Below are positions 1-64,000 of a DNA stretch of 64,000 bases, piece after piece. The notes under the pieces were generated by a model that saw only the letters and a program-made list of their open reading frames with translations, had not been told where the DNA came from and ran no database searches. Positions within the stretch are counted from its first letter, which is position 1, and every line of letters starts with the position of its first letter. The DNA comes from an uncultured Bacilli bacterium. GTDB lineage: Bacteria > Bacillota_I > Bacilli_A > RF39 > UBA660. The translations under genes and the position numbers were made by a program. The stretch spans positions 1,876 to 65,875 of the forward strand of contig CALVSY010000006.1 of the NCBI GenBank assembly GCA_944359725.1, in the 5' to 3' direction.

Positions 1-68
1 ATTATTATTAAACCATTTTTATTAGTATTATTATATGCTTCTCTTACAATTGATAGTATCTTCACCAT
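1..68 (-). CDS. Partial small protein (MVKILSIVREAYNNTNKNGLII...), runs off the window edge
   Basis: ATG at 68-66 after a GAGGTGA SD; N-terminus resembles the 172-309 peptide. Confidence 0.45.
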   Translation of the reverse strand, partial: MVKILSIVREAYNNTNKNGLII

Positions 69-171
69 TATCACCTCACCATTGCCTTATTAATTAAACA
101 TTATATCACTTATTAAATATATATAAAAGTTAGAATTTTCTAGTATAAAAAATAAAAATACTTTTTGTATT

Positions 172-309
172 TTATTCGTTTTTGTTTTTACTTATAGTAT
201 AAATTATTAAAAATACTATTACAGCTATCATTAAGATTATCAAAATGCCAAAGTTTTGACTACTTAAAATAGCCTTCCTAACTATCGATAAAACATCAAT
301 TTGCCACAT
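172..309 (-). CDS. 45-aa small membrane protein (MWQIDVLSIVRKAILSSQNFGILIILMIAVIVFLIIYTISKNKNE)
   Basis: Translated by hand; AGGAGTGA SD; one hydrophobic helix followed by a basic tail. Confidence 0.55.
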   Translation of the reverse strand: MWQIDVLSIVRKAILSSQNFGILIILMIAVIVFLIIYTISKNKNE

Positions 310-486
310 TATATAATCACTCCTATCCTATGTTGTTTTTAAAAGCGGCTTTTTCATTATATCAATGTTTTTATAATAGACAAATAGTAAATTAATAATT
401 ATATATTTTTTAATAATTTGCATGTAAAAGAGTGTAAAAAGCTTTATATTAAACTTTAATTAATATATAATTATATAGGTGATTAT

Positions 487-1005
487 ATGAAAATACTTAT
501 CTTATCAGATATACATGGTAATTATGAAGATTTAAAAAAAGTAATTAAAGAAAATAGTTTTGATAAACTAATAGTTCTTGGAGATTTATTTAATTATGGC
601 TTTTATTCTAGTGATTTAAAAGATAATAATATTATTAACTTGTTACAAACATATAAAGATAAATTAATTTTAATAAAAGGAAATTGTGATTATTATATAA
701 ATTATGATGAGTTAGGATTATTTGCACATGACGTAATTACAATTCCATTAAATAATCATAACATAACGCTTACTCATGGCAATAAATACTCTAAAGGATT
801 TTTACCAGAATATCATGGTGACATATTTATGCAAGGTCATACGCACGTTACAATGCTTCTAAAAGAAAATGACATAATATATGTAAATCCCGGAAGCATT
901 GGTAAACCAAGAGGTGGATCAAATAAATCATACGCTATATTTGATAATGATAAGATTACAATTAAAACAATAGATAATGACATAATAAAAGAAATGAAAG
1001 TTTAG
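487..1005 (+). CDS. YfcE/MJ0936-family metallophosphoesterase
   Basis: SDIHGN, LGDL, KGNCD, THG, GHTH and NPGS motifs. Confidence 0.9.
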   Translation: MKILILSDIHGNYEDLKKVIKENSFDKLIVLGDLFNYGFYSSDLKDNNIINLLQTYKDKLILIKGNCDYYINYDELGLFAHDVITIPLNNHNITLTHGNKYSKGFLPEYHGDIFMQGHTHVTMLLKENDIIYVNPGSIGKPRGGSNKSYAIFDNDKITIKTIDNDIIKEMKV

Positions 1006-1019
1006 TTTTTCATTTCTTT

Positions 1020-1367
1020 TCATTTTAATTTATATACTTTTATTATTTTCATGTCTTTTACATCATCAAAAGTATTCTTATCATATAATACGTTATCAAT
1101 CGCGCACATCATATGATACCAATCATTAATGTGAGCAAAAACTATGTTAATGCCTTTTAAATTAATATCCTTTAATAGTTTGTCTTTAAAACCGTTATCC
1201 AATATAAAATCATTTTTAAATAAATAATTTTCAAATACAGACACATCATTATAATTTATACCTAACTCTTTTTTAATAAGATTATAATCTTTATTTAAAG
1301 CTTTAGAAATGCTTCTTATTACGCATGTACCTTTTTCATCTACTGGATTATAATATATAACTTTCAT
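1020..1367 (-). CDS. Hypothetical protein, possible Cys-His papain-like fold
   Basis: TCVIRSIS ... HMMCAIDNVLYD pattern. Confidence 0.55.
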   Translation of the reverse strand: MKVIYYNPVDEKGTCVIRSISKALNKDYNLIKKELGINYNDVSVFENYLFKNDFILDNGFKDKLLKDINLKGINIVFAHINDWYHMMCAIDNVLYDKNTFDDVKDMKIIKVYKLK

Positions 1368-1371
1368 ATCA

Positions 1372-1953
1372 TTATTCCTTTACAATTATTTTGTCTTGAT
1401 ATTCTTTTTTACTTTCTAATGATTCTTCTACATTAATCCAGTATCTACCAAGCGAAACATCATTATCGTTTTCCTTTATCTTATTTTCTAAAACACCATC
1501 AAATGCTAATATCGTTTTAACAGACCCTTTATTATCATCATACGCAGTAAGTAAAACTTTTTTAATGCCTAAGTTTTTACACTTTATTAAACCCAAATAT
1601 AAATTTATTTTGTTATAACCCTTCATTCTTTCTTTTGGTCTTATTCCATACCCTATATGTCCTCCATGAATTAATAAAGCATCATTTAACTTATGCCTAA
1701 TATTAATCATACCTACTATCTTATCATCATTTTCTCTAATAAGAAAATATGTGCTAGAAGGAACGAAATTATCGATTCCTTTTTTCATTTCTTCCAGGTA
1801 TGATAACCATTCTTCATATGTTTTTTCTTTTATGTAAAAATCTAACTTTCCAGTTCCATTAATGTTGGAACCACAATCCATATGTTCTTCAATATATTCT
1901 ATTGCATCAATTTTCCTTTTTATACTAGGTTTTTCTAAATAAAACTTTTCCAT
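1372..1953 (-). CDS. GNAT N-acetyltransferase
   Basis: GGHIGYGIRPKERMKGY and NKGSVKTI...GVLE motifs. Confidence 0.9.
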   Translation of the reverse strand: MEKFYLEKPSIKRKIDAIEYIEEHMDCGSNINGTGKLDFYIKEKTYEEWLSYLEEMKKGIDNFVPSSTYFLIRENDDKIVGMINIRHKLNDALLIHGGHIGYGIRPKERMKGYNKINLYLGLIKCKNLGIKKVLLTAYDDNKGSVKTILAFDGVLENKIKENDNDVSLGRYWINVEESLESKKEYQDKIIVKE

Positions 1954-1958
1954 TTACA

Positions 1959-2510
1959 TCACCTTCTTCTATAATCATCTTCTAATATTTCCATTAGGAT
2001 AATATCGTGGTACTTACCATCTAAGAAGTATGCCTCATGCCTTGTTCCATATTCTTTAAAACCTACTTTTTTATAACAATTAATCGCTCTTTTATTAAAT
2101 GAAAATACTTCTAAGTTAACGTTATGCATGTTTTGAAAATTAAAAGCATAATTTAAAAGCAAATTTAAAGCATCCTCACCATATCCTTTTGATCTTTTAA
2201 TTTCTTCTCCAATAAAAATACCAATTGTTGCACTTCTATATATTCTATCTATATTCATTAAAGAGCAATTACCAAGAAGTTCATCAGTTTCTTTTTCTAC
2301 GATTGCAAAATTAACGTCACCTTTTTTACCGGCATTTAAAATCCATTCTCTTTCTTGTTCTACGCTTGTAATTCCAACCGTATTACCTAAGTTATCAGTA
2401 ACACTTCTATCAGATAACCATTTAACGTATTTTTCAGCATCATCCGTATGCATAACAGATAAATAAACTTTTTCTCCAACAAACTTTTTTACGTATTCCA
2501 CTATAATCAC
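1959..2510 (-). CDS. RimJ/RimL-family GNAT acetyltransferase
   Basis: KRSKGYGEDAL and FNKRAINCYKKVGFKEYG motifs. Confidence 0.9.
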   Translation of the reverse strand: MIIVEYVKKFVGEKVYLSVMHTDDAEKYVKWLSDRSVTDNLGNTVGITSVEQEREWILNAGKKGDVNFAIVEKETDELLGNCSLMNIDRIYRSATIGIFIGEEIKRSKGYGEDALNLLLNYAFNFQNMHNVNLEVFSFNKRAINCYKKVGFKEYGTRHEAYFLDGKYHDIILMEILEDDYRRR

Positions 2511-2515
2511 TTCCT

Positions 2516-3220
2516 TTACTTAACTTTACTTTTTCCTAAATAATATTCTTTCATTTCATTTACTATTTCATCACCCAATTCTTTAGATAATTCTTTATTT
2601 TCTAATATCGTTAATAACCCATCGTAACCTCTTGTTTGGATTAAGTATTTTACAACTAAATAAGATATTACATACCCATTATAATCATCATTCACGAACT
2701 TTTTACCATGCCTTAACTCATTTAAATTAGGAATGTTTTTAAAAGATTTAAACCTATTTAAAAAATTATCAAAATCATCATCACTAAATTCTCCAGATAA
2801 GTTTTGTGCAAGACCTTCATCTAACCAAATTATACGTTTATTTATATCATTTTTCAATATTTTTTCCAAATAGATTATATGTGCCAATTCATGAAAAATC
2901 ATATGACTTTTTCTTTTATAAAATGGGCTATCCTTTTTAATATCAGATTTAAAATAAGCATTAATCATACCTTTATCAAAAGTTCCGGTTGCATACTTAG
3001 GCAATTCATCAACACTAACGCCTCTAATATTTGCAACAAAACTTTTAAACTCATCAGAATCATCAAATAAATTTACCGTTACACATCTAAAACTATCAAT
3101 TTTAAAGAAGTCATATATCTCTTTAGTTTTATATAAAGATATTTCAAGCATGTCTTTTACAATATCAACTAAAGAATCAGAAAAGTTGATAGTAAAATAC
3201 TTGTTTTTTAACTTCTTCAT
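2516..3220 (-). CDS. Peptidase MA-like zinc metalloprotein
   Basis: HELAH (HExxH) followed by WLDEGLA. Confidence 0.75.
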   Translation of the reverse strand: MKKLKNKYFTINFSDSLVDIVKDMLEISLYKTKEIYDFFKIDSFRCVTVNLFDDSDEFKSFVANIRGVSVDELPKYATGTFDKGMINAYFKSDIKKDSPFYKRKSHMIFHELAHIIYLEKILKNDINKRIIWLDEGLAQNLSGEFSDDDFDNFLNRFKSFKNIPNLNELRHGKKFVNDDYNGYVISYLVVKYLIQTRGYDGLLTILENKELSKELGDEIVNEMKEYYLGKSKVK

Positions 3221-3239
3221 AAAATCACACTTCTTTCAT

Positions 3240-3722
3240 TTATAAATCATAAACATAAACATTCTCTAGATAAACTTTATCTTTTATTGTAAACTTGCTT
3301 TCACCAACTTTTTTACCGCCGATTTTTTTATAAAAAACGTTTGCACTGTTTGCTTTTAAAGTGCTTATTAAAACATGCTTATATTCATTTCTTAATTTAT
3401 TAAAAACATAATTAACTAACTTAGTTCCAATTCCTTTTTGCTTATAATTATTATGAATGTACAGCATATAAATCTCAGCATAGCTATCATCATAACCTTT
3501 TTTATTTATTCCATATTTTACAAAACCAATAACATCGCCATTTAATTCATACACTACATACTTATCAATATCATTGGTACATCTTTTGATACTTTTTTCA
3601 CTTTTAGGATCAAGACCATCTAAATATTCTTTTGGAAAAATATTTTTATACTCTTTTTTCCAATCAATAACATTTATATATACAATCCTTTTAGCATCAC
3701 TTACATTTGCTTTTCTAATCAT
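3240..3722 (-). CDS. GNAT N-acetyltransferase
   Basis: YKQKGIGTKLV and ANVFYKKIGG motifs. Confidence 0.9.
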   Translation of the reverse strand: MIRKANVSDAKRIVYINVIDWKKEYKNIFPKEYLDGLDPKSEKSIKRCTNDIDKYVVYELNGDVIGFVKYGINKKGYDDSYAEIYMLYIHNNYKQKGIGTKLVNYVFNKLRNEYKHVLISTLKANSANVFYKKIGGKKVGESKFTIKDKVYLENVYVYDL

Positions 3723-3735
3723 TTAAATCACCTTC

Positions 3736-4503
3736 TTAAATCTTTCTTGATAATTCTAAAGCAAGCGTCATAACTTCTTTTTTCTTATCTAGTTTTGATA
3801 AACCACTTAAACTTCTTTCATCCCATACGGCTGAATCTAAATTATCTCCCGCATAATAAAACGTAAAGTAATCAATGTCTAAATATTTACAAACCGCTGC
3901 AATTATTGTACCTTCCATTTCAACACATACTGCACCATTATCTTTAAAATACTTTATTTTATCTTTTGTTTCTCTATAAATAGCATCTGTTGTCCAAGTA
4001 TAACCTTCTGTATAATCAAAGTTATATTTTCTTAATATTTCTATAAACTTATCTTTATATTTTGGGTTCATATCAATTAAATAATCATCGTCTATATAAT
4101 GATAACTTGTTCCTTCATCTCTAAAGCCCTTTGTTGGAATTATAATTGAACAGTCTTCTATATTAGAATCTAAAACACCACAGTTACCAAATATTATAAA
4201 CTTATTTACACCTGATGCATGAAGTTCTTCTATGTCTCCTGCAACCCAAGGACCAGACACACCTGCCATGAAAAAGGTTATTTCTTTATCCTTATAATTT
4301 AACTTATAAACTTTTCTTTCCGTGTTAGCTGTTGATAAAACGCCTTTTTCTTCACAAGGAAACTTACTTATAACATCTTCATATAAATGATGAGAAAAAA
4401 CTCCTACTGCTATTTCAGGTAAATCATTTACTCTTTTCTTTTTATCAACACTTTTAATTGGTTTTGCTTTTATAAAACCTTTTTCATTACTATACTTTAT
4501 CAT
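3736..4503 (-). CDS. Nucleoside phosphorylase (PNP/UDP family)
   Basis: RDEGTSYHY, WTTDAIYRET, VEMEG; start moved to the ATG at 4503, which follows a GAAGGTGA SD. Confidence 0.85.
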   Translation of the reverse strand: MIKYSNEKGFIKAKPIKSVDKKKRVNDLPEIAVGVFSHHLYEDVISKFPCEEKGVLSTANTERKVYKLNYKDKEITFFMAGVSGPWVAGDIEELHASGVNKFIIFGNCGVLDSNIEDCSIIIPTKGFRDEGTSYHYIDDDYLIDMNPKYKDKFIEILRKYNFDYTEGYTWTTDAIYRETKDKIKYFKDNGAVCVEMEGTIIAAVCKYLDIDYFTFYYAGDNLDSAVWDERSLSGLSKLDKKKEVMTLALELSRKI

Positions 4504-4539
4504 TTTTATCACCTTCTTTATAACCATTTTTAATAATAT

Positions 4540-4680
4540 AAAAACGGAGTCAAACTAGTAAATAATACTAGTGACTCCGTAATAACTACGTGTAGGCAAT
4601 AACCCTTTGAGGCTAGATATAAATCATACTCAAACTCACTTACTTGCTAATAAAATAACAAATACGATAATTTATGTCAA
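4540..4680 (-). promoter_or_regulatory. sigmaA-type promoter and structured leader with an intrinsic terminator upstream of the phosphorylase/GNAT operon
   Basis: TTGACA(4680-4675)-17 bp-TATTTT; hairpin ACGGAGTCA-CTAGTA..TACTAG-TGACTCCGT plus T-run (4540-4580); possible uORF MIYI at 4627-4613. Confidence 0.6.
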
Positions 4681-4775
4681 GCATTTTTATTAAATAATTT
4701 ATTTATAAAACAAATTACGACATTTTATTATATAAAAATGAATTAGTATATTAGCCTATAAGAAAGGAAACATTT

Positions 4776-5342
4776 ATGTCTTTAAATAAAAACATAATAA
4801 AATATACTAAGAAAGAAGTAATGAATATCTCTTCTAATAAAATAAAAATAGCTAAAAATACAAAGGATATAATGTTATTTGTAAAACAAGAACTAAATAA
4901 AAAAACTAGCAATTCAAAATTATATTTTGGTAAAATAAACGATATTACATCAAATAGAATTAAAATGTTAACAGGATTAGATTTAAGTAATTATAATATA
5001 TCTTTAAAAGGAGATAATGTAAGAAAAATTATAAAAGATCATGGTAATAAAGTTTTGGAAAAACTAAGAGGTCAAGAAGCTATCACGTTAGAAGATTTTA
5101 AACATATTGATGATATTATATTAGAAGCAGATAACATTTATTTATCAGGTAAAACAATAAATAATAAAGATGTAATTACATTTGTAAAAAAATTAAATAA
5201 CAAATATACTTTAGTAGAATTTATATCAACTAAAAGAAAAACTTTGGAGACACAAACAATGTATAAAAAAATAAAAAAGAACTCTGTCACTGCGGAAAAT
5301 ACTACTAATAGCACCTTTCCTAACGTCCGAAACGAACAGTGA
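4776..5342 (+). CDS. PBECR-like (phage Barnase/EndoU/colicin/RelE-like) nuclease domain protein
   Basis: KIIKDHG...E..RGQEAIT.EDF..I.DII..AD, then FVKK...YTLVE...KRKTL..QTMY pattern recognised from memory. Confidence 0.65.
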   Translation: MSLNKNIIKYTKKEVMNISSNKIKIAKNTKDIMLFVKQELNKKTSNSKLYFGKINDITSNRIKMLTGLDLSNYNISLKGDNVRKIIKDHGNKVLEKLRGQEAITLEDFKHIDDIILEADNIYLSGKTINNKDVITFVKKLNNKYTLVEFISTKRKTLETQTMYKKIKKNSVTAENTTNSTFPNVRNEQ

Positions 5343-5355
5343 TACGAGTTCCTTG
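5273..5355 (-). ncRNA. Candidate structured antisense RNA overlapping the 3' end of the PBECR-like gene
   Basis: TTGACA(5390-5385)-17 bp-TGnTATATT promoter; three-stem fold closed by GAACUC/GAGUUC and UCACUG/CAGUGA; ends in U6. Confidence 0.6.
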
Positions 5356-5451
5356 TTTGATAATATATCATAATAAAATATAAATGTCAATTAACATATT
5401 ATCATTAATATTATAGTTTTAAAAATAAATATTATAACTAAATGTCGTTAA

Positions 5452-6510
5452 TTAGATTTTTTGATTATTTTTTACTTCTTTTAGTACGTCTTTATAATCA
5501 TCACCTGTTGTATCACTTAATATTCTTAAATAACTTTCATATCTATGAATATTTATAATTCCATTTAAAACACTTTTTTTAACAGCACATTTATTTATTG
5601 GTTCTTTAAAATGAATGCAATCTTTATACTTGCATTTATCATTTAGGTCTTTAAACTCTGAAAAATAATATTTTATCTCCTCTTTTTTTAGCTGCGATAA
5701 ATTAAGACTTCTAATACCTGGAGTATCGATTATAGATGAATTATGATTCCACATATAATACGTACTTTTAGTTGTTGTATGTCTTCCTCTTTTAGTTTTA
5801 CCACCGACACTATTTATTTTTACATTATCATTTCCTGTTATTAAACTTGTTAAAGATGATTTTCCAACACCACTATTACCTACAAATATTGCTTGTTTTT
5901 CTTTTAACATTTCTTTTAATTCACTAATTCCTGTTTTATCATAAGTTGATGTTTCAATAACTTTTATTCCTATATCTTTATATGTTTTAAGTAATTCTTC
6001 TTCTTTTTTTGTTTTTAAATCAGATTTATTTAAAACAATTATATATGGAATTTTACTATTTTCTAAAATCATTATATATCTATCAACAAACCTAGGATGA
6101 AACATAGGCTCTTTAAAAGATGCAACAATAACAGCAAAATCTATATTACATGCAATTATTTTATTTGTAAAAGAATTATCATTTAATTTAGAACCATCTT
6201 TTACCATTCTTGATAATATATTTTTTCTTTTAATAAGATTAGTAATAATATAATTATTATTTTCATTTTTAATTAAAATCTTATCTCCTGGATATATAAC
6301 TTTGTTACATGGATAATTAATTTCATTTTTTAATTTTGCCAATATAACTTTATCCTGGTACAAAACAAATGCATCATTATATCTTACTTCTATAACAACC
6401 CCATAATTACTTGATTTTTCTATAACAAAATCGTTTTTTATTTCTATATGTTTATTCTTATTTTTTCTTTTCTTACGTTTAAAACTTTCATAAGAATTTA
6501 AATGTGGCAT
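5452..6510 (-). CDS. rsgA: Ribosome small subunit-dependent GTPase RsgA
   Basis: Circularly permuted NKSD, GNSGVGKSS, GRHTTT, DTPG; zinc finger CKYKDCIH..EP..C. Confidence 0.92.
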   Translation of the reverse strand: MPHLNSYESFKRKKRKNKNKHIEIKNDFVIEKSSNYGVVIEVRYNDAFVLYQDKVILAKLKNEINYPCNKVIYPGDKILIKNENNNYIITNLIKRKNILSRMVKDGSKLNDNSFTNKIIACNIDFAVIVASFKEPMFHPRFVDRYIMILENSKIPYIIVLNKSDLKTKKEEELLKTYKDIGIKVIETSTYDKTGISELKEMLKEKQAIFVGNSGVGKSSLTSLITGNDNVKINSVGGKTKRGRHTTTKSTYYMWNHNSSIIDTPGIRSLNLSQLKKEEIKYYFSEFKDLNDKCKYKDCIHFKEPINKCAVKKSVLNGIINIHRYESYLRILSDTTGDDYKDVLKEVKNNQKI

Positions 6511-6522
6511 ATAACACTTCCT

Positions 6523-6936
6523 TTATTTGTAATATTTTTCACCCCACCATTTAGGTATTAATTCTTTTAATTTTACCGTTTTAAAATTATCAGTATCAAC
6601 TAAAATTTCTATTTCAGGACTATTTTTTGATAACTGCATCATAAACTCCATACATGCACCACATGGAAGCATAGGCTTTTTATCTTCACCTAAACACACA
6701 ACCTTCTTTATTTCTGTTTCTCCCTCACAAATCATAGATACAATTGCACTACGCTCTGCACATAAACCTAATGAGCATGATGTATCTATACATATTCCTT
6801 GATAAATATTTCCTTTATCAGTTTTTATAGATGCTGCAACACCACCATAACTTATAAATTCATCATCTTTAGATATTGATAATTTCTTTTCAGCTATATC
6901 AATTAATTCTTTCCATTCTTTATTCATATATATCAC
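6523..6936 (-). CDS. cdd: Cytidine deaminase family protein
   Basis: CAERSAI and PCGAC zinc motifs. Confidence 0.8.
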   Translation of the reverse strand: MIYMNKEWKELIDIAEKKLSISKDDEFISYGGVAASIKTDKGNIYQGICIDTSCSLGLCAERSAIVSMICEGETEIKKVVCLGEDKKPMLPCGACMEFMMQLSKNSPEIEILVDTDNFKTVKLKELIPKWWGEKYYK

Positions 6937-6978
6937 CTTCTTTTATTACTATAATTGTACCACAAAAGAAATTCATTT

Positions 6979-8604
6979 TTATAATTTACTTATTTCTTCA
7001 TCTATGATTTTTTTATCATATCTTTCATATAAGGGGTTAATATCGTTTGAAATATCAACTTTATCAATAGACTTATATCCCCAATTACTATTACTAATTC
7101 TTAAATATTCATCAACTTTGTCACACGTAAATGGCAAATATGGTTTTAATAAAGTATTTACATTATAAATTATGTTGCAACAATTAAATAGTACATCATT
7201 ACATTTTTGTTTATTTTCTTTTACTAAAATCCAAGGAGCTTTTTCATCAAAGTACTTATTCGCATAACTTATAAAATCAAATATTTCATTTATACCCTCT
7301 TTTACGTTTGCGTTTTCAATATATTCTCCTACGTTTTTATATAATTCTTTAAGTTTACTTTGTATTTGATCTTCTATTTTTGCTTTAGATAATCTTCCAT
7401 CAAAAGATTTATTAATAAACTTTAGCGTCCTATTAATAAAATTACCCCATTTTCCAAGTAATTCTCCGTTATGAGAATTTATAAAGTCAGTCCATGAAAA
7501 ATTAAAATCTTTTTTTACTGCATCATTTGATAAAAAGAAATACCTAATACTATCAGCAGGATATTTATCTAGTAAATATCTTAGACTTATATAATTACCA
7601 CTGCTTTTTGATAATTTCTTATTTTCAATTGTTAGATAATTATCACTTACTATATAATCTGGAAGTTTATAATTTTCTTTAGTAGCTAAAAGAAGTGATG
7701 GAAAAATAATGGTATGAAATGGAATATTATCTTTTGCATGCACTAAATATATTTTATTGTCATGATTACTTTTCCAAAAATGATTCCAGTCTAAACCAAT
7801 TTCTTCACAATGTTTTTTACAAGCTGTTACATATCCCCAAACATTTTCAAACCAACCATATATTTTTTTATCTTCATATCCTTTTATAGGTACTTCTATA
7901 CCCCAATTTAAACTTCTAGATGCACATCTATCTAAAATACCTTCTTTTAAATATCTTTTTGTAAATGAAACCGAGTTTTGCCTCCATTTATCTTTACTTT
8001 TATTACATAGTTTATTAATGTCCTTTTGAAACTTTGATAATGCAAAATATAAATTATTCGTTTCTTTAAGTGTAGTTTTATTACCGCACAACGCACATTT
8101 AGTATTAATAACCTCATTAATGTTTAATAAACTTCCACATTTTTCACATTCATCTCCTTTAACATCAGCTCCACACTTAGGGCAAACTCCTACAATATAA
8201 CGATCTGCTAAAAATAAATTACAATGCTCACAATATAATTGTTTTTCTTTCTTTTCATATAAATATCCATTATCATAATATTTTTTAAATACGTTTTGCA
8301 CAAACCTTTTATGATATAAATCATCAGTTCTATTATATAAATCAAAACTAATACCTAAATCTTTCCAATCTTTAGAAAAACTTTCATGGCATAAATCAAC
8401 TAATTCCTTTTGTGTTTTCTTCTCCTTTAAAGCTTTAATATCAATCGGTGTGCCATGACAATCCGTTCCCGACACTAGACATACATTTTCTCCTTTCAAC
8501 CTATAATATCTTGCTATCACGTCACCCGGTAAGCTACTTGCAGCATGACCTATGTGCAGCTCTCCATTTGCAAAAGGCCAACTAATTCCAACTAAAACAT
8601 TCAT
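6979..8604 (-). CDS. metG: Methionyl-tRNA synthetase (two-knuckle MetRS2-like, no C-terminal Trbp domain)
   Basis: HIGH, KLSKS, four CxxC knuckles; Met T-box upstream. Confidence 0.95.
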   Translation of the reverse strand: MNVLVGISWPFANGELHIGHAASSLPGDVIARYYRLKGENVCLVSGTDCHGTPIDIKALKEKKTQKELVDLCHESFSKDWKDLGISFDLYNRTDDLYHKRFVQNVFKKYYDNGYLYEKKEKQLYCEHCNLFLADRYIVGVCPKCGADVKGDECEKCGSLLNINEVINTKCALCGNKTTLKETNNLYFALSKFQKDINKLCNKSKDKWRQNSVSFTKRYLKEGILDRCASRSLNWGIEVPIKGYEDKKIYGWFENVWGYVTACKKHCEEIGLDWNHFWKSNHDNKIYLVHAKDNIPFHTIIFPSLLLATKENYKLPDYIVSDNYLTIENKKLSKSSGNYISLRYLLDKYPADSIRYFFLSNDAVKKDFNFSWTDFINSHNGELLGKWGNFINRTLKFINKSFDGRLSKAKIEDQIQSKLKELYKNVGEYIENANVKEGINEIFDFISYANKYFDEKAPWILVKENKQKCNDVLFNCCNIIYNVNTLLKPYLPFTCDKVDEYLRISNSNWGYKSIDKVDISNDINPLYERYDKKIIDEEISKL

Positions 8605-8624
8605 TTAAAACATCTCCTTTCAAA

Positions 8625-8900
8625 TAAAAAACCTCTTAGAACTTTATTTGTTCTAAGAGGTGAATATATCACGTTACCACTCTTTTTTATTAATGCATTA
8701 CTACATTAACCTTACTAACCTACTTATGTCTTAGCATAGTTATAGGTCTGTGCTATAACAGGCACACCTGTAGTAACTTACTTACATTTCAGTTACTCAC
8801 CTTAAGGTCCATGTTCGAAAAATTACTATATCCTCCCTCTCACCTAACGGAGTTCTCTTTAATACTTTAATTTTTCTACTCTTCCTATCAATGGCTTTGT
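8625..8900 (-). promoter_or_regulatory. T-box riboswitch, Met (AUG specifier)
   Basis: AGAGA/GGTGA stem I, GAAC-AUG specifier (8812-8810), T-box AAGAGTGGTAACGTG, terminator ACCTCTTAGAAC..GTTCTAAGAGGT-TTTT; TTGACA-17-TATATT promoter upstream. Confidence 0.9.
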
Positions 8901-8966
8901 GATTGATTAAAAATATATCATGATTTATATTATTTGTCAAATTAAACCTATAATGCCATATTATGA

Positions 8967-10163
8967 TTATTTTATAACTATTTTTACAAATTTTTTCTTT
9001 CCTTTTTGAATTACAAGTTCGTTATTAACAAATTTTTTAAAAGTAATAACGGTATTAACATCATTTACTTTTGTTCCATTTAAGCTAATTCCATTTTGTT
9101 CAATCAATCTTCTCCCTTCTGACTTTGATGGAACAATTTTAGATAACAGTAATAAATCAGGTAATGAAATACCATTATCTATAATAGAACTTTCTATTTT
9201 TATTTCTTCAATATTATCGGGTATACCACCTTTAGCAACTGTTTTATATCTCTCTTCAGCTTGTTTTATAAATTGTTCCCCATGATACATTTTAATTATT
9301 TCTCTAGCATACACTCTATGAGCTTCTACCACATCTTTTTCTGTAATTTTATTCGCTTCTTCTAAATTTATATCTGTAGTAAGTTTAAAATAATTCATCA
9401 ATACATCATCAGGAATTCTCATTGCTTTTTCATACATAATCTCCGGGCTTTCATCAACACCAATATAATTTCCTAATGATTTACTCATTTTTTCTTTTCC
9501 ATCTAAACCCACTAATAATGGAAAACACATAACATCTTGAGGCTCTTGTCCATAATCCCTTTGCAATTCTCTACCAACTAATAAATTAAAGGTTTGATCT
9601 GTTCCACCTATTTCAATATCCGCATGTAATGCGACAGAATCATATCCTTGCATTAATGGATATAAAAATTCATGAATACCTATTGGAATATTGTTTTTAA
9701 ATCTGTTTGCGAAATCATCTCTTTCAAGAATTCTAGCAACCGTATATTTGCCAGTTAAATTAATTACATCTTCAAATGACATTTTTGAAAGCCATTCAGA
9801 ATTATAAGCTATTTTAATTTTACTTGGATCTAAAATTTTTGCAACTTGCTTAAAATACGTTTCTCCATTTTTTCGAGTTTCTTCAAAACTTAATGAGGGT
9901 CTTGTTTTGGATTTTCCAGAAGGATCACCAATCATAGCAGTAAAATCACCAATAACAAAAACTATTTCATGTCCTAATTCTTGTAGAATTTTTAATGCTC
10001 TAAGTGGAACAGTATGTCCCAAATGTAAATCTGGTCTTGATGGATCAGCCCCAAATTTAACAATCAGTTTTTTTCCACTATTTAATTTTTCCATTAATGT
10101 TTCCTTATTATGAACTTCTACAGATCTTCTTAATATTAAATCAATTTGTTCTTCTTTTTCCAT
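8967..10163 (-). CDS. tyrS: Tyrosyl-tRNA synthetase
   Basis: DPSRPDLHLGH, GGTDQ, KMSKS, C-terminal S4 domain. Confidence 0.97.
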   Translation of the reverse strand: MEKEEQIDLILRRSVEVHNKETLMEKLNSGKKLIVKFGADPSRPDLHLGHTVPLRALKILQELGHEIVFVIGDFTAMIGDPSGKSKTRPSLSFEETRKNGETYFKQVAKILDPSKIKIAYNSEWLSKMSFEDVINLTGKYTVARILERDDFANRFKNNIPIGIHEFLYPLMQGYDSVALHADIEIGGTDQTFNLLVGRELQRDYGQEPQDVMCFPLLVGLDGKEKMSKSLGNYIGVDESPEIMYEKAMRIPDDVLMNYFKLTTDINLEEANKITEKDVVEAHRVYAREIIKMYHGEQFIKQAEERYKTVAKGGIPDNIEEIKIESSIIDNGISLPDLLLLSKIVPSKSEGRRLIEQNGISLNGTKVNDVNTVITFKKFVNNELVIQKGKKKFVKIVIK

Positions 10164-10240
10164 CTTCTATCTCCTTTATGATTTGTACAGTTAATTAAAT
10201 TACAATCATCAAAGCAATAATAGTAATAATCACTATCCAT
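10136..10240 (-). CDS. Putative Tyr-rich leader peptide MDSDYYYYCFDDCNLINCTNHKGDRRWKKKNKLI overlapping the tyrS start
   Basis: AAGGAGGTG SD with 8 nt from GGAGG to ATG; four consecutive Tyr codons. Confidence 0.65.
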   Translation of the reverse strand: MDSDYYYYCFDDCNLINCTNHKGDRRWKKKNKLI

Positions 10241-10257
10241 ACAAACCACCTCCTTGA

Positions 10258-10465
10258 AATAAAAAACGAGCAAACATCCAAAAGGACGAATTGCTCGTGG
10301 TACCACCTTTATTTGTAATAATAGCTTATTACCTCTTACCTATAACGGGATTATCCGATTTAAAATCATCATTTGTAATTCATTATTTTAATTGTACTTG
10401 TTTTCACCAGCCACAAGTTCTCTTTAAAACATTATAAAATAATTACTTCGAGTGAATCGCTTTTT
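10258..10465 (-). promoter_or_regulatory. T-box riboswitch, Tyr (UAC specifier)
   Basis: GAAU-UAC specifier (10377-10375), T-box AAAGGTGGTACCACG, terminator ACGAGCAA..TTGCTCGT-TTTTT. Confidence 0.9.
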
Positions 10466-10510
10466 AATTAACTTATACAAAGTTTAACATTATTTATAAT
10501 AGTTGTCAAA

Positions 10511-12919
10511 TCAAATTTCTAATTCAATTTCTTTTATATTATAATCATCATTAATAATACTTAAATTAAGTTCATCAATAAATAACGTTGCTTTAAAATC
10601 TTTTATTGATTTATCAATTGCATTTTTCAAATTATTAGATACTTCAATATTCATTTTCTTAATTGGTGTTTTTAACGAAACGTTATTATTTGTTTTAATA
10701 CCTCTTGCATAACTAATTATTTGCATAATTTGATCACCAAATTTAATTTCATCTTTAAAATCAAATTTAAGCTCTTTTATATTTGTTAAATGAATAGATT
10801 TGTTATCATGATATAAATCTTGATATATTTCTTCTGTTATATATGGGAAGAATATACTAAAATCTTGCAATAACTTATATAGTAGTATATAAATTGTTTT
10901 TTGACCAGAATATCTTGCTTTTTCTCCAAATTCTTCTGGTCTATATAATCTGTGTTTTACGATTTCAATATAATTATCGCAAAAGTTCCAAAAAAATTTT
11001 TCTAATACATTTAACCCCAATCCAATTTCATAATTATCTAAATATTTAATATATTCCTTTTCCATATTAGTGAAATTTCCTATAATCCATTTATCAATGT
11101 ATTCATAATCGTCAAATGGTTTATCTTTATAATCGGAAAGATGCATTTGAATAAACTTAGATACATTCCATATTTTATTAACTAATTTACGTCCTCTTTG
11201 TAAAGTTTCTTCACTAAATGTTATATCAGTACCTAGCCTTCCAGAAGCAGCCCAATATCTTACTACATCAGCTGAATATTGTTTTATAAGATCTAATGGT
11301 TCTACTTTAGAATTACCTTTACTTTTACTTATTTTCTCACCTTTGTTTGCCATTACAAATCCAGAAATCATAACATTTTCCCAAGGTTTAATACCAAAGT
11401 GATAAAAACTTTTAACTATGGTATAAAAATCCCATGTTCTTATTATTTCGGATGCATTTGTTCTTAAGCTCATTGGTTTTAATATTTGCTCATAATTATC
11501 TTTTTCACCATACTTCATGTTTATTAATGGAGTTACTGATGATGTTGCCCACGTATCCATTACATCTTTCTCTGGTATAAATTTTTTACATCCGCATTTA
11601 GGACATTTTTCTGTTAAGGGACTATCGATAAGAGGATTTACTGGAAGTTGTTCTTTTGAAGCAAAAATCGGTTCACCACAATCTTTACAATACCATACTG
11701 GAAATGGTACTCCAAAATATCTTTGCCTTGATATACACCAGTCCCAGGCAATATTGTTTACCCATTCATCATATCTATTATGCATATGTGAAGGGTACCA
11801 ATTAATTTCTTTTCCTATTTTTAAGAAGTCTTCCTTATGGTTCATTATATCAATAAACCATTGTTTCATTACTGCATATTCAACTTCTTTTCCACATCTT
11901 TCATGTGTTTGTACCTCGTGTTCTAGATCTTCAATCTTAACAATAAATCCGGCATTTTGAAGGTCATCTATTATCTGTTTTCTTGCTTCCTTTATTTTTA
12001 GACCACCATAATTAGGAACAGTGTCAATAATTTTACCATCATCAGTAAAAATATATTTTAATGGCAAGTTATATTTTTTCCACCACTCAATATCAGTTTG
12101 ATCACCAAAAGTGCAACACATAACAATTCCCGTGCCTTTATCCATTGCAACTTTTTCATCAGCCATGATTGGAACTTCTACATCAATCACAGGTATATGA
12201 GCTGTTTTACCAATTAAATGCTTATGTTCCTCATCATTAGGATTTACAAAAACACTTACTATTGCAGGAAGAAGTTCAGGTCTTGTTGTAGCTATTGTAA
12301 ATTCTTCACCATCTTCTACAGTTTTAAAATTAATATAATTAAAAGTCGTTTTAATTGTTTTTGGTTCAAGTTCTGCTTGTGCTATAGAAGTTAAACATTC
12401 ATTGCACCATAAAGCTGGACTTTCTTTATGATAACAGTATTCCTTTTTAATCAAATCAAGAAATGACAATTGACTTATCTTAATTGTGGAAGGACTAACT
12501 GTTTTATAATGCATGCTCCAATCAGTGCTTACTCCAAGTCTAGAAAACAAATCTTGAAATTCAGTTTCATATTTATCGGTTGTTTTGTAGCATAAATCAG
12601 AGAACTTTTCCCTACCTATTTCATGAGCTTTTTTACCTTGTTCTTTTTCTACTAACCTTTCACTCGGAAGTCCATTATCATCAAATCCAAATGGATAAAA
12701 TACGTTGTATCCTCTTATTCTTTTATACCTTGCAATCATTTCTGCTTGCGAATAAGAAAAAATATGTCCAATATGTATTTTTCCATTAACGGTTGGTGGA
12801 GGTGTATCTATTGAATATACTTTTCTATGATCTGGCTTAAATTCGTATATTTTATTTTCTTTCCAATAATTTAACCATTTTTCTTCTTTTTCAAGTGAAT
12901 TATATTTTTTATCTAACAT
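10511..12919 (-). CDS. valS: Valyl-tRNA synthetase copy 1 (short, archaeal-like type 2)
   Basis: DTPPPTVNG.IHIGH, ATTRPE, DWCISRQRYFG, KISKS; Val T-box upstream. Confidence 0.93.
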   Translation of the reverse strand: MLDKKYNSLEKEEKWLNYWKENKIYEFKPDHRKVYSIDTPPPTVNGKIHIGHIFSYSQAEMIARYKRIRGYNVFYPFGFDDNGLPSERLVEKEQGKKAHEIGREKFSDLCYKTTDKYETEFQDLFSRLGVSTDWSMHYKTVSPSTIKISQLSFLDLIKKEYCYHKESPALWCNECLTSIAQAELEPKTIKTTFNYINFKTVEDGEEFTIATTRPELLPAIVSVFVNPNDEEHKHLIGKTAHIPVIDVEVPIMADEKVAMDKGTGIVMCCTFGDQTDIEWWKKYNLPLKYIFTDDGKIIDTVPNYGGLKIKEARKQIIDDLQNAGFIVKIEDLEHEVQTHERCGKEVEYAVMKQWFIDIMNHKEDFLKIGKEINWYPSHMHNRYDEWVNNIAWDWCISRQRYFGVPFPVWYCKDCGEPIFASKEQLPVNPLIDSPLTEKCPKCGCKKFIPEKDVMDTWATSSVTPLINMKYGEKDNYEQILKPMSLRTNASEIIRTWDFYTIVKSFYHFGIKPWENVMISGFVMANKGEKISKSKGNSKVEPLDLIKQYSADVVRYWAASGRLGTDITFSEETLQRGRKLVNKIWNVSKFIQMHLSDYKDKPFDDYEYIDKWIIGNFTNMEKEYIKYLDNYEIGLGLNVLEKFFWNFCDNYIEIVKHRLYRPEEFGEKARYSGQKTIYILLYKLLQDFSIFFPYITEEIYQDLYHDNKSIHLTNIKELKFDFKDEIKFGDQIMQIISYARGIKTNNNVSLKTPIKKMNIEVSNNLKNAIDKSIKDFKATLFIDELNLSIINDDYNIKEIELEI

Positions 12920-12937
12920 TTCAATTCCTTCCTTTCA

Positions 12938-13165
12938 TAAAAAAAGTTCATCCTAATCAAAGGATGAACTTAAAGTCCACGGTACCACCTTAATTCATAT
13001 TATTTTATAATATGCAACTTGATACTTTAACGCAGTAATACGTAATTTCCTACTAATAGTTCAGAAAAAAATGCTCCCAAGCTACCTTCAATTACCTTTT
13101 ATGCAAATTCACACCAACCACTTGCTCTCTTTAATAAATTAATAATTTACTCCTCTTGTTCCCAG
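12938..13165 (-). promoter_or_regulatory. T-box riboswitch, Val (GUA specifier)
   Basis: GAAG-GUA specifier (13085-13083), T-box AATTAAGGTGGTACCGTG, terminator AAGTTCATCCT..AGGATGAACTT-TTTTT. Confidence 0.9.
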
Positions 13166-13239
13166 CAGATGTAAATATTATACCAATTTCTATTCATTTA
13201 TTCAAGAAAATTAAGTTGAATTTCAAAAAAAGATAAGTT

Positions 13240-15732
13240 TTACTGGTTTTTCTTATCTTTTTTGGCAAGTTTCATAATTTTTTGTTCTTCTTTAACTAAA
13301 TTTTCTGTCGATTCCTCTTGAACATAATTAACATCAATTTTTCTTCCAGTAATTGATACCTCTGTTATATCGCTTTTTTCAACATCTATATGTTTAGCAC
13401 TAGTACAACTTTGAATATCTAAAATCGAATCTCTTAAACATCTAATATTATCTAAAGATGTTGATATTTTTAATTCATCAATTGGTTCTTTCATTGATAA
13501 ATTACGCTCAGTTTTATATTTACGAACATCTCCAACAACCTTTTTCATTGCAGCACCAAATTCCATATACTTTTTATCAAAAGGTAGCTCTGCAAATTTA
13601 CTTGTAGAAAGAAGTTCTTCTTTAAGTTTAAATTTATATAGTTCTTGATAAATATATTCTGTAATATGTGGAACAAAAGGTGAATACATTTTTAATACTT
13701 CAAGAAATACAGTTGCTAAAGTTTGTTGAGCAGCTTTTTGAGACTCTCCGTATTTATTATCAGAGTTATATAATCTTTCCTTAGCCATTTCTAAATAGTT
13801 ATCACATAAATCATTCCAGAAAAATTTATCAATTTCTTGTCTTGCTAATCCCATTTCATAATTTTCCATTTGTTGTTGATATTTTTCGAACGTTTCATGG
13901 CATCTAGAAATTAGCCATTTATCAATAGATTGTAATTCTACATTTTGACTTAAATCAGCATCTTTAATATGCATGTCTACGAATTTAGCCGAATTCCATA
14001 GTTTATTCATAAATCTCTTTGAATTTTCTATATCCTTTGTATCAAACCATGTATCTGTTCCTAATTTGTTTGATGCAGTCCAATATCTTATCATATCTGC
14101 ACCATAAGTATCTAATAAATCATTTGGAGACATTTTAGCGTTATTTTTAGATTTACTTATTTTTTCACCCTTTTTAGCAAGTACAAATCCTGAAATCATT
14201 AAATCTTTCCATGGTACTTGTCCAGTGTGATATAAGCTCTTTACAATTGAATAAAATGTCCATGTTCTTATTATTTCATGTGCATGGCTTCGCATACTCA
14301 TAGGAAATAAAAATTTTCTTTCATCCTTCTCACCGTATTTCATGTTAATAAATGGCGATACTGATGAAGTAGCCCATGTATCCATTACAGCTGTTTCAGG
14401 TATAAATTCCTTGCATCCACATTTACAAGCACCATGTGGGCTATGTTCTAATGGGTTTAATGGCAATTCTTTATCTTCAGGTATCATCACATCTCCGCAA
14501 TCTTTACAATACCATACTGGAAATGGTACTCCAAAATATCTTTGTCTTGAAATACACCAATCCCATTTCAAATTGTTAACCCAATCTAAATATCTAGATT
14601 TCATAGATTCTGGATGCCAATTAATTTCATCAGCAGCTTTAATCAATTCATCCTTTATACTTAAAATATCAATATACCATTGTGGAGAATTAATTATTTC
14701 TATTTCATTTCCGCATCTTTCATGTGTGCTTACAGAATGTGTGATTTTTTCACTTTTTACTAATAAACCTTGTTTTTGTAATTCGTCAATAATTTTCATT
14801 CTTGCATCAAGTGTTTTCATACCACCGATTATAGCAACTTCTGGATTAATTGTTCCATCTGCTTGTATTATTTTTTTAATTGGAAGCTTGTACTCTTTTT
14901 GCCATTCCATATCTGTTTGATCTCCAAATGTACAACACATAACAACTCCTGTACCTTTGTCTATTGCAACTTTTTCATCTGCCATAATTGGAATTTGATT
15001 ATTATATAATGGAACCGTAGCAGTTTTTCCAATTAAATCTTTATATCTTTCATCATTAGGATTTACAAATATTGCAACACAGCCACATAAAAATTCAGGC
15101 CTTGTTGTAGCTATTTCTAAATCTTTATTATCTACTGAAAAATTAATGTAATTAAAATAACTTTTTACATCTTTATTTTCAAGTTCTGCTTGTGCTATAG
15201 AAGTTTGACAGCAAGGACACCATAATACTGGCATCTCCTTTCTATAAGCTTTTCCTTTTTTTAATAAATCTATAAATGACCTTTGTGAAACTTTTCTCGA
15301 TAAGACATTTATAGTATCATAACCTAAATCCCAATCAGCACTAATTCCTAAGCGTTTAAATAAATCTTGAAATTCTTTAATATATTTATCTTTTGTTGTT
15401 GTACATTTTTCAATAAATTCACTTCTAGGTAAATCTTTTGCAAATATACCTTCTTCCTTTTCAACCAATCTTTCTGTTGGCAAACCATTATCATCAAAAC
15501 CAAATGGATAATATACATTTTCTCCTTTTAACCTATGATACCTAACAAGCATCTCTGATTGCGTAAATGAAAATATATGTCCAACATGTAATTTACCACT
15601 TACTGTTGGAGGAGGTGTATCAACTGAATAAATTGGCCGATTATCCACACCTTTAAATTTATAAGCTTCTTTTTCTTCCCATAATTTTTGCACTTCTTTT
15701 TCATTTTCAAGAGTAAATCTTTTATTTAACAT
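13240..15732 (-). CDS. valS: Valyl-tRNA synthetase copy 2 (type 2), no T-box
   Basis: DTPPPTVSG.LHVGH, ATTRPE, DWCISRQRYFG, KISKS; clearly diverged paralogue of copy 1. Confidence 0.92.
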   Translation of the reverse strand: MLNKRFTLENEKEVQKLWEEKEAYKFKGVDNRPIYSVDTPPPTVSGKLHVGHIFSFTQSEMLVRYHRLKGENVYYPFGFDDNGLPTERLVEKEEGIFAKDLPRSEFIEKCTTTKDKYIKEFQDLFKRLGISADWDLGYDTINVLSRKVSQRSFIDLLKKGKAYRKEMPVLWCPCCQTSIAQAELENKDVKSYFNYINFSVDNKDLEIATTRPEFLCGCVAIFVNPNDERYKDLIGKTATVPLYNNQIPIMADEKVAIDKGTGVVMCCTFGDQTDMEWQKEYKLPIKKIIQADGTINPEVAIIGGMKTLDARMKIIDELQKQGLLVKSEKITHSVSTHERCGNEIEIINSPQWYIDILSIKDELIKAADEINWHPESMKSRYLDWVNNLKWDWCISRQRYFGVPFPVWYCKDCGDVMIPEDKELPLNPLEHSPHGACKCGCKEFIPETAVMDTWATSSVSPFINMKYGEKDERKFLFPMSMRSHAHEIIRTWTFYSIVKSLYHTGQVPWKDLMISGFVLAKKGEKISKSKNNAKMSPNDLLDTYGADMIRYWTASNKLGTDTWFDTKDIENSKRFMNKLWNSAKFVDMHIKDADLSQNVELQSIDKWLISRCHETFEKYQQQMENYEMGLARQEIDKFFWNDLCDNYLEMAKERLYNSDNKYGESQKAAQQTLATVFLEVLKMYSPFVPHITEYIYQELYKFKLKEELLSTSKFAELPFDKKYMEFGAAMKKVVGDVRKYKTERNLSMKEPIDELKISTSLDNIRCLRDSILDIQSCTSAKHIDVEKSDITEVSITGRKIDVNYVQEESTENLVKEEQKIMKLAKKDKKNQ

Positions 15733-15767
15733 GACTATTTTCCCCCTTTAAAATAAGATTGTTTTAT

Positions 15768-15795
15768 ATTATAACATAAATTTAACTATAGTCAA
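15768..15795 (-). promoter_or_regulatory. sigmaA-type promoter of valS copy 2
   Basis: TTGACT-16 bp-TGnTATAAT, about 35 bp upstream of the ATG. Confidence 0.65.
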
Positions 15796-16009
15796 TTAAA
15801 CTTTATAAAACTTATTAAATAACTTGATTATTATATATTTTTTTTATAAAACTAATATTTTATGTTATTTATTTAATTTTTTATATTTTACTAACTATTA
15901 TTTTTTAAATACAATTTCACATGTTTTCTTGCAATCTTTTGTTATATCTAGTTTTTATTTTTTTTACTTTATTCAAAACATTAAAGTTATGAGCACACAA
16001 TTGCTTTTA

Positions 16010-16954
16010 TCATATTTTCTTAAAATAATTATCTATATAATTAACAATTTTATCTAATTTAATTTTATCAGTTTTAAATAATTCTGGAATGTTAGTTTTA
16101 ATTGGCATCTTTGTACCGGCTCTCATTCCTTCTTCTAAAAATATCCCCATTATAGGATTTACCTCGAGAACATATATTTTTTGATCTTCTTCTGATAAAA
16201 TCATATCAACAATAGTTGTTGTTACATTAAGTATTTTAGCAGCTTTTAATGCTATTTTTTTGAATTCATCTGGTACAATAATATCTTCCATTGAACCTCC
16301 AGAAGAAATATTTGTTTTATATGTTCCACATTTACTACGACAATACGTTCCAATAACCTCACCATTAAATACCTCCACCCTATAATCATGAGATTCAAAA
16401 GGAATATATTTTTCTAAATAATAATCCTGAATAAATAATTTTGTAGCTTCATAAAAATCACAAAACAACTCATAATTATCAATCTTAATTATCCCTTTGC
16501 CACCATGATTTGTCCTTGGCTTTATAATTACAGTTTTCCATTCATCTATTATTTTTTTTAATTCTTTTTTTGTAAGTTTATTATTAATCAACATAGAAGG
16601 AGGAACTAAAATACCGCTTTTTCGTAATAATAAATTGCTTATAACCTTATCTTTACAATATATAAATGATTGATAATCGTTAAATACATGGACACCCGAC
16701 AATTCTAATAATCTTAAAATATCATTTTGATATTGATTTTGTTCATCAGCATTCATGTGATAAAATATGTCAACATCAGATAAACAATATCCATCTTTTG
16801 TATACACTTTTCCGTTTTTCAAATAACACTCTCTCATATCAAAATTTGAGTAAACTTCATATCCTTTTCTCTCTAACGTCGAAACTAGCTTTTTCTTAAT
16901 ATTTATTCCATTGTCATTTTCATACATCCAAATACCGACTTTCTTTTTATCCAT
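16010..16954 (-). CDS. RimK/GshB-like ATP-grasp ligase
   Basis: CKDK, IIKPR..HGGKGI, DYRV, KTNISSGG, VLEVN; start at the ATG at 16954 after GGAGG. Confidence 0.85.
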   Translation of the reverse strand: MDKKKVGIWMYENDNGINIKKKLVSTLERKGYEVYSNFDMRECYLKNGKVYTKDGYCLSDVDIFYHMNADEQNQYQNDILRLLELSGVHVFNDYQSFIYCKDKVISNLLLRKSGILVPPSMLINNKLTKKELKKIIDEWKTVIIKPRTNHGGKGIIKIDNYELFCDFYEATKLFIQDYYLEKYIPFESHDYRVEVFNGEVIGTYCRSKCGTYKTNISSGGSMEDIIVPDEFKKIALKAAKILNVTTTIVDMILSEEDQKIYVLEVNPIMGIFLEEGMRAGTKMPIKTNIPELFKTDKIKLDKIVNYIDNYFKKI

Positions 16955-18089
16955 TGTTCGCCTCCATATATTTTTCTTCACCATATTTTCTCATTTTTAA
17001 TCCTCTAATGCTTAATTCTATTAATTTTTCATTTGTTATTTTTCCATTGTCATTTAAATATTCTAATATTTCTAGATGATTCTTACATATGCCAACATTA
17101 AAAGCAATTAATTTAAATATATTCTCTTTGGATTGTGTACAATCACTTCTAATTTCTAAAGTGCCATATTTTGTTAATTCAACACTTTTATATGAACGAA
17201 AATAATCAAAATCTGAATACACAGGTACTATATAATGAATTTGTCCATTTTCATCAGTAGTTTTAATTCTTTTCTTGAAAAGATATTCATTTACTGACTG
17301 TTTTTTATTAAATAATAAGTATTTTTTATTTCTTTTAACAAAAAATAAATTTCTTTTTAAATAATCATTAATTAATTCATCTAAATTTTTGTAGTTAGAA
17401 TTTATGCCTATATTTAAAGGGCCAAAATTACTATTTTCCCATAAATATTTTCTACTGTTTTTCAACTTTGTTTCTTCCATATATGAATTTGAGAACATCA
17501 TTATTTTGTTATTTTCCACCTTCGATAGCATATTTATTAAATTTACAATGTTATCTTTAGAAGTATTAATATGAGTCTGAATACTGCAACAATAAGAACA
17601 AAATTGATTATATAATTTATTATTATTATTGGATAATAGTCTTTCAATAACTTTATATCTATCTTGATTTAAACTACTTTTATCTATGCAATGATAATTA
17701 GGATTTATACCTCCGCAATAAATCTCATACTCATATTTTTTTAAGTGTTCTTTAATGAAACTGTAGTACATTTCAAATTTTTCTTGTAATTTATCAATTT
17801 TTAATTCCTTACCTAATGACAACTCTATTGTATTAAATGAATATTCTAGAGATATGGTATCGTTAGTTTTTATATTTTTTATTGAAATAATATTTTCTTC
17901 ATTATCATAGTTTTCAACTCTAAAATCATTATTATTAAGAAAATTTAAAAATAATTCTTCCACTACATAATTATCAACTATATAAGGAGTATTTAAATTG
18001 ATTATTGGCATTTCAATTTCAACGCCTACATAATCACTTTCCTTAAATTTATCAATATAATTTTCAATAAAATATTGCTTTGCTTCCAT
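16947..18089 (-). CDS. Glutamate-cysteine ligase (GCS2/GshA)-like carboxylate-amine ligase
   Basis: VGVEIEMP, SLEYSFNTIELS, SIQTHIN, GTLEIRSDC. Confidence 0.75.
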   Translation of the reverse strand: MEAKQYFIENYIDKFKESDYVGVEIEMPIINLNTPYIVDNYVVEELFLNFLNNNDFRVENYDNEENIISIKNIKTNDTISLEYSFNTIELSLGKELKIDKLQEKFEMYYSFIKEHLKKYEYEIYCGGINPNYHCIDKSSLNQDRYKVIERLLSNNNNKLYNQFCSYCCSIQTHINTSKDNIVNLINMLSKVENNKIMMFSNSYMEETKLKNSRKYLWENSNFGPLNIGINSNYKNLDELINDYLKRNLFFVKRNKKYLLFNKKQSVNEYLFKKRIKTTDENGQIHYIVPVYSDFDYFRSYKSVELTKYGTLEIRSDCTQSKENIFKLIAFNVGICKNHLEILEYLNDNGKITNEKLIELSIRGLKMRKYGEEKYMEANNG

Positions 18090-18108
18090 AAGAATACCTC
18101 ATTAAAAG

Positions 18109-18966
18109 CTACTTTCGTACCTGATTATAAGAATTGCATCCTTTACAAACCGGCATTTTTTTTAATACTTTTACTCTTTCTGCTACAAAATCTGTATTAT
18201 CATTTACATTACATATTTTAGTTAAATTTTCAAAATCTTGAAAACAGCCAATCATTTCTCCTTTATAATTTATAAAAATACTTGTATCTCCGATAGGACA
18301 GTAATTTGGATTTTTCAAATCTCTAACCTTTGTTTCATCTAAATATTCATCTTCTGAATAAAAAATATTATATTTTTCTATAAGTTTATTTCTTAAATCT
18401 AAAATCTCTTCTTCTTCAACATTACCACCTCTATTCCATAAAGGAAATAAAAAAATATTATTAACATCATTTGATTTGAAAAATGATATAGTTTTTTCTA
18501 ATGTAGGATATGTCTCCTGACCACCAACTAAATGAATATGTAACTTTTGAGGATTGTACTTTACCAATTTATTAATATTTGACCAAATTTTATCATAACT
18601 TAATCCTCTATGAATTTTTTTGAAAACTTGTTCATCTATTGAGCTAACTGATACTCTCATAATATCCAATTCATCAAGTAATTGTTTATATGTATTATCA
18701 TTAATTCCGTCAGTTGTTGTTACAACTGATATTGTTGTTTCTAATGCTTTTAATTTTCTTATAATATCTATTAATTGAGGATGAAAAGTAGGTTCTCCTC
18801 TTCCAGAAATTGAAATTTCAAATAATAAATAATCTTTTACTTTTTCCATTAATTTATCAACAGTTTGTAAAGAAATATACCCATAGTCGTTAACACAATC
18901 TCTAGGACACATACTGCAATTGGCATCACAATAAGAGGTTGCCTCTAAATTTAATAATCTCTCCAT
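18109..18966 (-). CDS. Radical SAM protein with SPASM/twitch-like C-terminal cysteines
   Basis: CDANCSMC (CxxxCxxC), GRGEP, C-terminal CP...GC...C...CKGC. Confidence 0.88.
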   Translation of the reverse strand: MERLLNLEATSYCDANCSMCPRDCVNDYGYISLQTVDKLMEKVKDYLLFEISISGRGEPTFHPQLIDIIRKLKALETTISVVTTTDGINDNTYKQLLDELDIMRVSVSSIDEQVFKKIHRGLSYDKIWSNINKLVKYNPQKLHIHLVGGQETYPTLEKTISFFKSNDVNNIFLFPLWNRGGNVEEEEILDLRNKLIEKYNIFYSEDEYLDETKVRDLKNPNYCPIGDTSIFINYKGEMIGCFQDFENLTKICNVNDNTDFVAERVKVLKKMPVCKGCNSYNQVRK

Positions 18967-18976
18967 AAAATCCCTC

Positions 18977-19942
18977 CTATTTTGTTAATTTTCTATATAA
19001 AGTTTTGCACTTTGAACAATTTTGACAATTTTTAATACAATTCGCTTTTTGTTCAAACAATGAATTCAATTGGTCATTTGGTAAATTTATAAATTCACTA
19101 AATTCTTTATCAACAATTTCTACTAAATTTCCATGATATGATTCAGTTGAGTATGCATGTATCATCTTTAACAAAGTTTCTTCATTAGTCGTTCTTCCAA
19201 CTAATTTGAACATATCACTAATCCCTTCATATTCTTTTAGATCTTCTGGTCGTACAACATTATTTGTTAACATCATATAAGGTTTTTTCTCATATAAGTT
19301 CGTACAACTCATTGCATAGTCTAAATCATATCCCCTTCTATCTGCGTGTGATAAAGAGTTTTGATGAAATCTTCTCCAAGGACAGTCTCCTAAACAAGCT
19401 TCATTAACTAATAATGACAATTTAGCTCTTTTTAAATTTGATTTTATTTTTTTCAGTTGATCTAAATCATAATTAATAGATGATGATGGAACTATTACAT
19501 CAGCTCCCATATCTTCATAATATAATGCACCACGTGGAGTATTAATGTCACAAATTATTGATGCAGCTATACTCAAGTTTGTATTTTCTTTTGCAAGAGA
19601 CATTATAAATGGATGAGCAATAATAACAGTATCAACTCCAATTGACTCTAAATGTTTCAAATATTTTTTTACATTTTCCCACCATTGTTTTTCCGAAAGA
19701 GGAGGAACATTACATGGTGAATTTAAAGTTACAGCTAGTCTTGAATTTTTATCATGAACAGCTTTAACTATTTTTTCCAGTTCTTGTTCACTCTCACTAT
19801 GCTGATACCTTCCACTAGTTACTTCTTTAAGATAACCTCCTGTATAAAGCGTCCCTATTTTATTCTCTTTATCTTCATACATCTTTTCTAATAGGTCAAG
19901 ATTCCCATTAAATCCTACTGATAATTTATATTCCATATTCAA
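18977..19942 (-). CDS. U32 peptidase-family (Fe-S hydroxylase-like) protein
   Basis: LLVNEACLGDCP, VRPEDL..Y, FKLVGR, C-terminal CxxxCxxCxxC. Confidence 0.8.
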   Translation of the reverse strand: MNMEYKLSVGFNGNLDLLEKMYEDKENKIGTLYTGGYLKEVTSGRYQHSESEQELEKIVKAVHDKNSRLAVTLNSPCNVPPLSEKQWWENVKKYLKHLESIGVDTVIIAHPFIMSLAKENTNLSIAASIICDINTPRGALYYEDMGADVIVPSSSINYDLDQLKKIKSNLKRAKLSLLVNEACLGDCPWRRFHQNSLSHADRRGYDLDYAMSCTNLYEKKPYMMLTNNVVRPEDLKEYEGISDMFKLVGRTTNEETLLKMIHAYSTESYHGNLVEIVDKEFSEFINLPNDQLNSLFEQKANCIKNCQNCSKCKTLYRKLTK

Positions 19943-19948
19943 ACCTCC

Positions 19949-21127
19949 TTATATTTTTAAATTATCTATTATATTGAAGAAATAATCTATTTCTTCTTCA
20001 GTATTATAAAATTGCAATGATATTCTTATTCCTCCTTTTTCTTTAACACTATTATATAATGGCTGACAACATTGATAACCAGAAGAAACGCAAATATTAG
20101 CAGAATCAGATAAAATTTTTGCAACATAATTTAGATTTAAATTCTTATTTTTTAATTTAAAAGTAAAAATTGGGGCATGATTTTTAGAAATCGGAAAAAT
20201 CAATTCAATATTTTTACTTGTTAATACTTTTTTATAAAAATAATCATTTAATTCCTTATTCCTTTTTGTAATATTGTCATAACCATACGATAAATAATAT
20301 CTTATTGCACTTGCAAACCCTAATATATTTTCTATTGCAGGTGTTCCTGCTTCAAAACAATATGGAATTTCTTTATATATAATATCTTCATTATTAATAA
20401 TCCTATCAACCATTCCACCACCATATTTTGCTTTTTTACACTTTAATAATAATTCTTTTTTACAATATATTATACCTAAGCCACTTGGTCCACACATTTT
20501 ATGAGCGGATAAAGTTAAAAAATCACAATCAATATCTTTTACATTTATTTTATAATGTGGTGCAAATTGACAACAATCCAGATTTACAAGAGCTTTATAA
20601 TTATGAGCTATTTTACAAATTTCTTTAATTGGTTGAACATTGCCTGTGACATTTGATAAAGCTGTTACACTTACTAATTTGACTTTATTTTCTTTTAATA
20701 ACTTTTCTAATTCTATTAAATTTATTGTACCATCATCATTTAAATCAACAGTTAATATATTCGCATTATTTAACCAAGGAAGAAAATTCGAATGATGTTC
20801 TAACATTGAACAAATAACTTTATTTTTTTTATTTATATTTAACATTCTTACAAGCTGATTTATTGAATCAGTACAATTTGAAGTAAAAATAATTTCTCTA
20901 GGGGAACAATTTAGTAATGTTGCAACAAGTTCTCTAGTTTCATCTATTTTTAACGAAACATATTCAGAATTAATATAACTACCTCTATACGCATTTGAAG
21001 TATATTTTGTATAAAATTCCGTAATACTATCTAGTACACTATATGGTTTCAAAGAAGTTGAAGAATTGTCAAAATAAATAATATTGCTTTTTAACATAGG
21101 AAAATCTTTTCTTATATCTTGTTTCAT
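19949..21127 (-). CDS. SufS-like PLP cysteine desulfurase / C-S lyase (class V aminotransferase)
   Basis: YFDNSSTS, EHHSN, SAHKMCGP, FEAGTP, SGYQCCQP. Confidence 0.88.
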   Translation of the reverse strand: MKQDIRKDFPMLKSNIIYFDNSSTSLKPYSVLDSITEFYTKYTSNAYRGSYINSEYVSLKIDETRELVATLLNCSPREIIFTSNCTDSINQLVRMLNINKKNKVICSMLEHHSNFLPWLNNANILTVDLNDDGTINLIELEKLLKENKVKLVSVTALSNVTGNVQPIKEICKIAHNYKALVNLDCCQFAPHYKINVKDIDCDFLTLSAHKMCGPSGLGIIYCKKELLLKCKKAKYGGGMVDRIINNEDIIYKEIPYCFEAGTPAIENILGFASAIRYYLSYGYDNITKRNKELNDYFYKKVLTSKNIELIFPISKNHAPIFTFKLKNKNLNLNYVAKILSDSANICVSSGYQCCQPLYNSVKEKGGIRISLQFYNTEEEIDYFFNIIDNLKI

Positions 21128-21130
21128 TGA

Positions 21131-22279
21131 TTATATTCCTCTTTTTAAAATGGAAAACTTTCCTGACATCTCTGGTGATATTTCTTCAACTTTACTAAAT
21201 GTTATTGAAATATTTAATCCCATATCTTTAAGTTTATTAGTTATATACTCTCTCTCTGATTCTAACATTTCAGAGTTATCGAATGTTATATACTTAAAAT
21301 TGCATATATTTTTATCAATAAAATAAAATTGATAAAGTAATATTTTGTTAGAAACGCTACTAATAATATCATCGAGCATTGAGAGCGATATTTTATTATC
21401 AATCAAATCTTTTTCTCTTCCAGCCATTTTACTTACAATTCCAACTTTGTCAAAGTTTTCGTATTCGTCTGATGTGGCTTGAACAAGGTCCCCAACTTTA
21501 TAATTTAAAAGTGGCATATATTCATTTTTATAGCTGTCTATTATTATTGAGTAAATATTATTATTTTTATCGTCATTAATTGGTAAAAGTTTTATATTAA
21601 TTAAATCTTTGCAAATACGCATTTTCCCTTTCTCATTCTCAAGGAAAACATATCCAAATTCAGTAGTCCCATATAAATTTCTGATGTCAGTTTTAAAATA
21701 ATTTGAAATATAGTTTCTAAGATTATCTGTAACATATTCATAACTTAACGTGATAATTGATGGAGTGAAAATTTTAGTTTTAATTTTGTATTTTTCTTTT
21801 AAATATAAAAATACTGCAAGATAAACTGGATCCGCGTCTAAATAATAAGGTTTGAAATAATTTATTTCATTTATTATTTCTTGCACATTCTCTTTTGTCC
21901 AATCCCAGGGATTAAAAGTATTATTTACATATAATGTAGTTCCGATAGTTCTCTCTTCCATTGACGGTTTTTCTACAAAGCATACCAAATTTGAACATTG
22001 AGCAGTTGTAAAAATAACTTTATGTAATTTTTCCTCCAAATATTTTTCTAATTTTTTTTCATATGAGTAAGTTCTTTTGTATTCATCTTTCCACCAATTT
22101 GGTTTTCTTATTATTTCCATTCTATCAGATGTCGTTCCAGAAGTTGTTGCATACTCATATTCTATGCCTTCTTTTATTTCAAAATTATGTGGAAAATTCG
22201 ATACTATATCTTTTTTGGTCAAATACTTATTAACTTGATTCTTATAAATTGGTAAACTTAAGATTGCTTTTTTATCCAT
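21131..22279 (-). CDS. Phenylacetate-CoA ligase / F390 synthetase-like adenylate-forming enzyme
   Basis: TTSGTT, YGTTEFG, MPLLNYKVGD, GREKD, SGKF. Confidence 0.82.
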   Translation of the reverse strand: MDKKAILSLPIYKNQVNKYLTKKDIVSNFPHNFEIKEGIEYEYATTSGTTSDRMEIIRKPNWWKDEYKRTYSYEKKLEKYLEEKLHKVIFTTAQCSNLVCFVEKPSMEERTIGTTLYVNNTFNPWDWTKENVQEIINEINYFKPYYLDADPVYLAVFLYLKEKYKIKTKIFTPSIITLSYEYVTDNLRNYISNYFKTDIRNLYGTTEFGYVFLENEKGKMRICKDLINIKLLPINDDKNNNIYSIIIDSYKNEYMPLLNYKVGDLVQATSDEYENFDKVGIVSKMAGREKDLIDNKISLSMLDDIISSVSNKILLYQFYFIDKNICNFKYITFDNSEMLESEREYITNKLKDMGLNISITFSKVEEISPEMSGKFSILKRGI

Positions 22280-22970
22280 TATTTGCCTCCTCTATGAATT
22301 TCTTTATAACATTAATATAATCACCATAGTTATTTAAGCATTTCTCTATATGTCCTTGAAATGCGACTATAAATATTTCATCAAAATATTCTATGGCTTC
22401 AATAACACCATCAGAAGCAGTGGCTGATACAACTAAAGATTTACCTAATTTATCTATTGCTTGATGATGCACCGAAGAAATAGTGTAATTAGTTTTAGAT
22501 ATTAATTTTTTTAACTTAGTATTATTTTTAATTTCTATTTCATGATAATTAATCCAACCATCCATACCAATTTTATGTTCTATTTTACTGCTATCAATAT
22601 TTTTTAAAGTGCCTCCTTCAGCAACATTTATTATTTGCAGTCCTCTACAAATACCTAATATTGGTTTCTTATTTTTTTTGAAGTAATTATATATTTCAAT
22701 TTCAAAATTATCTCTTGGATTCTTACTTTTTTGCCCTAAGTAACAATTACTAGAAACATCCTCGCCACCTATTAATAACAAAGCATCAAATTTATCCACA
22801 ATCGGTTTTAACGAATCAAATGTATTTGTATTTGGAATAATGATTGGAACACCACCACACCTATATATCATATTTAAGTAATCATCATTTACATTATGAA
22901 TTGGCTTTTTATATATTCCTTTTTCAATGTATTCTCTATTTGAAACTATCCCTATTATTGGTTGACTCAT
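22272..22970 (-). CDS. Gamma-glutamyl hydrolase, peptidase C26 (PuuD-like)
   Basis: GGEDV, LGICRGLQ, HHQAI, QGHIE. Confidence 0.88.
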   Translation of the reverse strand: MSQPIIGIVSNREYIEKGIYKKPIHNVNDDYLNMIYRCGGVPIIIPNTNTFDSLKPIVDKFDALLLIGGEDVSSNCYLGQKSKNPRDNFEIEIYNYFKKNKKPILGICRGLQIINVAEGGTLKNIDSSKIEHKIGMDGWINYHEIEIKNNTKLKKLISKTNYTISSVHHQAIDKLGKSLVVSATASDGVIEAIEYFDEIFIVAFQGHIEKCLNNYGDYINVIKKFIEEANNG

Positions 22971-23042
22971 TGTTTTCCTCCTATTCCATTATATACTGTA
23001 ACATTTATACTTTTTGGTTTTGCATTTGTTAATATTTTAAGT

Positions 23043-24488
23043 CTATTTCCTATTGAACTCTCTTATTCTTCTTTTCGCATACGTCGTAACTGCTTTGTCT
23101 TCCCAATCTTCTCTTGGACCAAATGATAAATCATCTGTTATTATTCTTACTCTATCTTTATTTTTAAGTGGCTTATCAACATCTACATACTCATCATTTA
23201 CGATAGCAGCTACCATGGTATTACCAATATCAGTATGTATTTTATAGGCAAAATCTATCGGTGTTGCACCTACCGGTAATTCAACTATTTCTCCTTTAGT
23301 TGTGTATACATATATTTTATTTGAGAATAATTCATTTTTCACTTGATAGACAAACTCTTTATTATCCCCAAAAACTTTATCCATTTCAACTAGTGATGTA
23401 AAAAATTGATATTTATCTTTTAGTTCTTGTTGCATAACTTCTCTTGCATTTCCTTTTTCAATATCCCAGTAAGTTGATAATCCAAACGATGCTACTTTAT
23501 CCATATCAAACGTTCTTATTTGTGTTTGTACTAATCTATCGTCTGGTGCAAATACGGTTGTATGAAGTGATCTGTACATGTTTGTTTTTGGATTGCATAT
23601 AAAGTCTTTAAACTTGCCATTTACCGGATTATATTTGCTGTGAACAAGTCTTAATGTTTGATAACAATTATTAACCGTATCAACCATTACTTTAAGCGCT
23701 AATAAATCATGTATGTCAGATATTTTTCCGCCTTCATTTAACTTTTTATATATTCCATATATGTTTTTAGTCCTTACCTTTATTTCATTTGGAATTGCTT
23801 CATCATCAAGCATACTTTGTATCGTTTGTAACATTTCTTTTAAGCATGATGCACTTTCTTCTTCAATCCTTGTTTTCTTTTCCCCAATCTTTTTATACAT
23901 ATCAGGTTTTAAATACCTAAGTGATAAATCCTCTAATTCTTGTTTTATTCTATATGCTCCAATGTAATATGCCATAGGAACAAATATCTCAAGTGTTTCT
24001 AGAGCATTTTCTTTTTGTTTGAATTCACTTTTAAACCCTAGCGTTCTCATGTTATGAAGCCTATCAGCTAACTTTATTAAAATAATTCTAACATCATTTG
24101 TTATACTCGTTATTATTTTTCTTGTGTTAGCTAGATTCTGATCTTGCTTTGATGAAAAGTTCATCTTACTTATCTTTGTTACTCCATCAACCAAGTTTGC
24201 AACATCACTGTTAAAATTCTCTGCAATTTCTTCTTTAGAAATATTAGTATCTTCTAAAGTATCATGTAAAAGACCTGCACATACCGTATCTGAATCCGCT
24301 CTTAATTCTGCTAATATGTAAGCTACATTTAACGGATGGATTATATAAGGTTCTCCGCTTTGCCTTTGCTGTCCTTGATGAAGTGTGTTTGCCATATTAT
24401 ATGCTTTTTTTATTTTTTCAACTTCATCTGGGTTGTATGATTTAATAATATCTATTAAATCATTAACATCTAAACTTTCTTTACTCAT
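23043..24488 (-). CDS. Short RelA/SpoT homologue (HD + synthetase-like + TGS; no ZFD or ACT)
   Basis: RQSGEPYIIHP, LLHDTLEDT, KLADRLHNMRTL, YRSLHTT, TPIDFAY.IHT. Confidence 0.9.
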   Translation of the reverse strand: MSKESLDVNDLIDIIKSYNPDEVEKIKKAYNMANTLHQGQQRQSGEPYIIHPLNVAYILAELRADSDTVCAGLLHDTLEDTNISKEEIAENFNSDVANLVDGVTKISKMNFSSKQDQNLANTRKIITSITNDVRIILIKLADRLHNMRTLGFKSEFKQKENALETLEIFVPMAYYIGAYRIKQELEDLSLRYLKPDMYKKIGEKKTRIEEESASCLKEMLQTIQSMLDDEAIPNEIKVRTKNIYGIYKKLNEGGKISDIHDLLALKVMVDTVNNCYQTLRLVHSKYNPVNGKFKDFICNPKTNMYRSLHTTVFAPDDRLVQTQIRTFDMDKVASFGLSTYWDIEKGNAREVMQQELKDKYQFFTSLVEMDKVFGDNKEFVYQVKNELFSNKIYVYTTKGEIVELPVGATPIDFAYKIHTDIGNTMVAAIVNDEYVDVDKPLKNKDRVRIITDDLSFGPREDWEDKAVTTYAKRRIREFNRK

Positions 24489-24509
24489 AAAACACCTCCT
24501 TTATATAAC

Positions 24510-24558
24510 AAAAAGGCAGCAACTCACAAGGTCATGCGACCTTAAAAGTTACTGCCTT
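24510..24558 (-). terminator. Intrinsic terminator/attenuator directly upstream of the Rel gene
   Basis: AGGCAGUAACU..AAGGUC-GCAU-GACCUU..AGUUGCUGCCU followed by a U-run. Confidence 0.7.
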
Positions 24559-24562
24559 AAAG

Positions 24563-24661
24563 TTATTTAATTAAGAAGCAGAATAAGCATAAGAAAATTA
24601 AGCTAACGAATTTGCTAGCTAAAAATATTTTATTATTAGAAAGCAAGCTTTTATTTCTCAT
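24563..24661 (-). CDS. Putative 32-aa leader peptide MRNKSLLSNNKIFLASKFVSLIFLCLFCFLIK
   Basis: AAGGAG SD; TTGACA-17-TAATTT promoter; stop codon 4 nt before the attenuator hairpin. Confidence 0.55.
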   Translation of the reverse strand: MRNKSLLSNNKIFLASKFVSLIFLCLFCFLIK

Positions 24662-24792
24662 GCTACCAACTCCTTAAAATATTTTAAATATAAATTACTC
24701 TTTATTTTAAATGCTGTCAAGTATTTTTTGACAATTTTTTCCAATTTTTTATTTTTTATTATTAATATTAGTAATTAATTTATATTTTTTAC

Positions 24793-25371
24793 CTACTTAT
24801 TAATAACCTCATTTAAAATTATCTCAGCTTTCTTAACAAAATAATTTCCCTTTTCATATGGTAAATCATACTCGTCAAATTCATTTATCATATCTTTTAT
24901 ATCTTCATATTTTTTATTTATGTACTCTGGTTCATCTTCCATTTCAATAAAAATATATTTATTATTTACAAGCTCTACTACTAACTCTGTTTTATCATTA
25001 CAATAAACAATACACTTATCATAAATCTTAAAAAGTGATTTATAACCAATCGCATTCATAAAATCAAGAGCTTTTTTGATATCAAAAACAGGGCACTTTA
25101 TTTTTCCTTGCTCTAATATATTACCATTATCATCATACTTTTTATATTTATATAGTAATTGCTTTTCAATTCCAACGATGTCTCTTATTAAAACACACTT
25201 GCTTAAAATTTCTAAATTACTCATCTTATTTAATTTCTGTTTACCATCTATTAAATAATCATCATTTATTTCATATTCTTCTTTAATTATAAAACCTTTA
25301 TCTTTTAGTATTTTATCTAAAGTTTTATAATCACAAGTTATTTTTACAGTTATTTCTTTTTCTAATTTCAT
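24793..25371 (-). CDS. CYTH (adenylate cyclase/triphosphatase-like) domain protein
   Basis: N-terminal EKEITVK motif and FIEME. Confidence 0.65.
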   Translation of the reverse strand: MKLEKEITVKITCDYKTLDKILKDKGFIIKEEYEINDDYLIDGKQKLNKMSNLEILSKCVLIRDIVGIEKQLLYKYKKYDDNGNILEQGKIKCPVFDIKKALDFMNAIGYKSLFKIYDKCIVYCNDKTELVVELVNNKYIFIEMEDEPEYINKKYEDIKDMINEFDEYDLPYEKGNYFVKKAEIILNEVINK

Positions 25372-25372
25372 A

Positions 25373-25921
25373 TTATAATCCTTTCATATATTTTAAATAG
25401 TCTTTATTTTTTCTTTTAACGAATTTATTAGTTTTATTTTTTAATTCATCCATAAGTTTTAATGCAACATTATATGCCATATCAAATTGTTTTTTATTAA
25501 TATCTTTATTTTTATATGCATTTATTAATTCTTTTTCATCTGCAAGCGATATATAACCACAGCATCCATTTGCATTTTTAGTGTGATATATAACATCTAA
25601 ATATAAATCTTCATAATAAATATCATCATTTTTTATTTCTATTTTATTTATAACATCAAAATAATACTCTAGTATTTTTCCTTTATCATTAAAAAATACT
25701 CTAACGTTATAATTTAAATTAGTTGGCGTATATTCTAATATGGCATAATCTTTATCTAGTATTGTTACTCTTTTACCATTTATAAATGCAGTGCAATCAT
25801 CTTTCATTTTAATAACGGATTTAATAGTAATATAACTTTTTAATTTTTCATCATATGTTTTAAATATTTTCTTTTTCGCAACTTCATTCATGTAAACATC
25901 ATTTAATTTTTTTATTTTCAT
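25373..25921 (-). CDS. DUF402-family protein
   Basis: YYFDVI, YEDLYLDV, DEKEL..A. Confidence 0.75.
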   Translation of the reverse strand: MKIKKLNDVYMNEVAKKKIFKTYDEKLKSYITIKSVIKMKDDCTAFINGKRVTILDKDYAILEYTPTNLNYNVRVFFNDKGKILEYYFDVINKIEIKNDDIYYEDLYLDVIYHTKNANGCCGYISLADEKELINAYKNKDINKKQFDMAYNVALKLMDELKNKTNKFVKRKNKDYLKYMKGL

Positions 25922-25973
25922 ATAAACACCACTCCTTTAAAAAAGAGTATCATTTCTTAATTACTCTTGTCAA

Positions 25974-26771
25974 TTAAGATCCAACTGATTGATATTTTTT
26001 CATGCCTAACTTAAAAGCTAAAAAGCATGGAATTAAATATATAAACACAATTAATGGTGAAAATGCATACAAAGCGTTATTACTTTTACCTATAAAGTAT
26101 AAAAGTGGATAATAATTAACAAATGCATATGGAATTATAAAGGTAAAAAATAATACGAATCCCTTTTTAAATACTCCTATTGGATATTGTGCCATGTGTT
26201 TGCCACCATCAGTAAATACGTTTCTTACCTCTAAACCTTGAATGGTTATAAAACAATAAGATGCTGCAAGTAAAAAGATTCCAAAGAAAATTACTACCGC
26301 ACTTATTATCATAAGAATTAAAGTAATTACTTTTAAAGGTGTTATAGTAACATGTAAATTAACTAGTGCAATAACCATTACGATAACCGCTTGAATAAGT
26401 CTTGATATTTTAATAAAGTCAGCATCTGATGATAAAACTTGAACGATTATGTTTTTAGGTCTTAAAAGAAGTCTATCAAAATCACCGGTAATTATTAACC
26501 TATCAAACTTATCTATACCTCTTGCAAACGTCTCACAAAAAGCATATCCGAATTGAATTATTGAAAAGCAAAGTAAAACTTCGTATAAAGTAAATCCTTT
26601 AATGTTATCAAACTTATCAAATAATGCAAGAATAATAAAATAGTATGAGAAGAAAACTATTATTTGAGATAAGAATGCTATTATAAAAGATGCTTTATAC
26701 TCTAGCATTGACTTTAAATGCATTGATAATGATTTTACATATAACCTCATATTAACCTCCTTGAATAACAA
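25974..26771 (-). CDS. ABC-2 type transporter permease
   Basis: GDFDRLLLRP, QYPIGVF, multiple TM segments. Confidence 0.88.
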   Translation of the reverse strand: MLFKEVNMRLYVKSLSMHLKSMLEYKASFIIAFLSQIIVFFSYYFIILALFDKFDNIKGFTLYEVLLCFSIIQFGYAFCETFARGIDKFDRLIITGDFDRLLLRPKNIIVQVLSSDADFIKISRLIQAVIVMVIALVNLHVTITPLKVITLILMIISAVVIFFGIFLLAASYCFITIQGLEVRNVFTDGGKHMAQYPIGVFKKGFVLFFTFIIPYAFVNYYPLLYFIGKSNNALYAFSPLIVFIYLIPCFLAFKLGMKKYQSVGS

Positions 26772-27555
26772 CTTTCTTAAGCGATTTTTTTAACACTATA
26801 ACTCCAATTAAGACAATTATAATAAACCAAACTATTTGAATTAACATTTGCTGTAATCCATCCGTGATTCCTATATTTCCTGAGTACAGTCTAAATGATA
26901 AATCACTTACGTATCTAAATGGAAGTATGTTTGCAACTACTTGTAAAAATGCCGGGAAAAACGGTATTGGAATAACTCCTCCAGATAGTATGTCCGCAAC
27001 TGCCATAAAAATGTTTGTTACGCCTTTTTCATTTAATGTACTAAGTGTTAATACGTGATACAAAGTATTAATAGATGTCATTAAAAGCACTCCAACAAAT
27101 AAAGTTATCAAAAACATAACAAAACTTAAAGGTGATGCTGGAAGACTAAGGCCATATGGATAAGGAAGTAAAAATGCAACTATAATTACTGGTAAAAACC
27201 TTAAGGCAACATTTGATAGTCTTTGTGCAATTATTTTAGAAAACCACATAAAATATATTTTTTTAGGTCTTAAAAGTTCGTAGGCAATATTACCATTTTT
27301 TATCATGTTAAAGATTTCATCATCTTTATAAAACATGTAAGTAAGTGCAAAAAGTGCTTGATTAAGCCACAAGTAGGATACTAACTCATTTATCTCCATA
27401 GGACCATTACTTGAACTTGATTCATAAAACGCTAAATAAACCATTATATATACAAGTCCAAAGAAAAGTTGTGTTGCTATTCCTGCTAATGCTGCTTTCC
27501 GGTACTGAAGTGATGTTATAAATCTAAGTTTAAAATAAGATAAGTAAAACCTCAT
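26752..27555 (-). CDS. ABC-2 type transporter permease
   Basis: GNIAYELLRP, LSGGVIPIPFFP, ends in VIQGG. Confidence 0.88.
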   Translation of the reverse strand: MRFYLSYFKLRFITSLQYRKAALAGIATQLFFGLVYIMVYLAFYESSSSNGPMEINELVSYLWLNQALFALTYMFYKDDEIFNMIKNGNIAYELLRPKKIYFMWFSKIIAQRLSNVALRFLPVIIVAFLLPYPYGLSLPASPLSFVMFLITLFVGVLLMTSINTLYHVLTLSTLNEKGVTNIFMAVADILSGGVIPIPFFPAFLQVVANILPFRYVSDLSFRLYSGNIGITDGLQQMLIQIVWFIIIVLIGVIVLKKSLKKVVIQGG

Positions 27556-28532
27556 ACGTTATACTCCTCATATAATTTAACGATTATGTTATCAATGTTT
27601 TCATTTTCTATTTCTACATCATCAATTGATATATTCTTAGATATTAAATTAAGAAAATCAGATATGTTTATTATCTTAGAGTCTATTGTAAATTTATAAC
27701 CTTCACTTATCTTTTCTTTTTTTATAATGCCTTTATTTTTTATGTCTATTTTATCTTTTGTATTAAACGTTATATATTTATTATTATCATACTTATTTTT
27801 AAGTGATTTTAAAGAACCATCATATAAAACGGTACCCTTACCTATTAAAATAATTCTTTTAGCAAGAGCTTCTATATCAGACATATCATGTGTTGTTAAT
27901 ATAACCGTTATTTTCTTTTCTTTATTTAACTTCTTAATAAAGTCTCTTACGATTGTTTTTGATACCGCATCAAGTCCTATCGTTGGTTCATCTAAAAATA
28001 ATATTTCTGGAGAATGTAAAAGTGATGCTGCGATTTCACAACGCATCCTTTGACCAAGACTCAGTTGTCTTACTGGTACGTTTATAAAATCTTTTAAGTT
28101 TAATTTATCAATTAATTCATTTTTTATTTTTATAAACTTATCATTTGGAATATCATAGACATCCTTTAAAAGATCAAAGGTGTCTTCTGCTGGAATATCC
28201 CACCAAAGCTGAGAACGTTGTCCAAATACAACCCCTATGTGTTTAACGTACTTATCCCTTTGTTCATATGGAATGAATCCCTTTACTTTACATACGCCAC
28301 TATCAGGTACCAAAATTCCACTTAGAATTTTAATCGTAGTAGATTTACCCGCTCCATTAGGACCAATATAACCTACTATCTCTCCTTTATTAATTTTAAA
28401 TGATACGTTTTTTATCGCATCAATTTTTTTGTAGTCCCTTTTAAAAAAAGACCTAATGGCATTTTTTAATCCACTAGGTCTTTGGGCTACCTTAAACTGT
28501 TTTGATATGTTATTAACATAGATAAGCGACAT
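27552..28532 (-). CDS. ABC transporter ATP-binding protein
   Basis: GPNGAGKST, LSLGQRM, LFLDEPT. Confidence 0.93.
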   Translation of the reverse strand: MSLIYVNNISKQFKVAQRPSGLKNAIRSFFKRDYKKIDAIKNVSFKINKGEIVGYIGPNGAGKSTTIKILSGILVPDSGVCKVKGFIPYEQRDKYVKHIGVVFGQRSQLWWDIPAEDTFDLLKDVYDIPNDKFIKIKNELIDKLNLKDFINVPVRQLSLGQRMRCEIAASLLHSPEILFLDEPTIGLDAVSKTIVRDFIKKLNKEKKITVILTTHDMSDIEALAKRIILIGKGTVLYDGSLKSLKNKYDNNKYITFNTKDKIDIKNKGIIKKEKISEGYKFTIDSKIINISDFLNLISKNISIDDVEIENENIDNIIVKLYEEYNV

Positions 28533-28668
28533 TTTTTATTCACCATCCTTTCTAATACATAGCAAAAAAGCCAGATATTTCTATCCAGTGGGTATAAAAT
28601 ATATAACTTTCTTGCAAAAACGTCACTTAAAATATACTATAAATAAAATAATAATACAATACGTTTAT

Positions 28669-30276
28669 TTAAATTTTTTTCTTATTTTTAAAATTATCAT
28701 AATTACCAACGTAACTTACTAACTTTTTATTTTCAATGTTAATTATTCTTGTTGCAACTTTATTTATAAAGTATCTATCATGAGAAATAAATAAAACGGT
28801 ACCAGAATAATTATTAATTGCTTCTTCCAGAACTTCCTTTGCATTAATATCTATATGGTTAGTAGGTTCATCAAGTATTAATACGTTATTATTCTCCTGC
28901 ATCAAGCAAAATAATTTTAACCTTATTTTTTCTCCACCGGAAAGTATACCTAATCTTTTAAATACATCTTGTTCGTAAAACATAAACTTACTTAAAGCAC
29001 TTCTTAGAATACTTTCATCACCATTAAAATAACGTCTTGCCTCATCTAATATACACTTGTTTTCATCATCAAAACTAAACTCTTGAGGAATATATCCTAC
29101 TTTTGCACTTTCTGAAATTTTTACATCTTTATTGTCCAATAAGTATTTTATTAAAGACGTTTTACCAGTTCCATTATTTCCAATAATGCATAACCTTTCT
29201 TTATAATATAATTCTAAACTAGAATCATTAATTAAAATATTATTATCAAAACTAATATTTATGTTTTTAGCAATTATAACATCTTTTCCCGATCTTTTAT
29301 TTACATCTAACTTAAGGGGTATTTTATTGTTTGGTTTAGGTTTATCTTTTCTTTCTAGTTTTTCTAATCTTTTTTCAATACTCTTTGCCCTTTTAAAAAA
29401 TGTTTCTCCTTTAGGATAAGCTTTTTTACCAAATTCCCTTAATTTTTTAATAGACCTTTTCATTGCTTCTATTTTCTTTTGCTGATCTTTATACAGAGTA
29501 AATTCTTTTTCTATTCTTTTTTCGTTTTCTTTAACAAAGTATGAATAATTACCATGAAATACGTTTGCTCTTCCGTTTTCTATTAATATTGTTTTACCTG
29601 CTACTTTATCTAAAAAATATCTATCATGTGAAACAATTAACACGGTTCCTTTATAATTTTTTAAATATTCTTCTAAGTATTCTAACATGTTAATATCTAA
29701 ATGGTTAGTAGGCTCATCTAATAGTAATATATCAGGGTTAGAAAGTAATAAAGAAACTAAATTAATTAATGTTTTTTCACCACCGGATAATATCTCATAT
29801 TTTAAGTTAAGTAATCTGCTGATATTAAAAGCTGATGTTATTTTATCTACTTTAGATGTTATTTCATAGCCACCGGCACTAATAAATTCATCTTGTAATT
29901 TCAAGAATTTATTTATAGCATTTATTTGTTTTTCTCCGGTTAAATAATTCATTTTTTCTTGATATTTATCCATCTTACTTTTAATCTTATTTAATTCATC
30001 AAAGCTTTTATATAATATTTCCTTAACCGTTAAAGAAAACAAATCTTTAATGGGTTCTTGAGTAAGATATCCTATCTTAGAATCTTTTTTAATAAATATA
30101 TAACCACTAGTTGGTAATTCTTGTTTTGTTATTAATTTTAATATAATTGACTTGCCACATCCGTTTTCTCCTACTAATGCAATTTTCTCTTGTGTTTTAA
30201 CTTCAAAACTTAATCTATCTAAAACGTTTTTAAAACCAAAGTTTTTAGTTACGTTATTTACACATATTTCCATCAT
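28669..30276 (-). CDS. ABC-F ribosome-associated ATPase (ARE/CplR-like)
   Basis: Two ABC domains (GENGCGKS, LSGGE, LDEPTNH twice), no TM segments; start at the ATG at 30276 after AAAGGAG. Confidence 0.85.
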   Translation of the reverse strand: MMEICVNNVTKNFGFKNVLDRLSFEVKTQEKIALVGENGCGKSIILKLITKQELPTSGYIFIKKDSKIGYLTQEPIKDLFSLTVKEILYKSFDELNKIKSKMDKYQEKMNYLTGEKQINAINKFLKLQDEFISAGGYEITSKVDKITSAFNISRLLNLKYEILSGGEKTLINLVSLLLSNPDILLLDEPTNHLDINMLEYLEEYLKNYKGTVLIVSHDRYFLDKVAGKTILIENGRANVFHGNYSYFVKENEKRIEKEFTLYKDQQKKIEAMKRSIKKLREFGKKAYPKGETFFKRAKSIEKRLEKLERKDKPKPNNKIPLKLDVNKRSGKDVIIAKNINISFDNNILINDSSLELYYKERLCIIGNNGTGKTSLIKYLLDNKDVKISESAKVGYIPQEFSFDDENKCILDEARRYFNGDESILRSALSKFMFYEQDVFKRLGILSGGEKIRLKLFCLMQENNNVLILDEPTNHIDINAKEVLEEAINNYSGTVLFISHDRYFINKVATRIINIENKKLVSYVGNYDNFKNKKKI

Positions 30277-30297
30277 AATATCATCTCCTTTAATACA

Positions 30298-30490
30298 TAT
30301 AAAAAAGCTACGCAAAAATCTGCAATAGCTTATATTCTATGCAGATGTAGGCACGCCAAAAACACAGCACCTACATCCGTTTTAAAAAAGATGAAAGGTG
30401 CTGATTAACAAGTATACATGATAGTTTTATTTGTATACATATTAATCCCTCCTTAATAATAAGTATATGTATAAATCATATTTATGTCAA
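30298..30490 (-). promoter_or_regulatory. Promoter, uORF (MYTNKTIMYTC, 30440-30405) and attenuator leader of the ABC-F gene
   Basis: TTGACA-17-TATACT; AAGGAGGG SD; alternative pairings of CAGCACCU, GAUGUAGGUGCUG and GCCUACAUC; terminator AAGCUA..UAGCUUUUUU. Confidence 0.75.
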
Positions 30491-30498
30491 TCATTAAT

Positions 30499-31797
30499 TT
30501 AAATTATGTTATTAATATATTCAATTAAATATAAAGGTATGTTAATTACTTTACCATCTTTTTTTAAATTATTAAGAGATAAAAGAATTGAAATATCATT
30601 ATTATTTTCTACATTATATTTAGTTAAACTAGTATGTTTTTTACTATTTCCTGCTTTTACCTCAATTGGTATTATCTTATCTTTATATTGAATTACAAAA
30701 TCAATTTCATATCTATCAAAAGTATAATAATTAATATCCATATCATATAAAATATTTAAAGCATTATAAACATAATTTTCAGTAAATGAACCCTTAAATT
30801 CTTCAAATAATTTATTACCTTCTAATATAATACTGCTATCTAAATTAACCATACGTCTTAACAAGCCAACATCATTCATATATATTTTAAAAGATGATAA
30901 ATCATTATATGCTTTTAAAGGAAAATCATTTTTCTTAACGTTATAACACTTATGAATTAAATTAGCATCATTAAGCCAGTTTAATGCATCTTCGTACTCT
31001 CTTGCTCTTGCACCGGGTTTAATGGCTTGATAAACAAACTTCTTATTTTCCTTAGCAAGTTGAGATGGAATACCATTCCATATTATAGATATTTTATTAG
31101 CCTCAGTATTTGTTGTATGTTTTGAAAAATCACTTTCATACGCTCTCAAAATATTATCTTGAATTTTATTAACTTCTTCAATATCCTTATTTGTTGTCCA
31201 ACTATAAACAGCCTCTGGCATTCCTCCTACAATAAAATAAGCTTTTAGCTTTTCTACTAACTGAGATTCAAATATTTTAGGAACTTCATTTATAGAGTTT
31301 ATCTCATTCATATACTCTACTAAGTTTTCACACCCATCCGCAATTAAAAACTCACTAAAAGTCATGGGATTCATGCTTAAAAATTCAACTTTACCTACAG
31401 GAAATGATGTTTTTGAAAGCCTTATTCCAAGTAAAGAGCCTGCACAAACTATATGGTATTGACTTGCTTCTTCACAAAAGTATTTAAGAGAGTTTAAAGC
31501 ATCAGGACACTCCTGCACTTCATCAAAAATTATTAATGTTTCTCCAGGCTCAATTTTTTTACCTATTGCTAAAGATAATTGTTCTAGTATTCTTTTTGGA
31601 TCCTTGGTATTTACAAATAACCCTTTTAATGCATCGTCATGATCAAAGTTAAAATATGCAACTGATTTATAGTATTTCGCTCCAAACTCTTTTAAAATAT
31701 ACGTTTTTCCAACCTGTCTTGCACCTTTTATTATTAGAGGTTTTCTTGTTTTACTATTTTTCCAACTTATTAACTTATCCATAATAAACCTTTTCAT
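30499..31797 (-). CDS. AAA_14 ATPase with DUF4143 domain
   Basis: GARQVGKT, FDEVQ, GGMPEAV, EIDFV...IPIEVK; start at MKRF after AGGAGGTG. Confidence 0.9.
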   Translation of the reverse strand: MKRFIMDKLISWKNSKTRKPLIIKGARQVGKTYILKEFGAKYYKSVAYFNFDHDDALKGLFVNTKDPKRILEQLSLAIGKKIEPGETLIIFDEVQECPDALNSLKYFCEEASQYHIVCAGSLLGIRLSKTSFPVGKVEFLSMNPMTFSEFLIADGCENLVEYMNEINSINEVPKIFESQLVEKLKAYFIVGGMPEAVYSWTTNKDIEEVNKIQDNILRAYESDFSKHTTNTEANKISIIWNGIPSQLAKENKKFVYQAIKPGARAREYEDALNWLNDANLIHKCYNVKKNDFPLKAYNDLSSFKIYMNDVGLLRRMVNLDSSIILEGNKLFEEFKGSFTENYVYNALNILYDMDINYYTFDRYEIDFVIQYKDKIIPIEVKAGNSKKHTSLTKYNVENNNDISILLSLNNLKKDGKVINIPLYLIEYINNII

Positions 31798-31820
31798 ACT
31801 AGCACCTCCTGTTATCATTA

Positions 31821-31900
31821 TATCACAGTTTTGCAAAAAATATTTGTTAAATTATCACAGTTTTGCAAGATTTTTTTGCAAATTTATCACACTTTTGCAA
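31821..31900 (+). repeat. Three 16-bp direct repeats TATCACA(G/C)TTTTGCAA with a 32-bp period
   Basis: Copies start at 31821, 31853 and 31885. Confidence 0.85.
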
Positions 31901-31903
31901 ATT

Positions 31904-32554
31904 TTACATAATTTGAGGCATATCTTTTTCAAATAATACTTCTTTTTCTATCTTTTTATTTTGGTCTTTACATAACTCTTCATATTTATCATCCCATGAT
32001 AGTTTATATGAATCTTCTATTTTTAAATTAAGTAATTTTAAATATTCATCTATTATTTTATCTTGATTATTATTCTTTTTAGCTTCTATTTCAAGTGCTA
32101 GTCCAAATGGATATAAATCAAGTGCTATTTCAACATCATCATTATAAAAAATAGTTCTATACCTTTCATAACATTCAACTAATTTTAAATGAAGTACGTT
32201 ATTAATTATGAAAAATAAATTATCTATTTCATCATCTTTAATGCTTAATTCTACTTCTTCCTGTTTATTGGTTAGAAGGCTGTCCTTTAACCTTCTTTTC
32301 CAAGATATCATGCACTTTTTTATATTATCTTTTTCGGTTATTCTTATTCTAAACCTTCCATCTATATTTTTAGAGTAAAAATCATATTTTTTTAAAGGAT
32401 GATTATACTGATATGTCTTTTCGTAAAACTTACCCTTATATTTTAATTTATCTATTTTATTTAACTTATTAAATAATTCATCATAGCATTCTTTTTTATA
32501 ATAATATCTTACTTCACACTCCATAAATATTCTCCTATTCATATAAATATTCAA
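31904..32554 (-). CDS. CYTH domain protein
   Basis: ECEVRY, RFRIR, EEVE, YERYR, LEIE. Confidence 0.75.
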   Translation of the reverse strand: MNIYMNRRIFMECEVRYYYKKECYDELFNKLNKIDKLKYKGKFYEKTYQYNHPLKKYDFYSKNIDGRFRIRITEKDNIKKCMISWKRRLKDSLLTNKQEEVELSIKDDEIDNLFFIINNVLHLKLVECYERYRTIFYNDDVEIALDLYPFGLALEIEAKKNNNQDKIIDEYLKLLNLKIEDSYKLSWDDKYEELCKDQNKKIEKEVLFEKDMPQIM

Positions 32555-33050
32555 TCAAAGCATATATGGTATCTTTTAAAGTATTTTTGTTTTTACAAGT
32601 ATTAAAAGTTTTAACAAGCTCATTAATTACGTTATTTTTATTTATGTATTTGAATTCGAACATACCTTCTTTTTCATTTTCAGTTAAATTAATTAAATCC
32701 ATATTGGGTTTTTGATCTGTTTTTATAACATAATAGTTAGCATTAAATAAAGTGTTTAAGTTTTTACTTGGATAATCTTTACAATAATATTTTATTGTTA
32801 AAAATGGTTTATCATCAAAATCATCTATGGTAATTCCTGTTTCTTCTTTTACCTCTCTTATTAAACAATTTTTATAAGTTTCATTTTCTTCTACATGTCC
32901 TCCAATTATTTGATAATTATTATTGCCATATCCAAGTAATATTTCTCCTTTAGAGTTAACAATTATAACTTTAACCCTTTCTATAACATTATTTATATCA
33001 CTATCTTTTAAATTATCTTCATTATAAATTATCTCTTTCATTTTTATCAC
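32535..33050 (-). CDS. NUDIX hydrolase
   Basis: GGHVEENE...REVKEETG. Confidence 0.9.
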   Translation of the reverse strand: MIKMKEIIYNEDNLKDSDINNVIERVKVIIVNSKGEILLGYGNNNYQIIGGHVEENETYKNCLIREVKEETGITIDDFDDKPFLTIKYYCKDYPSKNLNTLFNANYYVIKTDQKPNMDLINLTENEKEGMFEFKYINKNNVINELVKTFNTCKNKNTLKDTIYALIEYLYE

Positions 33051-33582
33051 CCATGTATTTATCTATTATTTCTAAAACGTTATAACCTTTTACCTGTTCT
33101 GATTTAATTTCACACTTTCTTGCAGCTTCAACGTTTTCTAATCTATCATCTAAAAATAATATTTCACTTGGTTTTACGTCTGCTCTTTCTATTAAAATAT
33201 CATAAAATTTTTTATCAGGTTTATATGCATTTATATCAGAAGATATAATAACATCATCAAATACATCACCATAATTTTCATTTAAAAACTCTCTTATAGA
33301 GGAGAAATGATTAGATGCTACAAAAAGTTTAACATCTTTATACTTATCTTTTATTTTTCCTACATCTACCTTTACATCATATATTTTAAATATTATTTCT
33401 TTAATACTTTTTATAACTTCGGTTCTACTTAAATTTGTTAATTTAATAGATGCTTCTATTAAATCTTCATCATTCTTGTTCTTACCAAATAATCTTTCTA
33501 TTTTATCTTCATTTTCAGTTAAATAAGTATCATTTTCACCTAATAAAGCGCCTACTAGGTCAAACGTTATTACTTTAATCAT
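33022..33582 (-). CDS. HAD-family hydrolase
   Basis: FDLVG, KPD, FLDD..ENV. Confidence 0.85.
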   Translation of the reverse strand: MIKVITFDLVGALLGENDTYLTENEDKIERLFGKNKNDEDLIEASIKLTNLSRTEVIKSIKEIIFKIYDVKVDVGKIKDKYKDVKLFVASNHFSSIREFLNENYGDVFDDVIISSDINAYKPDKKFYDILIERADVKPSEILFLDDRLENVEAARKCEIKSEQVKGYNVLEIIDKYMGDKNERDNL

Positions 33583-33598
33583 TTTATCTCCTTTAATA

Positions 33599-33949
33599 TT
33601 AATTATTAATCTTTTTTATCTTTATTCCAACAACCCCATGTTTTTTTATATCTTCATCACTATAATACATAGACATATCACTTGGACTTGCTTCTTCATC
33701 TTCATTATAACCAATGGATACTTTATCATGATTTTTATATAGTTCATCAAAATCTTTATACATATAAAGATTAATAACTCTTGTTATTAATTTTTCACTG
33801 TTTAATACATTAGTAAACTCAATTAAGTCTCCCACTTTTACTTTTTTTCTTTTTTCATCGTATAATCTCATTTCAATAGTTTTAGTTTCATCACTAATTT
33901 TTTTAAATGGATCATCCTGTAATTTCATTTCATGCAGCATATTTATCAC
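33599..33949 (-). CDS. ASCH/PUA-like RNA-binding protein
   Basis: KTIEMRLYDEKR...VGD.IEF, GVVGI. Confidence 0.85.
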   Translation of the reverse strand: MINMLHEMKLQDDPFKKISDETKTIEMRLYDEKRKKVKVGDLIEFTNVLNSEKLITRVINLYMYKDFDELYKNHDKVSIGYNEDEEASPSDMSMYYSDEDIKKHGVVGIKIKKINN

Positions 33950-33953
33950 TCCT

Positions 33954-34712
33954 TTATAAATTATAATTTGTTATATCTTTTACTTCGTCATCATCTATGA
34001 AGTTATAACACTTACCATCTTTAAATAGATATGAAAGTCCATATAACATAACCTTATTATTAGCCTTTAAAATATAAGTACCACCAGGATATGCAAAAAA
34101 TAATCTTTTTTTGCTATCGGGTAGTAATATATCTTTTTTAACATCTAAATTATCAAGTATAACAACCTCATCATCATTATAATGAGGATTAATACTTATG
34201 TTAATAAGCCCAAGACCTTTTAAATACCTTTCATACTCTTTATTTACTGCCTCGCCCTCTTCTTCTGGAGGAGAATAAACAATGCTGCTTGCATTCATAC
34301 TACCTGCTGACACACCACATACTACTACATCTTTATTTTCTTTTAACAAATTTTTTAAATCAATATTATTAAAAAATTTATTTTGAGTTGGAACATGTCC
34401 TCCTGCTAAATATATAAAATCGGTGTTTCTAACTAATTTTCTAGCATCTTTAATATTTCTTTTATCAAGTACTTGATAACTTTTAAAAGGGAGCGTTAGA
34501 TCAAATGATTTAAATACAACTCTTGAATATAAATCATTTACCACATAATCATTTGGATCACTTGCAATATATAAAAAGTTATCATACTTATTTATGTACT
34601 TTTTAAAATTATCTAGTATGTGATTTTTATTTTCAAACTTTATTGGTGTTTTATTACCAAATTCATCTTTTACGTTAGTATTTATAGAACTAGTTAAAAA
34701 TAATGCCTTCAT
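33954..34712 (-). CDS. Peptidase S51 (dipeptidase E-like)
   Basis: LAGGHVPTQN, GVSAGS, PHY. Confidence 0.85.
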   Translation of the reverse strand: MKALFLTSSINTNVKDEFGNKTPIKFENKNHILDNFKKYINKYDNFLYIASDPNDYVVNDLYSRVVFKSFDLTLPFKSYQVLDKRNIKDARKLVRNTDFIYLAGGHVPTQNKFFNNIDLKNLLKENKDVVVCGVSAGSMNASSIVYSPPEEEGEAVNKEYERYLKGLGLINISINPHYNDDEVVILDNLDVKKDILLPDSKKRLFFAYPGGTYILKANNKVMLYGLSYLFKDGKCYNFIDDDEVKDITNYNL

Positions 34713-34785
34713 ATCCTTCTCCTTTAACTAATCTAATTATAACATAACTATTTAAAAAACAAGCCTTTTTAAGCTTGTAATAATT

Positions 34786-35484
34786 TTATTTTAACTCATT
34801 TAATTTTAATTCATTATCGTAATATGCTTTAAATGCACAAGCATCCTTATTACTTTTAATTATCTTCATTCCATCATCATTAAACTCTACTGCACAGCAG
34901 TTATCTACGCATAAAGCTTTTATGTTTTTATTTTCTTTTAATACTTTTTCTAAATCTTCTTTCTTTTTAGGATCAGATGAAAAATGAGGAACAAACATGT
35001 AATCTAAAAAACCTAAGCCATCTACCTTAACATAATTATTAGAAACACCTTCCATTATTTCAATATCAGATAATCCATATTTTAAATAAGTTATTGCACC
35101 TGCTGAAATACCTGCTAAAACGCAGCCTTTATCACCTGCTTTTTTTATCATTTCATCCATACCTGTTTCTTTTAAAGTGCTTACTAGTTTAACCGTGTTG
35201 CCGCCTCCAATATAAATAATATCAGCATCATTTATCTTTTTTTCAACAACTTCCATATGAGTTAATGTTTTGTTAGATATTTTATTTGTTTCACAACCCA
35301 AGTTCTTATAAATATCTTTTATTACTTTATAATAAGAATCTGCAAAAGAGCTTGCAAGTCCAATGAATAAAAAGTTTGGTTTTTCTTTATTAGTTAATCT
35401 TACTATTTCCTCATCAATTTCTTTTGTTTCATATTTTGTGTTATTTCTTCCGATGTCTCCACCACCGATTAATACTAAACGCAT
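34786..35484 (-). CDS. Peptidase S51 (dipeptidase E-like)
   Basis: YIGGGNT, GISAGA, PHF. Confidence 0.88.
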   Translation of the reverse strand: MRLVLIGGGDIGRNNTKYETKEIDEEIVRLTNKEKPNFLFIGLASSFADSYYKVIKDIYKNLGCETNKISNKTLTHMEVVEKKINDADIIYIGGGNTVKLVSTLKETGMDEMIKKAGDKGCVLAGISAGAITYLKYGLSDIEIMEGVSNNYVKVDGLGFLDYMFVPHFSSDPKKKEDLEKVLKENKNIKALCVDNCCAVEFNDDGMKIIKSNKDACAFKAYYDNELKLNELK

Positions 35485-35500
35485 ATTATCACTTCCTTAC

Positions 35501-37207
35501 TTAATTAATGTAACTTTTAAATGCGGTATAAACATGTTTTAATGTATCTTCTATTTCATCTACGTCATACTCATTTAATAAAGTCTTATAAGTCATTATG
35601 TATAAAAATTCATCATAAGTAATTTCGTTATTTAAAACAAGTGAAGAAGCTATTCTTAAAACCTTTTTTCTGGAAAAAACAAATCTTCCTATTTTATATT
35701 GCAGTTCATTTATCCTGTAATTTTCTTCTAAATGTTTTATAATTGGAACCCGATAAATCATTGGAACTATTTTGTCAGATCCATTTACACTTAAAATGCC
35801 ATCATATTCTTTTCTATTTTCTACCCTTGCATCTTGTAATCCAACACTTTTAACTATCGCCTTATACTCTCCTGCTTCTTCTTTTACAGAAGGATCAAGT
35901 CCTTTAGAAGTTATGTATTCCTTTCCTTCGTTTTTCTTTTTAAATATAACTACCGGAAGTGATTTTAAACTTGATAAAGTAGATAGATGTTCTAATATAT
36001 AATCTTTTAAATCAAGTTCTATAAATTGATCTAGCATAGTTATTATATTAGGTGAAAACAAAGTCATAGATCCTTTAATATCCTTTACGCTAATACCATA
36101 TAAACTAAGTTCATTTTCTCTTTTCATTAGTTTTTCAACCGGTATTTTCAAAATAGATTTCATTCCATCAAAAGTGCTATTATAAAAGTCATATTTTTTT
36201 AAATATTCACTTGTTCTAAACATCTCATCAGAATTTAACTCGTAATTATCATCATAATCATTATTAATAGACGATGAGGAACTATCTTTAGGTATTAAAC
36301 TACTACTTATTTTATTTCTATGATTTATTGGCACTATCTTATCTATCCAAAAATTATATATTTTTAACGTTGCGTTTAAATTATACCTATTATCATTAAT
36401 AATTTTATCATATGCGTTTTTAATAGTATTTTTTGACGTACCATTAATTAATATTTTCGCTAGAACATCGTTGTTAAAATTAAGTTTTAACTGTCTTATG
36501 GTATTTAATATTTCAGTTAAAGCGCCTAAAATATAATTAGCGGATATAATAGTTAAATAATTATTATCTTTTATATCAAAACCATATCTATTTAATATTT
36601 CTTTTACTTTTTCAAGACTTAGTGGAACATAACTTTTAAAGCAAGCTTTATTATACTTTTCTATTTCACTAATTAATTTTATTTTAAAAGCTTTATCAAC
36701 CAATTTATCATCACATATAAAATCTATAAAACTTTCATCCGTAATAACCTTTTTATTTTCAACATCACTTTTAATATCTTCAAACCACACCTTTAAAAGT
36801 TTCATATCTTCATTTTGTTTTTCAAACAAAGTAAGTCCATTAGAAAGTTTTTCATAATTTTCATATAAATCATATTCACTTTTCTTTACTTTATCTAAAA
36901 CGTTCATAACGAACTTATAATTACTTGATGTAAAAGATGGGCTTTTATTTACTAGTTCCCTTAAAAAACTAATAAATAACTCGGTTTCGTCCTTAGATAA
37001 AACATTGTACTTTAAAACGACTCTTCTAAATAAATCTCTGTTATTATATAAGAACATTGTTTCAAACTCATCAAAGTGATCACTAAGTTCCATAAATAAA
37101 TTTAAGAAGTTTTCTAAATCTTTTAATTCAAAAAACTTATCACTTTCAAGTTCCTTAGTAAATAATTTTATCTTGTAGTTTAAATATTTAATTATCATAT
37201 GATCCAC
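35501..37207 (-). CDS. Hypothetical protein (568 aa)
   Basis: Long ORF overlapping the upstream gene; no motif recognised. Confidence 0.75.
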   Translation of the reverse strand: MDHMIIKYLNYKIKLFTKELESDKFFELKDLENFLNLFMELSDHFDEFETMFLYNNRDLFRRVVLKYNVLSKDETELFISFLRELVNKSPSFTSSNYKFVMNVLDKVKKSEYDLYENYEKLSNGLTLFEKQNEDMKLLKVWFEDIKSDVENKKVITDESFIDFICDDKLVDKAFKIKLISEIEKYNKACFKSYVPLSLEKVKEILNRYGFDIKDNNYLTIISANYILGALTEILNTIRQLKLNFNNDVLAKILINGTSKNTIKNAYDKIINDNRYNLNATLKIYNFWIDKIVPINHRNKISSSLIPKDSSSSSINNDYDDNYELNSDEMFRTSEYLKKYDFYNSTFDGMKSILKIPVEKLMKRENELSLYGISVKDIKGSMTLFSPNIITMLDQFIELDLKDYILEHLSTLSSLKSLPVVIFKKKNEGKEYITSKGLDPSVKEEAGEYKAIVKSVGLQDARVENRKEYDGILSVNGSDKIVPMIYRVPIIKHLEENYRINELQYKIGRFVFSRKKVLRIASSLVLNNEITYDEFLYIMTYKTLLNEYDVDEIEDTLKHVYTAFKSYIN

Positions 37208-38564
37208 CTACAATCTGTTTTTTTACGTTTCTTATTTGATCTTTTTCTTTATCACAAATACTTTTTGTAATAGAAATAAAATTTTTGTTTTTCCATTTAT
37301 CCGCTGTTATGATTAAATAATTACTATCATCTAGAATAATAAATGACAAATAAGTTAAATCCTGCTTGACATAAAAGATATTTTCATTGCCATTAACTAT
37401 TTTTTTACCTCCTTTTTGATAAATTCCTTTTTTCATTTTTCCTATTATTTTTTCAGCATCACTTGCAAATTTCTTATCATTTTCGTTTTCTTTTAAAGCA
37501 TCAAAGTAATAACTACTATCCTTCTTTTCATTAATTAGATAATGTATCGTAATATATTTATCCTCATCTAAATAATTTTTCGTATCATTATCTTCATCTT
37601 TTATGGATTTATCAGTCATTTGCTTTTTAAAAATCACGTAATTAGAATACAACTTTTTTAATTCGTTTATTTCATCCGATAACTCACTTTCTGTACACTT
37701 ATCTTTATTATCGTTTATATAAGTACTTATATATGAAATATTTATAATTAAATATTTCATATAATCCGTTTGTGATAGTGAAGGAATCAAACTTTCAAGC
37801 AAATCACTTAACAAAACATCCTTATAAGCAATTGCCATGTTATAATCTTCTTTACTATATTCCTTTGGATACTCGCTTAATAACTTTTGAGCGTTATTTA
37901 AAAGGTTTTTAACTTCAAGTGAACAATTCTTAGATAAAACATTTTTTCTTCTTAAATTTTCTTCTTTTTGCAAGTTCTTAATAATTATTTTATCTTCTTT
38001 TTCTTTCTGAGATTTATTTATTTCATTTATCTTTTTACGATATACCTCCATGTTTTGTTTGCTAACAAAAGAACGTAGTCTTAAAATCTCATCATCTTTC
38101 AAACCTAATCTTATAAACATTCTTTCATGCCTAGAATCAAGATCGACAACATCTTTAGTCAAATTATCAAAAACCGATAATTCCTTATCTAAATCATAAT
38201 AAAAATAAATGGGATTTCTATTTAAATAACTTAATAGTTCTTTTAAACAATTAAGCATTTTATTTTTCTTTTCTACGGTACTATTATTAACGTTAGTAAC
38301 TAGATCAGTCCAAGAAAATTTTTTTAAATCATCCATGGAATTAATGATGTTATTTTTTATACGATCATCATTTACAACGTCATTTATAAGATTTCTTACG
38401 TTAGAATTTTTTATAAAATCATCAAACATAAACGTATCTTTATCTAAATACTCACATATAATGTTTATTAATCTTATTCTTTTATCATTTTGCTTTTTTA
38501 ATGCCTGATTATTTTTAATTAATTTTTGTTTGATTTGCACTAAATAAGTATTCAACAACCTCAC
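37188..38564 (-). CDS. Hypothetical coiled-coil protein with a possible degenerate RelE-like C-terminus
   Basis: Long ORF; C-terminal IFYVKQDLTYLSFIILDDSNYLIITAD beta-rich segment. Confidence 0.7.
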   Translation of the reverse strand: MRLLNTYLVQIKQKLIKNNQALKKQNDKRIRLINIICEYLDKDTFMFDDFIKNSNVRNLINDVVNDDRIKNNIINSMDDLKKFSWTDLVTNVNNSTVEKKNKMLNCLKELLSYLNRNPIYFYYDLDKELSVFDNLTKDVVDLDSRHERMFIRLGLKDDEILRLRSFVSKQNMEVYRKKINEINKSQKEKEDKIIIKNLQKEENLRRKNVLSKNCSLEVKNLLNNAQKLLSEYPKEYSKEDYNMAIAYKDVLLSDLLESLIPSLSQTDYMKYLIINISYISTYINDNKDKCTESELSDEINELKKLYSNYVIFKKQMTDKSIKDEDNDTKNYLDEDKYITIHYLINEKKDSSYYFDALKENENDKKFASDAEKIIGKMKKGIYQKGGKKIVNGNENIFYVKQDLTYLSFIILDDSNYLIITADKWKNKNFISITKSICDKEKDQIRNVKKQIVGGSYDN

Positions 38565-38782
38565 CTTTTCTTTCTTAACTTTTCCATTTTTTCTCTTATT
38601 TCTTTTATTCTTAATTCTTTTTCATCATTATCTAAAGTATAAGTTTTACCATCATAACTTAAAATATCAGTTTCTATTACGTTTGAAGGTAAATCTTTTA
38701 TATTAACCTCTTTTTTACTTCCGTCTTTTATATTTTCAAGTAAAGCTACATCATTTTCTATTTTATCAATCGCGTATTTCAT
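38561..38782 (-). CDS. DUF3006-family protein
   Basis: YAIDKIENDVALLE...LP..V.E.DIL; usual neighbour of ComEC-like MBL genes. Confidence 0.8.
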   Translation of the reverse strand: MKYAIDKIENDVALLENIKDGSKKEVNIKDLPSNVIETDILSYDGKTYTLDNDEKELRIKEIREKMEKLRKKR

Positions 38783-38788
38783 AATTAC

Positions 38789-39718
38789 CTATCCATTCGT
38801 ATCCGTTTTTACCGTTTTAACGCTCAAGTTAATACCATCACTTGTAAATATGATAGTTCCATCCTGATCCGTTCTATAAACCTTAATATTTCTGCTACTT
38901 AATTTTTGTAAAGTAGATTCTGAGGGATGATTATAAGTGTTGTTTAGTCCAACCGATATAACGGCATAATCTGGATCAACCCTATCTAAAAACTCATCAG
39001 TTGAACTATAGTTAGAGCCATGATGCGCAACTTTTAAAACGTCACTTTTTAAATCTTCATCAAGTATTAACTCCTCAACGTTACTAGTTGCATCACCAGT
39101 AAATAAAAAACTATTTTCACCATAAGTCATTTTTAAAACGATTGATGAATCATTTATGTCATTAGTATCATCACCAGAATAAATAACCTTAAAATAAGCA
39201 TCACCAAGACTAAACTCCTGTCCTTTTTCTGGTACGTGATAAGTTAGATTATTACTTTCTAATGCATCTAAAACATCTTCAAAGGTTTTGGTAGTAGAAA
39301 GTTTATCAGGCATGTAATAATTATCAATCTTAAAATTATTAATTATATCATCCATTCCACCAATATGATCTTCATGTGGATGCGTTCCTACTACATAGTC
39401 AAACTCATCAACATTTAAACTTTTAAAATAATTAACAAGCTTTTGCCCATCCTCATTATTACCAGCATCAATAAGCATGTTTTTATCTTTATTTTCAATA
39501 TAAATCGAATCAGCCTGACCAACATCAATAAAGTAAACATTTAAATTGCCATCAACATCTAACTTTTGGGCCTCATCAATTGCCTTTGATACATTTGCAG
39601 AACTTTTATTAAAATCATTTATAAAGTCAGTTTTAAAAATAACCATCAAAATTATTATTAAACAGGCGATAAAACTAACTAATTTTCTTACGTTTTTCTT
39701 AAATCTCATAAATACCAT
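38789..39718 (-). CDS. ComEC/Rec2-like metallo-beta-lactamase-fold hydrolase with N-terminal TM
   Basis: DVGQAD, THPHEDHIGG, LFTGD, KVAHHGS, YRTD. Confidence 0.9.
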   Translation of the reverse strand: MVFMRFKKNVRKLVSFIACLIIILMVIFKTDFINDFNKSSANVSKAIDEAQKLDVDGNLNVYFIDVGQADSIYIENKDKNMLIDAGNNEDGQKLVNYFKSLNVDEFDYVVGTHPHEDHIGGMDDIINNFKIDNYYMPDKLSTTKTFEDVLDALESNNLTYHVPEKGQEFSLGDAYFKVIYSGDDTNDINDSSIVLKMTYGENSFLFTGDATSNVEELILDEDLKSDVLKVAHHGSNYSSTDEFLDRVDPDYAVISVGLNNTYNHPSESTLQKLSSRNIKVYRTDQDGTIIFTSDGINLSVKTVKTDTNG

Positions 39719-39761
39719 CCTATCATGAACAATTATACCACAAAAAAAGATAATCTTAAAA

Positions 39762-40094
39762 TTATCTTCTTAATGAATAATTAATACGATCCCCGTTAAC
39801 ATCCTTATCAATTTTAAAATGATCTTTATAATTATCAATATCACAACTATCTTTAAAACTTATGTTACTTTTACTTACGTGATTAAAATCCAAAAGAGCC
39901 TTATGAAGCACTTCATCCATTAAAAACGAACCAAATAATCCATTAAACTCTTTCTTACTAAAATTATATTTTACGTATGATTCATCTTTATCATTAGTAA
40001 TATATATCTTACCTATTTCTTCATTATTTATTAACACTAAATACACGATAAGCTTATCACTACTCATTATTTTTTTAAACTTTATTTCTCTCAT
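39762..40094 (-). CDS. Hypothetical protein
   Basis: ORF with an AAGGGGTG SD. Confidence 0.6.
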   Translation of the reverse strand: MREIKFKKIMSSDKLIVYLVLINNEEIGKIYITNDKDESYVKYNFSKKEFNGLFGSFLMDEVLHKALLDFNHVSKSNISFKDSCDIDNYKDHFKIDKDVNGDRINYSLRR

Positions 40095-40132
40095 AAAAAC
40101 ACCCCTTATTTAGTTTAAAAAAAAGCTTATTT

Positions 40133-40339
40133 TTAAGCTTCGTTTGTTTTAACTACTTCTTTTCCTTTATAGTTACCACAGTTTGGGCATACTCTATGTG
40201 GTCTAATTAACTCACCACATTTAGGACATTTTACTGTTTGGTTAGCTTCAATTTTATAGTGAGTACGACGCATTCTTTTTCTTGTCTTACTTACTTTGCT
40301 GAATGGAACTGCAAACAATTGGATATCCAATTTTAACAT
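40133..40339 (-). CDS. rpmF: 50S ribosomal protein L32 with a 9-aa N-terminal extension
   Basis: [33 protein letters not shown]; lies downstream of yceD/ylbN. Confidence 0.95.
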
Positions 40340-40354
40340 ATTCTCACTCCTTCC

Positions 40355-40852
40355 TTACTCTTTAATATAATCTTTTAACTTTGCAAGTCTTGGATCTATC
40401 TCTTCCTTTTTATCCTCATCCGTAATAAGACGCCATCCATCACCTTCTAAAGGTTCTTCTTTAGCATCTGGTGCAAGAACTCTTAAAGGAATATCCACTA
40501 GTATATTTTGCCATACAATTGGAAAAATATCAAGGGTATTTTGATTAATTTCTAACGAATTTTCACTATTTTGACCAATTACATCATTAATTTTAATGTC
40601 AAACGGATATTTTACGTCCTTTAAAGTTCTGGCACAAGGTAAAATCATGGTGCCAGTAATATTTATATCAAGCTCTAATTCTTCTTCATTATTATATACG
40701 TATCCAATTACTTTAACCGGTGATATTCTTCTTATATCAGTTTTAATAAGCATTTCATCAGGAATTATTATTTCTCCTTCTATAGGCACTTTATATGCGT
40801 TATTATATATAATTTTACTTAAATCAATCTTCATATAACCATCACCAACCAA
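40355..40852 (-). CDS. YceD/YlbN (DUF177) family protein
   Basis: LPCARTL and IDPRLAKL motifs; sits before rpmF. Confidence 0.88.
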   Translation of the reverse strand: MVGDGYMKIDLSKIIYNNAYKVPIEGEIIIPDEMLIKTDIRRISPVKVIGYVYNNEEELELDINITGTMILPCARTLKDVKYPFDIKINDVIGQNSENSLEINQNTLDIFPIVWQNILVDIPLRVLAPDAKEEPLEGDGWRLITDEDKKEEIDPRLAKLKDYIKE

Positions 40853-40940
40853 TGTAAGATAATTATACTATCTTTTAGTGCATCATGCAAGTAAGTTGTA
40901 ACAAGATATAATAATATATGATTTTTAAAAATATTATAAA

Positions 40941-41846
40941 CTACTTTTCATAATAACTTCTTACATCTTTATTTAAATTAGAATTAAACTTCTTGTTTCT
41001 TATCATTTCTATTTCAAATTTATAAGGCGGATAACTTTTACCATCATCATACTTTATATAAGGTGTTTCAAGTATTTTAGGAACGTTTTTTAACCTTTCA
41101 TTATAAATAACGTTAATTAATGAATCAAAGCCTATATGGCCATATCCTATGTTTTCATGCCTGTCTTTTCTCGCACCCATATCATTTTTAGAATCATTAA
41201 CATGTACGCATCCTATTTTATGAGTTCCAATTACTTTATCAAAATGCTCTAAAAACTCATCAAAACGTTTAATGTCATACCCAGCATCATTTAAATGACA
41301 TGTATCTAAACATACCATTAACTTATCATTCAACTTAACACCATCAATTATTCTTTTAATATCTTCTAATTTAAAGCCTACTTCACTACCTTTTCCTGCC
41401 ATCGTCTCTAAACATATTAAAACGTTTTGATTAGAAGTTAAAATTATATTTAATGCATTTATTATGTTGTTTATTCCAGTATCAATATCTAAATCAACAA
41501 AACTTCCAGGATGAAGTACTAATTTTTTTATACCTAATTTTTCTACTCTTTTAATTTCTTCTTTTAAAAAATTAATTGCAAAAAGATACTTTTCTTCACT
41601 TTTATTGTTAGCTAAATTAATAATATAAGGAGCATGACAAACAACGTTTTCAATGTTAATATCATTTTCCTTCATTAATTCTTTAGCCTTATTTGTTAAA
41701 TCATCACTAATATCACATCTTTTAGTATTTTGAGGCGCTCCCGTATAAAACATAAAGGTATTCTCCCCATAACTTATAGCTTCCCTTGCACTTCCAAGTA
41801 ACTGCTCCTTACCATTAAAAGATACATGTGATCCTATTACTAACAT
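40941..41846 (-). CDS. nfo: Endonuclease IV
   Basis: HAPYIINL, LHPG, ETMAGKG, DTCH, HVNDSK, DRHENIG, ILETP. Confidence 0.95.
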   Translation of the reverse strand: MLVIGSHVSFNGKEQLLGSAREAISYGENTFMFYTGAPQNTKRCDISDDLTNKAKELMKENDINIENVVCHAPYIINLANNKSEEKYLFAINFLKEEIKRVEKLGIKKLVLHPGSFVDLDIDTGINNIINALNIILTSNQNVLICLETMAGKGSEVGFKLEDIKRIIDGVKLNDKLMVCLDTCHLNDAGYDIKRFDEFLEHFDKVIGTHKIGCVHVNDSKNDMGARKDRHENIGYGHIGFDSLINVIYNERLKNVPKILETPYIKYDDGKSYPPYKFEIEMIRNKKFNSNLNKDVRSYYEK

Positions 41847-41902
41847 AAATACACCTTCCTTCTATTAATAATTATACTAAATAATAGAAAAAGAGGCAAA
41901 AT

Positions 41903-41931
41903 AAAAAGATTGAATTAATTTCAATCTTTTT
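41903..41931 (-). terminator. Terminator of pilin A
   Basis: AAAAAGATTGAA / TTCAATCTTTTT arms. Confidence 0.75.
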
Positions 41932-42356
41932 TATGAACCAGTTACTTCACAATCAGTAAAAGTAATTGTTGCATCTTGACCAGAAATACTAATAGAATTT
42001 TTTGTATTTGTAGGAGTAATCATGTTATTAAATTGCCCTTTACCAGTTACTTTGATACTCCAAGAATTTCCACCAGAATCTTCAGTTACCGAAAGCTCAT
42101 AATCTTCATCATCAGCTTCTATGTCACTAGTATCTTTTATTTGTTGTAAAGTAATTCCTCCGGTTTGTGATGATGCGCATAACATTTTTGCATTTCTTTC
42201 AATCATTTGAACAGCATCATAAAATGAATCTCCTCTTGATTTTTTGATAGTGTTGTTGATTTGTGTTGTAGCAATAACCATTATGATTGCTAATACTACG
42301 ATAACCGCTAATAATTCGATTAACGTAAAACCTTTTTTGTTTTTTAATAATTTCAT
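41931..42356 (-). CDS. Type IV pilin A (class III signal peptide), faces the promoter in this orientation
   Basis: KKG|FTLIELLAVIVVLAII; Cys pair in the globular domain. Confidence 0.9.
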   Translation of the reverse strand: MKLLKNKKGFTLIELLAVIVVLAIIMVIATTQINNTIKKSRGDSFYDAVQMIERNAKMLCASSQTGGITLQQIKDTSDIEADDEDYELSVTEDSGGNSWSIKVTGKGQFNNMITPTNTKNSISISGQDATITFTDCEVTGS

Positions 42357-42407
42357 TTTTTCTTTCCCTTCCTTTTCTCCTTTTTTTACTTATAGTAAAC
42401 TGCTATT
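42259..42407. repeat. Left arm of a 149-bp perfect inverted repeat (partner 43575-43723)
   Basis: Hand alignment; covers the 5' UTR, SD and first ~33 codons of the pilin; similarity continues with mismatches for about 25-30 bp on each side. Confidence 0.92.
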
Positions 42408-42479
42408 AAATATCTATTTATCCTTAAGTATATTACTATAGGTATAAATACCTAATAGCAGTTTACTATTTTCATTTAA

Positions 42480-42508
42480 ATCTTATCATTATTGGAACAT
42501 ATTGTCAA
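42480..42508 (-). promoter_or_regulatory. sigmaA-type promoter inside the invertible segment, pointing at pilin A
   Basis: TTGACA(42508-42503)-17 bp-TGnTAAGAT(42485-42480). Confidence 0.7.
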
Positions 42509-42554
42509 TATTTATATTTTATAAAAATTATAATTGACATGAGATTTACAATAA

Positions 42555-43505
42555 TTATTTCATTAACTTATTGTATAAAATATTTATGCATTTTTCTTTT
42601 TGTGAAAGACTTGGATGAACATATAAATTTAATGTCATATTAATATTAGAATGTCCAAGTAATTCACTTACTGTTTTATAATCAATACCTAAGGATATAC
42701 AGTTAGTTGCAAACGTATGTCTTAATGAATGAAAATTAAAATGCTTAATTTCTAATTTTTTAAGAACATTATTAAAATAATTTCTGTATACTCTTGGTTC
42801 AATAAATTTATTAGAACCGGTTAAGATATAATTTTCATTATCACTTTTTAATGATTTTAATATTTTAATAAAATCCTTATTTAAAGGAATAATTCTGTTT
42901 GCGTTTTTTGTTTTTGGAGTTGATATTATAATTTTAGAATAATTATTATTTTTATCTTTTACATATATTCTTTGAATGGTTTTATTAATATTGACTAATC
43001 CATTGTTAAAATTAATATCTTTCCATTTTAATGCGCAAACTTCTCCAATTCTAATTCCTGCGAATAAACAAATTAATATACCAATATTTTTATAATTTAA
43101 ATTATTAATGGCATATTTCATTATCTTATTTTGCTCATCTTTTGTTAATACATACACGTTTTTATTAAAATTATTTTTTGGATAATTAAATTTTAAATTA
43201 AATACTTTTATTACCTTTTTATTAAATAAAAATCTTATACTTGCTTTTAAAATAGATATTATATCTTTTATTGTTTTTATAGATAATCCTAATTTATTTT
43301 TGCCACCATTTTTATATAGCATTAATATATAATCTTGAATTAATTCATGATTAATTATGTTAATTGAATAATCTCCTAATATTGGAATTATATAATTATA
43401 AATAATATTTGAATAATTCGCATACGTTGATTCTTTTACGTAATCTTTTTTATACTCTAACCATTTACACAAGTACTGCTTAAATCTTGTTTTTTTAATA
43501 GTCAC
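42555..43505 (-). CDS. Tyrosine recombinase/integrase
   Basis: GIRIGE (R), TPKT (K), HSLRH, LLGH, LNLYVH (Y); catalytic set intact. Confidence 0.92.
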   Translation of the reverse strand: MTIKKTRFKQYLCKWLEYKKDYVKESTYANYSNIIYNYIIPILGDYSINIINHELIQDYILMLYKNGGKNKLGLSIKTIKDIISILKASIRFLFNKKVIKVFNLKFNYPKNNFNKNVYVLTKDEQNKIMKYAINNLNYKNIGILICLFAGIRIGEVCALKWKDINFNNGLVNINKTIQRIYVKDKNNNYSKIIISTPKTKNANRIIPLNKDFIKILKSLKSDNENYILTGSNKFIEPRVYRNYFNNVLKKLEIKHFNFHSLRHTFATNCISLGIDYKTVSELLGHSNINMTLNLYVHPSLSQKEKCINILYNKLMK

Positions 43506-43574
43506 TTTTTTCTTCTCCTTCCAAATGGTTATTATATAACATTTAAGTAATATACTTAAGGATAATAGATGCCA

Positions 43575-43723
43575 AATAGCAGTTTACTATAAGTAAAAAA
43601 AGGAGAAAAGGAAGGGAAAGAAAAAATGAAATTATTAAAAAACAAAAAAGGTTTTACGTTAATCGAATTATTAGCGGTTATCGTAGTATTAGCAATCATA
43701 ATGGTTATTGCTACAACACAAAT
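43575..43723. repeat. Right arm of the 149-bp perfect inverted repeat
   Basis: Reverse complement of 42259-42407. Confidence 0.92.
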
Positions 43724-44135
43724 TAACAACACTATTAAAAAATCAAGGGCAAATTCGTTCTATGATGCAGCACAAATGATTGAAAGAAATACTAACATGA
43801 TATGTGCAAGTAGAACAGATGGTAATGGAGAATTAACGAAAGAAGACATCGCTGAATTAAGTGACATTGAATATAGTGGTTCTGGTAGTTCTGCTACTAT
43901 TACAGATGAGGATTATGATATTGAAATAACTTTGGGTTCAACATCAAGTGATCCATCAACAATAAAAATCATTGCTAAAACCGGTGGCCAGTTTGATGGT
44001 GTTGATTTAAAAGACTATTATCACTTAAATACATGCACCACTGGTAGTGGTACAACTTGTGAGGGTTCCAGAATGAAAGAATCATTTACTGGATTAGAAA
44101 GTAATTCTATGACATTTAAAGCAGAATGTCATTAA
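43626..44135 (+). CDS. Type IV pilin B (class III signal peptide)
   Basis: First 41 aa identical to pilin A; divergent C-terminal domain with 4 Cys. Confidence 0.9.
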   Translation: MKLLKNKKGFTLIELLAVIVVLAIIMVIATTQINNTIKKSRANSFYDAAQMIERNTNMICASRTDGNGELTKEDIAELSDIEYSGSGSSATITDEDYDIEITLGSTSSDPSTIKIIAKTGGQFDGVDLKDYYHLNTCTTGSGTTCEGSRMKESFTGLESNSMTFKAECH

Positions 44136-44143
44136 TTATTCAT

Positions 44144-44171
44144 AAAAAGATTGAAAAATTCAATCTTTTTT
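44144..44171 (+). terminator. Terminator of pilin B (could also terminate rsmD)
   Basis: Same 12-bp arms as the pilin A terminator, different loop. Confidence 0.75.
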
Positions 44172-44174
44172 ATT

Positions 44175-44732
44175 TTACTTTCTTTTTAATATAGTAACAG
44201 TTTTATCTCCATAACGTCTTGTTTTATAAATAATAAAATTACTATATTTTTCATAATTAATATCAAGTTCTGTTTCACATACTATAAGGACGTTATTAGA
44301 AAGTATTTTTATATTATCATTTATTGTTGTTAAAGATTTATCTAGTTCATTAGTTTTATATGGTGGATCTAAGAATATAATATCAAATACTTTTCTATTA
44401 CCTATAAAGTATTTTAAAGCGTCTTTTGCATCATTATTTAAAACATATGCATTATTAATATTAAGCATTTTAAGGTTTTCATTAATGGTTTTAATAGCAA
44501 TCTTATTATTATCTACTAAGAAAGCTTTTTTAGCGCCGTTAGATAATGCCTCTATCCCTAAATTACCTGTTCCAGAGTATAAATCTAGTATGGTAGAATC
44601 TTTTATATAATCTTGAATCATTGCGAATACTGATTCTTTTACCCGATCCATGGTAGGTCTTGTACCAACTATATTAAAGCCTTTTAATGTTCTTCCTTTA
44701 TATTTACCACTAATAATTTTCATTTGTATCAC
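44175..44732 (-). CDS. rsmD: 16S rRNA m2G966 methyltransferase
   Basis: TRPTMDRVKES, LDLYSGTG.LGIEALS.GA, DPPY. Confidence 0.92.
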   Translation of the reverse strand: MIQMKIISGKYKGRTLKGFNIVGTRPTMDRVKESVFAMIQDYIKDSTILDLYSGTGNLGIEALSNGAKKAFLVDNNKIAIKTINENLKMLNINNAYVLNNDAKDALKYFIGNRKVFDIIFLDPPYKTNELDKSLTTINDNIKILSNNVLIVCETELDINYEKYSNFIIYKTRRYGDKTVTILKRK

Positions 44733-45660
44733 CTACATTACATTTTATCATACTAATAAGTAATTTTAAATAATGCTTATCATTTAGTTTATTAATAGCA
44801 AATACTTTCTTACCTAAGTCTTTTAATGAAGCTCCTAGGTTATATAATTCATTGTTATCAATTATTATGAACCTGTCATAAAATGCATTTGTATATTTTA
44901 TTCTTAATAAAGGATACTCACTATTAAATTTATTAATATCAGTGTTATTTAATTTACTTTTGTTTTCATCTGTTATTAAAAGTACTACAACACTTACTTT
45001 CTTCTTAGATAGAATATCAAGCGTTACTTTATCTACATAATTATCTATTATTATGATTTCTTTATTTGCTTTACTTATAATATCTACTAAAAGACTATAA
45101 GCATCATATATCTCTCCACCAAAAAACAATTTACTTTTTAAGTCTTCTTTTCTATCGAATTTATCAAATATTATTTCAAAATTTTTATCATGTTCCTTTA
45201 AAGTATTTTCTATAAAATCTGTTTTATTTTCTATATTTATTATTCTTTTAAATACATTTTTATTTTCATTTATAAACCTTCTCATATAAACAAATGCATT
45301 CATTATGTTTACACTTATTTTAGCAGCATTATTTGTTTTCAAAACACTTGATAGCATCGCAACTCCCTGCTCTGTAAATACATATGGAAGTTTTCTTATT
45401 CCTCCATAAAAATTATCATTTGAAGTCCCAATTTGGGACTTCAAGTTTTGATATTCTTCTTTAGTTAATTGAAAATAAAAATTGCTTGGAAATCGTTCTA
45501 TGTTCCTTTTTACTGCTTGATTTATTGTCTTTGTTCCATTAGCGCACCCATAAAGAATGGCTAAATCACTATCTAGCATAACCTCTACACCTCTTACTTC
45601 ATATATCAAATTTTTTATATCTATATTTTCTTTTAGTTCTTGCATTTTTACCTCCTTCAT
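44710..45660 (-). CDS. ORF6N DNA-binding domain protein
   Basis: VMLDSDLA.LY, NQAVKRNIERFP, PYVFTEQGVAMLS. Confidence 0.85.
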   Translation of the reverse strand: MKEVKMQELKENIDIKNLIYEVRGVEVMLDSDLAILYGCANGTKTINQAVKRNIERFPSNFYFQLTKEEYQNLKSQIGTSNDNFYGGIRKLPYVFTEQGVAMLSSVLKTNNAAKISVNIMNAFVYMRRFINENKNVFKRIINIENKTDFIENTLKEHDKNFEIIFDKFDRKEDLKSKLFFGGEIYDAYSLLVDIISKANKEIIIIDNYVDKVTLDILSKKKVSVVVLLITDENKSKLNNTDINKFNSEYPLLRIKYTNAFYDRFIIIDNNELYNLGASLKDLGKKVFAINKLNDKHYLKLLISMIKCNVGDTNENY

Positions 45661-45710
45661 ACTTATAATTCTCTGTATCTTTTAAAATTCCCCTAAAAAA
45701 TAAAAAAGTG

Positions 45711-46019
45711 TTACTTTTTATTAGTAACACCATCTGTTATTTGTTTTATTCTGTTATTTATTTTAATAGATAACATGTTAATTTTATTTTGAATATCTAT
45801 ATATTCTTTTAATATCTCATTTTCTAATAACTTCTTTTTAGCTTCTATAAAATCATCTTTTATTTTATATTTTTCATATAACTCTTTAGCGTTTTTAAAA
45901 TTATCAATTATCTTTTTTAAATCAGGATCATTTTTTATCTCGTTTTTTATTTTTATTAATTTTTCATTTATATTAGAGTTTTGTATTTCATCAGTTATAA
46001 AATATGCTTTATCTATCAT
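45711..46019 (-). CDS. YlbF-like protein
   Basis: Short helical protein at the ylbF position (ylbD-ylbE-ylbF-rsmD order). Confidence 0.55.
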   Translation of the reverse strand: MIDKAYFITDEIQNSNINEKLIKIKNEIKNDPDLKKIIDNFKNAKELYEKYKIKDDFIEAKKKLLENEILKEYIDIQNKINMLSIKINNRIKQITDGVTNKK

Positions 46020-46023
46020 TTAA

Positions 46024-46245
46024 TCACCTCAACACGTTAATTAATTTACTTACCATATCTATTTTATCCATAAAATTATTTATTTTATCTTCGGTCCTTA
46101 ATTTATATTTTTCTTTTACTTCTTTGATGAAAGGATCAATCATATTAGGATTTCTATTTAGGGTTTTATACCAATATGAATTAGATCTTAGATATCTTTT
46201 ATAATCAGGATTAGAATCTATTATCAATTTTATTCTAGTGTCCAT
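46024..46245 (-). CDS. YlbE-like protein
   Basis: YLRSNSYWYKTLNRNP motif and gene order. Confidence 0.75.
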   Translation of the reverse strand: MDTRIKLIIDSNPDYKRYLRSNSYWYKTLNRNPNMIDPFIKEVKEKYKLRTEDKINNFMDKIDMVSKLINVLR

Positions 46246-46625
46246 TAATCTTCAAATTTTTTAAATACTTGTCTTGGCTCATAAGATGAAGAAGACGCAT
46301 TTGATCCCGTTTTAGATCCTGTTAATCCCTGCAGTAAACCCACTACTTTTTGCATGGAATTTACTCCTTTTTGAACCTGATTCATATCCACTTTTTTAAC
46401 CCAATCAACAAGTGATGAAAAGCTGAAATTTTGATTATTAGTAGCATTATCATTAGCTATCCTATCATTTTCATTTTTATATTTACTCCATACTTTTTCA
46501 TCATCACCATATAAGGACCAAATCTCATAAAATCTTTGCCAAGTCATGTCTCCTTTTGTTACGTAACTAATAAGTTCTGGTCTTTGTCTTACAAATGCTT
46601 TAAATTCTTCTTTTATGATAATCAC
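46245..46625 (-). CDS. YlbD-like spore coat protein
   Basis: EFKAFV...P.L...V.KG..TWQ.FYE.W.LYG.D..VW. Confidence 0.8.
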   Translation of the reverse strand: MIIIKEEFKAFVRQRPELISYVTKGDMTWQRFYEIWSLYGDDEKVWSKYKNENDRIANDNATNNQNFSFSSLVDWVKKVDMNQVQKGVNSMQKVVGLLQGLTGSKTGSNASSSSYEPRQVFKKFED

Positions 46626-46642
46626 CCTAATATAGTCTATGC

Positions 46643-47332
46643 TTATTTAGACATTTTTTTCATTTTCTTTAACATTATCTTATCTTCTTTTTTAACTCTT
46701 AGTGAATCACATATTTTGCTTATTGCCTTATTATATGTTATGTTATCTATTTTAGTATTTTTTAGATATTTTAATGTTTCTTTAGGATACTTAACATAAC
46801 AAATACTAATAAGCCATGCCTTTACCATCATTACGTAGTAAAAGTCGTTTTTATCATTTTCTATTAAATTAAATATATCATTTAAGTATTTATCTTCTAT
46901 AAAGTAAGAAATTAAAATATCAAAGGCACATCTTACTTTCCATGGGTTTTTACTTGTTATTATTTTATTTACATAACTAAAGGCTTTTTCTTTGTTTTTA
47001 TTTATTACTTTACAATTTGAAATAACCATGTCACACACGCCCCAATTATCTATTTTAAGCATGAATTTATCTAGTTTTTCAATCATTTTATCAAAGTCTT
47101 TAATACCTGATATAACAAGTCCTTCTACCATTATTTGTTCGTAATATTCATCTTTTACGTTTTTTAAAAAAGAATCGTAATCACCCTTTAATATTGAATA
47201 TGCTATTTTTTTTAATATAGGACTTCTTACCCCTATTGTTTTTTTATTAGTATTAACAATTTTATCATTAAATTCTTTATATTTTAAATCTTGATTAGAA
47301 AAAAGCATTTTTAAAAGTTCTTCATTAGTCAT
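46643..47332 (-). CDS. AlkD-like DNA alkylation repair protein
   Basis: IGVRSP.L, IDNWGVCD, YYVMM..AW. Confidence 0.85.
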   Translation of the reverse strand: MTNEELLKMLFSNQDLKYKEFNDKIVNTNKKTIGVRSPILKKIAYSILKGDYDSFLKNVKDEYYEQIMVEGLVISGIKDFDKMIEKLDKFMLKIDNWGVCDMVISNCKVINKNKEKAFSYVNKIITSKNPWKVRCAFDILISYFIEDKYLNDIFNLIENDKNDFYYVMMVKAWLISICYVKYPKETLKYLKNTKIDNITYNKAISKICDSLRVKKEDKIMLKKMKKMSK

Positions 47333-47381
47333 TATTACACCTCTTAAAATAATTATAACAAAAAAAGTTCCTAAACGAACT

Positions 47382-48020
47382 TTATCTTTGGCATATTATG
47401 GTTAATACATAAAACTCATTACTTTCATAAACTAACTCATAAGAAATATTTATTTTTGTTTTTTCATCAAGCACATAATAATAGCCATCTTCAAGCATTG
47501 TTTCAATATATTTCTCTTTAGTATTAACATTCATAAAGTTTTTTAAAATATTATTACAATCCTCGCTAACTGATGTAGTAGTAAAATCATTTTTTTCATA
47601 TATTAAATTTAAAGTTATGTAATTAACTTTATTGTTATCATCATAATATACATTTATGTAATCAGTTAAATTATCACCATGATTTTTATATGCGTAAGTA
47701 GTAATATAACTTTCTTTATCATTTGATTTTACTTCTTCATTAGATTCATCAAAACCTATTCTTTTAAATAATTCGCTTCTTTTAGAAGAAGGTATTTTAG
47801 CATAATCACCACTATACTCATTAACCATTTTATAACTGTTATCTCCATACATTAAATACCAAACATTAAAAGCACTTGATGCTAATAAAATGATTATTAA
47901 TATAATAATTAAAGATATTATTAAGGCCGTTCTTTTACTTTTATTTCTATCCTTTTTTTCATGGTATGTTTTTCCTGGAAACGCATCAAAATAAATCCCC
48001 TTTTTATTATCACTTTGCAT
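47382..48020 (-). CDS. Hypothetical membrane-anchored protein
   Basis: Single N-terminal TM helix. Confidence 0.7.
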   Translation of the reverse strand: MQSDNKKGIYFDAFPGKTYHEKKDRNKSKRTALIISLIIILIIILLASSAFNVWYLMYGDNSYKMVNEYSGDYAKIPSSKRSELFKRIGFDESNEEVKSNDKESYITTYAYKNHGDNLTDYINVYYDDNNKVNYITLNLIYEKNDFTTTSVSEDCNNILKNFMNVNTKEKYIETMLEDGYYYVLDEKTKINISYELVYESNEFYVLTIICQR

Positions 48021-48079
48021 AACGTAACACCTCTATTTTAAATGATAACATTTATTTTCAAATTAAACAATACTTTAGA

Positions 48080-49555
48080 TTATTTCCTTTTCGTGTTTAA
48101 CAACGTTTTTATTTCATCTTCAATAAATGCGTTTTCTTTTTCGTATTCATCAAATAACTCATTTATAGATAATGATGATACTAAAGATTTTTCTATTTTA
48201 ACTAATTTATTATTTCTATTTTCTGTTTTATTTATAACATCAAAGCCTTTATGATCTTTCTTACAAAAAACACCTAAAATTATATATACGTTATCTTTTA
48301 ATAATCTATAAGTTATTCTAATATCCTTTACTCTTAATTTAAATACTTTTCTTAATTTTGTTATGCTTGTTCTTTTTTCTTTAGCACCATCTTTTTTTAT
48401 TAAATTTAGTCCATATAATATATCATGATAATATTCATTAGGAATGTTATTTCTAATAATATCTTGATATATTTTATTTTTTCTTTCTAAAAACCCGTAA
48501 TAAAAAATTATGTTTTCGTTATTATCTTTTTTATTAACTTCTTCTTTTTCATCTTCTAATTTATATAAGTAATTAGTTATTATGTTTTTTAAGTTTAAAT
48601 CCTCTTTTGAATCACTAAGTAAGTTAATTATTCTGTTAAGTATTATTTTTATGTTATAATCATGCTTAATTGAATCTAAGAAAGTATAAATATCGCAAGG
48701 TTCTTTTAAATACTTAATAGCGGCCAAATAATTTTCACATATATAATTTTCTTCTTTTAAATCTTCTATATCTTCTTGTTTTTCATCATAAGATAAGTCA
48801 TTGTCAAAATACGTAACTTTTTGTTTTACCTTGCTTTCTTTTTCTGATAATTCTTCTTTTGGCCTATTCTCTATTTTTAATAAATAATCATTTAATTCTT
48901 TTAATAAAGTTTGCTTTAGTTCTTCGTCTTCTTGCTTGTTAATTAAATCAAGTACTAAAGATAAGTTTCTTGGAATCAATCTGTTATTTTGTTTAATATC
49001 TTTTATGGTGTAACTTAAAAAACGCTCTGTTTGTTTTAGATTTTCTTTTTCATTTAAAGTGCTTTCATATAAATCAATCATTACGCCTGCAACATACATA
49101 ACTATTTTTTCATTTATTAAGAATAGCTCTTCATCTCTTTTTTTCATTTCAATTAATTTTTCATATATAGGTTTTAATCTTGGATTATTTTTAGAGCGAG
49201 CGCTTATGGTATTTAAAAAGTTATCACTAAAAATAATGTTTTTAGAAAGTCCATACGCTCTTAATTTTTTATTTACCTCTTTATCATGATTTTCAAATAA
49301 CACTTTATATTCAAGCATCTTTTCCACCGCGATAAGGTTTGTTTTACTTACCAAGCTTGTTAATTTATCAAGTAATTCATCATTAAACGATAAGTTGATT
49401 ATGTTTTCTTTTTTGAATTTTTTACCCTTTGGTTTTAACGCATCATAAACCGGTTTATAATCTAGTAAATTCTTATTAAGGCTAATTATTTTTTTATCTA
49501 TTTCTTTTATTTCTTCATTAATTAAGTTAATTAACAACATGCACAATTTTATCAC
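48080..49555 (-). CDS. Large helical protein with a C-terminal RelE/ParE-like domain
   Basis: C-terminal KVFKLRVKDIRITYRLL...YIILGVFCKKD. Confidence 0.65.
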   Translation of the reverse strand: MIKLCMLLINLINEEIKEIDKKIISLNKNLLDYKPVYDALKPKGKKFKKENIINLSFNDELLDKLTSLVSKTNLIAVEKMLEYKVLFENHDKEVNKKLRAYGLSKNIIFSDNFLNTISARSKNNPRLKPIYEKLIEMKKRDEELFLINEKIVMYVAGVMIDLYESTLNEKENLKQTERFLSYTIKDIKQNNRLIPRNLSLVLDLINKQEDEELKQTLLKELNDYLLKIENRPKEELSEKESKVKQKVTYFDNDLSYDEKQEDIEDLKEENYICENYLAAIKYLKEPCDIYTFLDSIKHDYNIKIILNRIINLLSDSKEDLNLKNIITNYLYKLEDEKEEVNKKDNNENIIFYYGFLERKNKIYQDIIRNNIPNEYYHDILYGLNLIKKDGAKEKRTSITKLRKVFKLRVKDIRITYRLLKDNVYIILGVFCKKDHKGFDVINKTENRNNKLVKIEKSLVSSLSINELFDEYEKENAFIEDEIKTLLNTKRK

Positions 49556-49581
49556 CTACTATAATTATAACATAAAAGAAA

Positions 49582-50271
49582 CTATAGTTTTATAGTTTCC
49601 TTTATCTTTTTAATTACCTTTTTTTCTATTCTTGAAATATAACTTTGTGATATACTTAGCTTTTTAGCAAGCTCTTTTTGGGTAATTTCTTTTTCTCCAA
49701 AAAGGCCGTATCTTAATTTCATGATTTCTCTATCTCTTTTTGGAAGCTTTTCAATTTCTTTTAACAAAGTATTTTTAAGATCGTTATTTTCTAGTTCCTT
49801 AGTTACTAAGTCAGGATCAGTACCTAGTATGTCTTCTAAGTGAAGTTCATTTCCTTCCGCATCAAAAGAAAGTGATTCTTCTAGTGATACATCAGCGTTT
49901 CTTTTTTTATTTTTTCTTAAATACATTAGTATCTCATTATCAATGCATCTGGATGCATAAGTCGCAAGCTTTATGTTTTTATCAATCTTATACGTGTTTA
50001 TGCCTTTTATAAGTCCAATGGTACCAATACTTACTAAATCTTCTAAGTCTATTTTGGTGTTTTCGTACTTCTTTGATAAATATACAACCAATCTTAAATT
50101 ATGTTCAATAAGCTTGTTTTTAGCTTCCATACTTCCGTTTTCAAACTCTTTTAAGTACTTTAACTCTTCTTCCTTACTTAAAGGCTCTGGAAGCGCATCA
50201 GTTGATCCTATAAAAAATATAGTGCTTACCTTTTTAAATAACTTCTTTAAAAACATCAAAATCTTTTTCAT
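49582..50271 (-). CDS. sigE: Sporulation sigma factor pro-sigmaE
   Basis: Pro-sequence then FIGS.DALP.PL, EDLVSIGTIGLIK, ISQSYISRIEK; follows spoIIGA. Confidence 0.92.
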   Translation of the reverse strand: MKKILMFLKKLFKKVSTIFFIGSTDALPEPLSKEEELKYLKEFENGSMEAKNKLIEHNLRLVVYLSKKYENTKIDLEDLVSIGTIGLIKGINTYKIDKNIKLATYASRCIDNEILMYLRKNKKRNADVSLEESLSFDAEGNELHLEDILGTDPDLVTKELENNDLKNTLLKEIEKLPKRDREIMKLRYGLFGEKEITQKELAKKLSISQSYISRIEKKVIKKIKETIKL

Positions 50272-51074
50272 TTTAAATCCTCCTTAAATAATTTTTCATG
50301 CAAGAGTAAGTCTACTCCTTCAATTCCAAAATTATTGTCAGTTATACCGACCAAACACTCAGTTTCTATATTTTTACCATTTATGATAATTTTCTTTATT
50401 TTAAAACATTTAAGTAAACTTTCTTTGTTTACCGTCTTACAAGGAACCAATATGCACCTTGGATTGTAAGATTCTAAAACACTTTTATTAATAACGATAA
50501 TAGGTCTTTTTTTATATGGATCATACAAATTATTACCAGTGTCTAAAAAACCTGTTAGAAGCTTTGTTTTGCCATTTAAAAAAGTTATTTGGGTCTCATA
50601 TTTTTTAGCATATTCCTCCTTTAACTTTCTTTGCTTTTTTACATATATAAATAAAATTATTGGAGATAAGATAAATACTAAAATTAAGTTTATGCTAAAT
50701 CCGTTATGATAAAAAATTAAACCCGTAGTTTTATATGCTAAAGAATCATTAATTAGGTATAAAGCGCCTCCTAAAATGATGCTTACTAAATATAAATAAA
50801 CAATGTTGTTAATGGTGTATTTTATGTCTTTAAAACCAAAGGAAATTAATACCATAAATATAGAAATAACAGCCTTTAACAAAAACAAAGTAAATGAATT
50901 AAACGGATAAAACAAAGAAAATATACTTAATGCCCCTATTAAGGATGCAAGTAATAACCTTTTTATCTTAGCATTTCTTTTTAGTATTAAAGATACACAA
51001 AGCAAAAGGATAAAATCTAAAAAGAAATTTAAAAATAAAAGTAAGTCTAAGTATATTTTCATTTTTATCACCAT
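50268..51074 (-). CDS. spoIIGA: SigmaE-processing peptidase SpoIIGA
   Basis: IYLDL..LNF..D, TM segments, DTGN.L.DP. Confidence 0.92.
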   Translation of the reverse strand: MVIKMKIYLDLLLFLNFFLDFILLLCVSLILKRNAKIKRLLLASLIGALSIFSLFYPFNSFTLFLLKAVISIFMVLISFGFKDIKYTINNIVYLYLVSIILGGALYLINDSLAYKTTGLIFYHNGFSINLILVFILSPIILFIYVKKQRKLKEEYAKKYETQITFLNGKTKLLTGFLDTGNNLYDPYKKRPIIVINKSVLESYNPRCILVPCKTVNKESLLKCFKIKKIIINGKNIETECLVGITDNNFGIEGVDLLLHEKLFKEDLK

Positions 51075-51142
51075 TTTAAGTATAAAAAAAAGGCACTAAT
51101 TAAAGTGTCGCAAAAAGATTAAATATTTAAAAAAAAGCTTAA

Positions 51143-52222
51143 TTAAAAGCTTCTTCTGTTCTTTAAGAAATTTGGTATATCATCGTCATCGTCGTCATCA
51201 ATTAGATCATTTACCCTTGATTGATTAATTTGCACATTATTGCTTGCAGCAGCTTGCTCTTTTGCCTTTTGTTCACCTTTTTCAAAACCTGTTGCAATAA
51301 CCGTTACGATTACTTCATCAGTTAAATTTTCGTTAATAACCGCACCAAAGATAGTGTTAATATCGTTATTAGAAGTTGATCTTACAACTTCTGCAGCATC
51401 CTCAGCTTCAAATAAAGTAAGGTTTGCTCCACCGGTTATGTTTATTATTGCATCCGTTGCACCAGATATATTAGTTTCTAAAAGTGGGCTTGACACGGCT
51501 TGCTTAGCAGCTTCAACTGCTCTGTTTTCACCGGTACCCATACCGATACCGATTAAAGCATTACCACTTTTTTCCATTACTGCTTTAACGTCCGCAAAGT
51601 CTAGGTTTATAAGTCCAGTAACAGCGATTAAATCTGATATTGATTGTACACCTCTATGAAGTACGTTATCAACTTCATGGAATGCCTCAACCATTGGAGT
51701 TGTTTTATCTATTATTTCTCTTAATCTATCATTTGGAATAACGATTAAAGTATCTACGTTTGCCTTTAGCTCTGATAAACCTTCTATTGCCTGAGCCATT
51801 CTTCTTTTACCTTCAAAACTAAATGGCTTAGTTACAATGGCAACCGTTAAGGCACCTAAGCCTTGCGCTATTTCTGCTATTACAGGTGCTGCACCAGTAC
51901 CGGTTCCACCACCCATACCACAAGTGATAAACACCATATCAGCACCCTTTAGTGCTTCTTCTATTTCCTTTTTAGACTCAACGGCAGCTTCCCTTCCAAC
52001 CTCAGGACGACCACCGGCTCCTAATCCTCCGGAAATTTTAGAACCAATTTGTATTTTAGTTTCTGCCTTTGAACTATTTAATACTTGTAAATCAGTGTTA
52101 GCAACGATAAACTCAACGCCTCTAACACCACATTCTATCATTCTATTAACAGCGTTACCTCCGCCGCCACCGACACCGATAACTTTTATTTTTGCTAATT
52201 GATCTACTGGTAAACCAAACAT
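51143..52222 (-). CDS. ftsZ: Cell division protein FtsZ
   Basis: [29 protein letters not shown]. Confidence 0.98.
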
Positions 52223-52234
52223 CTTATTTCCTCC

Positions 52235-53491
52235 TTAATTGTCAAAAAAGTAGTTAAAAATTCTTCCTAATACCGAGGCATTTTTACCTATTTTAGTTTT
52301 ATTATGGATTAAGCCATCGACATCATCACTACTAAACATTGAATATTCTTTTCCCCTTAATTTAATCTTTTTAACAAAGTACTTAATAGCACCTGAAATA
52401 GTGATAAATCTTGCTTTTCTAATTCCTAAAGTGTTAAGTGTGTATGTTTTTGCATTTGCGTTAAAAACATCTTCCAAAACAAAATTAACACCTGGCATAT
52501 CCGTTATGCCACCTAAAACCATTATATAACGAATTTGCTTATTTGTTAATACTTTTAATTCATTTTTCGCAACATTTAGTATCTCGGTTAACCTTTTATT
52601 AATGATTTTAGATAATTCATATTGATTAATTTTAACTAGTTTGCCATTAACGTCATGAGCCTCATAAGTCTCTGTTTTGCTTGCGTACTTGGGATGTGCT
52701 ATACCAAAGTTTTCCTTTATTTTTCTTGCGCTTTTTTTATTAGTGTAATAAATATAAGAAATATCATTATCTATTACGTTTGAACCTATTTTTAAAACCG
52801 ACGCATTTGTTATAATCCCCTTGTTAAAAACCGATAAAGTAGTCGTTTCTTTTCCGATGTTAATAATTAAAGAGTGCACATTATCCATGTCTTCATCACG
52901 AACTTGTTCATAATCCGCAATTGGAGATAAAACAAGGTCAATAACCTCAACACCACATGCCTCAACAACTCTAGCATAATCTTTAACAAGCATCTTAGGA
53001 ACGCACACCATCATCGCCCTAACCGCTAATCTATCACATATTTTATTTTTAGGATCACGAATCGTTTCAATTTCAGAACCATTCTCATAAATAGTAAAAT
53101 CTATTGGGGTAACATTAACTAATTCCATGTTTGGCATAACACCTTGTGTAACCGAGTTTTGAACACGCAAGATATCTTTTTCAGTAACCATTTTCTCATC
53201 GTTTACGATTGGAACGTTACCATGAACCAAACTGCATTCACAATCATATGCTGGAATCGTTATAATTGCTTTTTTAATTGGAATACCTATTCTTTTTTGG
53301 ATATCCTCTAAGGCAAGTTTTAATCTTTCCTGTAAAGATGCCTCATCAGTTATCTTTCCTTTTTTAACGCCTTTAGATCTAACTGATGAAACTGCAAGGA
53401 CCCGGTATTTTTTTAAAAAATACTCATAAACTAGTATTCTAACAGTATCAGTTCCTATATCAATACATGTATATATTTTTTTCATAGGCAT
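52235..53491 (-). CDS. ftsA: Cell division protein FtsA
   Basis: IDIGTDTV, GVKKG.I, amphipathic C-terminus; directly upstream of ftsZ. Confidence 0.9.
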   Translation of the reverse strand: MPMKKIYTCIDIGTDTVRILVYEYFLKKYRVLAVSSVRSKGVKKGKITDEASLQERLKLALEDIQKRIGIPIKKAIITIPAYDCECSLVHGNVPIVNDEKMVTEKDILRVQNSVTQGVMPNMELVNVTPIDFTIYENGSEIETIRDPKNKICDRLAVRAMMVCVPKMLVKDYARVVEACGVEVIDLVLSPIADYEQVRDEDMDNVHSLIINIGKETTTLSVFNKGIITNASVLKIGSNVIDNDISYIYYTNKKSARKIKENFGIAHPKYASKTETYEAHDVNGKLVKINQYELSKIINKRLTEILNVAKNELKVLTNKQIRYIMVLGGITDMPGVNFVLEDVFNANAKTYTLNTLGIRKARFITISGAIKYFVKKIKLRGKEYSMFSSDDVDGLIHNKTKIGKNASVLGRIFNYFFDN

Positions 53492-53583
53492 TACTCCCTT
53501 TAAACTCTACCATATAAGATAATTATACTATATAAATCATTTTTTTAAAAGCATAAGTTTATTTTTTATCATGTTAAAAGTGA

Positions 53584-54279
53584 TTACTTAACCTCGAAGT
53601 AATCACCATAGTCCAAATATAACGTACCATTTTGCTTACCTATGTTTTCTAATATCGTGTTATACTTATTAATCTTAGAAAACTTATTAACCGTAAGATA
53701 AACACTGTTACCATCATTCATGTATAAATAATAACGATCGGCATCTATTTCATTCGGATCATACTTTATTTCTGATATTTGACACAAGATATCACTATTT
53801 ATTTTATCCATTGCTTTTAAAAACCTTTTTTTCTTATCCTTTGGAACCTCATTAGTTAGGTATGGAGCACAAACTATTTTATCATCACTTATTTCTCCAT
53901 CAGTAGTTACTTTATTACCAGTTTGTTTATCTATGTATAAAACCTTTTTTTCATCAATCGTTATTTTAACACTTAAAAGTCCCTTTGTTACCTTAGCGGT
54001 TTTAACATACGGATTTTTAAGAAGTTTATTTTTAATTTGAAAACTAAAAGTAGAAAAATAAGATGGATAATCCTCTAAATTCGCTTGTTCTATTACTTCT
54101 TGATCAGTTAAAACACTGTTACCTTTAATTATGATACTTCTTATTGGAACATCAACAAACTTTATAAATAAAAAACATATTAATGAAATAAAGATAATAA
54201 GCAAAAACAATCTTCCTACCCTAAGACGTCTTTTCTTTTTTGGTTTGGTATTTTTCATATTTCTACTCCCAATTAACAA
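53584..54279 (-). CDS. divIB: Cell division protein DivIB/FtsQ
   Basis: Basic N-terminus, TM, POTRA-like region, MNDGN.V; gene order. Confidence 0.8.
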   Translation of the reverse strand: MLIGSRNMKNTKPKKKRRLRVGRLFLLIIFISLICFLFIKFVDVPIRSIIIKGNSVLTDQEVIEQANLEDYPSYFSTFSFQIKNKLLKNPYVKTAKVTKGLLSVKITIDEKKVLYIDKQTGNKVTTDGEISDDKIVCAPYLTNEVPKDKKKRFLKAMDKINSDILCQISEIKYDPNEIDADRYYLYMNDGNSVYLTVNKFSKINKYNTILENIGKQNGTLYLDYGDYFEVK

Positions 54280-55177
54280 ACTCTTGTTCTATTTTTAAAT
54301 CTACGCCAGTTTCTTCTTTTACTTTATCATGAACGTAGTAAATCAAATCCTTAACGTCACTTGCTTTTGCTTTATTATAATTAATTATAAAATTAGCATG
54401 TTTTTCACTTACCTTAGCACCACCGATTGAATATCCTTTTAAATTACACTCTTCTATTAGTCTTCCTGCAAAATCATTATCAGGATTTCTAAATACCGAT
54501 CCGGCAGATGGGTATTCTAAAGGCTGCATCATAAGTCTTTTTTGTCTTCTTCTTTCCATTAAATCTTTTATTTCTTTTTTATCACCATGTCTTAAAACTA
54601 TTTTTACTTCTAAGCTTATATAATCAGGATTATGTTTTAAATATGATGATCTATATTTATAATCAAGATCTTGATTATACAAAGTTTTAATCTCTAAATT
54701 TGGTGTTAACACTTTTACTTCCGATACAACAGATGCCATATCAGATTTATAAGCTCCAGCATTCATAAAAACAGCGCCACCGATTGTTCCGGGAATGCCG
54801 CTTGCAAACTCTAAACCGGTAAGCCCTTCTTTTAAACAGACGTAAGATAACTTTACTAAACTGTACCCGGCCCCAACCGTAATTACCGTATCATCAATTT
54901 TTAAATCGTCAAACGAATCTAACTTTATTATGACGCCATCATAAACATCATCACTAAATATTAAGTTAGATCCAAAACCAAGCACTTTATGTTTTACGTT
55001 ACTACTTTTAAGTTCTTTTAACAAAAGTATTAGTTTTTCTATGTTTTTAGGATAAACTAGCACTTTAGCCGTGCCACCGACTTTATAAGTTGTGTAATTA
55101 CTTAAGCTTACGTTTTCCTTTACTTTTCCAATGTCATTTTTCTTAATAAATTTAACTATGTCTTGCATCCTTATCAC
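54263..55177 (-). CDS. murB: UDP-N-acetylmuramate dehydrogenase
   Basis: GIPGTIGGA..MNAGAY, QPLEYPSAGSVFRNP, KHANF. Confidence 0.96.
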   Translation of the reverse strand: MIRMQDIVKFIKKNDIGKVKENVSLSNYTTYKVGGTAKVLVYPKNIEKLILLLKELKSSNVKHKVLGFGSNLIFSDDVYDGVIIKLDSFDDLKIDDTVITVGAGYSLVKLSYVCLKEGLTGLEFASGIPGTIGGAVFMNAGAYKSDMASVVSEVKVLTPNLEIKTLYNQDLDYKYRSSYLKHNPDYISLEVKIVLRHGDKKEIKDLMERRRQKRLMMQPLEYPSAGSVFRNPDNDFAGRLIEECNLKGYSIGGAKVSEKHANFIINYNKAKASDVKDLIYYVHDKVKEETGVDLKIEQEFVNWE

Positions 55178-56258
55178 CTGCTAATTTTACTATTTCGTCA
55201 TAAATTCTAGAAGCACTACCTCTAACCTCAAAGCTTTTTAAATTTTCTTTTAATTTCTTAGTAAATATTCTATCATTTAGCACTTTTTCTACTAATCTTA
55301 AAAGTTCATCGCCTTCTAAATTTTTTTCTTCCAATATTAACGCTGCGTTTTTACAAGCCAAGTCCATTGCGTTTTTATACTGATGGTTTTCCGTTACGTA
55401 AGGACTAGGTATTAAAATAGAAGGTACGTTTAAAGATGATATTTCACTTAAGGTTGATGCTCCCGCTCTTGATACCAAACAATCCGTTTTTTTAAGAAGT
55501 GAGACCAAGTTGTTTATGTATGAAACTATTTTTATATTATTGGTATACTTCATCTTTTTAAATTCATCAAAATAATTCTTACCGGTTACGTATAATACCT
55601 CGTAATCTTTATTATTAAATAAAGTTAGCATTTTCTTCATTTTGTCACTTACCGTTTTAGAACCAAGCGATCCCATAACTATTAAAACGAGTTTTTTTCC
55701 ATCGGTTAATCCATAGTCTTTTTTATTTGCCTCTTTAGCTAAGTAAGCATCTTCGCTACACGGATTACCTGTATATATAACTTTTTTATCATTTATTTTT
55801 TCTTCTAGACTTTTAAATGATACAAATATTTTATCTGCGTACTTGCTTGCGAATTTATTAGTCATGCCAAAGATGGAGTTTTGCTCATGAATGCAGCATT
55901 TAACTCCTAATTTATGAGCAGCATAAATAACTGGTGCTGATACGTATCCACCGAAGGTTACAACAACGTCAGGTTTAAACTTTTTTATTATCTTTTTACA
56001 TTTAGATATAGCCGCTAAAAATAAAAACGCACTTTTTATGTTTTTAGGACTTAAACTACGTTTTAAGCCTTCTACGTTTACCGCGGCGTATTTAAACCCC
56101 TCTTTAGGAACAATGTCTTTTTCCATTCTTTTAGTTGTTCCTATATAAAGGATATCGGATGCTTTATCTTTTTGCCTTATTTTCTTTGCAACGGCAAGTG
56201 CAGGATAAATATGTCCCCCTGTTCCACCGGCTGCTATAATAACTCTCATAAGTATCAC
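55152..56258 (-). CDS. murG: MurG GlcNAc transferase
   Basis: GGTGGHIYPA, GGYVS, HEQN, GSLGS, RAGA, HQ..NA. Confidence 0.96.
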   Translation of the reverse strand: MILMRVIIAAGGTGGHIYPALAVAKKIRQKDKASDILYIGTTKRMEKDIVPKEGFKYAAVNVEGLKRSLSPKNIKSAFLFLAAISKCKKIIKKFKPDVVVTFGGYVSAPVIYAAHKLGVKCCIHEQNSIFGMTNKFASKYADKIFVSFKSLEEKINDKKVIYTGNPCSEDAYLAKEANKKDYGLTDGKKLVLIVMGSLGSKTVSDKMKKMLTLFNNKDYEVLYVTGKNYFDEFKKMKYTNNIKIVSYINNLVSLLKKTDCLVSRAGASTLSEISSLNVPSILIPSPYVTENHQYKNAMDLACKNAALILEEKNLEGDELLRLVEKVLNDRIFTKKLKENLKSFEVRGSASRIYDEIVKLAGDKDARHS

Positions 56259-56331
56259 CTACTATATAATTATATCATAATTATATGTTTTTAAAATAAG
56301 AAAAAGAATGTCAGTTTACAGGCGTATAAAC

Positions 56332-56620
56332 AAAAAAAATAACAGTCCTGATAAAACCGTTACTTTTTTAGTTTTAGAATGAAAAATCACTTTGAACCTA
56401 AGCAAACCTCAAATCCAAATTTTAAATATTATCAGTATTTAATGTGACATCTTATTCCAATGAGTTTTCTTTCTCATTTACAATTGTAAAGCCTAGAGTT
56501 AAATAAGATTAGCTTTTTCGCTATTTTCGCTATCAAACTGCGATAGATTACAAATACATATAATCATTTAAAAAGAAATTGCTTTCTTTAATAAATATAT
56601 GATTTGTAATACCTCTAGGA
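56332..56620 (-). ncRNA. Candidate ~290-nt structured ncRNA of unrecognised class
   Basis: Own TTGACA-16-TGnTACAAT promoter, many stems, GCAA tetraloop, 8-bp pseudoknot, G-U pairs that work only on the minus strand, terminator with U8. Confidence 0.65.
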
Positions 56621-56695
56621 TAATTCAATTGTAACATATTATGTTATTTTGTCAATACATATTTTTAAAAAAGTTAAAAAATGGAAAATAAATCT

Positions 56696-57787
56696 TTAAT
56701 TTTCTATATGTCTTGATATGTTAAGGATTATTCCCATCTCTATTAAGGTAATTATTAAGCTACTTCCACCGTAGCTAAAAAATGGTAAAGTTACTCCTGT
56801 TACTGGTATTAAGCCTACTACAACCGCTAAATTTAAAAGTGTTTGAAAAGTAAGCTGAAATATTATTCCAAAACTTAAGAACTTGGCAAAATTATCAGGT
56901 GCTTTAATAGATATTTTTACGCTTCTTAATATTATTATTAAAAATAACGTAGCAACCGAAACTATTCCAATAATTCCAAGCTCTTCTGATATAATAGAAA
57001 AAATAAAATCAGTTTGAGGTTCTGGCAAATAAAAATGTTTTTGAATAGAATTACCAAAGCCCATTCCAAAAAGTCCACCGGGACCTATTGCAAAAAGTGA
57101 TTGTATCGCTTGAAATCCCGTACCCAAAGGATCACTCCAAGGATTTAAAAACGACACTATCCTTTCCATTCTATATGGAGCCGCAATAATTAAAAGACAA
57201 ACGCCAACCAAGCCAAGCATTCCTATTTTAATAAAAAACGAAAAGTTAACACCAGATATAAAAAGCATTCCAACAATCGTCATAACAAGGATCGTACCAG
57301 TTCCAAAGTCTGGTTGTAACATGATAAGAAAAAAAGCGAGCATAACAATGACTAATATTGGAAAAGCACCTTTTTTAACCGAGCGCATATCTTTAGGATT
57401 ATTATATATGTATTTACTAGTAAAAATAATGAGGCCTAGTTTCATGAACTCAGATGGCTGAATACCAAGCCCTCCTATTCCAAACCAACTACGAGAACCA
57501 TTCCTTACGCTTCCAATACCTGGTATTAAAACCAAAATTAAAAGAATAAAACAAATAAGTAAAATTAAATTAGATTTTTTCAAATAATAAGTATAAGGTA
57601 TTTTACTTACGATAAACATTAAAATTATGCCCACCAAAAAGAAGATACTTTGCATTATAACATAATGAAATTCATCATTAAATTTATATTCTGCCCAAAT
57701 GTTTGATGCTGAGTATATCATTATAATTCCATATATACAAATAATAAAAATAGTTATTATAAGCGGGGTGTCTATCTTCTTTTTCAT
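56696..57787 (-). CDS. spoVE: SEDS peptidoglycan glycosyltransferase SpoVE/FtsW
   Basis: NGSRSW...IQPSEFMK, YLPEPQTDFIF, SYGGSS; upstream of murG. Confidence 0.88.
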   Translation of the reverse strand: MKKKIDTPLIITIFIICIYGIIMIYSASNIWAEYKFNDEFHYVIMQSIFFLVGIILMFIVSKIPYTYYLKKSNLILLICFILLILVLIPGIGSVRNGSRSWFGIGGLGIQPSEFMKLGLIIFTSKYIYNNPKDMRSVKKGAFPILVIVMLAFFLIMLQPDFGTGTILVMTIVGMLFISGVNFSFFIKIGMLGLVGVCLLIIAAPYRMERIVSFLNPWSDPLGTGFQAIQSLFAIGPGGLFGMGFGNSIQKHFYLPEPQTDFIFSIISEELGIIGIVSVATLFLIIILRSVKISIKAPDNFAKFLSFGIIFQLTFQTLLNLAVVVGLIPVTGVTLPFFSYGGSSLIITLIEMGIILNISRHIEN

Positions 57788-57875
57788 TTAGTATCATCTC
57801 CAAGTAATAAAATAACTACTACTTAAAAATATTCTATAAAAAAGAAAAAAAGAACGCTAATAAAAGCATTCTAAA

Positions 57876-58280
57876 TTATTTTTTTAGATCTATTTTTATT
57901 TCTTCTATAATATGTCCTATGTTGCCTTCACCAGCATACTTATTCATATTAAAAAAATCATCATTAACCGGTACCCACTCTAATTTATTTACCTCTTCAA
58001 CCAACTCGACATTCTTATTTAATATTCCATAATATACTTCTAATTCTTTATCCCATTTAACATATGATATATTCATAAAATGAATTAATTTAACATCACT
58101 TTTACCTATATTTGTTTCTTCTTTTAATTCTCTATAAGCCTCATTTAAGCCATCGTTTTCTTTTTCTATTTTACCACCGACTAGATTGTACATTCCTTTA
58201 TATGGTTCTTTGGCTCTTTTACACATTAAAACTTTATTCTTGTTTTTATCAAAAATAGCAATTACATTCATTTTCTTCAT
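57876..58280 (-). CDS. NUDIX hydrolase (MutT-like)
   Basis: GGKIE...AYRELKEET. Confidence 0.88.
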   Translation of the reverse strand: MKKMNVIAIFDKNKNKVLMCKRAKEPYKGMYNLVGGKIEKENDGLNEAYRELKEETNIGKSDVKLIHFMNISYVKWDKELEVYYGILNKNVELVEEVNKLEWVPVNDDFFNMNKYAGEGNIGHIIEEIKIDLKK

Positions 58281-58284
58281 ATTA

Positions 58285-58857
58285 TTACCTCTTTATACTA
58301 GCAGTTAAAACTAAATTATGGTAATTATTTTTATACTCATCTAAAACAGGAAGCATCTCATACGCAAGATCTTTAAAACTAGCATGAGTTCTTGCATGAT
58401 CTATTAGTAAGTCTTCAACGTTATCTATGTTAACAAAGCAAAGTTTAAATCCATTTTTTCTTTCATAATCACTTATGTTAGTTTCATCTATATTTATGTT
58501 TGGAATATTTTTATAAATAAAATAAATCATGATGTTTAATCTGTTATTACCAGTTCTAAAATAGTTTTTTTCATAATGTTTAGTTATCATAAAAGGATAA
58601 TAATCATCTTTTTTTGATTCTATTCCGGTTTCTTCTTTTACTTCTCTTATTAATCCAAAATAAGCATCTTCACCATCTTTTAAATGTCCCCCGGGAAACT
58701 GATAGTCATCATCACAATACGCGAGTAATATCTCGTTTTGCTCGTTTATCATTATCGCTTTTACTCTTGTTACGACTTCTTTTACATCTTCTTGTTTTAA
58801 ATTATCTTTATTTATTATTAACTCTTTCATAAAATGCCCCTTATCATCTTTATCCAT
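58285..58857 (-). CDS. NUDIX hydrolase
   Basis: FPGGHL..GE...REVKEETG. Confidence 0.88.
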   Translation of the reverse strand: MDKDDKGHFMKELIINKDNLKQEDVKEVVTRVKAIMINEQNEILLAYCDDDYQFPGGHLKDGEDAYFGLIREVKEETGIESKKDDYYPFMITKHYEKNYFRTGNNRLNIMIYFIYKNIPNINIDETNISDYERKNGFKLCFVNIDNVEDLLIDHARTHASFKDLAYEMLPVLDEYKNNYHNLVLTASIKR

Positions 58858-58916
58858 ATTACTAAAATAATTAATTTATTTCAAGGCTATAAACAAAAAA
58901 GATGCAAATATGCATC

Positions 58917-59909
58917 TTATAACCAAGCTCCATAAACAACGGCAACCGTTCCTAATATTAAGCCAACTATCCAAAATAGTTTTACGATGTCCTGTTCTTT
59001 CCATCCCAATTTTTCAAAATGATGATGAAGCGGCGTCATTAAAAACACTTTCTTTTTAAATACGAACAATGAAAATACTTGTATGATAACAGATAATGTT
59101 TCTATAACAAATACACCCATGATAACCGCAAAGGTAAGTTCGTGTCTTGTAAGGATGGCAATCGATGCTAAAACACCTCCGATTGCAAGTGATCCGGTAT
59201 CACCCATGAATACCTTGGCAGGATAAGTATTATAAACCAAGAATCCAAGAAGTGCTCCTGCTAATATAAAACAGAAAATAGCAATATCTTGATATCCTGC
59301 AAGCCATTCAGTATTCCAAGTTATAATACCTAAAACAAGCGTTGCAATAAATGAAAGCCCTCCGGCAAGACCGTCTAGTCCGTCCGTTATGTTAACGGCG
59401 TTTGATGATGCAACAAGCATAAACAAAATGAAAAATCCGTATAACCATCCAACATCTATTTTTAAATTAAACGCATGAATCCAAAACAATGGCTCTGATC
59501 CGCTTTTCATGTAAATAAAGAAAAACACGATTGCAATTATTACTTGCCCAAATAGTTTTTGAATTTCTGTTAAACCCTCGTTTTGCTTTCTTTTAAGTTT
59601 CATAAAATCATCGGTAAAACCTAAAATAGCATATGCAACAAACACGAATAAAACGATTAATAAATTACTGTTTATCTCTATTTTATTGGTAAAGTACATA
59701 ATTAATATCGTTATAAAAGTTGGAATAATAAATATTAATCCTCCAACCGTTGGTATTCCGTTTTTCTTTTTATGTGATGCACCAACAAACACACTTACTC
59801 TTTGAGATACGTTTAATTTCTTTAAAAGTGGTATCATAAAATAACCCATTACAACCGAAATTATAAATCCTATCATAAGTGCTAATAAAGACTTTGTTAA
59901 TACAAACAT
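58917..59909 (-). CDS. mraY: Phospho-N-acetylmuramoyl-pentapeptide transferase
   Basis: NAVNITDGLDGL, FMGDTGS, PLHHHFE. Confidence 0.97.
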   Translation of the reverse strand: MFVLTKSLLALMIGFIISVVMGYFMIPLLKKLNVSQRVSVFVGASHKKKNGIPTVGGLIFIIPTFITILIMYFTNKIEINSNLLIVLFVFVAYAILGFTDDFMKLKRKQNEGLTEIQKLFGQVIIAIVFFFIYMKSGSEPLFWIHAFNLKIDVGWLYGFFILFMLVASSNAVNITDGLDGLAGGLSFIATLVLGIITWNTEWLAGYQDIAIFCFILAGALLGFLVYNTYPAKVFMGDTGSLAIGGVLASIAILTRHELTFAVIMGVFVIETLSVIIQVFSLFVFKKKVFLMTPLHHHFEKLGWKEQDIVKLFWIVGLILGTVAVVYGAWL

Positions 59910-59997
59910 CTATTATCACCTCTTAACCTTGTATAATTATACTATATATTTTTAAATTTTTACACCATTTTATACTAACTTGATAAAATTTTACTTT

Positions 59998-64000: not shown

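Follow-up and report, generated by a model that had tools for sequence, protein, structure and literature searches.

A predicted ribonuclease gene with no protein antitoxin beside it raises the question of how, if its product is toxic, a carrier would tolerate it. Such a gene lies on the plus strand of a 64,000-nucleotide stretch of DNA (the window) from an uncultured Bacilli bacterium. According to the original prediction, it is a lone gene of the PBECR type, and a promoter just past its stop codon fires back into it to produce a small structured RNA, the two forming a candidate toxin-antitoxin or anti-phage module. The gene is flanked on both sides by minus-strand housekeeping genes, assigned by Pfam to an RsgA-type GTPase (5452-6510) and a PNP_UDP_1 phosphorylase (3736-4527), and the other minus-strand housekeeping neighbours at the locus encode a GNAT, a deaminase and MetG. 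No conserved protein partner was found next to the gene and no neighbouring Pfam family was common across the loci compared, in agreement with the absence of a protein antitoxin that had been noted. Homologues of the PNP gene in relatives were compared to find the boundaries of an insertion. Homology stopped at approximately 4703-4709, and no boundary could be set because the flanks beyond it are not syntenic. There was no tandem array in the region 4400-5600, which holds low-complexity AT repeats only.

The product was matched to Pfam family PBECR3 (PF18812) with an E-value of 1.7e-19 and 70.2 bits (cut-off 30) over residues 53-168, and this domain is carried by 20 out of 20 homologues with 50-98% identity. 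PBECR3 was the only Pfam match, and PADLOC, PHROGs and NCBIfam gave no match to the 188-aa protein. The AF2 model had a mean pLDDT of 89.4 with residues 1-169 predicted confidently. In this model, K87-D88-H89 stand at the close of helix 79-89, a helix at residues 105-116 is followed by four strands, and T161 lies within the last strand. Invariant and near-invariant columns of the domain were taken from an alignment of 21 homologues, in which H89 is kept in at least 90% of the sequences and S151 in all 21. In the passages of PMC5512222 and bioRxiv 10.64898/2026.08.28.747851 that deal with PBECR and colicin D-type BECR RNases, a histidine that closes the domain's N-terminal helix is named, as is a C-terminal serine or threonine, and H89, S151 and T161 agree with these residues.

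The top structural matches of the model (VIA-align) were BECR RNase toxins: BrnT with a Z-score of 6.6, 7vd7 with 6.2 and CdiA-CT with about 5. RelE (4.4-4.7) and colicin D (4.0) were further matches, every Z-score being below 8 and hence modest. A Foldseek search against the PDB with the AF2 model gave no match at E ≤0.001, and a PDB sequence search with the 188-aa protein retrieved nothing relevant. The protein is predicted to be a metal-independent BECR endoRNase. The C-terminal tail (residues 170-188) is outside the modelled fold and, judged by the model, is a passenger of the RNA gene.

The minus-strand promoter TTGACA-17-TGnTATATT was located exactly where it had been placed. It scores 11 out of 12 and, with its TG, is the best site within 4400-5700. 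As promoter-like sites are common in the AT-rich DNA of the locus (17 versus 12.1 ± 3.9 in shuffles), the match alone is weak evidence, and its weight derives from its position: a promoter of like build occupies this place in most of the 23 RNA copies compared, those in polyvalent open reading frames (ORFs) included. From this promoter, a transcript would run from about 5355 to about 5270, a length of about 86-90 nt, close to the 83 nt or so of the original prediction.

The minus strand from 5356 to 5262 folds at −27.6 kcal/mol (z −4.34), and none of 200 shuffles was equally stable. The fold is a three-way junction consisting of an outer stem, an inner stem, a hairpin CGUUUCGGACG and a hairpin GGAAAG..UUUUCC, and the predicted outer stem, inner hairpins and terminal U6 were all recovered (Table 1). 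Three or more U residues directly follow the outer stem P1 in 21 of the 21 aligned copies, with an interruption in four polyvalent copies. P1 and the U-run are presumed to be the terminator of the RNA. A simple terminator scan, whose definition leaves out branched stems, calls no terminator at this 3′ end; a branched terminator is unusual. At the DNA level, the RNA gene overlaps the ORF on the opposite strand by about 73 nt or 24 codons, one codon from the estimate made earlier. In a sequencing run of guessed RNA type (X1), one unstranded contig of 233 nt matched 5073-5305 with 100% identity, which says nothing on the strand, the ends or the expression of the RNA. No run on record as RNA that holds the locus was listed in the run search.

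Table 1. Position of the PBECR3 gene, the small RNA gene and their parts in the window.
Feature	Position	Strand	Description
PBECR3 gene, solo	4776-5342	+	ORF of 188 aa and stop; toxin candidate, predicted BECR-fold metal-independent endoRNase
PBECR3 domain proper	4932-5279	+	Residues 53-168 (Pfam envelope); KIIKDHG (H89), RGQ (98-100), S151, T161
Disordered C-terminal tail	5283-5342	+	Residues 170-188 and stop; pLDDT <50; DNA is antisense of the RNA gene
RNA promoter	5362-5390	-	-35 TTGACA 5390-5385, 17-nt spacer, TG 5370-5369, -10 TATATT 5367-5362
Small RNA gene	5266-5361	-	Covariance-model span; fold z −4.34; models R1 100.9 bits, R2 95.5 bits
P1 outer stem	5276-5354	-	5354-5346 pairs with 5284-5276; each of the 9 pairs is changed on both sides in at least one copy
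P1b inner stem	5287-5342	-	5342-5336 pairs with 5293-5287; closes the three-way junction; 5 of 7 pairs compensatory
P2 hairpin CGUUUCGGACG	5324-5334	-	Family signature; sequence nearly invariant
P3 hairpin	5294-5320	-	6-bp stem, freely covarying, variable loop; 5 of 6 pairs compensatory
U-run	5266-5278	-	U6 5278-5273, then A, then more U; 3′ of P1

A larger alignment comprised 21 copies of the RNA, taken from genomes, MAGs and viral contigs. Pairing was found in 93.2% of its cells; shuffles gave 77.2%, and sliding the partners gave 40-52%. Changes on both sides were found for 20 of the 26 pairs, and none of 500 shuffles reached any of the measures; the copies are related and were fitted to the model, so these figures lean towards structure. 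A model-free MAFFT alignment of six copies contained 26 pairs, seven of them compensatory, and it agrees in direction with the model-fitted one. The covariation indicates that the folded minus-strand RNA is a real conserved family, and the covarying 3′ antisense structure and its promoter, for which the original prediction proposed a search in homologues, are both present there. The E-values of the covariance models built here are rough. A cmscan of 4000-6000 against Rfam at E ≤10 returned chance-level rows only and no family; the one row overlapping the RNA was ceN114 (5261-5303, plus strand, 18.8 bits against a gathering score of 44). ARAGORN found neither a tRNA nor a tmRNA at the RNA locus.

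The strand of the RNA was examined with the covariance model, which gave 50-82 bits for the minus strand versus 11-13 bits for the plus strand. The G-U pairs, U.G in P2 in 19 and G.U in P3 in 15 of 20 distinct copies, favour the same strand, as had been observed for the window. P2 (CGUUUNGGACGU) hardly varies in sequence, its C and G positions being invariant in 20 of 20 distinct copies, and a compensated variant, CGCUUCGGGCG, occurs once, in locus L046. This invariance extends past the stop codon of the ORF, holds whichever of the three reading frames is used, and includes synonymous positions such as the third-codon positions of the TSET peptide that overlaps P2. The C-termini of 20 homologues, with tails of varying length, read KKNSVT, KKELCH or KKRT, which correspond to one nucleotide stretch, complementary to the 3′ stem and U-run of the RNA, translated in three frames. 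At the C-terminus of PBECR3, the comparison indicates that conservation is of nucleotides and not of residues.

Several other identities of the RNA were considered and ruled out. A housekeeping RNA does not fit the patchy distribution, with strong full-length matches in 6 of 38 genomes of the genus and 5 of 151 genomes of the family. A leader or riboswitch does not fit downstream genes that differ between copies (sufC, an AAA_14/DUF4143 ATPase, an unknown gene or none). Duplication of an att site was rejected for genome G023, where both copies are full-length, have their own promoters and are 82% and 79% identical to the window RNA. A small protein encoded on the RNA strand was rejected as there is no AUG, the sole GUG lying within the covarying P3 stem.

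The association of the RNA with PBECR3 was assessed from both directions. Starting from the protein, 8 of 8 loci with 38-72% identity (L038-L043, L044 and L046, of which L038 is the same place as copy G023a) had the RNA at the domain end on the strand opposite to the gene, scoring 46-103 bits. Among these eight are six genome_contigs loci (41-72% identity, one being the G023 locus again), where the RNA lies at the end of the match with 50-103 bits, as well as a viral contig (45% identity) and a faecal phage record (39%). Among relatives with 32% identity or less and in other PBECR3 subclades the RNA was not found, and weaker model hits at the exact end of the domain were present in two polyvalent genes, L055 (25.7 bits) and L056 (15.2 bits). 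A metagenome scan by protein alignment retrieved no relative of the PBECR3 protein.

In the reverse direction, viral contigs were scanned with an RNA pattern. This gave 59 loci, approximately the number expected by chance by our own rough estimate, and these were filtered with the model. Seven RNA copies in six viral loci were confirmed, and each of the 7 lies antisense within an open frame of 617 aa or more, immediately behind a PBECR3-like domain. Locus L096 contains two PBECR3 domains and two RNAs, one for each, and L041 has a second PBECR3 domain with a weak second RNA hit. Within the genus, a 134-nt query and model R1 detected the full-length RNA in the six genomes mentioned above, in seven copies, five of which have no PBECR3 gene. 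In 150 other genera of the family the RNA was found in four genomes: two copies by an intact PBECR3 gene, one without the gene, and one cut by the contig end but keeping the last motif of the domain. Taken from both directions, the comparisons indicate a link between the RNA and this PBECR3 clade; what was counted as co-occurrence are related sequences in sampled collections and not independent events.

The pair moves as one unit, to judge by its surroundings, since the flanks at the window locus (G000; RsgA, PNP) are unrelated to those at the G023 locus (ABC-2, CoatF, GlmS) and no Pfam neighbour recurs, while the PBECR3 gene and the RNA are common to both.

The picture of a lone gene had missed the wider setting of this unit. 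At locus L041, an ORF of over 1783 aa encodes LPD1, PBECR3 and LPD38 domains, and long open frames are also present at L044 and L046. When 1.84 billion representatives were searched with the profile, 2523 clusters (50% identity) matched at E ≤0.001, 257 of them at E ≤1e-30. Among the best 150 of the 2523 clusters, 75 have more than 1000 aa and 25 have 300 aa or less, and the long ones match nearly the whole 185-position profile internally. The peptide motif T[SP][EKQR][TA], an in-frame reading of the P2 complement, was used as a proxy for the RNA. It follows 78 of the 84 domain ends with enough 3′ sequence, versus 109 of 1400 background windows, and two of the six exceptions have these nucleotides in other frames. 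The solo gene and RNA of the window are, on this evidence, a free-standing copy of a unit that is mostly found within the giant polyvalent proteins which phages and mobile elements encode. Iyer et al. (2017; PMC5512222) described the PBECR domains of such proteins, in passages that also mention solo versions and in which the domains are thought to be delivered together with the DNA.

Loss of the two components was found to be one-sided. By six-frame profile search, no PBECR3 gene was detected beside six RNA copies (G023b, G030, G035, G015, G009 and G456). At G023b, a 41-nt remnant of the PBECR3 catalytic region abuts the RNA, with a score of 54 versus a shuffle maximum of 34; candidate remnants by G030, G035, G009 and G015 had shuffle-level scores and were not counted. 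At L043, a frameshifted PBECR3 gene stands beside an intact RNA. A gene of this PBECR3 clade without the RNA was not found among the loci examined. The promoter has decayed in gene-less copies, with a shortened spacer in G035, a degenerate sequence in G015 and a weak -35 box in G009. The gene-less RNAs look like relics that have outlived the toxin gene and not like selected immunity genes. Such relics fit an antitoxin, and they give no positive sign of action in trans. The order of loss, gene first and RNA later, is as expected if the RNA protects against the PBECR3 protein.

Based on these comparisons, the module would consist of two convergent genes, one for a PBECR3 RNase and one for a non-coding RNA over its last 24 or so codons, the latter transcribed from its own strong sigma-70 promoter with extended -10 and ending at P1 and the U-run. 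That the RNA neutralises the RNase, by binding it in a type III-like manner or by antisense pairing in a type I-like manner, is in our judgement about evenly balanced; transcription, RNase activity, toxicity and neutralisation with its mode are all properties that we infer. In the most likely mode, the P2 hairpin and the junction would bind the PBECR3 domain directly, and as a second or alternative mode the RNA could pair with the 3′ end of the toxin mRNA. Direct binding is favoured because P2 keeps its sequence at synonymous sites, in each of the three frames and past stop codons, because there is one RNA per domain where a single antisense RNA would suffice per mRNA, and because the RNA gene can travel within the shuffled domain unit. 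A protein immunity gene could not travel inside a polyvalent ORF, but an antisense RNA gene in the linker behind the domain can.

A fuller reading is put forward tentatively, and as a whole we consider it doubtful: the RNA would be an immunity gene nested antisense in injected polyvalent effectors, one per RNase domain. The P2 hairpin might dock in the PBECR3 active site as a pseudo-substrate, and the host RNA polymerase would express the RNA upon DNA entry, or constitutively in lysogens. The injected RNase would be switched off after a delay, and carriers would be safe from effectors of their own as well as from related ones that enter the cell. The solo pair of the window would then be a chromosomal, toxin-antitoxin-like derivative of the effector unit.

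The best surviving alternative, although we think it rather unlikely, is that the RNA is a pure cis-antisense regulator which silences the PBECR3 or polyvalent gene in lysogens and carriers in a type I-like manner and never touches the protein, acting on the sense transcript by duplex cleavage or transcriptional interference. Convergent, 3′-overlapping RNA antitoxins are known in Firmicutes, and the RNA is indeed always on the opposite strand over the 3′ end of the domain coding region, with a strong promoter of constitutive type. Moreover, the P2 loop U-U-N-G fits the YUNR-type recognition loop of antisense RNAs. However, complementarity survives any mutation, which leaves the invariance of P2 at synonymous sites and past the stop unexplained, as is the presence of one RNA for each domain within one mRNA. 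The interior of an mRNA of more than 5 kb is also an odd place for the control of translation.

An RNA that binds the protein could also be a working partner of the RNase, such as a cofactor, a guide, a processed substrate or a packaged ribonucleoprotein cargo. The one-to-one pairing and the invariant hairpin would suit specific recognition, and a partner role also has in its favour the delivery with DNA proposed for PBECR domains in the cited passages of PMC5512222. We nevertheless regard a partner role as improbable: the RNA persists without the protein whereas the protein of this clade was never found without the RNA, which fits an antidote better, and no guide-like variable segment is evident except the P3 loop.

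The weakest proposal, which we consider highly improbable and on the sequence evidence largely refuted, is that the adjacency is a coincidence involving an independent sRNA or terminator, as the five gene-less copies of the genus in housekeeping contexts might suggest, or that a linker motif of the protein itself, TSETxSGT, such as a processing site, accounts for the frequency of T[SP][EKQR][TA] after domain ends without any RNA gene, as against this stand the complete adjacency in protein-first loci and viral copies, the remnant at gene-less G023b, three covarying helices with conserved promoter and U-run, and nucleotides that are read in three frames or past the stop in solo genes and are fixed at the synonymous positions of TSET.

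Known toxin-antitoxin systems resemble the preferred reading, a neutralising RNA, in part. The txpA/RatA and bsrG/SR4 pairs of Bacillus subtilis and the Fst RNAI/RNAII pair of pAD1 are type I systems with convergent antisense RNAs overlapping at the 3′ end. Like these, the RNA described here is convergent over the 3′ end of the toxin gene, small and structured with a stem and U-run, has its own strong promoter and a host range of the Firmicutes type. The toxins of the txpA/RatA type are membrane peptides of about 30-60 aa, whereas the candidate here is a 188-aa RNase-fold protein or a domain within proteins of 1000-4000 aa, and the RNA, unlike those RNAs, has parts that are invariant beyond complementarity and occurs once per domain. 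SymE/SymR and RalR/RalA of E. coli are type I pairs with nuclease-like toxins, SymR overlapping the 5′ end. They share with the present pair an enzyme-like toxin and a cis-encoded small RNA without a protein antitoxin, but their toxins have other folds and neither is nested in polyvalent genes.

In the type III systems ToxIN, CptIN and TenpIN, tandem repeats of about 34-36 nt lie upstream on the same strand and are processed by the endoRNase toxin. The favoured mode is similar in that an endoRNase toxin would be neutralised by a structured RNA that binds it, but here the RNA is single-copy and convergent without a tandem array. The original assignment to a type I or type III-like module therefore stands only in part. 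The structure in homologues, the lack of a protein antitoxin and the loss pattern fit it, and the RNA gene is cis-encoded antisense over the toxin gene at the DNA level, as in type I. The classical hallmarks are absent: the product is a soluble 188-aa RNase-fold protein and not the small hydrophobic membrane peptide of type I toxins, and it belongs to none of ToxN/AbiQ, CptN or TenpN, with PBECR3 as sole Pfam family and no PADLOC match. From its sequence features, the module is one that would work like a type I or type III pair, yet it fails the defining features of both classical families.

The closest relatives of the protein are found in the literature on polyvalent proteins and BECR toxins. 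The same PF18812 unit occurs in giant phage and mobile-element proteins with LPD domains as treated in PMC5512222, whose passages on PBECR domains describe no RNA partner or immunity factor, whereas here an RNA gene is linked to the domain. BECR toxins paired with protein antitoxins or immunity proteins are known from the cited part of bioRxiv 10.64898/2026.08.28.747851, with colicin D/ImmD, CdiA-CT/CdiI and BECR-Tox2/BECR-Imm2 as immunity pairs. These pairs share with the module a BECR RNase matched one-to-one with a putative neutraliser encoded at the end of the toxin module, but in the colicin D type, as given there, the neutraliser is a protein from a downstream gene and here it would be an antisense RNA gene, with no conserved protein partner. 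A literature search in article text retrieved no publication that connects PBECR with an RNA antitoxin or antisense RNA.

Should binding and immunity prove true, an RNA antidote nested within the genes of polyvalent effectors would be an arrangement not described before, and the pairing of a BECR RNase with one structured, convergent RNA would be a new toxin-antitoxin combination. At about 0.8 kb, the locus in the window is a minimal module that would allow antisense action to be told apart from protein binding by experiment, and the covariance model is a direct tool for finding more of these RNA genes. PBECR domains form a large family of predicted RNases in the polyvalent effectors of phages and plasmids, for which no immunity factor was found in the article text covered by the literature search. 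A cognate RNA hidden in the linker would explain how carriers tolerate PBECR toxins, and RNA genes nested in coding sequence could carry immunity along during domain shuffling.

Two PBECR3 units, each a predicted BECR-fold RNase domain with a small three-way-junction RNA antisense at its end, were found in tandem in each of the elements L096 and L041, with one diverged RNA copy for each unit. In the polyvalent open reading frame of L041 (approximately 2950-3640), the peptide DDGVRAMK occurs twice, directly before the PBECR3 unit and directly after the RNA of that unit. This repeat may mark the junction at which the unit was once duplicated or inserted. The RNA start TGATATATT-ATCAA lies about 45 nt farther upstream in the near-identical loci L040 and L043 than in the other copies, a pattern that points to extra sequence inserted into the 5' leader or to a promoter that has moved.

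The genome of the window contains a further PBECR3 match outside the window (L059, contig C5), located in an open frame of 234 aa. No small RNA was found adjoining this match with covariance model R2, and it may represent a member of another subclade or a decayed copy.

Coordinates of the RNA copies, the additional matches and the elements of the phosphorylase leader
Feature	Position	Strand	Details
L096, first RNA copy	331-428		43 bits
L096, second RNA copy	946-1041		68 bits
L041, first RNA copy	1138-1222		15.8 bits
L041, second RNA copy	3467-3562		80 bits
L059, PBECR3 match	C5:48434-48649	(-)	38.4 bits
L121, PNP homologue of G035	G035:C1:85523-86305
Window, second minus-strand promoter	4680-4652	(-)	TTGACA-17-TATTTT, with TG
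Window, strong hairpin and U-run closing the leader	4615-4536	(-)	about 8 nt upstream of the phosphorylase ribosome-binding site

Beside the PBECR3 gene of the window lies a minus-strand PNP_UDP_1 phosphorylase gene, whose homologue in genome G035 (L121) carries one in-frame TGA; the homologue may be a pseudogene, or the TGA may come from an error in sequencing or be a case of recoding. Downstream of the second minus-strand promoter, a leader of about 110 nt terminates in the hairpin and U-run. The leader is kept in three of the compared genomes (G029, G001 and G032), with a terminator of different build, and is not present in G030 and G035. A search of Rfam gave no family match for it. The leader is a candidate regulatory element, an attenuator or a riboswitch, for the nucleoside phosphorylase gene.

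Follow-up and report, generated by a model that had tools for sequence, protein, structure and literature searches.

An operon of seven genes in an uncultured Bacilli bacterium probably encodes a conserved small-molecule pathway and adjoins an additional valyl-tRNA synthetase gene

The stretch of DNA analysed here (64,000 nucleotides of a small gut bacterium, hereafter the window) contains seven co-directional minus-strand genes, g1 to g7, which we hold with good confidence to encode a real small-molecule pathway that is conserved between distant genomes. The pathway is uncharacterised, as full-text literature searches for this enzyme set returned nothing relevant and none of the seven proteins reaches a curated NCBIfam equivalog cut-off. 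Directly downstream of g7 lies an extra gene for valyl-tRNA synthetase (ValRS), and we give slight preference to a functional, not merely historical, link between this gene and the operon. According to the ORF list of the window the seven reading frames fill exactly positions 16010-22970, and they were assigned as follows.

22272..22970, minus strand: g1, class-I amidotransferase-like/Peptidase C26 gamma-glutamyl hydrolase (232 aa; PF07722, 1.6e-47)
21131..22279, minus strand: g2, PaaK/CapK-family adenylate-forming ligase (382 aa; assigned by predicted fold and adenylation motifs)
19949..21127, minus strand: g3, SufS-type class-V PLP enzyme, cysteine desulfurase-like (392 aa; PF00266, Aminotran_5, 4.3e-105)
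18977..19942, minus strand: g4, U32-family protein (321 aa, TTG start; PF01136, Peptidase_U32, 2.7e-13)
18109..18966, minus strand: g5, small radical SAM enzyme, twitch/SPASM-like (285 aa; PF04055, 3.2e-15)
16947..18089, minus strand: g6, carboxylate-amine ligase with the plant-type glutamate-cysteine ligase (GCL) fold, GCS2 superfamily (380 aa; assigned by predicted fold)
16010..16984, minus strand: g7, RimK/LysX/MptN-type ATP-grasp ligase (324 aa; PF08443, RimK, 6.4e-20)

The genes are separated by 3-19 nt, with two overlaps (8 nt for g1/g2 and 38 nt for g6/g7), so the tight coupling described in the initial annotation is real, and its seven enzyme-family assignments are borne out by Pfam and NCBIfam and, for g2 and g6, by fold models. 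The reading frames are intact and the dN/dS values lie between 0.06 and 0.16 (against loci L001 and L002; g7 against L001 only), so the set is under purifying selection. In g1, which matches PuuD best in NCBIfam (78 bits; cut-off 266), Cys108, His207 and Glu209 are invariant in 17 relatives. No Pfam family matched g2, and its assignment as a PaaK-family ligase is settled by the predicted fold: the AlphaFold model (pLDDT 93.4) matches the PaaK-family AMP ligases 4rvn (E 4.3e-15), ClxA 9s45, PaaK1 2y27 and NatL2 6tm4, with BT_0428, ClxA, PaaK1, NatL2 and AjiA1 all matched at E about 1e-14, at a sequence identity of only 11-17%. The SGT, YGxTE and SGK-type motifs of g2 are invariant among relatives and a CSxxxC motif is nearly so, and its Atlas neighbours bear CapK_C or AMP-binding domains. 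The PLP lysine (Lys210) and Cys353 of g3 are likewise invariant; it scores 352 bits against TIGR01979 (cut-off 475), and a second, more canonical SufS (444 bits) is encoded on another contig (C8) of the same genome. Since g3 retains the SufS persulfide cysteine, sulfur may come as a persulfide, not through C-S lysis of a cysteine conjugate.

The remaining four proteins are assigned with varying closeness to known families. Between 88 and 100% of the Atlas neighbours of g4 are Peptidase_U32 proteins. For g5 the radical SAM part of the earlier SPASM call stands, and the SPASM part does so in some measure: besides CX3CX2C, four further cysteines (Cys223, 241, 274 and 277) are invariant, making one C-terminal auxiliary-cluster motif, and a relative in locus L012 matches PF13186; the window protein itself has no Pfam SPASM match, and its best NCBIfam matches (TIGR04317 at 76.7 bits, spiro-SPASM, and MoaA at 57 bits) are all far under their cut-offs. 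Sequence-level matches of g6 are weak (Pfam GCS2 at E 0.0013 and 18.5 bits, under the 21-bit cut-off), and its family is settled by the predicted model (pLDDT 94.5), for which the first match is the plant glutamate-cysteine ligase 2gwc (TMq 0.80, E 1.5e-16), followed by YbdK. The g6 family comprises 93 clusters at 44% identity or more, with the next drop to about 30%. The ligase g7 scores 123 bits against TIGR00768 (cut-off 143), with MptN second-best in NCBIfam at 114 bits and CofF at 60 bits, and its PDB sequence matches are RimK, LysX and ArgX.

The genes also co-occur elsewhere. The set without g4 is present in 7 of 50 genome loci, and the g2 homologue has one or more other operon genes beside it in 44 of 49 metagenome loci. 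These 49 loci, from gut and environmental contigs, form five diverged groups (A to E) in which gene order is shuffled, except that g1, g2 and g3 always stand together in that order; g4 is accessory, occurring in groups A and D and absent from B, C and E. Within the order of the window's organism, g2 was found in 1 of 301 sampled genomes (8 of the same genus included), this being the window's own genome, so the pathway is a mobile accessory one. In the distant relative L086 the place of g6 is taken by a true glutamate-cysteine ligase, which at 516 bits passes the TIGR01436 cut-off (463), in keeping with the gamma-Glu-Cys logic proposed initially; this locus has an aromatic-amino-acid hydroxylase and no U32 gene, and also an MFS efflux pump, an extra DdaF-like ligase and three GNATs. 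In L106, another such relative, there are genes for a peptide permease and for a transporter of aromatic amino acids. Twelve related loci have an additional radical SAM gene, and a DAHP-synthase gene is likewise present in 12; the window version has neither, so its product may be simpler, and no DAHP synthase was found in the window's own genome. The DAHP-synthase genes, taken with the aromatic-amino-acid genes of L086 and L106, hint at an aromatic acid building block. As was stated initially, no precursor-like small ORF or exporter was seen among the operon ORFs, and the GNATs of the window lie at least 12 kb from the operon.

Judged from enzyme families and gene order, the seven genes would be the central part of an accessory island that has spread horizontally among gut anaerobes, brings its own ValRS and makes a small sulfur-containing acyl-amino acid or peptide without an NRPS. 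On this route g6 would couple an amino acid, by analogy cysteine, to the gamma-carboxyl group of glutamate, and g7 would add a further residue. The twitch radical SAM enzyme g5, together with g4 where present, may then carry out O2-independent C-H chemistry on the gamma-glutamyl scaffold; the anaerobic setting proposed initially is plausible given the radical SAM and U32 proteins. Next, g3 would give sulfur as a persulfide or cleave a cysteine conjugate, and g1 would take off the gamma-glutamyl handle. Finally, g2 would adenylate a carboxylate, aryl-type by its nearest structures, for formation of an amide or ester or, together with g3, a thioacid.

It may be noted that some of these families also allow a different product, whereby a tRNA or rRNA base is modified or a pterin- or folate-like cofactor is built. 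U32 hydroxylases act on RNA and quinones (and g4 is confirmed as a family member), C26 includes folate gamma-glutamyl hydrolase, and g7 and g5 have the MptN, CofF and weak MoaA matches given above; moreover, the tRNAs that receive a hydroxyl group at U34 include tRNA-Val(UAC). Yet those scores are all far under curated cut-offs, three of the five groups have no U32 gene and Pfam found no RNA-binding domain in the operon proteins, so that we consider such a role highly improbable. The modified nucleoside suggested in the initial annotation is left without support, as no RNA-binding domain was seen and distant relatives carry the MFS exporter, peptide permease and DdaF-like ligase. The sporadic distribution, along with the exporter, permease and GNATs of those relatives, would be expected of a secreted specialised metabolite more than of a core cofactor.

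The ValRS linkage lies just outside 16010-22970 and was absent from the initial annotation; we regard it as the most informative feature of the locus. The neighbouring features are listed below.

13240..15732, minus strand: ValS1, extra archaeal-type ValRS (NF009687, 1011.8 bits; cut-off 738)
15768..15795, minus strand: promoter-like site before ValS1 (TTGACT-16-TATAAT with TG; 11 of 12 consensus positions)
12957..13172, minus strand: T-box leader of ValS2 (RF00230, 140.2 bits; gathering score 93)
10511..12919, minus strand: ValS2, second archaeal-type ValRS, predicted to be T-box controlled (NF009687, 1000.9 bits)
23043..24488, minus strand: short RelA/SpoT homologue with HD, synthetase and TGS domains (481 aa; TIGR00691, 530.6 bits)

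The scan placed no terminator-like site between g7 and ValS1, or between the RelA/SpoT gene and g1, which are 72 nt apart. Promoter-like sites in the scan were no commoner than in shuffled sequence, so the one before ValS1 is weak evidence. The upstream position of the RelA/SpoT gene is kept in group A loci, an HD_4-only protein takes its place in L079, and two further RSH genes are found elsewhere in the window's genome. Upstream of ValS1 no Rfam match, T-box or other, was obtained even at E 0.1. All checked motifs of ValS1 are kept, including PPP/HxGH, DTW and KISKS, and only four lineage-specific changes occur at otherwise conserved positions (I37V, V221I, D317E and D448A), none in a known pocket motif. 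With a dN/dS of 0.07-0.11 it is under purifying selection, as are the operon genes. ValS1 and ValS2 are about 52% identical.

With a bacterial-type copy on another contig (C26), the window's genome has three ValRS genes. Of 30 relatives, 27 have a single, bacterial-type match, one has none and two (G301 and G315) have ValS1 and ValS2 in addition to the bacterial type. ValS1 directly follows the operon in the group A loci that reach far enough. In group B the extra ValRS is another one, ValSx, which clusters with ValS2 and not ValS1 in the tree and is accompanied by an amino-acid-type ABC importer. In group C an alt_ValS (NF000540, 1102 bits) adjoins the operon divergently, and in group D a bacterial-type ValRS lies about 0.9 kb upstream, its nearest named relatives being just 53-57% identical. 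No ValRS was seen in the group E loci L086 and L106, whose flanks extend for about 10 kb. As ValS1 or ValSx stands beside a ValS2-type copy, the operon in groups A and B carries an additional ValRS.

As the operon travels with its own extra ValRS, its product may act on ValRS. The product or an intermediate would then hinder valine activation, as a ValRS inhibitor or a valine antimetabolite, with ValS1, which lies at the operon's 3′ end and has no T-box, as the producer's insensitive copy and the T-box ValS2 as a second, starvation-induced copy. We put forward the complete proposal, an NRPS-independent sulfur-containing acyl-peptide that interferes with ValRS and against which ValS1 gives immunity, as a tentative model; that the link is specifically one of target and self-resistance is possible, at somewhat short of even chances. 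In the preprint 10.64898/2025.12.02.691738, where it treats such genes, an aminoacyl-tRNA synthetase (aaRS) borne by a biosynthetic gene cluster, with a second housekeeping copy, marks either self-resistance or a tRNA-dependent step. Our literature search found no ValRS-targeting natural product, and the review PMC7916415 names no natural ValRS inhibitor where it mentions ValRS.

Against this reading, the adjacency in groups A and B can be explained by history. In relatives of both groups, the block from ValS2 through the operon to ValS1 or ValSx sits inside the resident bacterial-type valS, split at about codon 273. In L080 a T-box precedes a piece of a bacterial-type valS that encodes its first 273 residues, and the stop codon of this piece overlaps the start codon of a ValS2-like gene; in L006 ValSx is followed by the corresponding C-terminal portion (residues 267-857, with one frameshift). 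In L078 (group A) ValS2 is immediately preceded by degraded N-terminal remnants that end at residue 273, and ValS1 is immediately followed by a C-terminal remnant; L072 and L060 also keep C-terminal remnants. In some genomes that lack the operon, moreover, ValS2 alone has taken the place of valS: of 398 other genomes scored in the class, 7 have a ValS2 orthologue (69-82% identity), and in all five of these ValS2-only genomes that were tested no other ValRS-like gene was seen. In G315 the Rel...ValS1-ValS2 arrangement is kept at 93% identity with a sugar-modification gene set in the operon's slot and a Mob_Pre relaxase gene upstream, so ValS1 is not strictly tied to the pathway. The window-type TyrRS is a sporadic accessory copy in this genus, showing that extra aaRS genes are common here without any gene cluster. 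The operon may thus have landed in a variable valS-replacing block and make a sulfur metabolite unconnected to ValRS (a low-molecular-weight thiol, thioacid metallophore or signalling peptide), the ValRS genes of the island keeping the cell alive and perhaps incidentally making the block hard to lose. History of this kind leaves unexplained why the operon in groups A and B has one ValRS more than the replacement copy, why groups C and D, which are much more distant, have still other types of ValRS beside it, and why ValS1 is under purifying selection; we judge it, the main rival reading, a rather unlikely full account.

In a third reading, ValS1 or ValSx would supply Val-tRNA as the activated valine donor for one step, like the cluster-borne SerRS of valanimycin biosynthesis. 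A tRNA-dependent step is the other known reason for a cluster-borne aaRS in that part of the tiarin preprint (10.64898/2025.12.02.691738). A tRNA-Val(UAC) gene lies directly upstream of ValSx in two group B loci (L006 and L079, by ARAGORN; canonical, with A73 and encoded CCA, and identical in both), and a third locus (L080) has a cut-off tRNA match. The window, however, has no tRNA gene; no Fem/GNAT-type, CDPS or LanB-type aminoacyl-tRNA-using enzyme was found among the seven genes by Pfam and NCBIfam, the window GNATs being distant as noted; three ATP-dependent ligases already serve the pathway; and G315 has an intact ValS1 and no operon. We therefore think a tRNA-dependent step improbable.

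Among known systems, the operon shares its parts (a gamma-Glu-Cys-type ligase fold, a gamma-glutamyl hydrolase and a class-V PLP enzyme) with the ergothioneine enzymes EgtA/B/C/E and with the plant glucosinolate and camalexin routes, where a glutathione conjugate is handled by GGP1, which we take to be of the same C26 family as g1, and then SUR1. As PMC6243137 describes for these plant routes, GGP1/GGP3 remove gamma-Glu from the conjugates before the C-S lyase SUR1. The Egt pathway itself, to which the initial annotation had drawn a parallel, is ruled out: EgtB and EgtD are missing, g1 differs from EgtC in being a class-I C26 protein, and g3, at 61 bits, does not reach the EgtE cut-off of 400. 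Unlike these thiol-conjugate systems, the operon has no EgtB-type sulfoxide synthase, EgtD or GST, its g3 retains the persulfide cysteine, its ligases g2 and g7 have no counterpart there, and C-S bond formation would fall to the radical SAM enzyme. Glutathione synthesis by GshA and GshB is similar in that an ATP-grasp enzyme follows one of GCL fold, and g7 has a secondary Pfam match to GSH-S_ATP (7.7e-9); but g6 does not reach TIGR01436, with no such match listed, g7 reaches 35 bits against the TIGR01380 cut-off of 299 and is closer to RimK/LysX/MptN, and five more enzymes are conserved with the pair. The closest solved relatives of g7 belong to the LysX/ArgX-LysW and RimK systems, the former also pairing a removable glutamyl handle with a dedicated hydrolase; no LysW-like carrier ORF was found inside or beside the operon, however, and its hydrolase is C26, whereas LysK is of M20 type. 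The best structural matches of g2, the stand-alone PaaK-family amide/ester ligases of benzoxazole pathways (ClxA, NatL2 and AjiA1), differ by the low identity already given, by an amidohydrolase partner that the operon lacks and by the want of DAHP synthase in the genome. The pyrrolysine cassette pylTSBCD likewise has radical SAM and ATP-grasp enzymes beside a dedicated aaRS, and group B adds a tRNA gene; that tRNA is a canonical tRNA-Val, though, the ValS1 motifs are canonical too, and the window itself carries no tRNA gene. Clusters for mupirocin, indolmycin, albomycin and agrocin 84 also carry a resistant copy of the aaRS target. The operon resembles tiarin-type resistance clusters in having an aaRS at its edge and another of the same specificity elsewhere in the genome, which is the criterion used for the tiarins (10.64898/2025.12.02.691738). 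It differs from such clusters in its biosynthetic enzymes, which are unrelated to theirs, in having two extra ValRS genes and in that the block physically interrupts the resident valS of relatives.

The seven-gene operon at 16010-22970 is followed in the window by two archaeal-type valyl-tRNA synthetase (ValRS) genes, a linkage just outside the interval considered by the initial annotation, which overlooked it. The features concerned are:

23043-24488, upstream of the operon: Rel, a short RelA/SpoT homologue of 481 aa, with no domains but HD, synthetase and TGS
16010-22970, minus strand: operon, g1 to g7
13240-15732: ValS1, archaeal-type ValRS, starting 277 nt after g7
10511-12919: ValS2, archaeal-type ValRS
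10279-10469: T-box of TyrS
8967-10163: TyrS, tyrosyl-tRNA synthetase
8653-8900: T-box of MetS
6979-8604: MetS, methionyl-tRNA synthetase

The operon interval is filled exactly by seven minus-strand ORFs, with gaps of 3-19 nt and two overlaps, in DNA of about 25% G+C with uniform skew. The seven-enzyme operon first proposed is thus real, its families being given by Pfam and NCBIfam and by the predicted folds of g2 and g6:

g1: Peptidase_C26
g2: no Pfam family
g3: class-V aminotransferase, SufS-like
g4: U32
g5: radical SAM
g6: GCS2 match below threshold only
g7: RimK-type ATP-grasp

The structures of g2 and g6 were predicted from alignments of their respective relatives. The g2 model (pLDDT 93.4) is a PaaK-family AMP ligase with best matches to BT_0428, ClxA, PaaK1, NatL2 and AjiA1 (E about 1e-14), and the g6 model (pLDDT 94.5) has the plant glutamate-cysteine-ligase fold (2gwc, E 1.5e-16, TMq 0.80, then YbdK), with weak matches only at the sequence level. 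None of the seven proteins reached a curated NCBIfam cut-off. The U32 domain of g4 is clear (PF01136, 50.2 bits against a cut-off of 22.4) and the Atlas neighbours concur, yet the protein lies outside the characterised subfamily UbiU (NF047963, 15.6 bits against a cut-off of 440) and a second NCBIfam scan gave no match at 1e-3. For g5, earlier described as radical SAM-SPASM, the radical SAM part holds and the remainder is better termed twitch/SPASM-like. The nearest relatives of g7 (RimK, LysX/ArgX and MptN) add or use glutamate. Invariant among the relatives are the Cys-His-Glu triad of g1, the adenylation motifs and CSxxxC of g2, Lys210 and Cys353 of g3, and CX3CX2C with four further Cys in g5. 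It may be noted that, as first reported, no precursor peptide is encoded inside the operon: the intergenic gaps hold no plausible small ORF of the kind expected for a RiPP, the small ORFs of related loci are either not conserved or apparent wrong-frame calls, and a small-ORF search for a LysW-like carrier gave nothing convincing. Within 15600-25000 neither the operon nor ValS1 has a leader or riboswitch recognised by Rfam at E 0.1, and a promoter scan performed no better than on shuffles in this AT-rich DNA. A C26-like gene beside SufS on contig C8, tried as a second pathway copy, was rejected as a CTP-synthase-like glutaminase next to the housekeeping SufS.

At 44% identity and above, the g6 family comprises 93 clusters, and the next matches fall to about 30%. 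Using the g6 alignment as query against one genome per species we obtained 50 loci, and g1, g2, g3, g5, g6 and g7 were found together in 7 of these (L001-L007), 5 of the 7 also having a U32 gene. One locus (L012) has g3, g5 and a g6-like gene only, and of the other 42, 40 have a g6-like gene alone and two (L047, L048) have nothing above the 40% coverage filter. For g2 there are 54 representative relatives at E <=1e-30, and a metagenome scan with a g2 alignment of the 10 closer rows gave 49 loci; 44 of them have one or more other operon genes, and those with none (L084, L098, L105, L108, L112) are all 4.6 kb or shorter. The loci carrying the operon form five diverged groups:

Group A: window type, order g1 to g7
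Group B (L006, L007, L079, L080): without U32
Group C (L083): g3-g5-g6-g7-g1-g2
Group D (L087-L115, one near-identical set): g6-g1-g2-g3-g5-U32-g7, then a flavin-reductase-like gene
Group E (L085, L086, L103, L106, L109, L110): genes partly on opposite strands

In all five g1-g2-g3 are unseparated. The dN/dS values are 0.06-0.16 for all seven genes when the window is compared with L001 and L002 (g7 with L001 only), and of 301 genomes sampled from the window's order, that of the window itself (G000; 1.21 Mb, 28% G+C, reading as table 11) was the only one in which g2 was found. Together with the recurrence in five groups, these values indicate that the pathway is under selection, accessory and horizontally distributed. 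A second radical SAM gene is present in 12 related loci, a DAHP-synthase gene likewise in 12 and a B12-radical SAM gene in 3; the first two have no homologue anywhere in the window's genome and the third only a weak (28%) partial match, and by gene content the window copy is a lean version of the pathway. The group D contig also encodes an UpxY antiterminator, and on one metagenome contig an NRPS (condensation, adenylation, carrier, reductase) and a two-component system lie upstream of the group B island (L079:540-4730).

Both ValS1 and ValS2 score about 1000 bits on NF009687 and share about 52% identity, and ValS1 retains the canonical ValRS motifs. T-box leaders precede ValS2, TyrS and MetS, and none was found before ValS1 or the operon (Rfam). 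The third ValRS of G000, on contig C26, is of the bacterial type, and 27 of 30 relatives have a single match of this type (one has none); the remaining two, G301 and G315, have ValS1 and ValS2 too. ValS1 co-occurs with the operon in G000, in G301 and in the group A loci, and follows it in every group A locus that extends that far. The L005 genome showed no ValRS besides ValS1 and ValS2. Of 398 other genomes scored in the class, 7 have an orthologue of ValS2 (69-82% identity), and in all 5 of these that were tested ValS2 is the sole ValRS-like PF00133 match, the other matches being presumably IleRS, LeuRS or MetRS from their size and match pattern. On going through the other groups, group B was found to carry ValSx, an extra ValRS distinct from ValS1 that falls with the ValS2 clade in a tree whose root lies on a long branch, making the placement uncertain. 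Also after the group B operon are an amino-acid-type ABC importer (PF04392, BPD_transp_2) and a canonical tRNA-Val(UAC), whose sequence is the same in L006 and L079; in L080 the tRNA match is a cut-off one. In group C an alt_ValS gene (NF000540, 1102 bits) is adjacent and divergent. In group D a bacterial-type ValRS lies about 0.9 kb upstream, its nearest named relatives being Bacteroidales and Flavobacteriales enzymes of only 53-57% identity. L086 and L106, the group E loci whose flanks extend for about 10 kb, have no ValRS.

We favour, tentatively and at somewhat short of even confidence, the reading that ValRS is the target of the product and the extra ValRS copy confers self-resistance, because a ValRS beyond the replacement copy is present in two groups, other ValRS types stand beside the operon in two more, and G000 shows the duplicated housekeeping gene that serves as criterion for tiarins in a preprint (10.64898/2025.12.02.691738). 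The synthetase at the cluster edge is ValS1, and the second one of the same specificity elsewhere is found in G000 (C26) and not in the genome of L005.

The position of the genes bears on the main rival to this reading. The resident bacterial-type valS is broken in its GTGCVKITPAHD motif (about codon 273), where a block with archaeal-type valS genes is inserted. At L080:2584-3558 a T-box is followed by an ORF for residues 3-273 of a bacterial-type ValRS, ending just past ...DFGTGCV; the ValS2-like gene that comes next has a start codon overlapping the stop codon of this ORF. The matching C-terminal part (residues 267-857, starting GCVKITPAHD, with one frameshift) is at L006:12699-14521, after ValSx and a 111-aa ORF. 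In group A, L078 has decayed N-terminal remnants ending at residue 273 just before ValS2 (3705-3989) and a C-terminal remnant (end of Anticodon_1 and the ValRS C-terminal arm) just after ValS1 (19576-20190). Further C-terminal remnants follow ValS1 at L072:11350-12144 and ValS2 at L060:4591-5283, the latter in a genome (G013) without g2. Both halves are thus still recognisable, in different relatives, and the block ValS2...operon...ValS1/ValSx sits within the old valS, whose T-box was taken over by ValS2. As the L060 type shows, ValS2 alone can stand in the old place. In L059, L060, L061 and L065 the T-box and ValS2 are 545-1229 nt apart, and similarity searches of this spacer gave no significant N-terminal remnant (all E >0.06). 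The window order differs (operon, ValS1, T-box, ValS2); no valS remnant was seen there, the bacterial-type valS being intact elsewhere in the genome. In L080 the interval from the ValS2-like gene to g1 contains a thioredoxin gene and a small ORF (7071-7606); the ORF weakly resembles the ferredoxin-thioredoxin-reductase catalytic chain (E 6e-4, below cut-off), and the pair would fit thiol/disulfide chemistry.

A split valS of this kind is what would be seen if the linkage were mere history of a variable block inside valS, which we regard as somewhat less likely than the target reading. G315, a genome of the same genus, has Rel, a 6-kb sugar-modification gene set, ValS1 (93% identical) and ValS2, and lacks the operon. 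In its slot between Rel and ValS1 (L117 = G315:C1:116000-135900, 8335-14129) are genes for a GT2 glycosyltransferase, a 4,6-dehydratase and a DegT aminotransferase, and a split gene for a nucleotidyl-transferase. This slot is a variable region, and G315 appears to count against a strict tie of ValS1 to the operon. The orphan ValS1 could be an orphan immunity gene or evidence against the link. If ValRS is indeed the target, the G315 copy of ValS1, like ValS2 in genomes that do not make the product, would have been retained or gained for immunity in the absence of the operon. Upstream, L117 also has genes for a Mob_Pre relaxase and a Bro-N protein.

A ValRS beside the operon may also supply Val-tRNA for a tRNA-dependent biosynthesis of the valanimycin type. 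This we consider improbable, as the Fem/GNAT, CDPS and LanB families are absent from g1-g7 (Pfam, NCBIfam). For the enzymes themselves we would propose the following route. First g6 may form a gamma-glutamyl amide, by analogy of cysteine, which g7 would extend; g5 with the U32 protein may provide O2-independent tailoring, and g3 may donate sulfur as a persulfide or act as a C-S lyase. The gamma-glutamyl group would be taken off by g1, as in the GGP1/SUR1 scheme; in plants, GGP1 acts ahead of SUR1 (PMC6243137). Finally g2 may adenylate a carboxylate to give an amide or ester, or a thioacid together with g3. The nearest structures of g2, the DAHP-synthase in relatives and the aromatic-amino-acid genes of group E hint that one building block is an aromatic acid. 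In that group, L086 has a true GCL in the g6 slot (TIGR01436, 516 bits against a cut-off of 463) and an aromatic-amino-acid hydroxylase, and lacks U32; three GNATs also lie beside its pathway version. With these enzymes the product might instead be a cofactor or a nucleoside modification, which we hold to be very improbable; part of the probability we leave to none of these readings.

The window TyrRS and MetRS are extra copies as well, their second genes on C17 and C18 being only 28-29% identical. The C17-type TyrRS is the one found across the genus, and just 3 of the 30 other genomes of the genus have the window type (at least 77% identity), some of them in 2-3 copies; these 1-Mb genomes hold a variable set of spare aminoacyl-tRNA synthetase genes. 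The 1.2-Mb genome also has three RelA/SpoT homologues (the window copy and those on C2 and C12). Upstream of the operon lie the genes of an ABC-F protein (28669-30315), another copy of which, on C11, is 31% identical, and of an ABC-2 type transporter (25974-28532); neither is kept beside the operon in relatives. Elsewhere, two adjacent large ORFs of 568 and 458 aa with no Pfam family lie beside two Peptidase_S51 genes (35501-38564). The stretches 1372-5342 and 42555-43505 hold three GNAT acetyltransferases (one a RimL-like Acetyltransf_3), an MA-superfamily peptidase, a PNP_UDP_1 phosphorylase and a PBECR3 nuclease-like gene, with a phage-type integrase further on. A PGK RNA motif (Rfam RF03040, 88.3 bits) is at 56422-56514 on the minus strand.

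Should the target reading be true, uncultured small-genome gut commensals would make a natural product against ValRS, and this would explain the spread of archaeal-type valS and the displacement of the resident gene, as with IleRS and mupirocin, which resistant IleRS copies track. Even if the link is historical, the operon would be a widely transferred, NRPS-independent and apparently O2-independent sulfur route with an enzyme set unmatched to characterised pathways, and an essential gene split by a block carrying its replacements would be an unusual form of island fixation.

On comparison with known systems, the handling of sulfur recalls the Egt and GGP1/SUR1 schemes, yet the operon does not belong to the ergothioneine route cited in the initial annotation. 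EgtB sulfoxide synthase and EgtD methyltransferase are absent among g1-g7 and their immediate neighbours (Pfam, NCBIfam), g3 scores 61.1 bits on the EgtE C-S lyase model (TIGR04343, cut-off 400) against 352 bits on SufS (TIGR01979), and g6, with the plant-GCL fold and weak sequence matches, may or may not be an EgtA-type ligase. Identity with glutathione biosynthesis was likewise rejected, g7 giving only 35 bits on GshB (TIGR01380, cut-off 299). Our literature search returned no paper on this enzyme set and none linking valyl-tRNA synthetase, self-resistance and a biosynthetic gene cluster; the papers found on gamma-glutamyl, C-S lyase, radical SAM and ATP-grasp enzymes (including PMC13674229) concern O2-dependent thiohistidine pathways without this gene set, and the review passages on ValRS name no natural inhibitor. 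The pyrrolysine cassette offers another parallel, whereby the radical SAM enzyme, desulfurase and ligases would build a sulfur-bearing valine analogue (e.g. beta-thiolated valine on a gamma-glutamyl scaffold). This analogue would then be charged by the island ValRS (ValS1 or ValSx), in group B on the island tRNA-Val, and be inserted by the ribosome at some of the valine codons. Such a cassette would call for a dedicated tRNA of non-sense-codon or unusual identity and an altered-pocket synthetase, whereas the tRNA-Val(UAC) of group B and the ValS1 motifs are canonical and the window has no tRNA genes; the evidence leans against such a cassette, which we consider the least probable reading. The known clusters for aminoacyl-tRNA synthetase inhibitors show a similar resistance logic to the one that we favour, although the operon enzymes are unrelated to theirs and the target would be new.

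Follow-up and report, generated by a model that had tools for sequence, protein, structure and literature searches.

The window, i.e. the entire stretch of 64,000 nucleotides that was analysed, carries on its minus strand the gene rpmF, encoding ribosomal protein L32 (bL32). The encoded precursor, pre-L32, begins with nine residues that resemble the tag of L27 (bL27), which in Firmicutes is removed by the protease Prp. The coordinates are collected in Table 1.

Table 1. Features at rpmF in the window and at the related loci of the analysis
Feature	Position	Strand	Basis
rpmF CDS, pre-L32, 68 aa and stop	40133..40339	minus	ORF list, TIGR01031, PF01783
Nine codons of the putative propeptide MLKLDIQLF (P9-P1)	40313..40339	minus	outside rpmF profile, L27-tag match, conservation
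Predicted Prp cut	after Phe9, between bases 40313 and 40312	minus	
Predicted mature L32, AVPFSK...NEA, 59 aa, CxxC...CxxC zinc ribbon	40136..40312	minus	profile; untagged relatives
Shine-Dalgarno AAGGAAGGAG, 7 nt 5' of the rpmF ATG, overlapping the yceD stop codon	40347..40356	minus	sequence
yceD (DUF177), adjoining rpmF on its 5' side	40355..40852	minus	PF02620
L27	L001:1189-1470 (contig C8)		
Prp	L001:1483-1794 (contig C8)		
Oddly titled tagged-L32 loci	L078, L080, L095, L100, L103, L114, L127, L129, L144, L149		

The rpmF gene and its N-terminal tag

Both family models recognize pre-L32 well above their cut-offs: TIGR01031 (rpmF_bact) with 90.5 bits (cut-off 22.6) and PF01783 with 89.5 bits (cut-off 21.3). 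Positions 1-56 of TIGR01031 correspond to residues 10-64 of pre-L32, leaving residues 1-9 outside the family model, and the first profile position falls exactly on Ala10, the canonical mature N-terminus. The first-pass annotation had proposed that the F|A junction coincides with the canonical start of L32, and the profile agrees with it to the residue. Its remark that no Met stands right before AVP also holds, as the codon ahead of GCA (Ala10) is TTT, which is not a start codon. The zinc-ribbon residues C38, C41, C51 and C54 are invariant in 64 L32 sequences selected as tagged.

The upstream gene encodes YceD (PF02620, 63.7 bits against a cut-off of 33.2), and yceD-rpmF is the usual gene pair. 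On the coding strand, the sequence 5' of rpmF reads aaggaaggag-tgagaat-ATG, with the AGGAG core ending 7 nt before the ATG, and the same arrangement is found in the rpmF loci of the genus that were compared. The opening of rpmF from an ATG with a strong Shine-Dalgarno sequence, as first annotated, is thereby confirmed, and the strand, left unstated there, is minus.

In the tag, the positions corresponding to Prp-type contacts are occupied by F9 (P1), Q7 (P3), I6 (P4), L4 (P6) and A10 (P1'). When the complete genome (1.21 Mb) is scanned in all six frames for the loose motif [LIMV]x[LIMV]Qx[FL][AS], 74 matches emerge, of which two lie directly behind a start codon, namely those of L27 and L32. 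The same scan revealed no N-terminal tag on any other protein and no tagged phage-like protein. Since L27 and L32 alone carry the motif at the N-terminus, the tag of L32 is more than a chance match. We conclude that the nine-residue tag is a real and conserved feature of L32. Gene callers and profile models count these residues as mature L32, which matters for annotation.

Several neighbouring genes on the minus strand are also worth recording. A 110-aa ORF (39762-40094), with no Pfam match at E ≤ 0.01, lies directly 3' of rpmF and upstream of two genes on the same strand (38561-39718), in which a DUF3006 protein (73 aa) adjoins a membrane-anchored metallo-beta-lactamase-fold protein (309 aa). 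Positions 41931-42356 encode a 141-aa protein with a prepilin-type N-terminal methylation motif (PF07963), in a genome of 1.2 Mb; judging from this motif, the protein looks like a type IV pilin or a competence pseudopilin.

Distribution and translation of the tag

L32 is matched in 39 of 40 relatives, the lone exception being 67% complete. The tag is carried by every one of the 22 L32 loci retrieved from further species of the genus, as MLKLDIQLF (18 loci), MLKLDIQTF (2) or MLSLDIQLF (1), with one further locus cut by a contig end after LDIQLF. L32 from other families starts as M|AVP or V|AVP in 7 of 7 loci. The L27 proteins of the genus begin with M[LI]KL[QNC]IQLF|AHVKAQG, or with MLKIRLNIQLF in two cases, among the 21 loci caught by a regular expression out of 24 fetched.

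The tag also extends over a part of the family. At least 120 of the 401 family genomes, from 65 of the 214 genera, each contain a single match to a DNA pattern that encodes L-[DNEK]-x-Q-x-F-A-[VI]-P; the genome count is a rough lower bound, since variants such as MKMNIQLF escape the pattern. The reversed control pattern gives no match in the 401 genomes, and one of the family matches, in genome G383, is not an L32 start. When residues 1-40 of L32 were used as the query of a cluster search (195 proteins at E ≤ 0.001), an F-ending tag precedes AVP in 106 of the 120 clusters listed, the remainder having FAVVP (1) or M|AVP (13), with the reservation that this query favours tagged forms. Within genera the tag is nearly uniform, as 29 of 30 genera listed are all-or-none; the exception includes a genome without any L32 match. 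The conservation on which the first-pass annotation made its reading depend is found throughout the genus loci fetched and in part of the family.

Outside the family, no real tagged L32 was detected among 351 other genomes of the class; inside the family, the class-wide pattern matched 17 of 49 genomes and the window's own genome. The pattern does occur in 2 of the 351, once in an acetate-kinase-like N-terminus (…SSSLKFQLFAMP…) and once in a 30-codon frame, both of which were rejected as chance matches; the reversed control matched 5 genomes. A longer pattern, applied to one genome per prokaryote species, gave 119 tagged L32 and 1 chance match among the 120 matches listed. The tagged-L32 stretches among them have 24-35% G+C, and the listed records are mostly titled 'uncultured Bacilli / Tenericutes / Mollicutes bacterium' and of animal or human gut origin, with Candidatus Fimihabitans intestinipullorum as one named carrier among the listed matches.

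Contigs titled as Muribaculaceae, Ignavibacteriales and Paratractidigestivibacter also carry a tagged L32, of the Bacilli type and low in G+C (28-33%). Two of these loci, L129 and L100, encode an identical L32 protein over the part compared. From their sequences, the titles of such contigs look wrong, or the bins mixed.

Because the tag is absent from most genomes of the family, it appears to be dispensable. As possible remnants of lost tags, we fetched 20 family loci in which the L32 match starts at query residues 3-7, some of them with an internal stop. Among the 11 loci resolved by a regular expression no remnant was seen: each gene simply opens with M|AVP or V|AVP and has a Shine-Dalgarno sequence directly upstream. 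On a quick tree of mature L32, the presence of the tag requires 13 changes, whereas shuffling gives 25.1 on average and never fewer than 19; the tree was built on 61 columns from 82 tagged and 28 short proteins (110 rows), a set that the query had biased to tagged proteins. The tag is thus clustered on the tree, and the tree is too weak for a count of gains and losses.

In another reading the nine codons are not translated: initiation would take place at codon 8, the internal TTG, or further downstream, and the frame before it would be open by chance. This is highly improbable in our judgement. Codon 8, i.e. P2, is indeed TTG in this genome, and among 133 distinct tagged loci P2 is ATG, GTG or TTG in 54. 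In the other 79, however, P2 cannot initiate translation, so that the internal TTG cannot be a general start. An ATG precedes P6 in 132 of the 133 loci, by 2-3 codons in 118 and with further ATGs in 14, and in 131 of the 133 an ATG preceded by an SD-like 4-mer lies 2-4 codons (7 in two loci) before P6. The start at the internal TTG, which the first-pass annotation had considered as an objection to its own reading, is consequently set aside. In addition, the Shine-Dalgarno sequence of the present gene stands 7 nt before the first ATG and not before codon 8, untagged members of the family have theirs directly before ATG-GCN, and a start at codon 8 would yield M-F-AVP instead of the canonical M-AVP.

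Codon usage within the tag argues in the same direction, as codons 4-9 vary synonymously while L-[DNE]-[IL]-Q-x-F is kept. Phe at P1 is encoded 117 times by TTT and 16 times by TTC, Leu at P6 by TTA, TTG, CTA or CTT, and Ile at P4 by ATT, ATC or ATA across the 133 loci. Since the pattern used to select these loci already demands Q, F, A, V and P, invariance at these positions is circular, and independent evidence comes solely from the variation among codons and from the start upstream.

Prp and the L27 tag in the same genome

The assembly comprises 1.21 Mb in 30 contigs, with 28.3% G+C and 93% completeness. It contains one L32, one L27 and one match to Prp (MEROPS C108). The genes rplU, prp and rpmA lie in this order and on the same strand of contig C8, a different contig from that of rpmF. 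L27 begins with MLKLQIQLF|AHVKAQGS, and TIGR00062 aligns from residue 9. Both the prp gene and the extended L27 on which the first-pass reading leaned are accordingly present. The tags of L32 and L27 in this genome share 8 of 9 residues, and their coding DNA shares 23 of 30 nucleotides, with differences that are mostly synonymous and with upstream regions that do not resemble each other.

The Prp of this genome is matched by PF04327 with 77.9 bits (cut-off 27) and by S. aureus Prp (4PEO) with an E value of 1.5e-11, the GHA and DIVCA segments being in register; the aligned PDB entry 7JVS has Ser in place of the catalytic Cys. When 25 Prp sequences from relatives are aligned, G20, H21, G28, D30, V32 and C33 are invariant. 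Of these, G20, H21, G28, D30 and C33 correspond to Gly21, His22, Gly29, Asp31 and Cys34 of S. aureus Prp, which form the catalytic dyad and loop and are reported to be essential (PMC9405229), so that the catalytic apparatus is intact. All 13 NCBIfam Prp equivalog models (PRK14553) nevertheless stay below their cut-offs, the best with 63.4 bits against 133, while its place in the operon and its catalytic residues speak for membership. With such scores the Prp of this clade is divergent and may go unnamed in automatic annotation.

The tag pattern of L27 occurs in 290 of 401 family genomes, including genera without a tag on L32. Both tags were fetched from 49 genomes, of which G383 was dropped, and the remaining 48 represent 30 genera that were tested with one genome each. 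At P5, P4 and P2 the two tags agree in 63 of 90 cells, compared with a shuffled mean of 48.4, and none of 20000 shuffles reaches 63, a significance that the shuffle test overstates since the genera are related and not independent. At P4, 24 genera have the pair I/I, 4 have L/L and 2 have L/I; at P2 there are one R/R and one T/T, but also 10 M/L. The loci were selected by a pattern with Q, F, A, V and P fixed. Where residues are identical, the proportion of shared codons within genomes (0.711) does not exceed that between genomes (0.716), which argues against recent gene conversion as the cause of the agreement. Conversion between rpmA and rpmF was rejected on this ground and on the dissimilar upstream regions in this genome. 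The co-variation fits selection on both tags by one enzyme over recent copying, as far as can be judged from the sequences.

These data bear on whether the nine residues might simply stay on L32 as a lineage-specific extension, their likeness to L27 reflecting a shared origin such as an old copy of the 5' end of rpmA. Extensions of this kind do arise in ribosomal proteins, and most of the family is without the tag, so that the function of L32 does not require it. A relic would be expected to drift, yet P1 Phe and P3 Gln are kept across highly diverged L32 proteins; Q7, F9 and A10 are invariant in the 64 sequences chosen for having a tag, and the F|AVP ending of 106 of the 120 clusters listed points the same way. 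Moreover, the tag of L32 follows that of its own L27 at variable positions without codon sharing, and the junction falls exactly on the canonical mature N-terminus. We therefore consider a retained tag unlikely.

The L27 proteins of the family differ in their mature starts, which are AHVKAQG, AHHKGQG or AHKKGQG in most genera. An ASKKG(V/T)G start was seen in six loci of other families and also in some genera of this family, and a tagged L32 was found alongside each type of L27 start. One genome, G489, has two different L27-type N-terminal motif sites, on contigs C3 and C107, which could be a second L27 copy or a mixed bin.

Predicted maturation of L32 by Prp

[quoted passage not shown] We modelled two copies of Prp (25-row alignment) with residues 1-40 of L32 (64-row alignment). 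The score is 0.75, against 0.02 for the best of 3 controls, and the mark applied is one that 116 of 157 solved complexes attain, but only 2 of 215 mismatched pairs. The runs have at least 65% of their contacts in common, with a partner pLDDT of at least 50. In the model, the confident interface comprises L32 residues 1-13, lying in the active-site cleft of Prp. L32 would contact residues 18, 20-23, 26-28, 30, 33-34 and 36-45 of one Prp copy and residues 31-35 and 84-89 of the other, with L4 and I6 touching the second copy as described for P6 and P4 (PMC9405229). Since the complex of S. aureus Prp with Ac-KLNLQFF has already been solved (7KLD), the model may owe its passing score to that known structure; what it shows is likeness, not binding.

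From the sequences and this model, we infer that pre-L32 is probably cut by Prp at F9|A10. In the proposed sequence of events, pre-L32 would be translated from the ATG at 40339, and the genome's own Prp would bind MLKLDIQLF in the manner in which pre-L27 is bound. Cleavage between Phe9 and Ala10 would then release AVPFSK..., the N-terminus that untagged relatives reach by removal of the initiator Met. The tag may thus keep L32 immature until Prp acts, in which case two large-subunit proteins would depend on one protease. That an uncut tag would clash in the ribosome is our assumption; a phrase search of the literature returned no paper on the position of the L32 N-terminus in the ribosome.

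The tag could also be removed by another protease, or its main purpose could be other than maturation, for example if pre-L32 were a competing substrate that tunes the action of Prp on L27. An alternate protease, Rrp, can cut pre-bL27 of S. pneumoniae according to 10.64898/2026.08.10.744006, so that the trimming of such tags is not confined to Prp. The motif of L32, however, fits the Prp contacts described in PMC9405229, and the model places the tag in the Prp cleft. Either variant seems quite improbable to us.

Cleavage by Prp, as we prefer to read the tag, has its closest precedent in pre-L27 of S. aureus, S. pneumoniae and other Firmicutes. There, too, a tag of about nine residues has Leu at P6, a hydrophobic residue at P4, Gln at P3, Phe at P1 and Ala at P1', and prp lies within rplU-prp-rpmA. 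The present carrier differs, since bL32 is a zinc-ribbon protein and it is L27 that extends to the peptidyl transferase centre; the tag of L32 was found in only part of one family, and its cleavage is predicted from sequence and model. The long form of L27, by comparison, is stated to be present throughout the Firmicutes (10.1101/2025.08.01.668195). The position of bL32 is next to uL22, bL17 and bL20, and uL22 and bL32 join pre-50S particles of E. coli together, before uL2 (PMC11723945 and PMC4881015).

Tags of this type are also known on proteins other than L27. The capsid and scaffold proteins gp47 and gp46 of phage 80alpha are unrelated proteins that share an N-terminal ...LNLQ[FH]F|A and use the Prp of the host (PMC9405229); these are phage structural proteins whose cleavage is experimental, whereas L32 is a core ribosomal protein of the cell. 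FlhB (MKLRVDLQFF... in B. subtilis), a non-L27 cellular protein with an L27-like N-terminus, has been put forward as a further Prp substrate from sequence alone, in a proposal that cites a thesis; FlhB is a flagellar export protein and not a ribosomal one (PMC9405229). Whether Prp acts on other substrates is called unclear in 10.1101/2025.08.01.668195.

The first-pass annotation had not seen L32 described as a Prp substrate, and our searches agree with it. L32 as a Prp substrate was not found in the accessible text of PMC9405229, which names L32 once, as an exit-tunnel protein, nor in that of 10.1101/2025.08.01.668195 and 10.64898/2026.08.10.744006. It was likewise not found in full-text literature searches, with subscription papers and supplements outside their scope. 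Extra Prp substrates have already been proposed in print, but in the accessible text of PMC9405229 this concerns FlhB only, and not L32. On the sequence evidence, Prp probably matures L32 as a second ribosomal protein besides L27, in this uncultured gut bacterium of low G+C and in many of its relatives. The tag of L32 is a variant of the L27-Prp system and not a different kind of system.

Prp has been studied as a narrow-spectrum antibiotic target. We lean slightly towards a broader interpretation, in which Prp would be a multi-substrate protease of ribosome maturation that acts on bL27, at the peptidyl transferase centre, and on bL32, beside uL22, with the tag of L32 repeatedly gained or lost in one family and kept in step with that of L27 by selection through the shared protease. 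If this is true, a second natural ribosomal substrate would provide an independent test of the purpose of the propeptide, whether it acts as a checkpoint in assembly, guards against premature function or serves some other end. Close relatives that differ only in the presence or absence of the L32 tag would constitute a natural experiment, and the co-varying pairs of substrates would map the specificity of Prp.

Follow-up and report, generated by a model that had tools for sequence, protein, structure and literature searches.

Two complete type IV pilin genes point away from each other at this locus, with a tyrosine recombinase gene and one conserved promoter between them, and the question is whether the DNA between the pilin genes can turn around and so decide which of the two is expressed. 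The locus lies in a stretch of 64,000 nucleotides from an uncultured Bacilli bacterium, referred to as a whole as the window. We consider it probable that the locus is a recombinase-carrying promoter cassette which inverts at two core sites and expresses either pilin A or pilin B. The invertible cassette would be the self-contained segment of approximately 1.12 kb between the core sites at 42422-42440 and 43543-43561. The recombinase would bind both palindromic cores at the inner edges of an inverted repeat and exchange strands, whereby the cassette flips; in the assembled orientation the promoter would drive pilin A, and after inversion pilin B. Expression of the two pilins would then be mutually exclusive, and the exposed C-terminal domain, in which the pilins may differ antigenically, would be the only part of the pilin changed by the switch.

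Anatomy of the pilin locus

Pilin A (41931-42356, minus strand, 141 aa) adjoins the promoter in this assembly, and pilin B (43626-44135, plus strand, 169 aa) has no detected promoter of its own. That the two genes are complete and divergent, as an earlier note on this DNA had described them, is borne out by their open reading frames and by the N_methyl prepilin motif PF07963 in each product (E-values of 7e-9 for A and 1e-8 for B). Both proteins also match TIGR02532 and begin with a class III signal peptide with G/F-T-L-I-E followed by a hydrophobic helix, as expected for pilins. They are identical over residues 1-41 and diverged thereafter, in agreement with the C-terminal difference noticed before. 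A prepilin peptidase (Peptidase_A24), an assembly ATPase (T2SSE, 436 bits) and a platform protein (T2SSF) are clustered on contig C10 of the same genome (G000), and the leader and helix that the two pilins have in common would serve one such pilus machine encoded away from the locus. The placement of the cassette between rsmD and nfo is likewise confirmed by protein families: the fixed left flank is an nfo-like AP endonuclease gene (40941-41846, minus strand; PF01261, E-value 1.2e-49), which is also found beside the pilin locus in relatives, and the fixed right flank is an rsmD-family methyltransferase gene (44175-44732, minus strand; PF03602, E-value 9.5e-54). Each pilin gene is followed by a predicted terminator hairpin with a 12-bp stem, at 41903-41931 on the minus strand for pilin A (followed by a U run; -10.6 kcal/mol, z -5.3) and at 44144-44170 on the plus strand for pilin B (-9.6 kcal/mol, z -4.4), and the arm sequences of the two are equal, as the earlier note had claimed.

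The perfect inverted repeat reported at 42259-42407 and 43575-43723 measures exactly 149 nt and cannot be extended by one base on either side. It covers 51 nt of the 5' UTR, including the SD, and codons 1-33. With these parts in common, translation would start alike on both pilins, and the prepilin leader and helix are the same in each. The perfect block is embedded in a longer imperfect inverted repeat of 264 nt with 92.4% identity (42174-42437 and 43546-43808). With the cores included, the left arm occupies 42174-42440 and the right arm 43543-43808. At the inner edge of every repeat arm, in 8/8 cassette species, we found the palindromic motif TTAAGT-N5-ACTTAAGG, in which 6-bp arms flank a 5-bp spacer. 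The two copies in the window are the proposed crossover sites: core site L (42422-42440, minus strand) reads TATAGT-AATAT-ACTTAAGG and core site R (43543-43561, plus strand) reads TTAAGT-AATAT-ACTTAAGG. They are the only two core sites in the G000 genome. Immediately outside the cores, which are 19-20 bp long, the two arms differ in sequence (42408-42418 against 43565-43574). A third core-like site, at C1:104733, is a partial match with unrelated gene neighbours and was taken as chance.

The interior between the arms holds the tyrosine recombinase gene (42555-43505, minus strand, 316 aa, GTG start). The earlier note had called it intact, and its product scores 108.6 bits against PF00589, far above the curated cut-off of 27.1 (E-value 3.8e-31), with a second match to PF14659 (E-value 3.5e-13). 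The motifs GIRIGE, HSLRHT, GHSN and LYVH, which we take to be the catalytic R, HxxR, H and Y of the enzyme, are conserved in all seven orthologues compared, and dN/dS values of 0.19-0.33 (five pairs) indicate purifying selection on the recombinase. The presumed catalytic tyrosine is residue 295. G000 contains no closer paralogue, the best being 31% identical. A scan of metagenome contigs for the recombinase gave nine loci, none above 32% identity, and a scan of genome contigs gave eight, of which the contig of G033 was the sole close one.

Matches to phage-integrase families could also mean that a small mobile element has inserted into the pilin locus and that the recombinase serves as its integrase, in integration and excision rather than inversion, and a 16-nt direct repeat (42454-42469 and 43575-43590) might be read in the same way. 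We regard this as very improbable. The recombinase sites are inverted rather than direct, the cassette occupies one chromosomal place in nine genomes, other genes of an element are absent, and the direct 16-mer is accounted for by the leader stem described below.

The single strong outward promoter that had been proposed in front of pilin A is present at 42508-42480 on the minus strand, inside the cassette and downstream of the recombinase gene, as TTGACA-17-(TG)-TAAGAT with a score of 10/12 and a TG extension. Since the promoter scan as a whole was not above chance (26 sites against 24.4 expected), the weight of this promoter comes from its conservation in relatives: a TTGAC[AT]-17-TGnTAnnAT promoter is found at the matching place, downstream of the recombinase gene, in all eight cassettes with at least two pilins. 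On the side of pilin B no conserved promoter was seen, and the earlier note had likewise seen no equivalent there in the window. One promoter-like site facing pilin B (43427-43456, plus strand, 9/12) was discarded; it falls within conserved codons of the recombinase gene, and other species lack it. The recombinase gene itself may be read from a putative promoter with its -10 element (TATATAAT) at 43531-43538 on the minus strand, the -35 element of which would fall in core R.

With the promoter inside the cassette, the first bases of the transcript would be cassette-borne and could form base pairs with fixed repeat sequence that immediately precedes the SD. The predicted 5' arm of this leader stem (42444-42469, minus strand) lies inside the invertible segment and begins about 4 nt past the predicted transcript start, which is near 42473. 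Its 3' arm lies in the fixed part of the repeat, at 42392-42417 (minus strand) on the pilin A side in the minimum free energy structure and at 43565-43590 (plus strand) on the pilin B side. The consequence of such pairing would be a long 5' stem-loop restricted to whichever pilin is connected to the promoter, with a predicted free energy of -34 kcal/mol in a single-sequence fold of the G000 leader and of -36.1 kcal/mol in the hypothetical leader with pilin B switched on. The z-scores of the leader fold were -10.4, -7.8 and -5.1 in three species but just -1.3 to -3.2 in the remaining five. When the eight leaders were aligned with MAFFT and folded with RNAalifold, the core palindrome alone was recovered, with seven pairs and no compensatory change. 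The long-range arms cannot be aligned, so the evidence for the leader stem comes from single-sequence folds. A scan of 41800-44300 against Rfam returned two chance-level matches alone (E-values of 0.51 and 0.98).

Conservation and orientation of the cassette in the genus

The arrangement nfo - pilin - recombinase - pilin - rsmD was found in 9 of the 38 genomes of the genus (G000, G033, G024, G061, G015, G035, G031, G029 and a decayed form in G010). Pilin B is intact in all eight species with at least two pilins. None of the 17 pilin loci that have no recombinase carries the core motif upstream of the pilin gene; the promoter is instead placed 23-42 nt from the ATG (17/17). G061 and G024 possess additional pilin genes on the outside, arranged tail-to-tail with the inner pair, and these outer genes have the core and the same 5' UTR and no promoter. 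The decayed locus of G010 has lost the rsmD-side pilin and core R by deletion and its recombinase gene is full of stops, a joint loss that ties the enzyme to the two-pilin state.

Could the repeat, or the join across it, be an assembly artefact? The genome was built from short-read metagenome data, and contigs made with k=31 break at the repeat. Against this, the assemblies of eight other species show the same layout, and each part of the repeat recurs in Logan contigs of four runs from three studies; in run X1, which may be the source sample, a separate 149-nt contig equals the perfect block exactly. The repeat is thus not an artefact in our judgement, and the probability that it is can practically be neglected.

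The repeat arms appear to evolve in concert, judging from their identities. Arm identity is 0.86-1.00 within a genome versus 0.69-0.85 between species in 5/6 pairs, and the nfo-side arm is no nearer to the nfo-side arm of another species than to its rsmD-side arm. In run X3 the bases at 42385-42389 of the arm are not those of the window, which indicates homogenisation of the arms also at the strain level. The proposed crossover point is not within the perfect 149-nt block, so that the identity of this block requires gene conversion rather than the site-specific reaction.

As to orientation, the recombinase gene is co-directional with rsmD and/or nfo in 9/9 pilin cassettes, and the promoter points toward the nfo-side pilin. 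Three fossil loci point likewise: the decayed G010, and G017 and G028, in which promoter, core and pilin are still present. The architecture fits the invertible-promoter switch of the earlier note, and the note's interpretation gains from the conserved cassette, promoter and core, the purifying selection on the recombinase, the promoterless extra pilin genes of two species and the hsdS kin (see below). However, inversion was seen at no pilin locus among these nine consensus assemblies, in which a minority form is invisible. Sequencing runs were also considered, in the form of Logan contigs (k=31) from 21 listed runs, none of them RNA; four of these (X1-X4) were compared with the window. The contigs stop 30 nt inside the perfect repeat, so the pilin bodies cannot be linked to the interior and the repeat is unphased. 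Contigs over the left core link the promoter side to the distinguishing bases of the window in X1, X3 and X4, and one interior contig from each of X1 and X3 spans the right core as well, with the linkage of the window. No alternative junction was present among the listed contigs of X1-X4, contigs being a form of the data that drops rare variants. In X3 the segment 41791-42245 had no contig of at least 90% likeness, though the interior and pilin B were covered.

The uniform orientation could be read as the mark of a locked relic, i.e. a former inversion switch, or the product of a single inverted duplication, in which pilin A is now permanently on. Pilin B would then be unexpressed or transcribed from some weak promoter that escaped recognition, and the recombinase would be retained for a different purpose. 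The nine identically oriented cassettes, the three fossils locked in the same way and the lack of an alternative junction in the listed contigs all fit such a relic, as does the inner core pair of G024, which differs by one base in the spacer, a mismatch that should hinder strand exchange there. We nevertheless find a relic unlikely, though it is the least improbable of the rivals. It does not explain why pilin B remains intact in eight of eight species, why the recombinase shows signs of purifying selection, why the arms are still being homogenised down to the strain level or why the recombinase decayed just where pilin B was lost. Moreover, with only two core sites in G000, no other target is evident for which the recombinase could have been kept.

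The hsdS invertons related to the recombinase

The nearest recombinases outside the genus, with 60-65% identity, come from the same bacterial family (G298, G392, G234, G207 and G398) and lie between two inverted hsdS genes; three of three tested flanking proteins match Methylase_S. Recombinases of pilin loci and hsdS loci fall in one clade (20 rows). The hsdS loci share the layout of the pilin cassette, with the motif ACTTAAGGA at the inner edge of the repeat, and this motif is present in 13/13 of the hsdS 5' regions listed as well as in the pilin arms. The targets at the G000 cassette are pilins and not hsdS. Two small recombinase-only contigs in G002, with terminal inverted repeats of 75 nt and 17 nt, were considered as pilin cassettes and proved to be hsdS invertons.

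It is clear that the hsdS cassettes do invert, as they occur in both orientations among near-identical genomes. Between G298 and G207 the alignment is direct over the cassette interior (1260 nt, 92.1%) and inverted over the neighbouring hsdS-hsdM-hsdR block (5881 nt, 97.2%). G234 has the orientation of G207, and G392 that of G298. The change from interior-like to flank-like sequence occurs within approximately 22 nt that hold the motif. Inversion of hsdS invertons with an internal invertase gene has also been demonstrated experimentally (PMC7672463).

The position of the breakpoint bears on a further explanation, in which general homologous recombination across the 149-nt perfect repeat inverts the segment and the recombinase is not the driver. 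A perfect repeat of 149-193 nt is indeed a good substrate, the concerted evolution outside the core requires gene conversion anyway, and in G029 the arms are 98.8% identical although the recombinase gene is frameshifted. We still hold this to be improbable, more so than a locked relic, since recombinase and core motif are kept at every cassette and in the hsdS kin, where the breakpoint is on the motif. In addition, more distant paralogues of the recombinase are flanked by perfect palindromic repeats of 24-29 nt, which are too short for efficient homologous recombination.

Inversion by the recombinase at the cores remains our preferred reading, and a broader one may be built on it, to which we give slightly less than even credence. 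A cassette family consisting of a recombinase gene, an outward promoter and palindromic cores may have switched its targets within one family of gut bacteria with small genomes, from hsdS to a stand-alone, probably major, type IV pilin gene, giving expression shufflons of two to four pilins. The mRNA leader would be split across the recombination site, so that the long 5' stem-loop forms only on the pilin that captures the promoter, and the 9/9 bias could reflect a second pilin that is a rarely used escape variant. If the cassette flips, these uncultured bacteria would vary their main surface filament with an enzyme family that also varies DNA methylation, which would matter for phage receptor use, escape from antibodies and adhesion in the chicken gut. 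The sister systems at hsdS and pilin genes, with their common site motif, make up a compact and portable set of recombinase and site, the specificity of which is directly testable.

Comparison with known inversion systems

Phase-variable pili are known among chaperone-usher pili, Bacteroidales fimbriae, Moraxella pilins and plasmid shufflons. In the H-segment of Salmonella (Hin, fljBA) the recombinase gene and an outward promoter lie together inside the invertible segment, as they do here. Hin is a serine recombinase, and one orientation of its segment drives a gene and the other nothing, the alternative flagellin being controlled via a repressor. In Moraxella tfpQ/tfpI the inverting segment carries two C-terminal coding parts, while promoter and N-terminal coding part stay in place; the recombinase, Piv, is not known to be a tyrosine recombinase. 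At the present locus, in contrast, there are two complete, outward-pointing genes whose C-terminal parts are found beyond the repeats, and it is the promoter that would move. The comparison with Piv drawn in the earlier note holds in that DNA inversion alternates two type IV pilins in M. bovis and M. lacunata (PMC11868660); since geometry and enzyme class both differ, it is an analogy only.

A tyrosine recombinase, Rci, varies the type IV pilus protein PilV by inversion in the IncI plasmid shufflon (PMC9045228, PMC13729200, 10.1101/2024.10.25.620183). There the C-terminal exons of one minor pilin are swapped at many sfx sites and no promoter moves, whereas the present locus has two sites, one in the 5' UTR of each of two complete genes. 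The fimS element of E. coli resembles our locus in that promoter inversion by tyrosine recombinases (FimB and FimE) controls a pilus; it differs in being an ON/OFF element of 314 bp with the recombinase genes outside and chaperone-usher pili as the product. Among the papers listed in our literature searches, none describes a promoter cassette with a tyrosine recombinase that switches between entire type IV pilin genes in a lineage of Gram-positive type; the invertase lists of PMC7672463 may hold relatives.

Further parallels are the hsdS invertons and the Vpma-type loci of mycoplasmas. The 'epigenetic invertons' of type I restriction-modification systems (S. pneumoniae cod/ivr, E. faecalis, S. 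agalactiae and T. denticola; PMC7672463) resemble the present locus in that a tyrosine invertase gene, flanked by inverted copies of the target gene, is itself part of the invertible region. According to PMC7672463, the first hsdS is read from a fixed upstream promoter and inversions shuffle domains, whereas here the targets are pilins, the promoter appears to ride in the cassette and whole genes would be swapped. In the Vpma locus of Mycoplasma agalactiae with its Xer1 recombinase, as in M. bovis Vsp and M. pulmonis Vsa-HvsR, inversion activates silent genes (PMC2268961). Like our locus, Vpma has one promoter for several genes, a recombination site in a shared and conserved 5' UTR and an Xer-like tyrosine recombinase encoded at the locus. 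It differs in that its genes encode lipoproteins, where those here encode pilins, and in that its recombinase gene is adjacent to the inverting region, where the one here is inside it. G000, like most cassette species, has two genes only. The four-pilin loci of G061 and G024 match the Vpma layout, with a single promoter, a site in each 5' UTR and promoterless silent copies. The targets of HvsR include a surface-protein locus as well as an hsd locus (PMC2268961), a parallel to the kinship between pilin and hsdS cassettes found here.

Anatomy of the pilin cassette

The cassette lies between genes for an Nfo-like endonuclease and an RsmD-family methyltransferase, the rsmD-nfo position named in the earlier note, in a window of 26% G+C from a genome (G000) of 1.21 Mb in 30 contigs. 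Public runs containing the sequence are mostly labelled chicken gut metagenome. The region (41903-44171) has a terminator hairpin at each end, one on the pilin A side (41903-41931, minus strand) and one at 44144-44170. The earlier note had described two complete divergent pilins with differing C-terminal domains, and this was confirmed: pilin A (41931-42356, minus strand, 141 aa) and pilin B (43626-44135, plus strand, 169 aa) both carry a prepilin N-terminal methylation motif and share 41 identical residues, being near-identical to residue 60, divergent beyond it and unalignable over the last 30-45 residues. A leader and promoter region separates pilin A from a 316-aa ORF (42555-43505, minus strand), which is the tyrosine recombinase that had been placed between the repeat arms and has an N-terminal SAM-like domain; a short spacer separates this ORF from pilin B.

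The inverted repeat 42259-42407 / 43575-43723 is perfect over exactly 149 nt, just as first read, and is nested in a 264-nt repeat of 92% identity. Each arm has at its inner edge a palindromic motif, the proposed crossover site; read towards the pilin, it is TATAGT-AATAT-ACTTAAGG on the left (core L, 42422-42440) and TTAAGT-AATAT-ACTTAAGG on the right (core R, 43543-43561). Four substitutions and one indel distinguish the arms between core and perfect block. Since the perfect block is outside the proposed crossover, its identity must come from gene conversion and not from the site-specific reaction. The promoter reported at 42508-42480 is present: it is a TG-extended TTGACA-17-TAAGAT, located downstream of the stop codon of the recombinase gene and aimed at pilin A. 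It carries weight only because it is kept in relatives, as the promoter scan overall was no better than chance (26 sites versus 24.4 expected).

The one pilus machine of G000 is encoded on another contig and comprises an assembly ATPase, a platform protein, a prepilin peptidase and two small pilin-like genes. No obvious major pilin was seen in this cluster, and we therefore infer that the stand-alone pilin of the rsmD-nfo locus is the major subunit. A second cluster of ATPase and platform protein is found on contig C19. G000 has eleven N_methyl matches (contigs C21, C13, C1, C2, C24, C18), several in open frames of 341-612 aa, and the very long frames suggest large pilin-like surface proteins.

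Elsewhere in the window, an ORF6N-domain protein of 316 aa (44710-45660, minus strand) overlaps the rsmD start; most relatives have no gene of that size at this position, and two have an ORF of about 300 aa. Two overlapping large ORFs on the minus strand, 35501-37207 (568 aa) and 37188-38564 (458 aa), match no Pfam family at E <= 0.001.

The cassette and its orientation in the genus

Recombinase matches at E <= 1e-40 were found in 11 of the 38 genomes of the genus, nine of them at the rsmD-nfo pilin locus (G000, G033, G024, G061, G015, G035, G031, G029, G010); the recombinase of G033 is 84% identical to that of G000, and the locus is common to both. Thirty rsmD neighbourhoods were examined. 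Sixteen hold one pilin co-directional with rsmD and nfo, one holds two tandem pilins, seven hold the cassette (the decayed one of G010 counted in), three have a contig break adjoining rsmD, and three (G008, G017, G028) have a core-bearing pilin with no recombinase found. The 17 recombinase-free loci of the first two kinds have the same kind of promoter 23-42 nt from the pilin ATG, and the core motif is absent from every one of them; the core therefore goes with the recombinase and not with pilin expression as such. The leaders at the three core-bearing loci resemble cassette leaders. All eight cassettes with at least two pilins have a strong promoter downstream of the recombinase gene and a core at the inner edge of both arms.

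Arm identity is 86-100% within one genome and 69-85% between species in five of six pairs, with same-side arms no closer between species than opposite-side arms, from which it follows that the arms keep exchanging sequence. In run X3, one of four public sequencing runs (X1-X4), the left arm departs from the window at 42385-42389, near the Shine-Dalgarno sequence (SD), by a 2-nt insertion plus two substitutions, and the right arm equals the window; the perfect block there is 127 nt, so arm identity changes at strain level. The catalytic residues of the recombinase are kept in 7/7 orthologues, with dN/dS of 0.19-0.33. G010 lacks the rsmD-side pilin and core R; its recombinase gene is missing the first 18 codons and is full of stops thereafter. 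One frameshift, possibly due to an assembly error, interrupts the G029 recombinase.

The comparison of orientation in relatives suggested by the earlier note found the cassette kept in 9 of the 38 genomes and in one orientation only: in all nine the recombinase is co-directional with rsmD and/or nfo and the promoter faces the nfo-side pilin, with no reversed cassette among them, and fossil loci are fixed in the same orientation. The proposed check on reads was run on contigs assembled at k=31 (Logan), which end 30 nt into the perfect repeat and drop minority forms. Contigs of X1, X3 and X4 that span the left core carry, next to the promoter side, the distinguishing bases found in the window; for X1 and X3 an interior contig reaches across the right core as well, again linked as in the window. 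No alternative junction occurs among the contigs listed, though such contigs lose minority forms. The one-orientation bias is real and calls for explanation; possible causes are selection in the gut for the nfo-side pilin, a penalty on strong expression from the opposite strand (nearly all long ORFs in the window being on the minus strand), or lost activity. We regard it as unlikely that the cassette is now locked.

Two loci hold additional pilins. G061 has four small ones in the order W(+), X(-), recombinase(-), Y(+), Z(-), and G024 has three. Their outer pilins are tail-to-tail with the inner ones and carry a core (TTAAGC or an altered spacer base) and the same 5' UTR, and nothing promoter-like was seen upstream of them. 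Inversion between two cores would bring a silent outer pilin to the sole promoter, much as silent genes are brought to one promoter by inversion between shared sites in the Vpma system of Mycoplasma agalactiae. In Vpma, knock-out and complementation showed that switching is driven by a single promoter, sites of recombination within the 5' UTRs, and the recombinase Xer1 (PMC2268961). At the G061 locus (L026 / L074, contig C4) the two outer pilins, 87% identical in their C-terminal parts, make up a 622-nt inverted repeat surrounding the unit as a whole. Long pilins of 306 and 265 aa also occur at the loci of G061 and G024 (L075, contig C11), next to rsmD in one species and to nfo in the other.

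A predicted stem in the pilin leader

The stretch 42469-42444, which immediately follows the predicted transcript start, and 42417-42392 are complementary, and the G000 leader folds into a 26-pair stem enclosing the core, with an energy of -34.1 kcal/mol where shuffles give -9.4 ± 2.4. Single-sequence folds gave a long-range stem in the promoter-linked leader of 8/8 species. Its 5' arm is inside the cassette, beginning 1-4 nt into the fold in six species and 70-71 nt in G024 and G061; its 3' arm is in the fixed repeat just before the SD, with the core in the loop. The stem is strong in G000, G033 and G015 (z of -10.4, -7.8 and -5.1) and weak in the other five (z of -1.3 to -3.2). The arm sequences vary between species, alignment-based consensus did not recover the stem, and no Rfam family matched the leader.

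By our reading of the folds, five G-U pairs on the pilin sense strand of the G033 stem are A-C mismatches on the opposite strand, which favours a role of the stem in RNA, for example as a 5' stabiliser of the kind known from Bacillus biology. The cassette arm of G000 would pair equally well on the pilin B side (-36.1 kcal/mol) and on the pilin A side (-34.1 kcal/mol) despite their differing sequences, no more than a hint that it may be selected against both partners. The complement of the recombinase SD region (43487-43522) can pair with the pilin B SD (43610-43645), so that a plus-strand read-through RNA would have its pilin B ribosome site masked, which may be incidental.

Sister cassettes and known systems

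Across 401 sampled genomes of the order, homologues of the recombinase at E <= 1e-45 occur in 66 genomes from 34 of 145 genera. The nearest outside the genus, at 60-65% identity, are flanked by two inverted genes starting MNVPKLRFKEF, whose proteins matched the type I restriction specificity domain in 3/3 tested; these cassettes are hsdS invertons. In this known class the invertase gene is frequently located inside the segment that inverts, and experiments have demonstrated the inversion (PMC7672463). Our recombinase tree of 38 rows left out three duplicates and ten matches at or below about 32% identity (L074, L075, L077, L027-L029, L068-L071, L018, L019, L025). It places seven pilin-locus and seven hsdS enzymes in one clade of 20 rows, with the branch order within the clade not settled. 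The hsdS loci are laid out like the pilin locus, with an outward promoter downstream of the recombinase gene, and ATTAAACTTAAGGAC is at the inner edge of a 75-83-nt repeat in 13/13 hsdS 5' regions listed. Paralogues further removed, at 39-45% identity, have perfect repeats of 24-29 nt on either side; each repeat is in turn a palindrome around a short spacer, as is usual for core sites of tyrosine recombinases. Such paralogues (L090, L091, L093, L095, L097) adjoin genes whose large products show either a weak dockerin match or none in Pfam, and may be further invertible cassettes.

Four hsdS invertons, each with recombinase and outward promoter inside, were compared (L102, G298:C1:16500-29500; L103, G207:C8:16500-29500; L104; L105). 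Between G298 and G207 the hsdS-hsdM-hsdR block aligned in reverse (5881 nt, 97.2%) and the 1260-nt interior forward (92.1%), the two alignments overlapping in an 80-nt repeat. G234 shares its orientation with G207, and G392 with G298, a split of two and two. Column by column, the four arms change from following the interior to following the flank within about 22 nt containing ACTTAAGGA. This natural variation is evidence that the cassettes are inverted at the ACTTAAGGA motif by the enzymes they encode, which are 64% identical to the one in the window.

The inversion switch of the earlier note gains from sister cassettes inverted at a shared motif and is weakened by the lack of any pilin cassette in the other orientation. 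On balance we think it probable that the pilin cassette inverts by its recombinase at the cores; the locked state and, for the remainder, other readings of the cassette account for the rest of our expectation.

The literature searched, which lacked most subscription journals and supplements, yielded no account of type IV pilins arranged in this way. The locus is not of the Moraxella Piv type cited in the earlier note, nor of the IncI shufflon type, since both move C-terminal coding parts to behind a fixed start. A Hin-type cassette has recombinase and promoter both inside the invertible segment, as proposed for the pilin locus, and in mycoplasma promoter-capture systems, as here, the enzyme is a tyrosine recombinase and the sites sit in 5' UTRs common to the genes. 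The enzyme itself belongs with the invertases of hsdS invertons, and the locus works most like a cross of the Hin-type cassette and the mycoplasma promoter-capture systems.

Follow-up and report, generated by a model that had tools for sequence, protein, structure and literature searches.

The minus strand of positions 56332–56621 of the window (the whole stretch of 64,000 nucleotides that was analyzed) carries a member of RF03040 (PGK RNA), which is a known orphan family, and it does not represent a new class of element. Our comparative data indicate that two statements probably hold together: the RNA would be the full-length form of RF03040, of which the Rfam model only covers the core (about one third of the molecule), and the locus would be a gene in its own right that encodes a structured non-coding RNA of about 290 nucleotides, rather than a leader of murG. 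As catalogued, RF03040 comprises 92 nucleotides with three helices and is classified as a cis-regulatory type, whereas the conserved unit described here spans about 290 nucleotides and involves its own putative promoter and terminator. What appears to be new, as suggested by sequence comparison, is the anatomy beyond the catalogue entry: pairing of the 5′-end, a long-range helix and a terminator that would serve as folding partner.

When the region was searched with the Rfam covariance models (cmscan), the central 93 nucleotides (56422–56514, minus strand) matched RF03040 over all 92 model positions with a score of 88.3 bits, to be compared with the curated gathering score of 50.8 bits that served as threshold. 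The E-value was 1.4e-10 when the window was searched and 1.2e-12 when the search was confined to the region, and this match was the single one in the whole genome (1.21 Mb, 30 contigs). Apart from RF03040, no Rfam match better than E = 1 was obtained between 56200 and 56760. In its core, the RNA closely resembles the family: the consensus helices P1 (6 bp), P2 (5 bp) and P3 (7 bp) can form, no non-canonical pair is marked in the cmscan alignment and the conserved unpaired consensus letters ACAAUUGU, GAGAAAGaAAACUC and AAAUACUGAUAAUAUU are all present. An earlier inspection of the letters (the sequence-only reading) had called this RNA unrecognised and had proposed the Rfam search as a check; with a confident match to a known family, its claim of novelty is refuted, at least for the core.

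In other genera, 54 genes downstream of the RNA were inspected and 10 of them belong to the Pfam phosphoglycerate kinase family, which shows that the name "PGK" refers to phosphoglycerate kinase. This gene position is the source of the name and no criterion of the model; in this genome murG is found downstream, which distinguishes the locus from its pgk-linked relatives. The PGK RNA motif reportedly goes back to a comparative-genomics survey that Weinberg et al. published in 2017 in Nucleic Acids Res. Our literature search retrieved no paper discussing the motif. The term "PGK" is absent from the main text of this survey (45:10811; PMC5737381), and the original description may already mention the flanking structure.

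On the minus strand, the RNA is flanked by an FtsW/SpoVE-type gene (56696–57787; TIGR02615, 440.8 bits; TIGR02614, 403.9 bits) and by murG (TIGR01133, 301.5 bits), which lies downstream. A putative promoter was located at 56628–56655 and consists of a −35 element TTGACA (56655–56650), a 16-nucleotide spacer and an extended −10 element TGnTACAAT (56636–56628). In a consensus scan, this site showed 11 of 12 matches plus the TG. Over the scanned region, 5 promoter-like sites were counted versus 5.8 ± 2.1 in shuffled sequences, so that there is no excess of such sites. TTGAC[AT] was found at the equivalent position in all 30 loci of the genus, and a promoter-like site precedes 88 of the 99 distinct units across genera. 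When the start of the RNA is placed 7 nucleotides past the −10 box and its end within the U8 tract (56332–56339), a transcript of about 290 nucleotides (56332–56621) is predicted from promoter and terminator. As judged from the promoter, transcription should start at the sequence CCUAGAG or slightly before. The minimum free energy fold of a 295-nucleotide stretch had a stability of −74.9 kcal/mol (z = −6.14), and none of 200 shuffled sequences was equally stable. Seven open reading frames of 20–29 amino acids overlap the unit and none of them reaches 30 amino acids; hairpin-type covariation and the indels in the unit also argue against a coding function. The elements listed in the sequence-only reading (promoter, helices, hairpins, terminator with U8, −10 box of murG) were all present on the minus strand at the positions it had assigned to them.

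To describe conservation we used two alignments, one of the 30 fetched loci of the genus, which represent 30 species (A1), and one of 93 sequences across genera (A2). From the promoter (TTGAC[AT]) to the U-tract, the whole unit of about 290 nucleotides was kept and could be aligned in 30 of 30 genus loci. RNAalifold predicted 71 pairs for these loci, of which 43 showed compensatory changes. With the pseudoknotted helices added (P1, the loop–loop match described below and GAAAA/UUUUC), A1 contained 88 pairs; 97.3% of the cells were paired and 44 of the 88 pairs were changed on both sides. None of 500 shuffles reached any of these measures, and this test is inflated by the relatedness of the sequences; controls in which the partners were slid along the alignment (42%–49% paired) and the counts for the individual helices agree with it. 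These data bear out the previous suggestion of a real, strand-specific and pseudoknotted RNA of about 290 nucleotides with its own promoter and terminator, for which covariation among homologues had been proposed as a check.

The 5′-end of the RNA takes part in a helix, which we call P0. Here, the first bases of the RNA are paired to the segment of the core that separates P1 from the palindromic hairpin. The 5′-strand CCUAGAG (56613–56619) is located at the extreme 5′-end, and its partner CUCUAGG (56492–56498) lies in a stretch that is drawn unpaired ("internal loop") in the Rfam consensus. P0 was 100% paired in A1, and both-side changes were observed at 3 of 6 pairs. Across genera, the complement of the core strand was searched in the 88 units that carry a promoter-like site. 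In 82 of these 88 units the best complement begins 3–9 nucleotides past the −10 box, and a complement of at least 7 bp within 28 nucleotides past this box was found in 73 of 88 units versus 135 of 499 control windows drawn from the same 5′-domains. The strands themselves vary strongly: 48 distinct strand pairs were counted, for instance UUACUUAGU/GCUAAGUAA, UUGUCUAGU/GCUAGACAA and AUCUCGGU/GCCGAGAU.

P1 is formed by AUCUUAUU (56502–56509) and AAUAAGAU (56449–56456). This helix was invariant in the genus (A1), and across genera it was 87.9% paired with both-side changes at 6 of 8 pairs (for example, CG in 59 and UA in 31 sequences of A2 at one pair). P0 crosses P1 and therefore the topology is that of a pseudoknot, in which the 5′-end of the RNA is built into the core. 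The two helices had been introduced before as a closing helix and an 8-bp pseudoknot. The former is identical with P0; for the latter, the crossing topology is real but the helix itself turned out to be the P1 of Rfam.

Three further hairpins are part of the minimum free energy fold. The long hairpin of the 5′-domain (56547–56610) is capped by GCAA in this species and its outer stem was changed on both sides at 8 of 8 pairs (89.6% paired in A1). The CUAUC/GAUAG hairpin (56530–56546; helix 3 of A1) showed both-side changes at 6 of 6 pairs with 89.4% paired, and the UAGC/GCUA hairpin (56510–56523; helix 5 of A1) at 3 of 4 pairs (e.g., UA 17, CG 11). A candidate AGUUU/AAACU contact between the loop of the CUAUC hairpin and a motif in front of the terminator was dropped because this loop is not conserved.

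P3 (56422–56442; Rfam alignment and A2) carries the loop CUGAUAA (56429–56435) and was 99.5% paired across genera, with both-side changes at 5 of 7 pairs. A long-range helix connects GUCAC (56444–56448) with GUGAU (56386–56390). It was identified in A1, A2 and by RNAalifold, and was 100% paired in A1 (both-side changes at 2 of 5 pairs) and 80% paired in A2 (5 of 5). P3 and the 3′-hairpin lie inside this helix, which closes a three-way junction that holds both of them. The 3′-hairpin (56391–56419; helices 12–13 of A1, also present in the minimum free energy fold) is formed by UUUGGAUUUGAG (56419–56408) and CUUAGGUUCAAA (56402–56391), and 8 of its 10 pairs were changed on both sides in A1. Its G–U pairs would be mismatches on the plus strand, and in this respect the second-domain hairpin of the sequence-only reading was confirmed. 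A further candidate helix with weaker support involves GAAAA (56524–56528) and UUUUC (56381–56385). It was 99.3% paired in A1, where both partners had changed at 1 of 5 pairs, and 70% paired in A2, where the outer pair was AU in 32 and GC in 31 sequences.

The unit ends with a terminator hairpin (56340–56369; helix 14 of A1) that exposes the loop UUAUCAG (56348–56354) and precedes the U8 tract. A simple terminator scan reported no terminator-like site in the region since it demands three G–C pairs, and the terminator was established by its fold and by covariation. In the genus, its stem was 99.7% paired with both-side changes at 9 of 13 pairs, and across genera it covaries freely (9 of 11 pairs, A2). 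The P3 loop CUGAUAA (56435–56429) is complementary to the terminator loop UUAUCAG (56354–56348). All seven pairs of this match were formed in 93 of 93 sequences of A2, which had been collected by regular expressions that permitted mismatched loop combinations; one pair was UA in 90 and CG in 3 sequences, and mismatches were not observed. The three sequences with a U:A to C:G exchange are L143 and two copies in L132, which represent two genera. When the P3 loop was compared with the tip of the terminator-like hairpin that comes first downstream, at least 6 bp of complementarity were found in 102 of 116 distinct units. Among the 14 exceptions, either the first hairpin was no real terminator (L077, L090) or the unit belonged to a divergent group (L055, L057, L073, L110, L122). 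A contact between the two loops is likely on these grounds, and its covariation rests on 3 of 93 sequences. The terminator loop would be the partner of the P3 loop in the fold of the core, and since this partnership of terminator hairpin and core is conserved, the functional product would be the terminated RNA itself. Taken together, the RNA differs from the RF03040 consensus by the pseudoknotted helix between its 5′-end and the "unpaired" linker, by the long-range helix and by the loop–loop match with the terminator.

The gene context of the RNA is variable. Within the genus, murG is found downstream in 24 of 30 loci. The other six loci involve a contig end, two EF-G/LepA-like GTPases, a GNAT-radical-SAM gene, an LRR protein and one protein without assignment. 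For the other genera we inspected 54 downstream genes and, in addition to the 10 phosphoglycerate kinases, obtained 3 Fic proteins, 3 LPG synthases, a number of families that occurred only once and 30 genes without a Pfam family. Some of the neighbors are convergent, such as a VanY gene 167 nucleotides past the core (L061) and the YegS-like and HlyIII genes about 1 kb away (L055, L073). The upstream genes are equally varied and include ftsW, EF-P, Fe-hydrogenase, SpoIVA, GAPDH, fmt, def and others. Tandem units also occur, each with its own promoter and terminator. One genome (G119) has two core matches above threshold and a visible third core, and second copies were seen in the loci L037, L043, L060, L063, L065, L077, L079 and L103. 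In the pgk-linked genus, the RNA follows the same plan and is larger (by eye, 5′-domains of about 200 and 3′-domains of roughly 150–400 nucleotides), and pgk, which comes next, has a −10 box of its own. In the genus studied here, an extended −10 element (TGnTAnnAT) is found not more than 160 nucleotides past the terminator in 27 of 30 loci; the one of murG (TGATATAAT, 56269–56277, minus strand) lies outside the RNA and bears on its independence.

The most serious alternative is that the RNA acts in cis as a leader or attenuator, which senses a ligand, a protein or a cellular state and sets terminator read-through into murG (or pgk), with the contact between P3 loop and terminator loop being part of the switch. 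Rfam assigns the type Cis-reg to RF03040, and this assignment also speaks against a stand-alone gene. A co-oriented gene is present downstream in all 30 genus loci, as one would expect for a leader and from ordinary strand bias as well, and phosphoglycerate kinase recurs in the other genera as described above. With its structured 5′-element, its intrinsic terminator and the co-oriented gene, the locus shares the architecture of many terminating riboswitches and leaders, for which the T-box leaders elsewhere in the window are examples. However, the downstream genes are unrelated across genera, at least one of them is convergent, they frequently have promoters of their own and tandem units are organized as separate transcription units. 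Moreover, the terminator loop covaries as conserved partner of the core and the terminator does not compete with it. No riboswitch or T-box model matched in the RNA region. When we searched the 30 genus RNAs for upstream complements of either terminator arm, only 1 of 30 had a complement that was reached by not more than 5 of 100 shuffles, which means no antiterminator above chance in a search that was restricted to ungapped runs and that a bulged antiterminator could escape. The partner that recurred in this search was merely an A-run opposite to the U-rich arm. For these reasons a leader function appears unlikely, and the gene context argues against the cis-regulatory label of Rfam. The comparative data fit better with the stand-alone gene, as had been proposed from the sequence of this locus, than with a murG leader; the varied neighbors, the tandem units and the −10 elements in 27 of 30 loci all point in this direction. 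In its context, such an RNA would act in trans as a compact structured molecule and not as a switch of murG, and it could be a protein scaffold, a protein partner or a self-associating RNA.

Action in trans might also be achieved by a small base-pairing RNA, in which the conserved loops CUGAUAA, UUAUCAG and AAAGAAAA would be seeds that pair with mRNAs. Tandem paralogues are known in several families of small RNAs, so that the tandem copies found here would fit this picture, as would the separate promoter and terminator and the invariant letters of the loops. On the other hand, the two loops with the strongest conservation can pair with each other and covary, which suggests an internal contact or a contact between RNA copies and not an mRNA target. 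An RNA of 290 to more than 500 nucleotides that contains a pseudoknot and over 12 covarying helices also has far more structure than a seed-type RNA needs, and we consider this explanation quite improbable. That conservation operates at the level of DNA, with the 12-bp palindrome as protein operator, or that the unit is the remnant of a mobile element is highly implausible: TTACAATTGTAA is a perfect DNA palindrome, the unit shifts its place between genomes and is duplicated, and an IS605 OrfB-like fragment lies downstream in one locus (L074), but the compensatory changes at 44 of 88 pairs and the G–U pairs that are possible on one strand only are signals at the RNA level, the palindrome changes its sequence and yet stays self-complementary, and no transposase or other gene travels along (1 of 54 downstream, 0 of 43 upstream).

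Housekeeping RNAs were also considered and rejected. Models of 6S RNA, RNase P, SRP RNA and tmRNA did not match in the region and all four RNAs are encoded elsewhere in the genome (6S RNA, 73.8 bits; RNase P type B, 285.4 bits; small SRP RNA, 57.2 bits; tmRNA, 154.5 bits). OLE, ROOL, GOLLD and raiA were absent among the 9 covariance-model matches that were obtained at E ≤ 10 between 56200 and 56760. The PGK RNA resembles these four RNAs in that it is probably stand-alone, highly structured, restricted to a lineage and of a function that is poorly known at best. In contrast, it is much smaller and occurs in a different group of hosts, the gut Bacilli with small genomes.

P2 and the hairpin in front of it deserve separate consideration. 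P2 (56460–56477; helix 8 of A1, helix 5 of A2 and also part of the Rfam alignment) has the sequence AUGAG-AAAGAAAA-CUCAU, and was 92.3% paired across 93 sequences with compensatory changes. It is preceded by a 12-nucleotide palindrome (UUACAAUUGUAA, 56478–56489), which can fold into a hairpin of 4 bp whose loop, AAUU, is complementary to itself, and which is invariant in the genus (helix 7 of A1). At the position of the palindrome, a self-complementary stretch of at least 8 nucleotides was found in 106 of 116 units versus 40% of the shuffles, and the tally of longest palindromes is circular with respect to the center. The hairpin loop varies across units between AAUU, UAUA, AUAU and ACGU, with the wobble forms UAUG and UGUA. 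Among random hairpins, 9.2% have a Watson–Crick palindromic tetraloop, and the tally of best hairpins is blurred by alternative registers.

In a recent preprint, conserved kissing loops and the switching of palindromic tetranucleotides mark intermolecular contacts of OLE, ROOL and GOLLD, and for OLE and GOLLD such switching is taken as signature of symmetric intermolecular kissing loops (bioRxiv 10.1101/2024.12.08.627333). The PGK RNA resembles these RNAs in its switching loop. We regard this pattern as a hint of self-association, obtained with partly circular tests on an A+U-rich sequence. A more far-reaching scenario, and a rather doubtful one, is that the PGK RNA self-assembles, with palindromic hairpins kissing between two copies and with P3 and terminator loops pairing between molecules, to give a dimer or a closed ring. 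If true, this would be a natural RNA-only assembly far smaller than OLE, ROOL and GOLLD, and it would come from a gut bacterium with a reduced genome.

If the full-length form is correct, the 92 nucleotides catalogued for RF03040, one orphan motif among many, are only the core within a longer RNA that is transcribed on its own, in which a pseudoknot is anchored at the 5′-end and the terminator hairpin is a structural partner. It would then be more sensible to look for a stable RNA, to identify its partners and to determine in which oligomeric state it exists than to screen ligands on a 92-nucleotide fragment. The comparison also provides a better alignment for modeling of RF03040.

Most of the unit is represented in Logan contigs that were assembled from the RNA libraries of four studies. 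Three of these libraries are recorded as metatranscriptomic (gut, chicken gut), and the fourth one (bird), from which contig X1 originates, is only guessed to be RNA. X1 comprises 244 nucleotides and covers 56363–56606 with 2 differences. The other contigs, X3 (238 nucleotides, word depth 47.5), X7 (246 nucleotides) and X12 (158 nucleotides), are versions of relatives, and X3 and X7 cover 56373–56574. No contig covered ftsW/spoVE, murG, 56200–56362 or 56607–56800, and such an absence of cover is no evidence. All that follows from this result is that RNA libraries contain the sequence of the unit, as the contigs cannot give the ends, the strand or the abundance of a transcript.

To define the distribution of the RNA, we searched additional genomes with the RF03040 model. 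Of 36 additional genomes in the genus, 33 had a match, and no match was obtained in 24 genomes that represent 23 other genera in the class. In an order-wide sample, which consisted almost entirely of one family of uncultured gut Bacilli with genomes of about 0.7–1.5 Mb, 28 of 151 genomes and 16 of 86 genera had a match. With matches in no more than 28 of 151 genomes sampled from this family, the RNA does not provide a universal function. Its known range was not extended by our own covariance model (R1, 105 cores), for which RNAalifold gave a consensus of only 8 pairs with P1 omitted and which detected the RNA in 26 of 151 genomes versus 28 of 151 by the Rfam model on the identical sample. The RNA resides in uncultured gut Bacilli whose genomes measure about 1.2 Mb, and in a genome of that size a well-conserved non-coding gene probably benefits the cell. 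When species-representative genomes were scanned for the sequence pattern, we obtained 97 stretches, mostly from metagenome-assembled genomes labelled as uncultured Bacilli, Tenericutes or Mycoplasmatota, and the sources include Clostridium sp. CAG:914 and Firmicutes bacterium CAG:884.

In the genus in which the PGK-type units (promoter-to-terminator RNA genes) precede phosphoglycerate kinase genes, we inspected their domains by eye at the loci L039, L040, L081, L084, L088, L090, L092, and L093. Judged in this way, these units share the RNA plan of the window unit and their peripheral domains are far bigger, spanning about 200 nt on the 5' side and roughly 150-400 nt on the 3' side. Their 3' end is made up of AAACUCGA and a terminator with a UUUUAUCAG loop, and an additional hairpin and a -10 box are located upstream of pgk.

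The units at L055, L057, L073, L110, and L122 form a divergent subgroup. Here, P0, the helix formed by the 5' end of the RNA with a strand of the core, has the sequence AUCUCGGU/GCCGAGAU (variant ACCGAGAU in L110), and a GCUG...CAGC-type hairpin is present instead of the palindromic hairpin that precedes P2 in other units. No terminator with the UUAUCAG loop of the window unit was found in this subgroup, and the genes adjoining its units are encoded on the opposite strand.

Immediately before the terminator, the window unit (56364-56375, minus strand) and its relatives carry the motif AAACU(A/C)(A/G)A, which is kept across genera. This motif is similar to the 3' half of the core hairpin P2 (AAAACUC), and no pairing partner for it was found in the window unit and its relatives.

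Several loci carry more than one unit. At L132 (G119:C2:34700-36500), three PGK-type units are arranged head to tail with a spacing of about 440 nt, and every one is equipped with a promoter-like site, a 5' strand, and a terminator with a UGUCAG loop of its own. The Rfam model matches two of the three, and the core of the third is recognisable from its sequence. The same locus contains a SAM riboswitch (L132:86-172, minus strand). Second copies were also observed at L037, L043, L060, L063/L064, L065, L077, L079, L103, and L104, either in tandem or at most about 1.2 kb apart; at L037 and L077 the promoter of the next unit comes straight after the terminator of the preceding one. Just 3' of one unit, we detected a 151-aa IS605 OrfB/Cas12f-like fragment (L074:1768-2220, plus strand), the single mobile-element gene among the 54 genes downstream of units in other genera.

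In dcw clusters, the spot between mraY and the ftsW/spoVE gene is usually occupied by murD. In the window, this place is taken by a pair of genes of the Nudix family, whose products measure 134 and 190 aa (57876-58857, minus strand). Immediately 3' of murB follows an ORF of 231 aa (53584-54279, minus strand), for which the NCBIfam comparison yielded no family match; in Bacillus, the position directly after murB is held by divIB/ftsQ. The window also contains three T-box leaders on the minus strand (8653-8900, 10279-10469, and 12957-13172), and their bit scores (95.7, 100.5, and 140.2) all exceed the Rfam gathering score.
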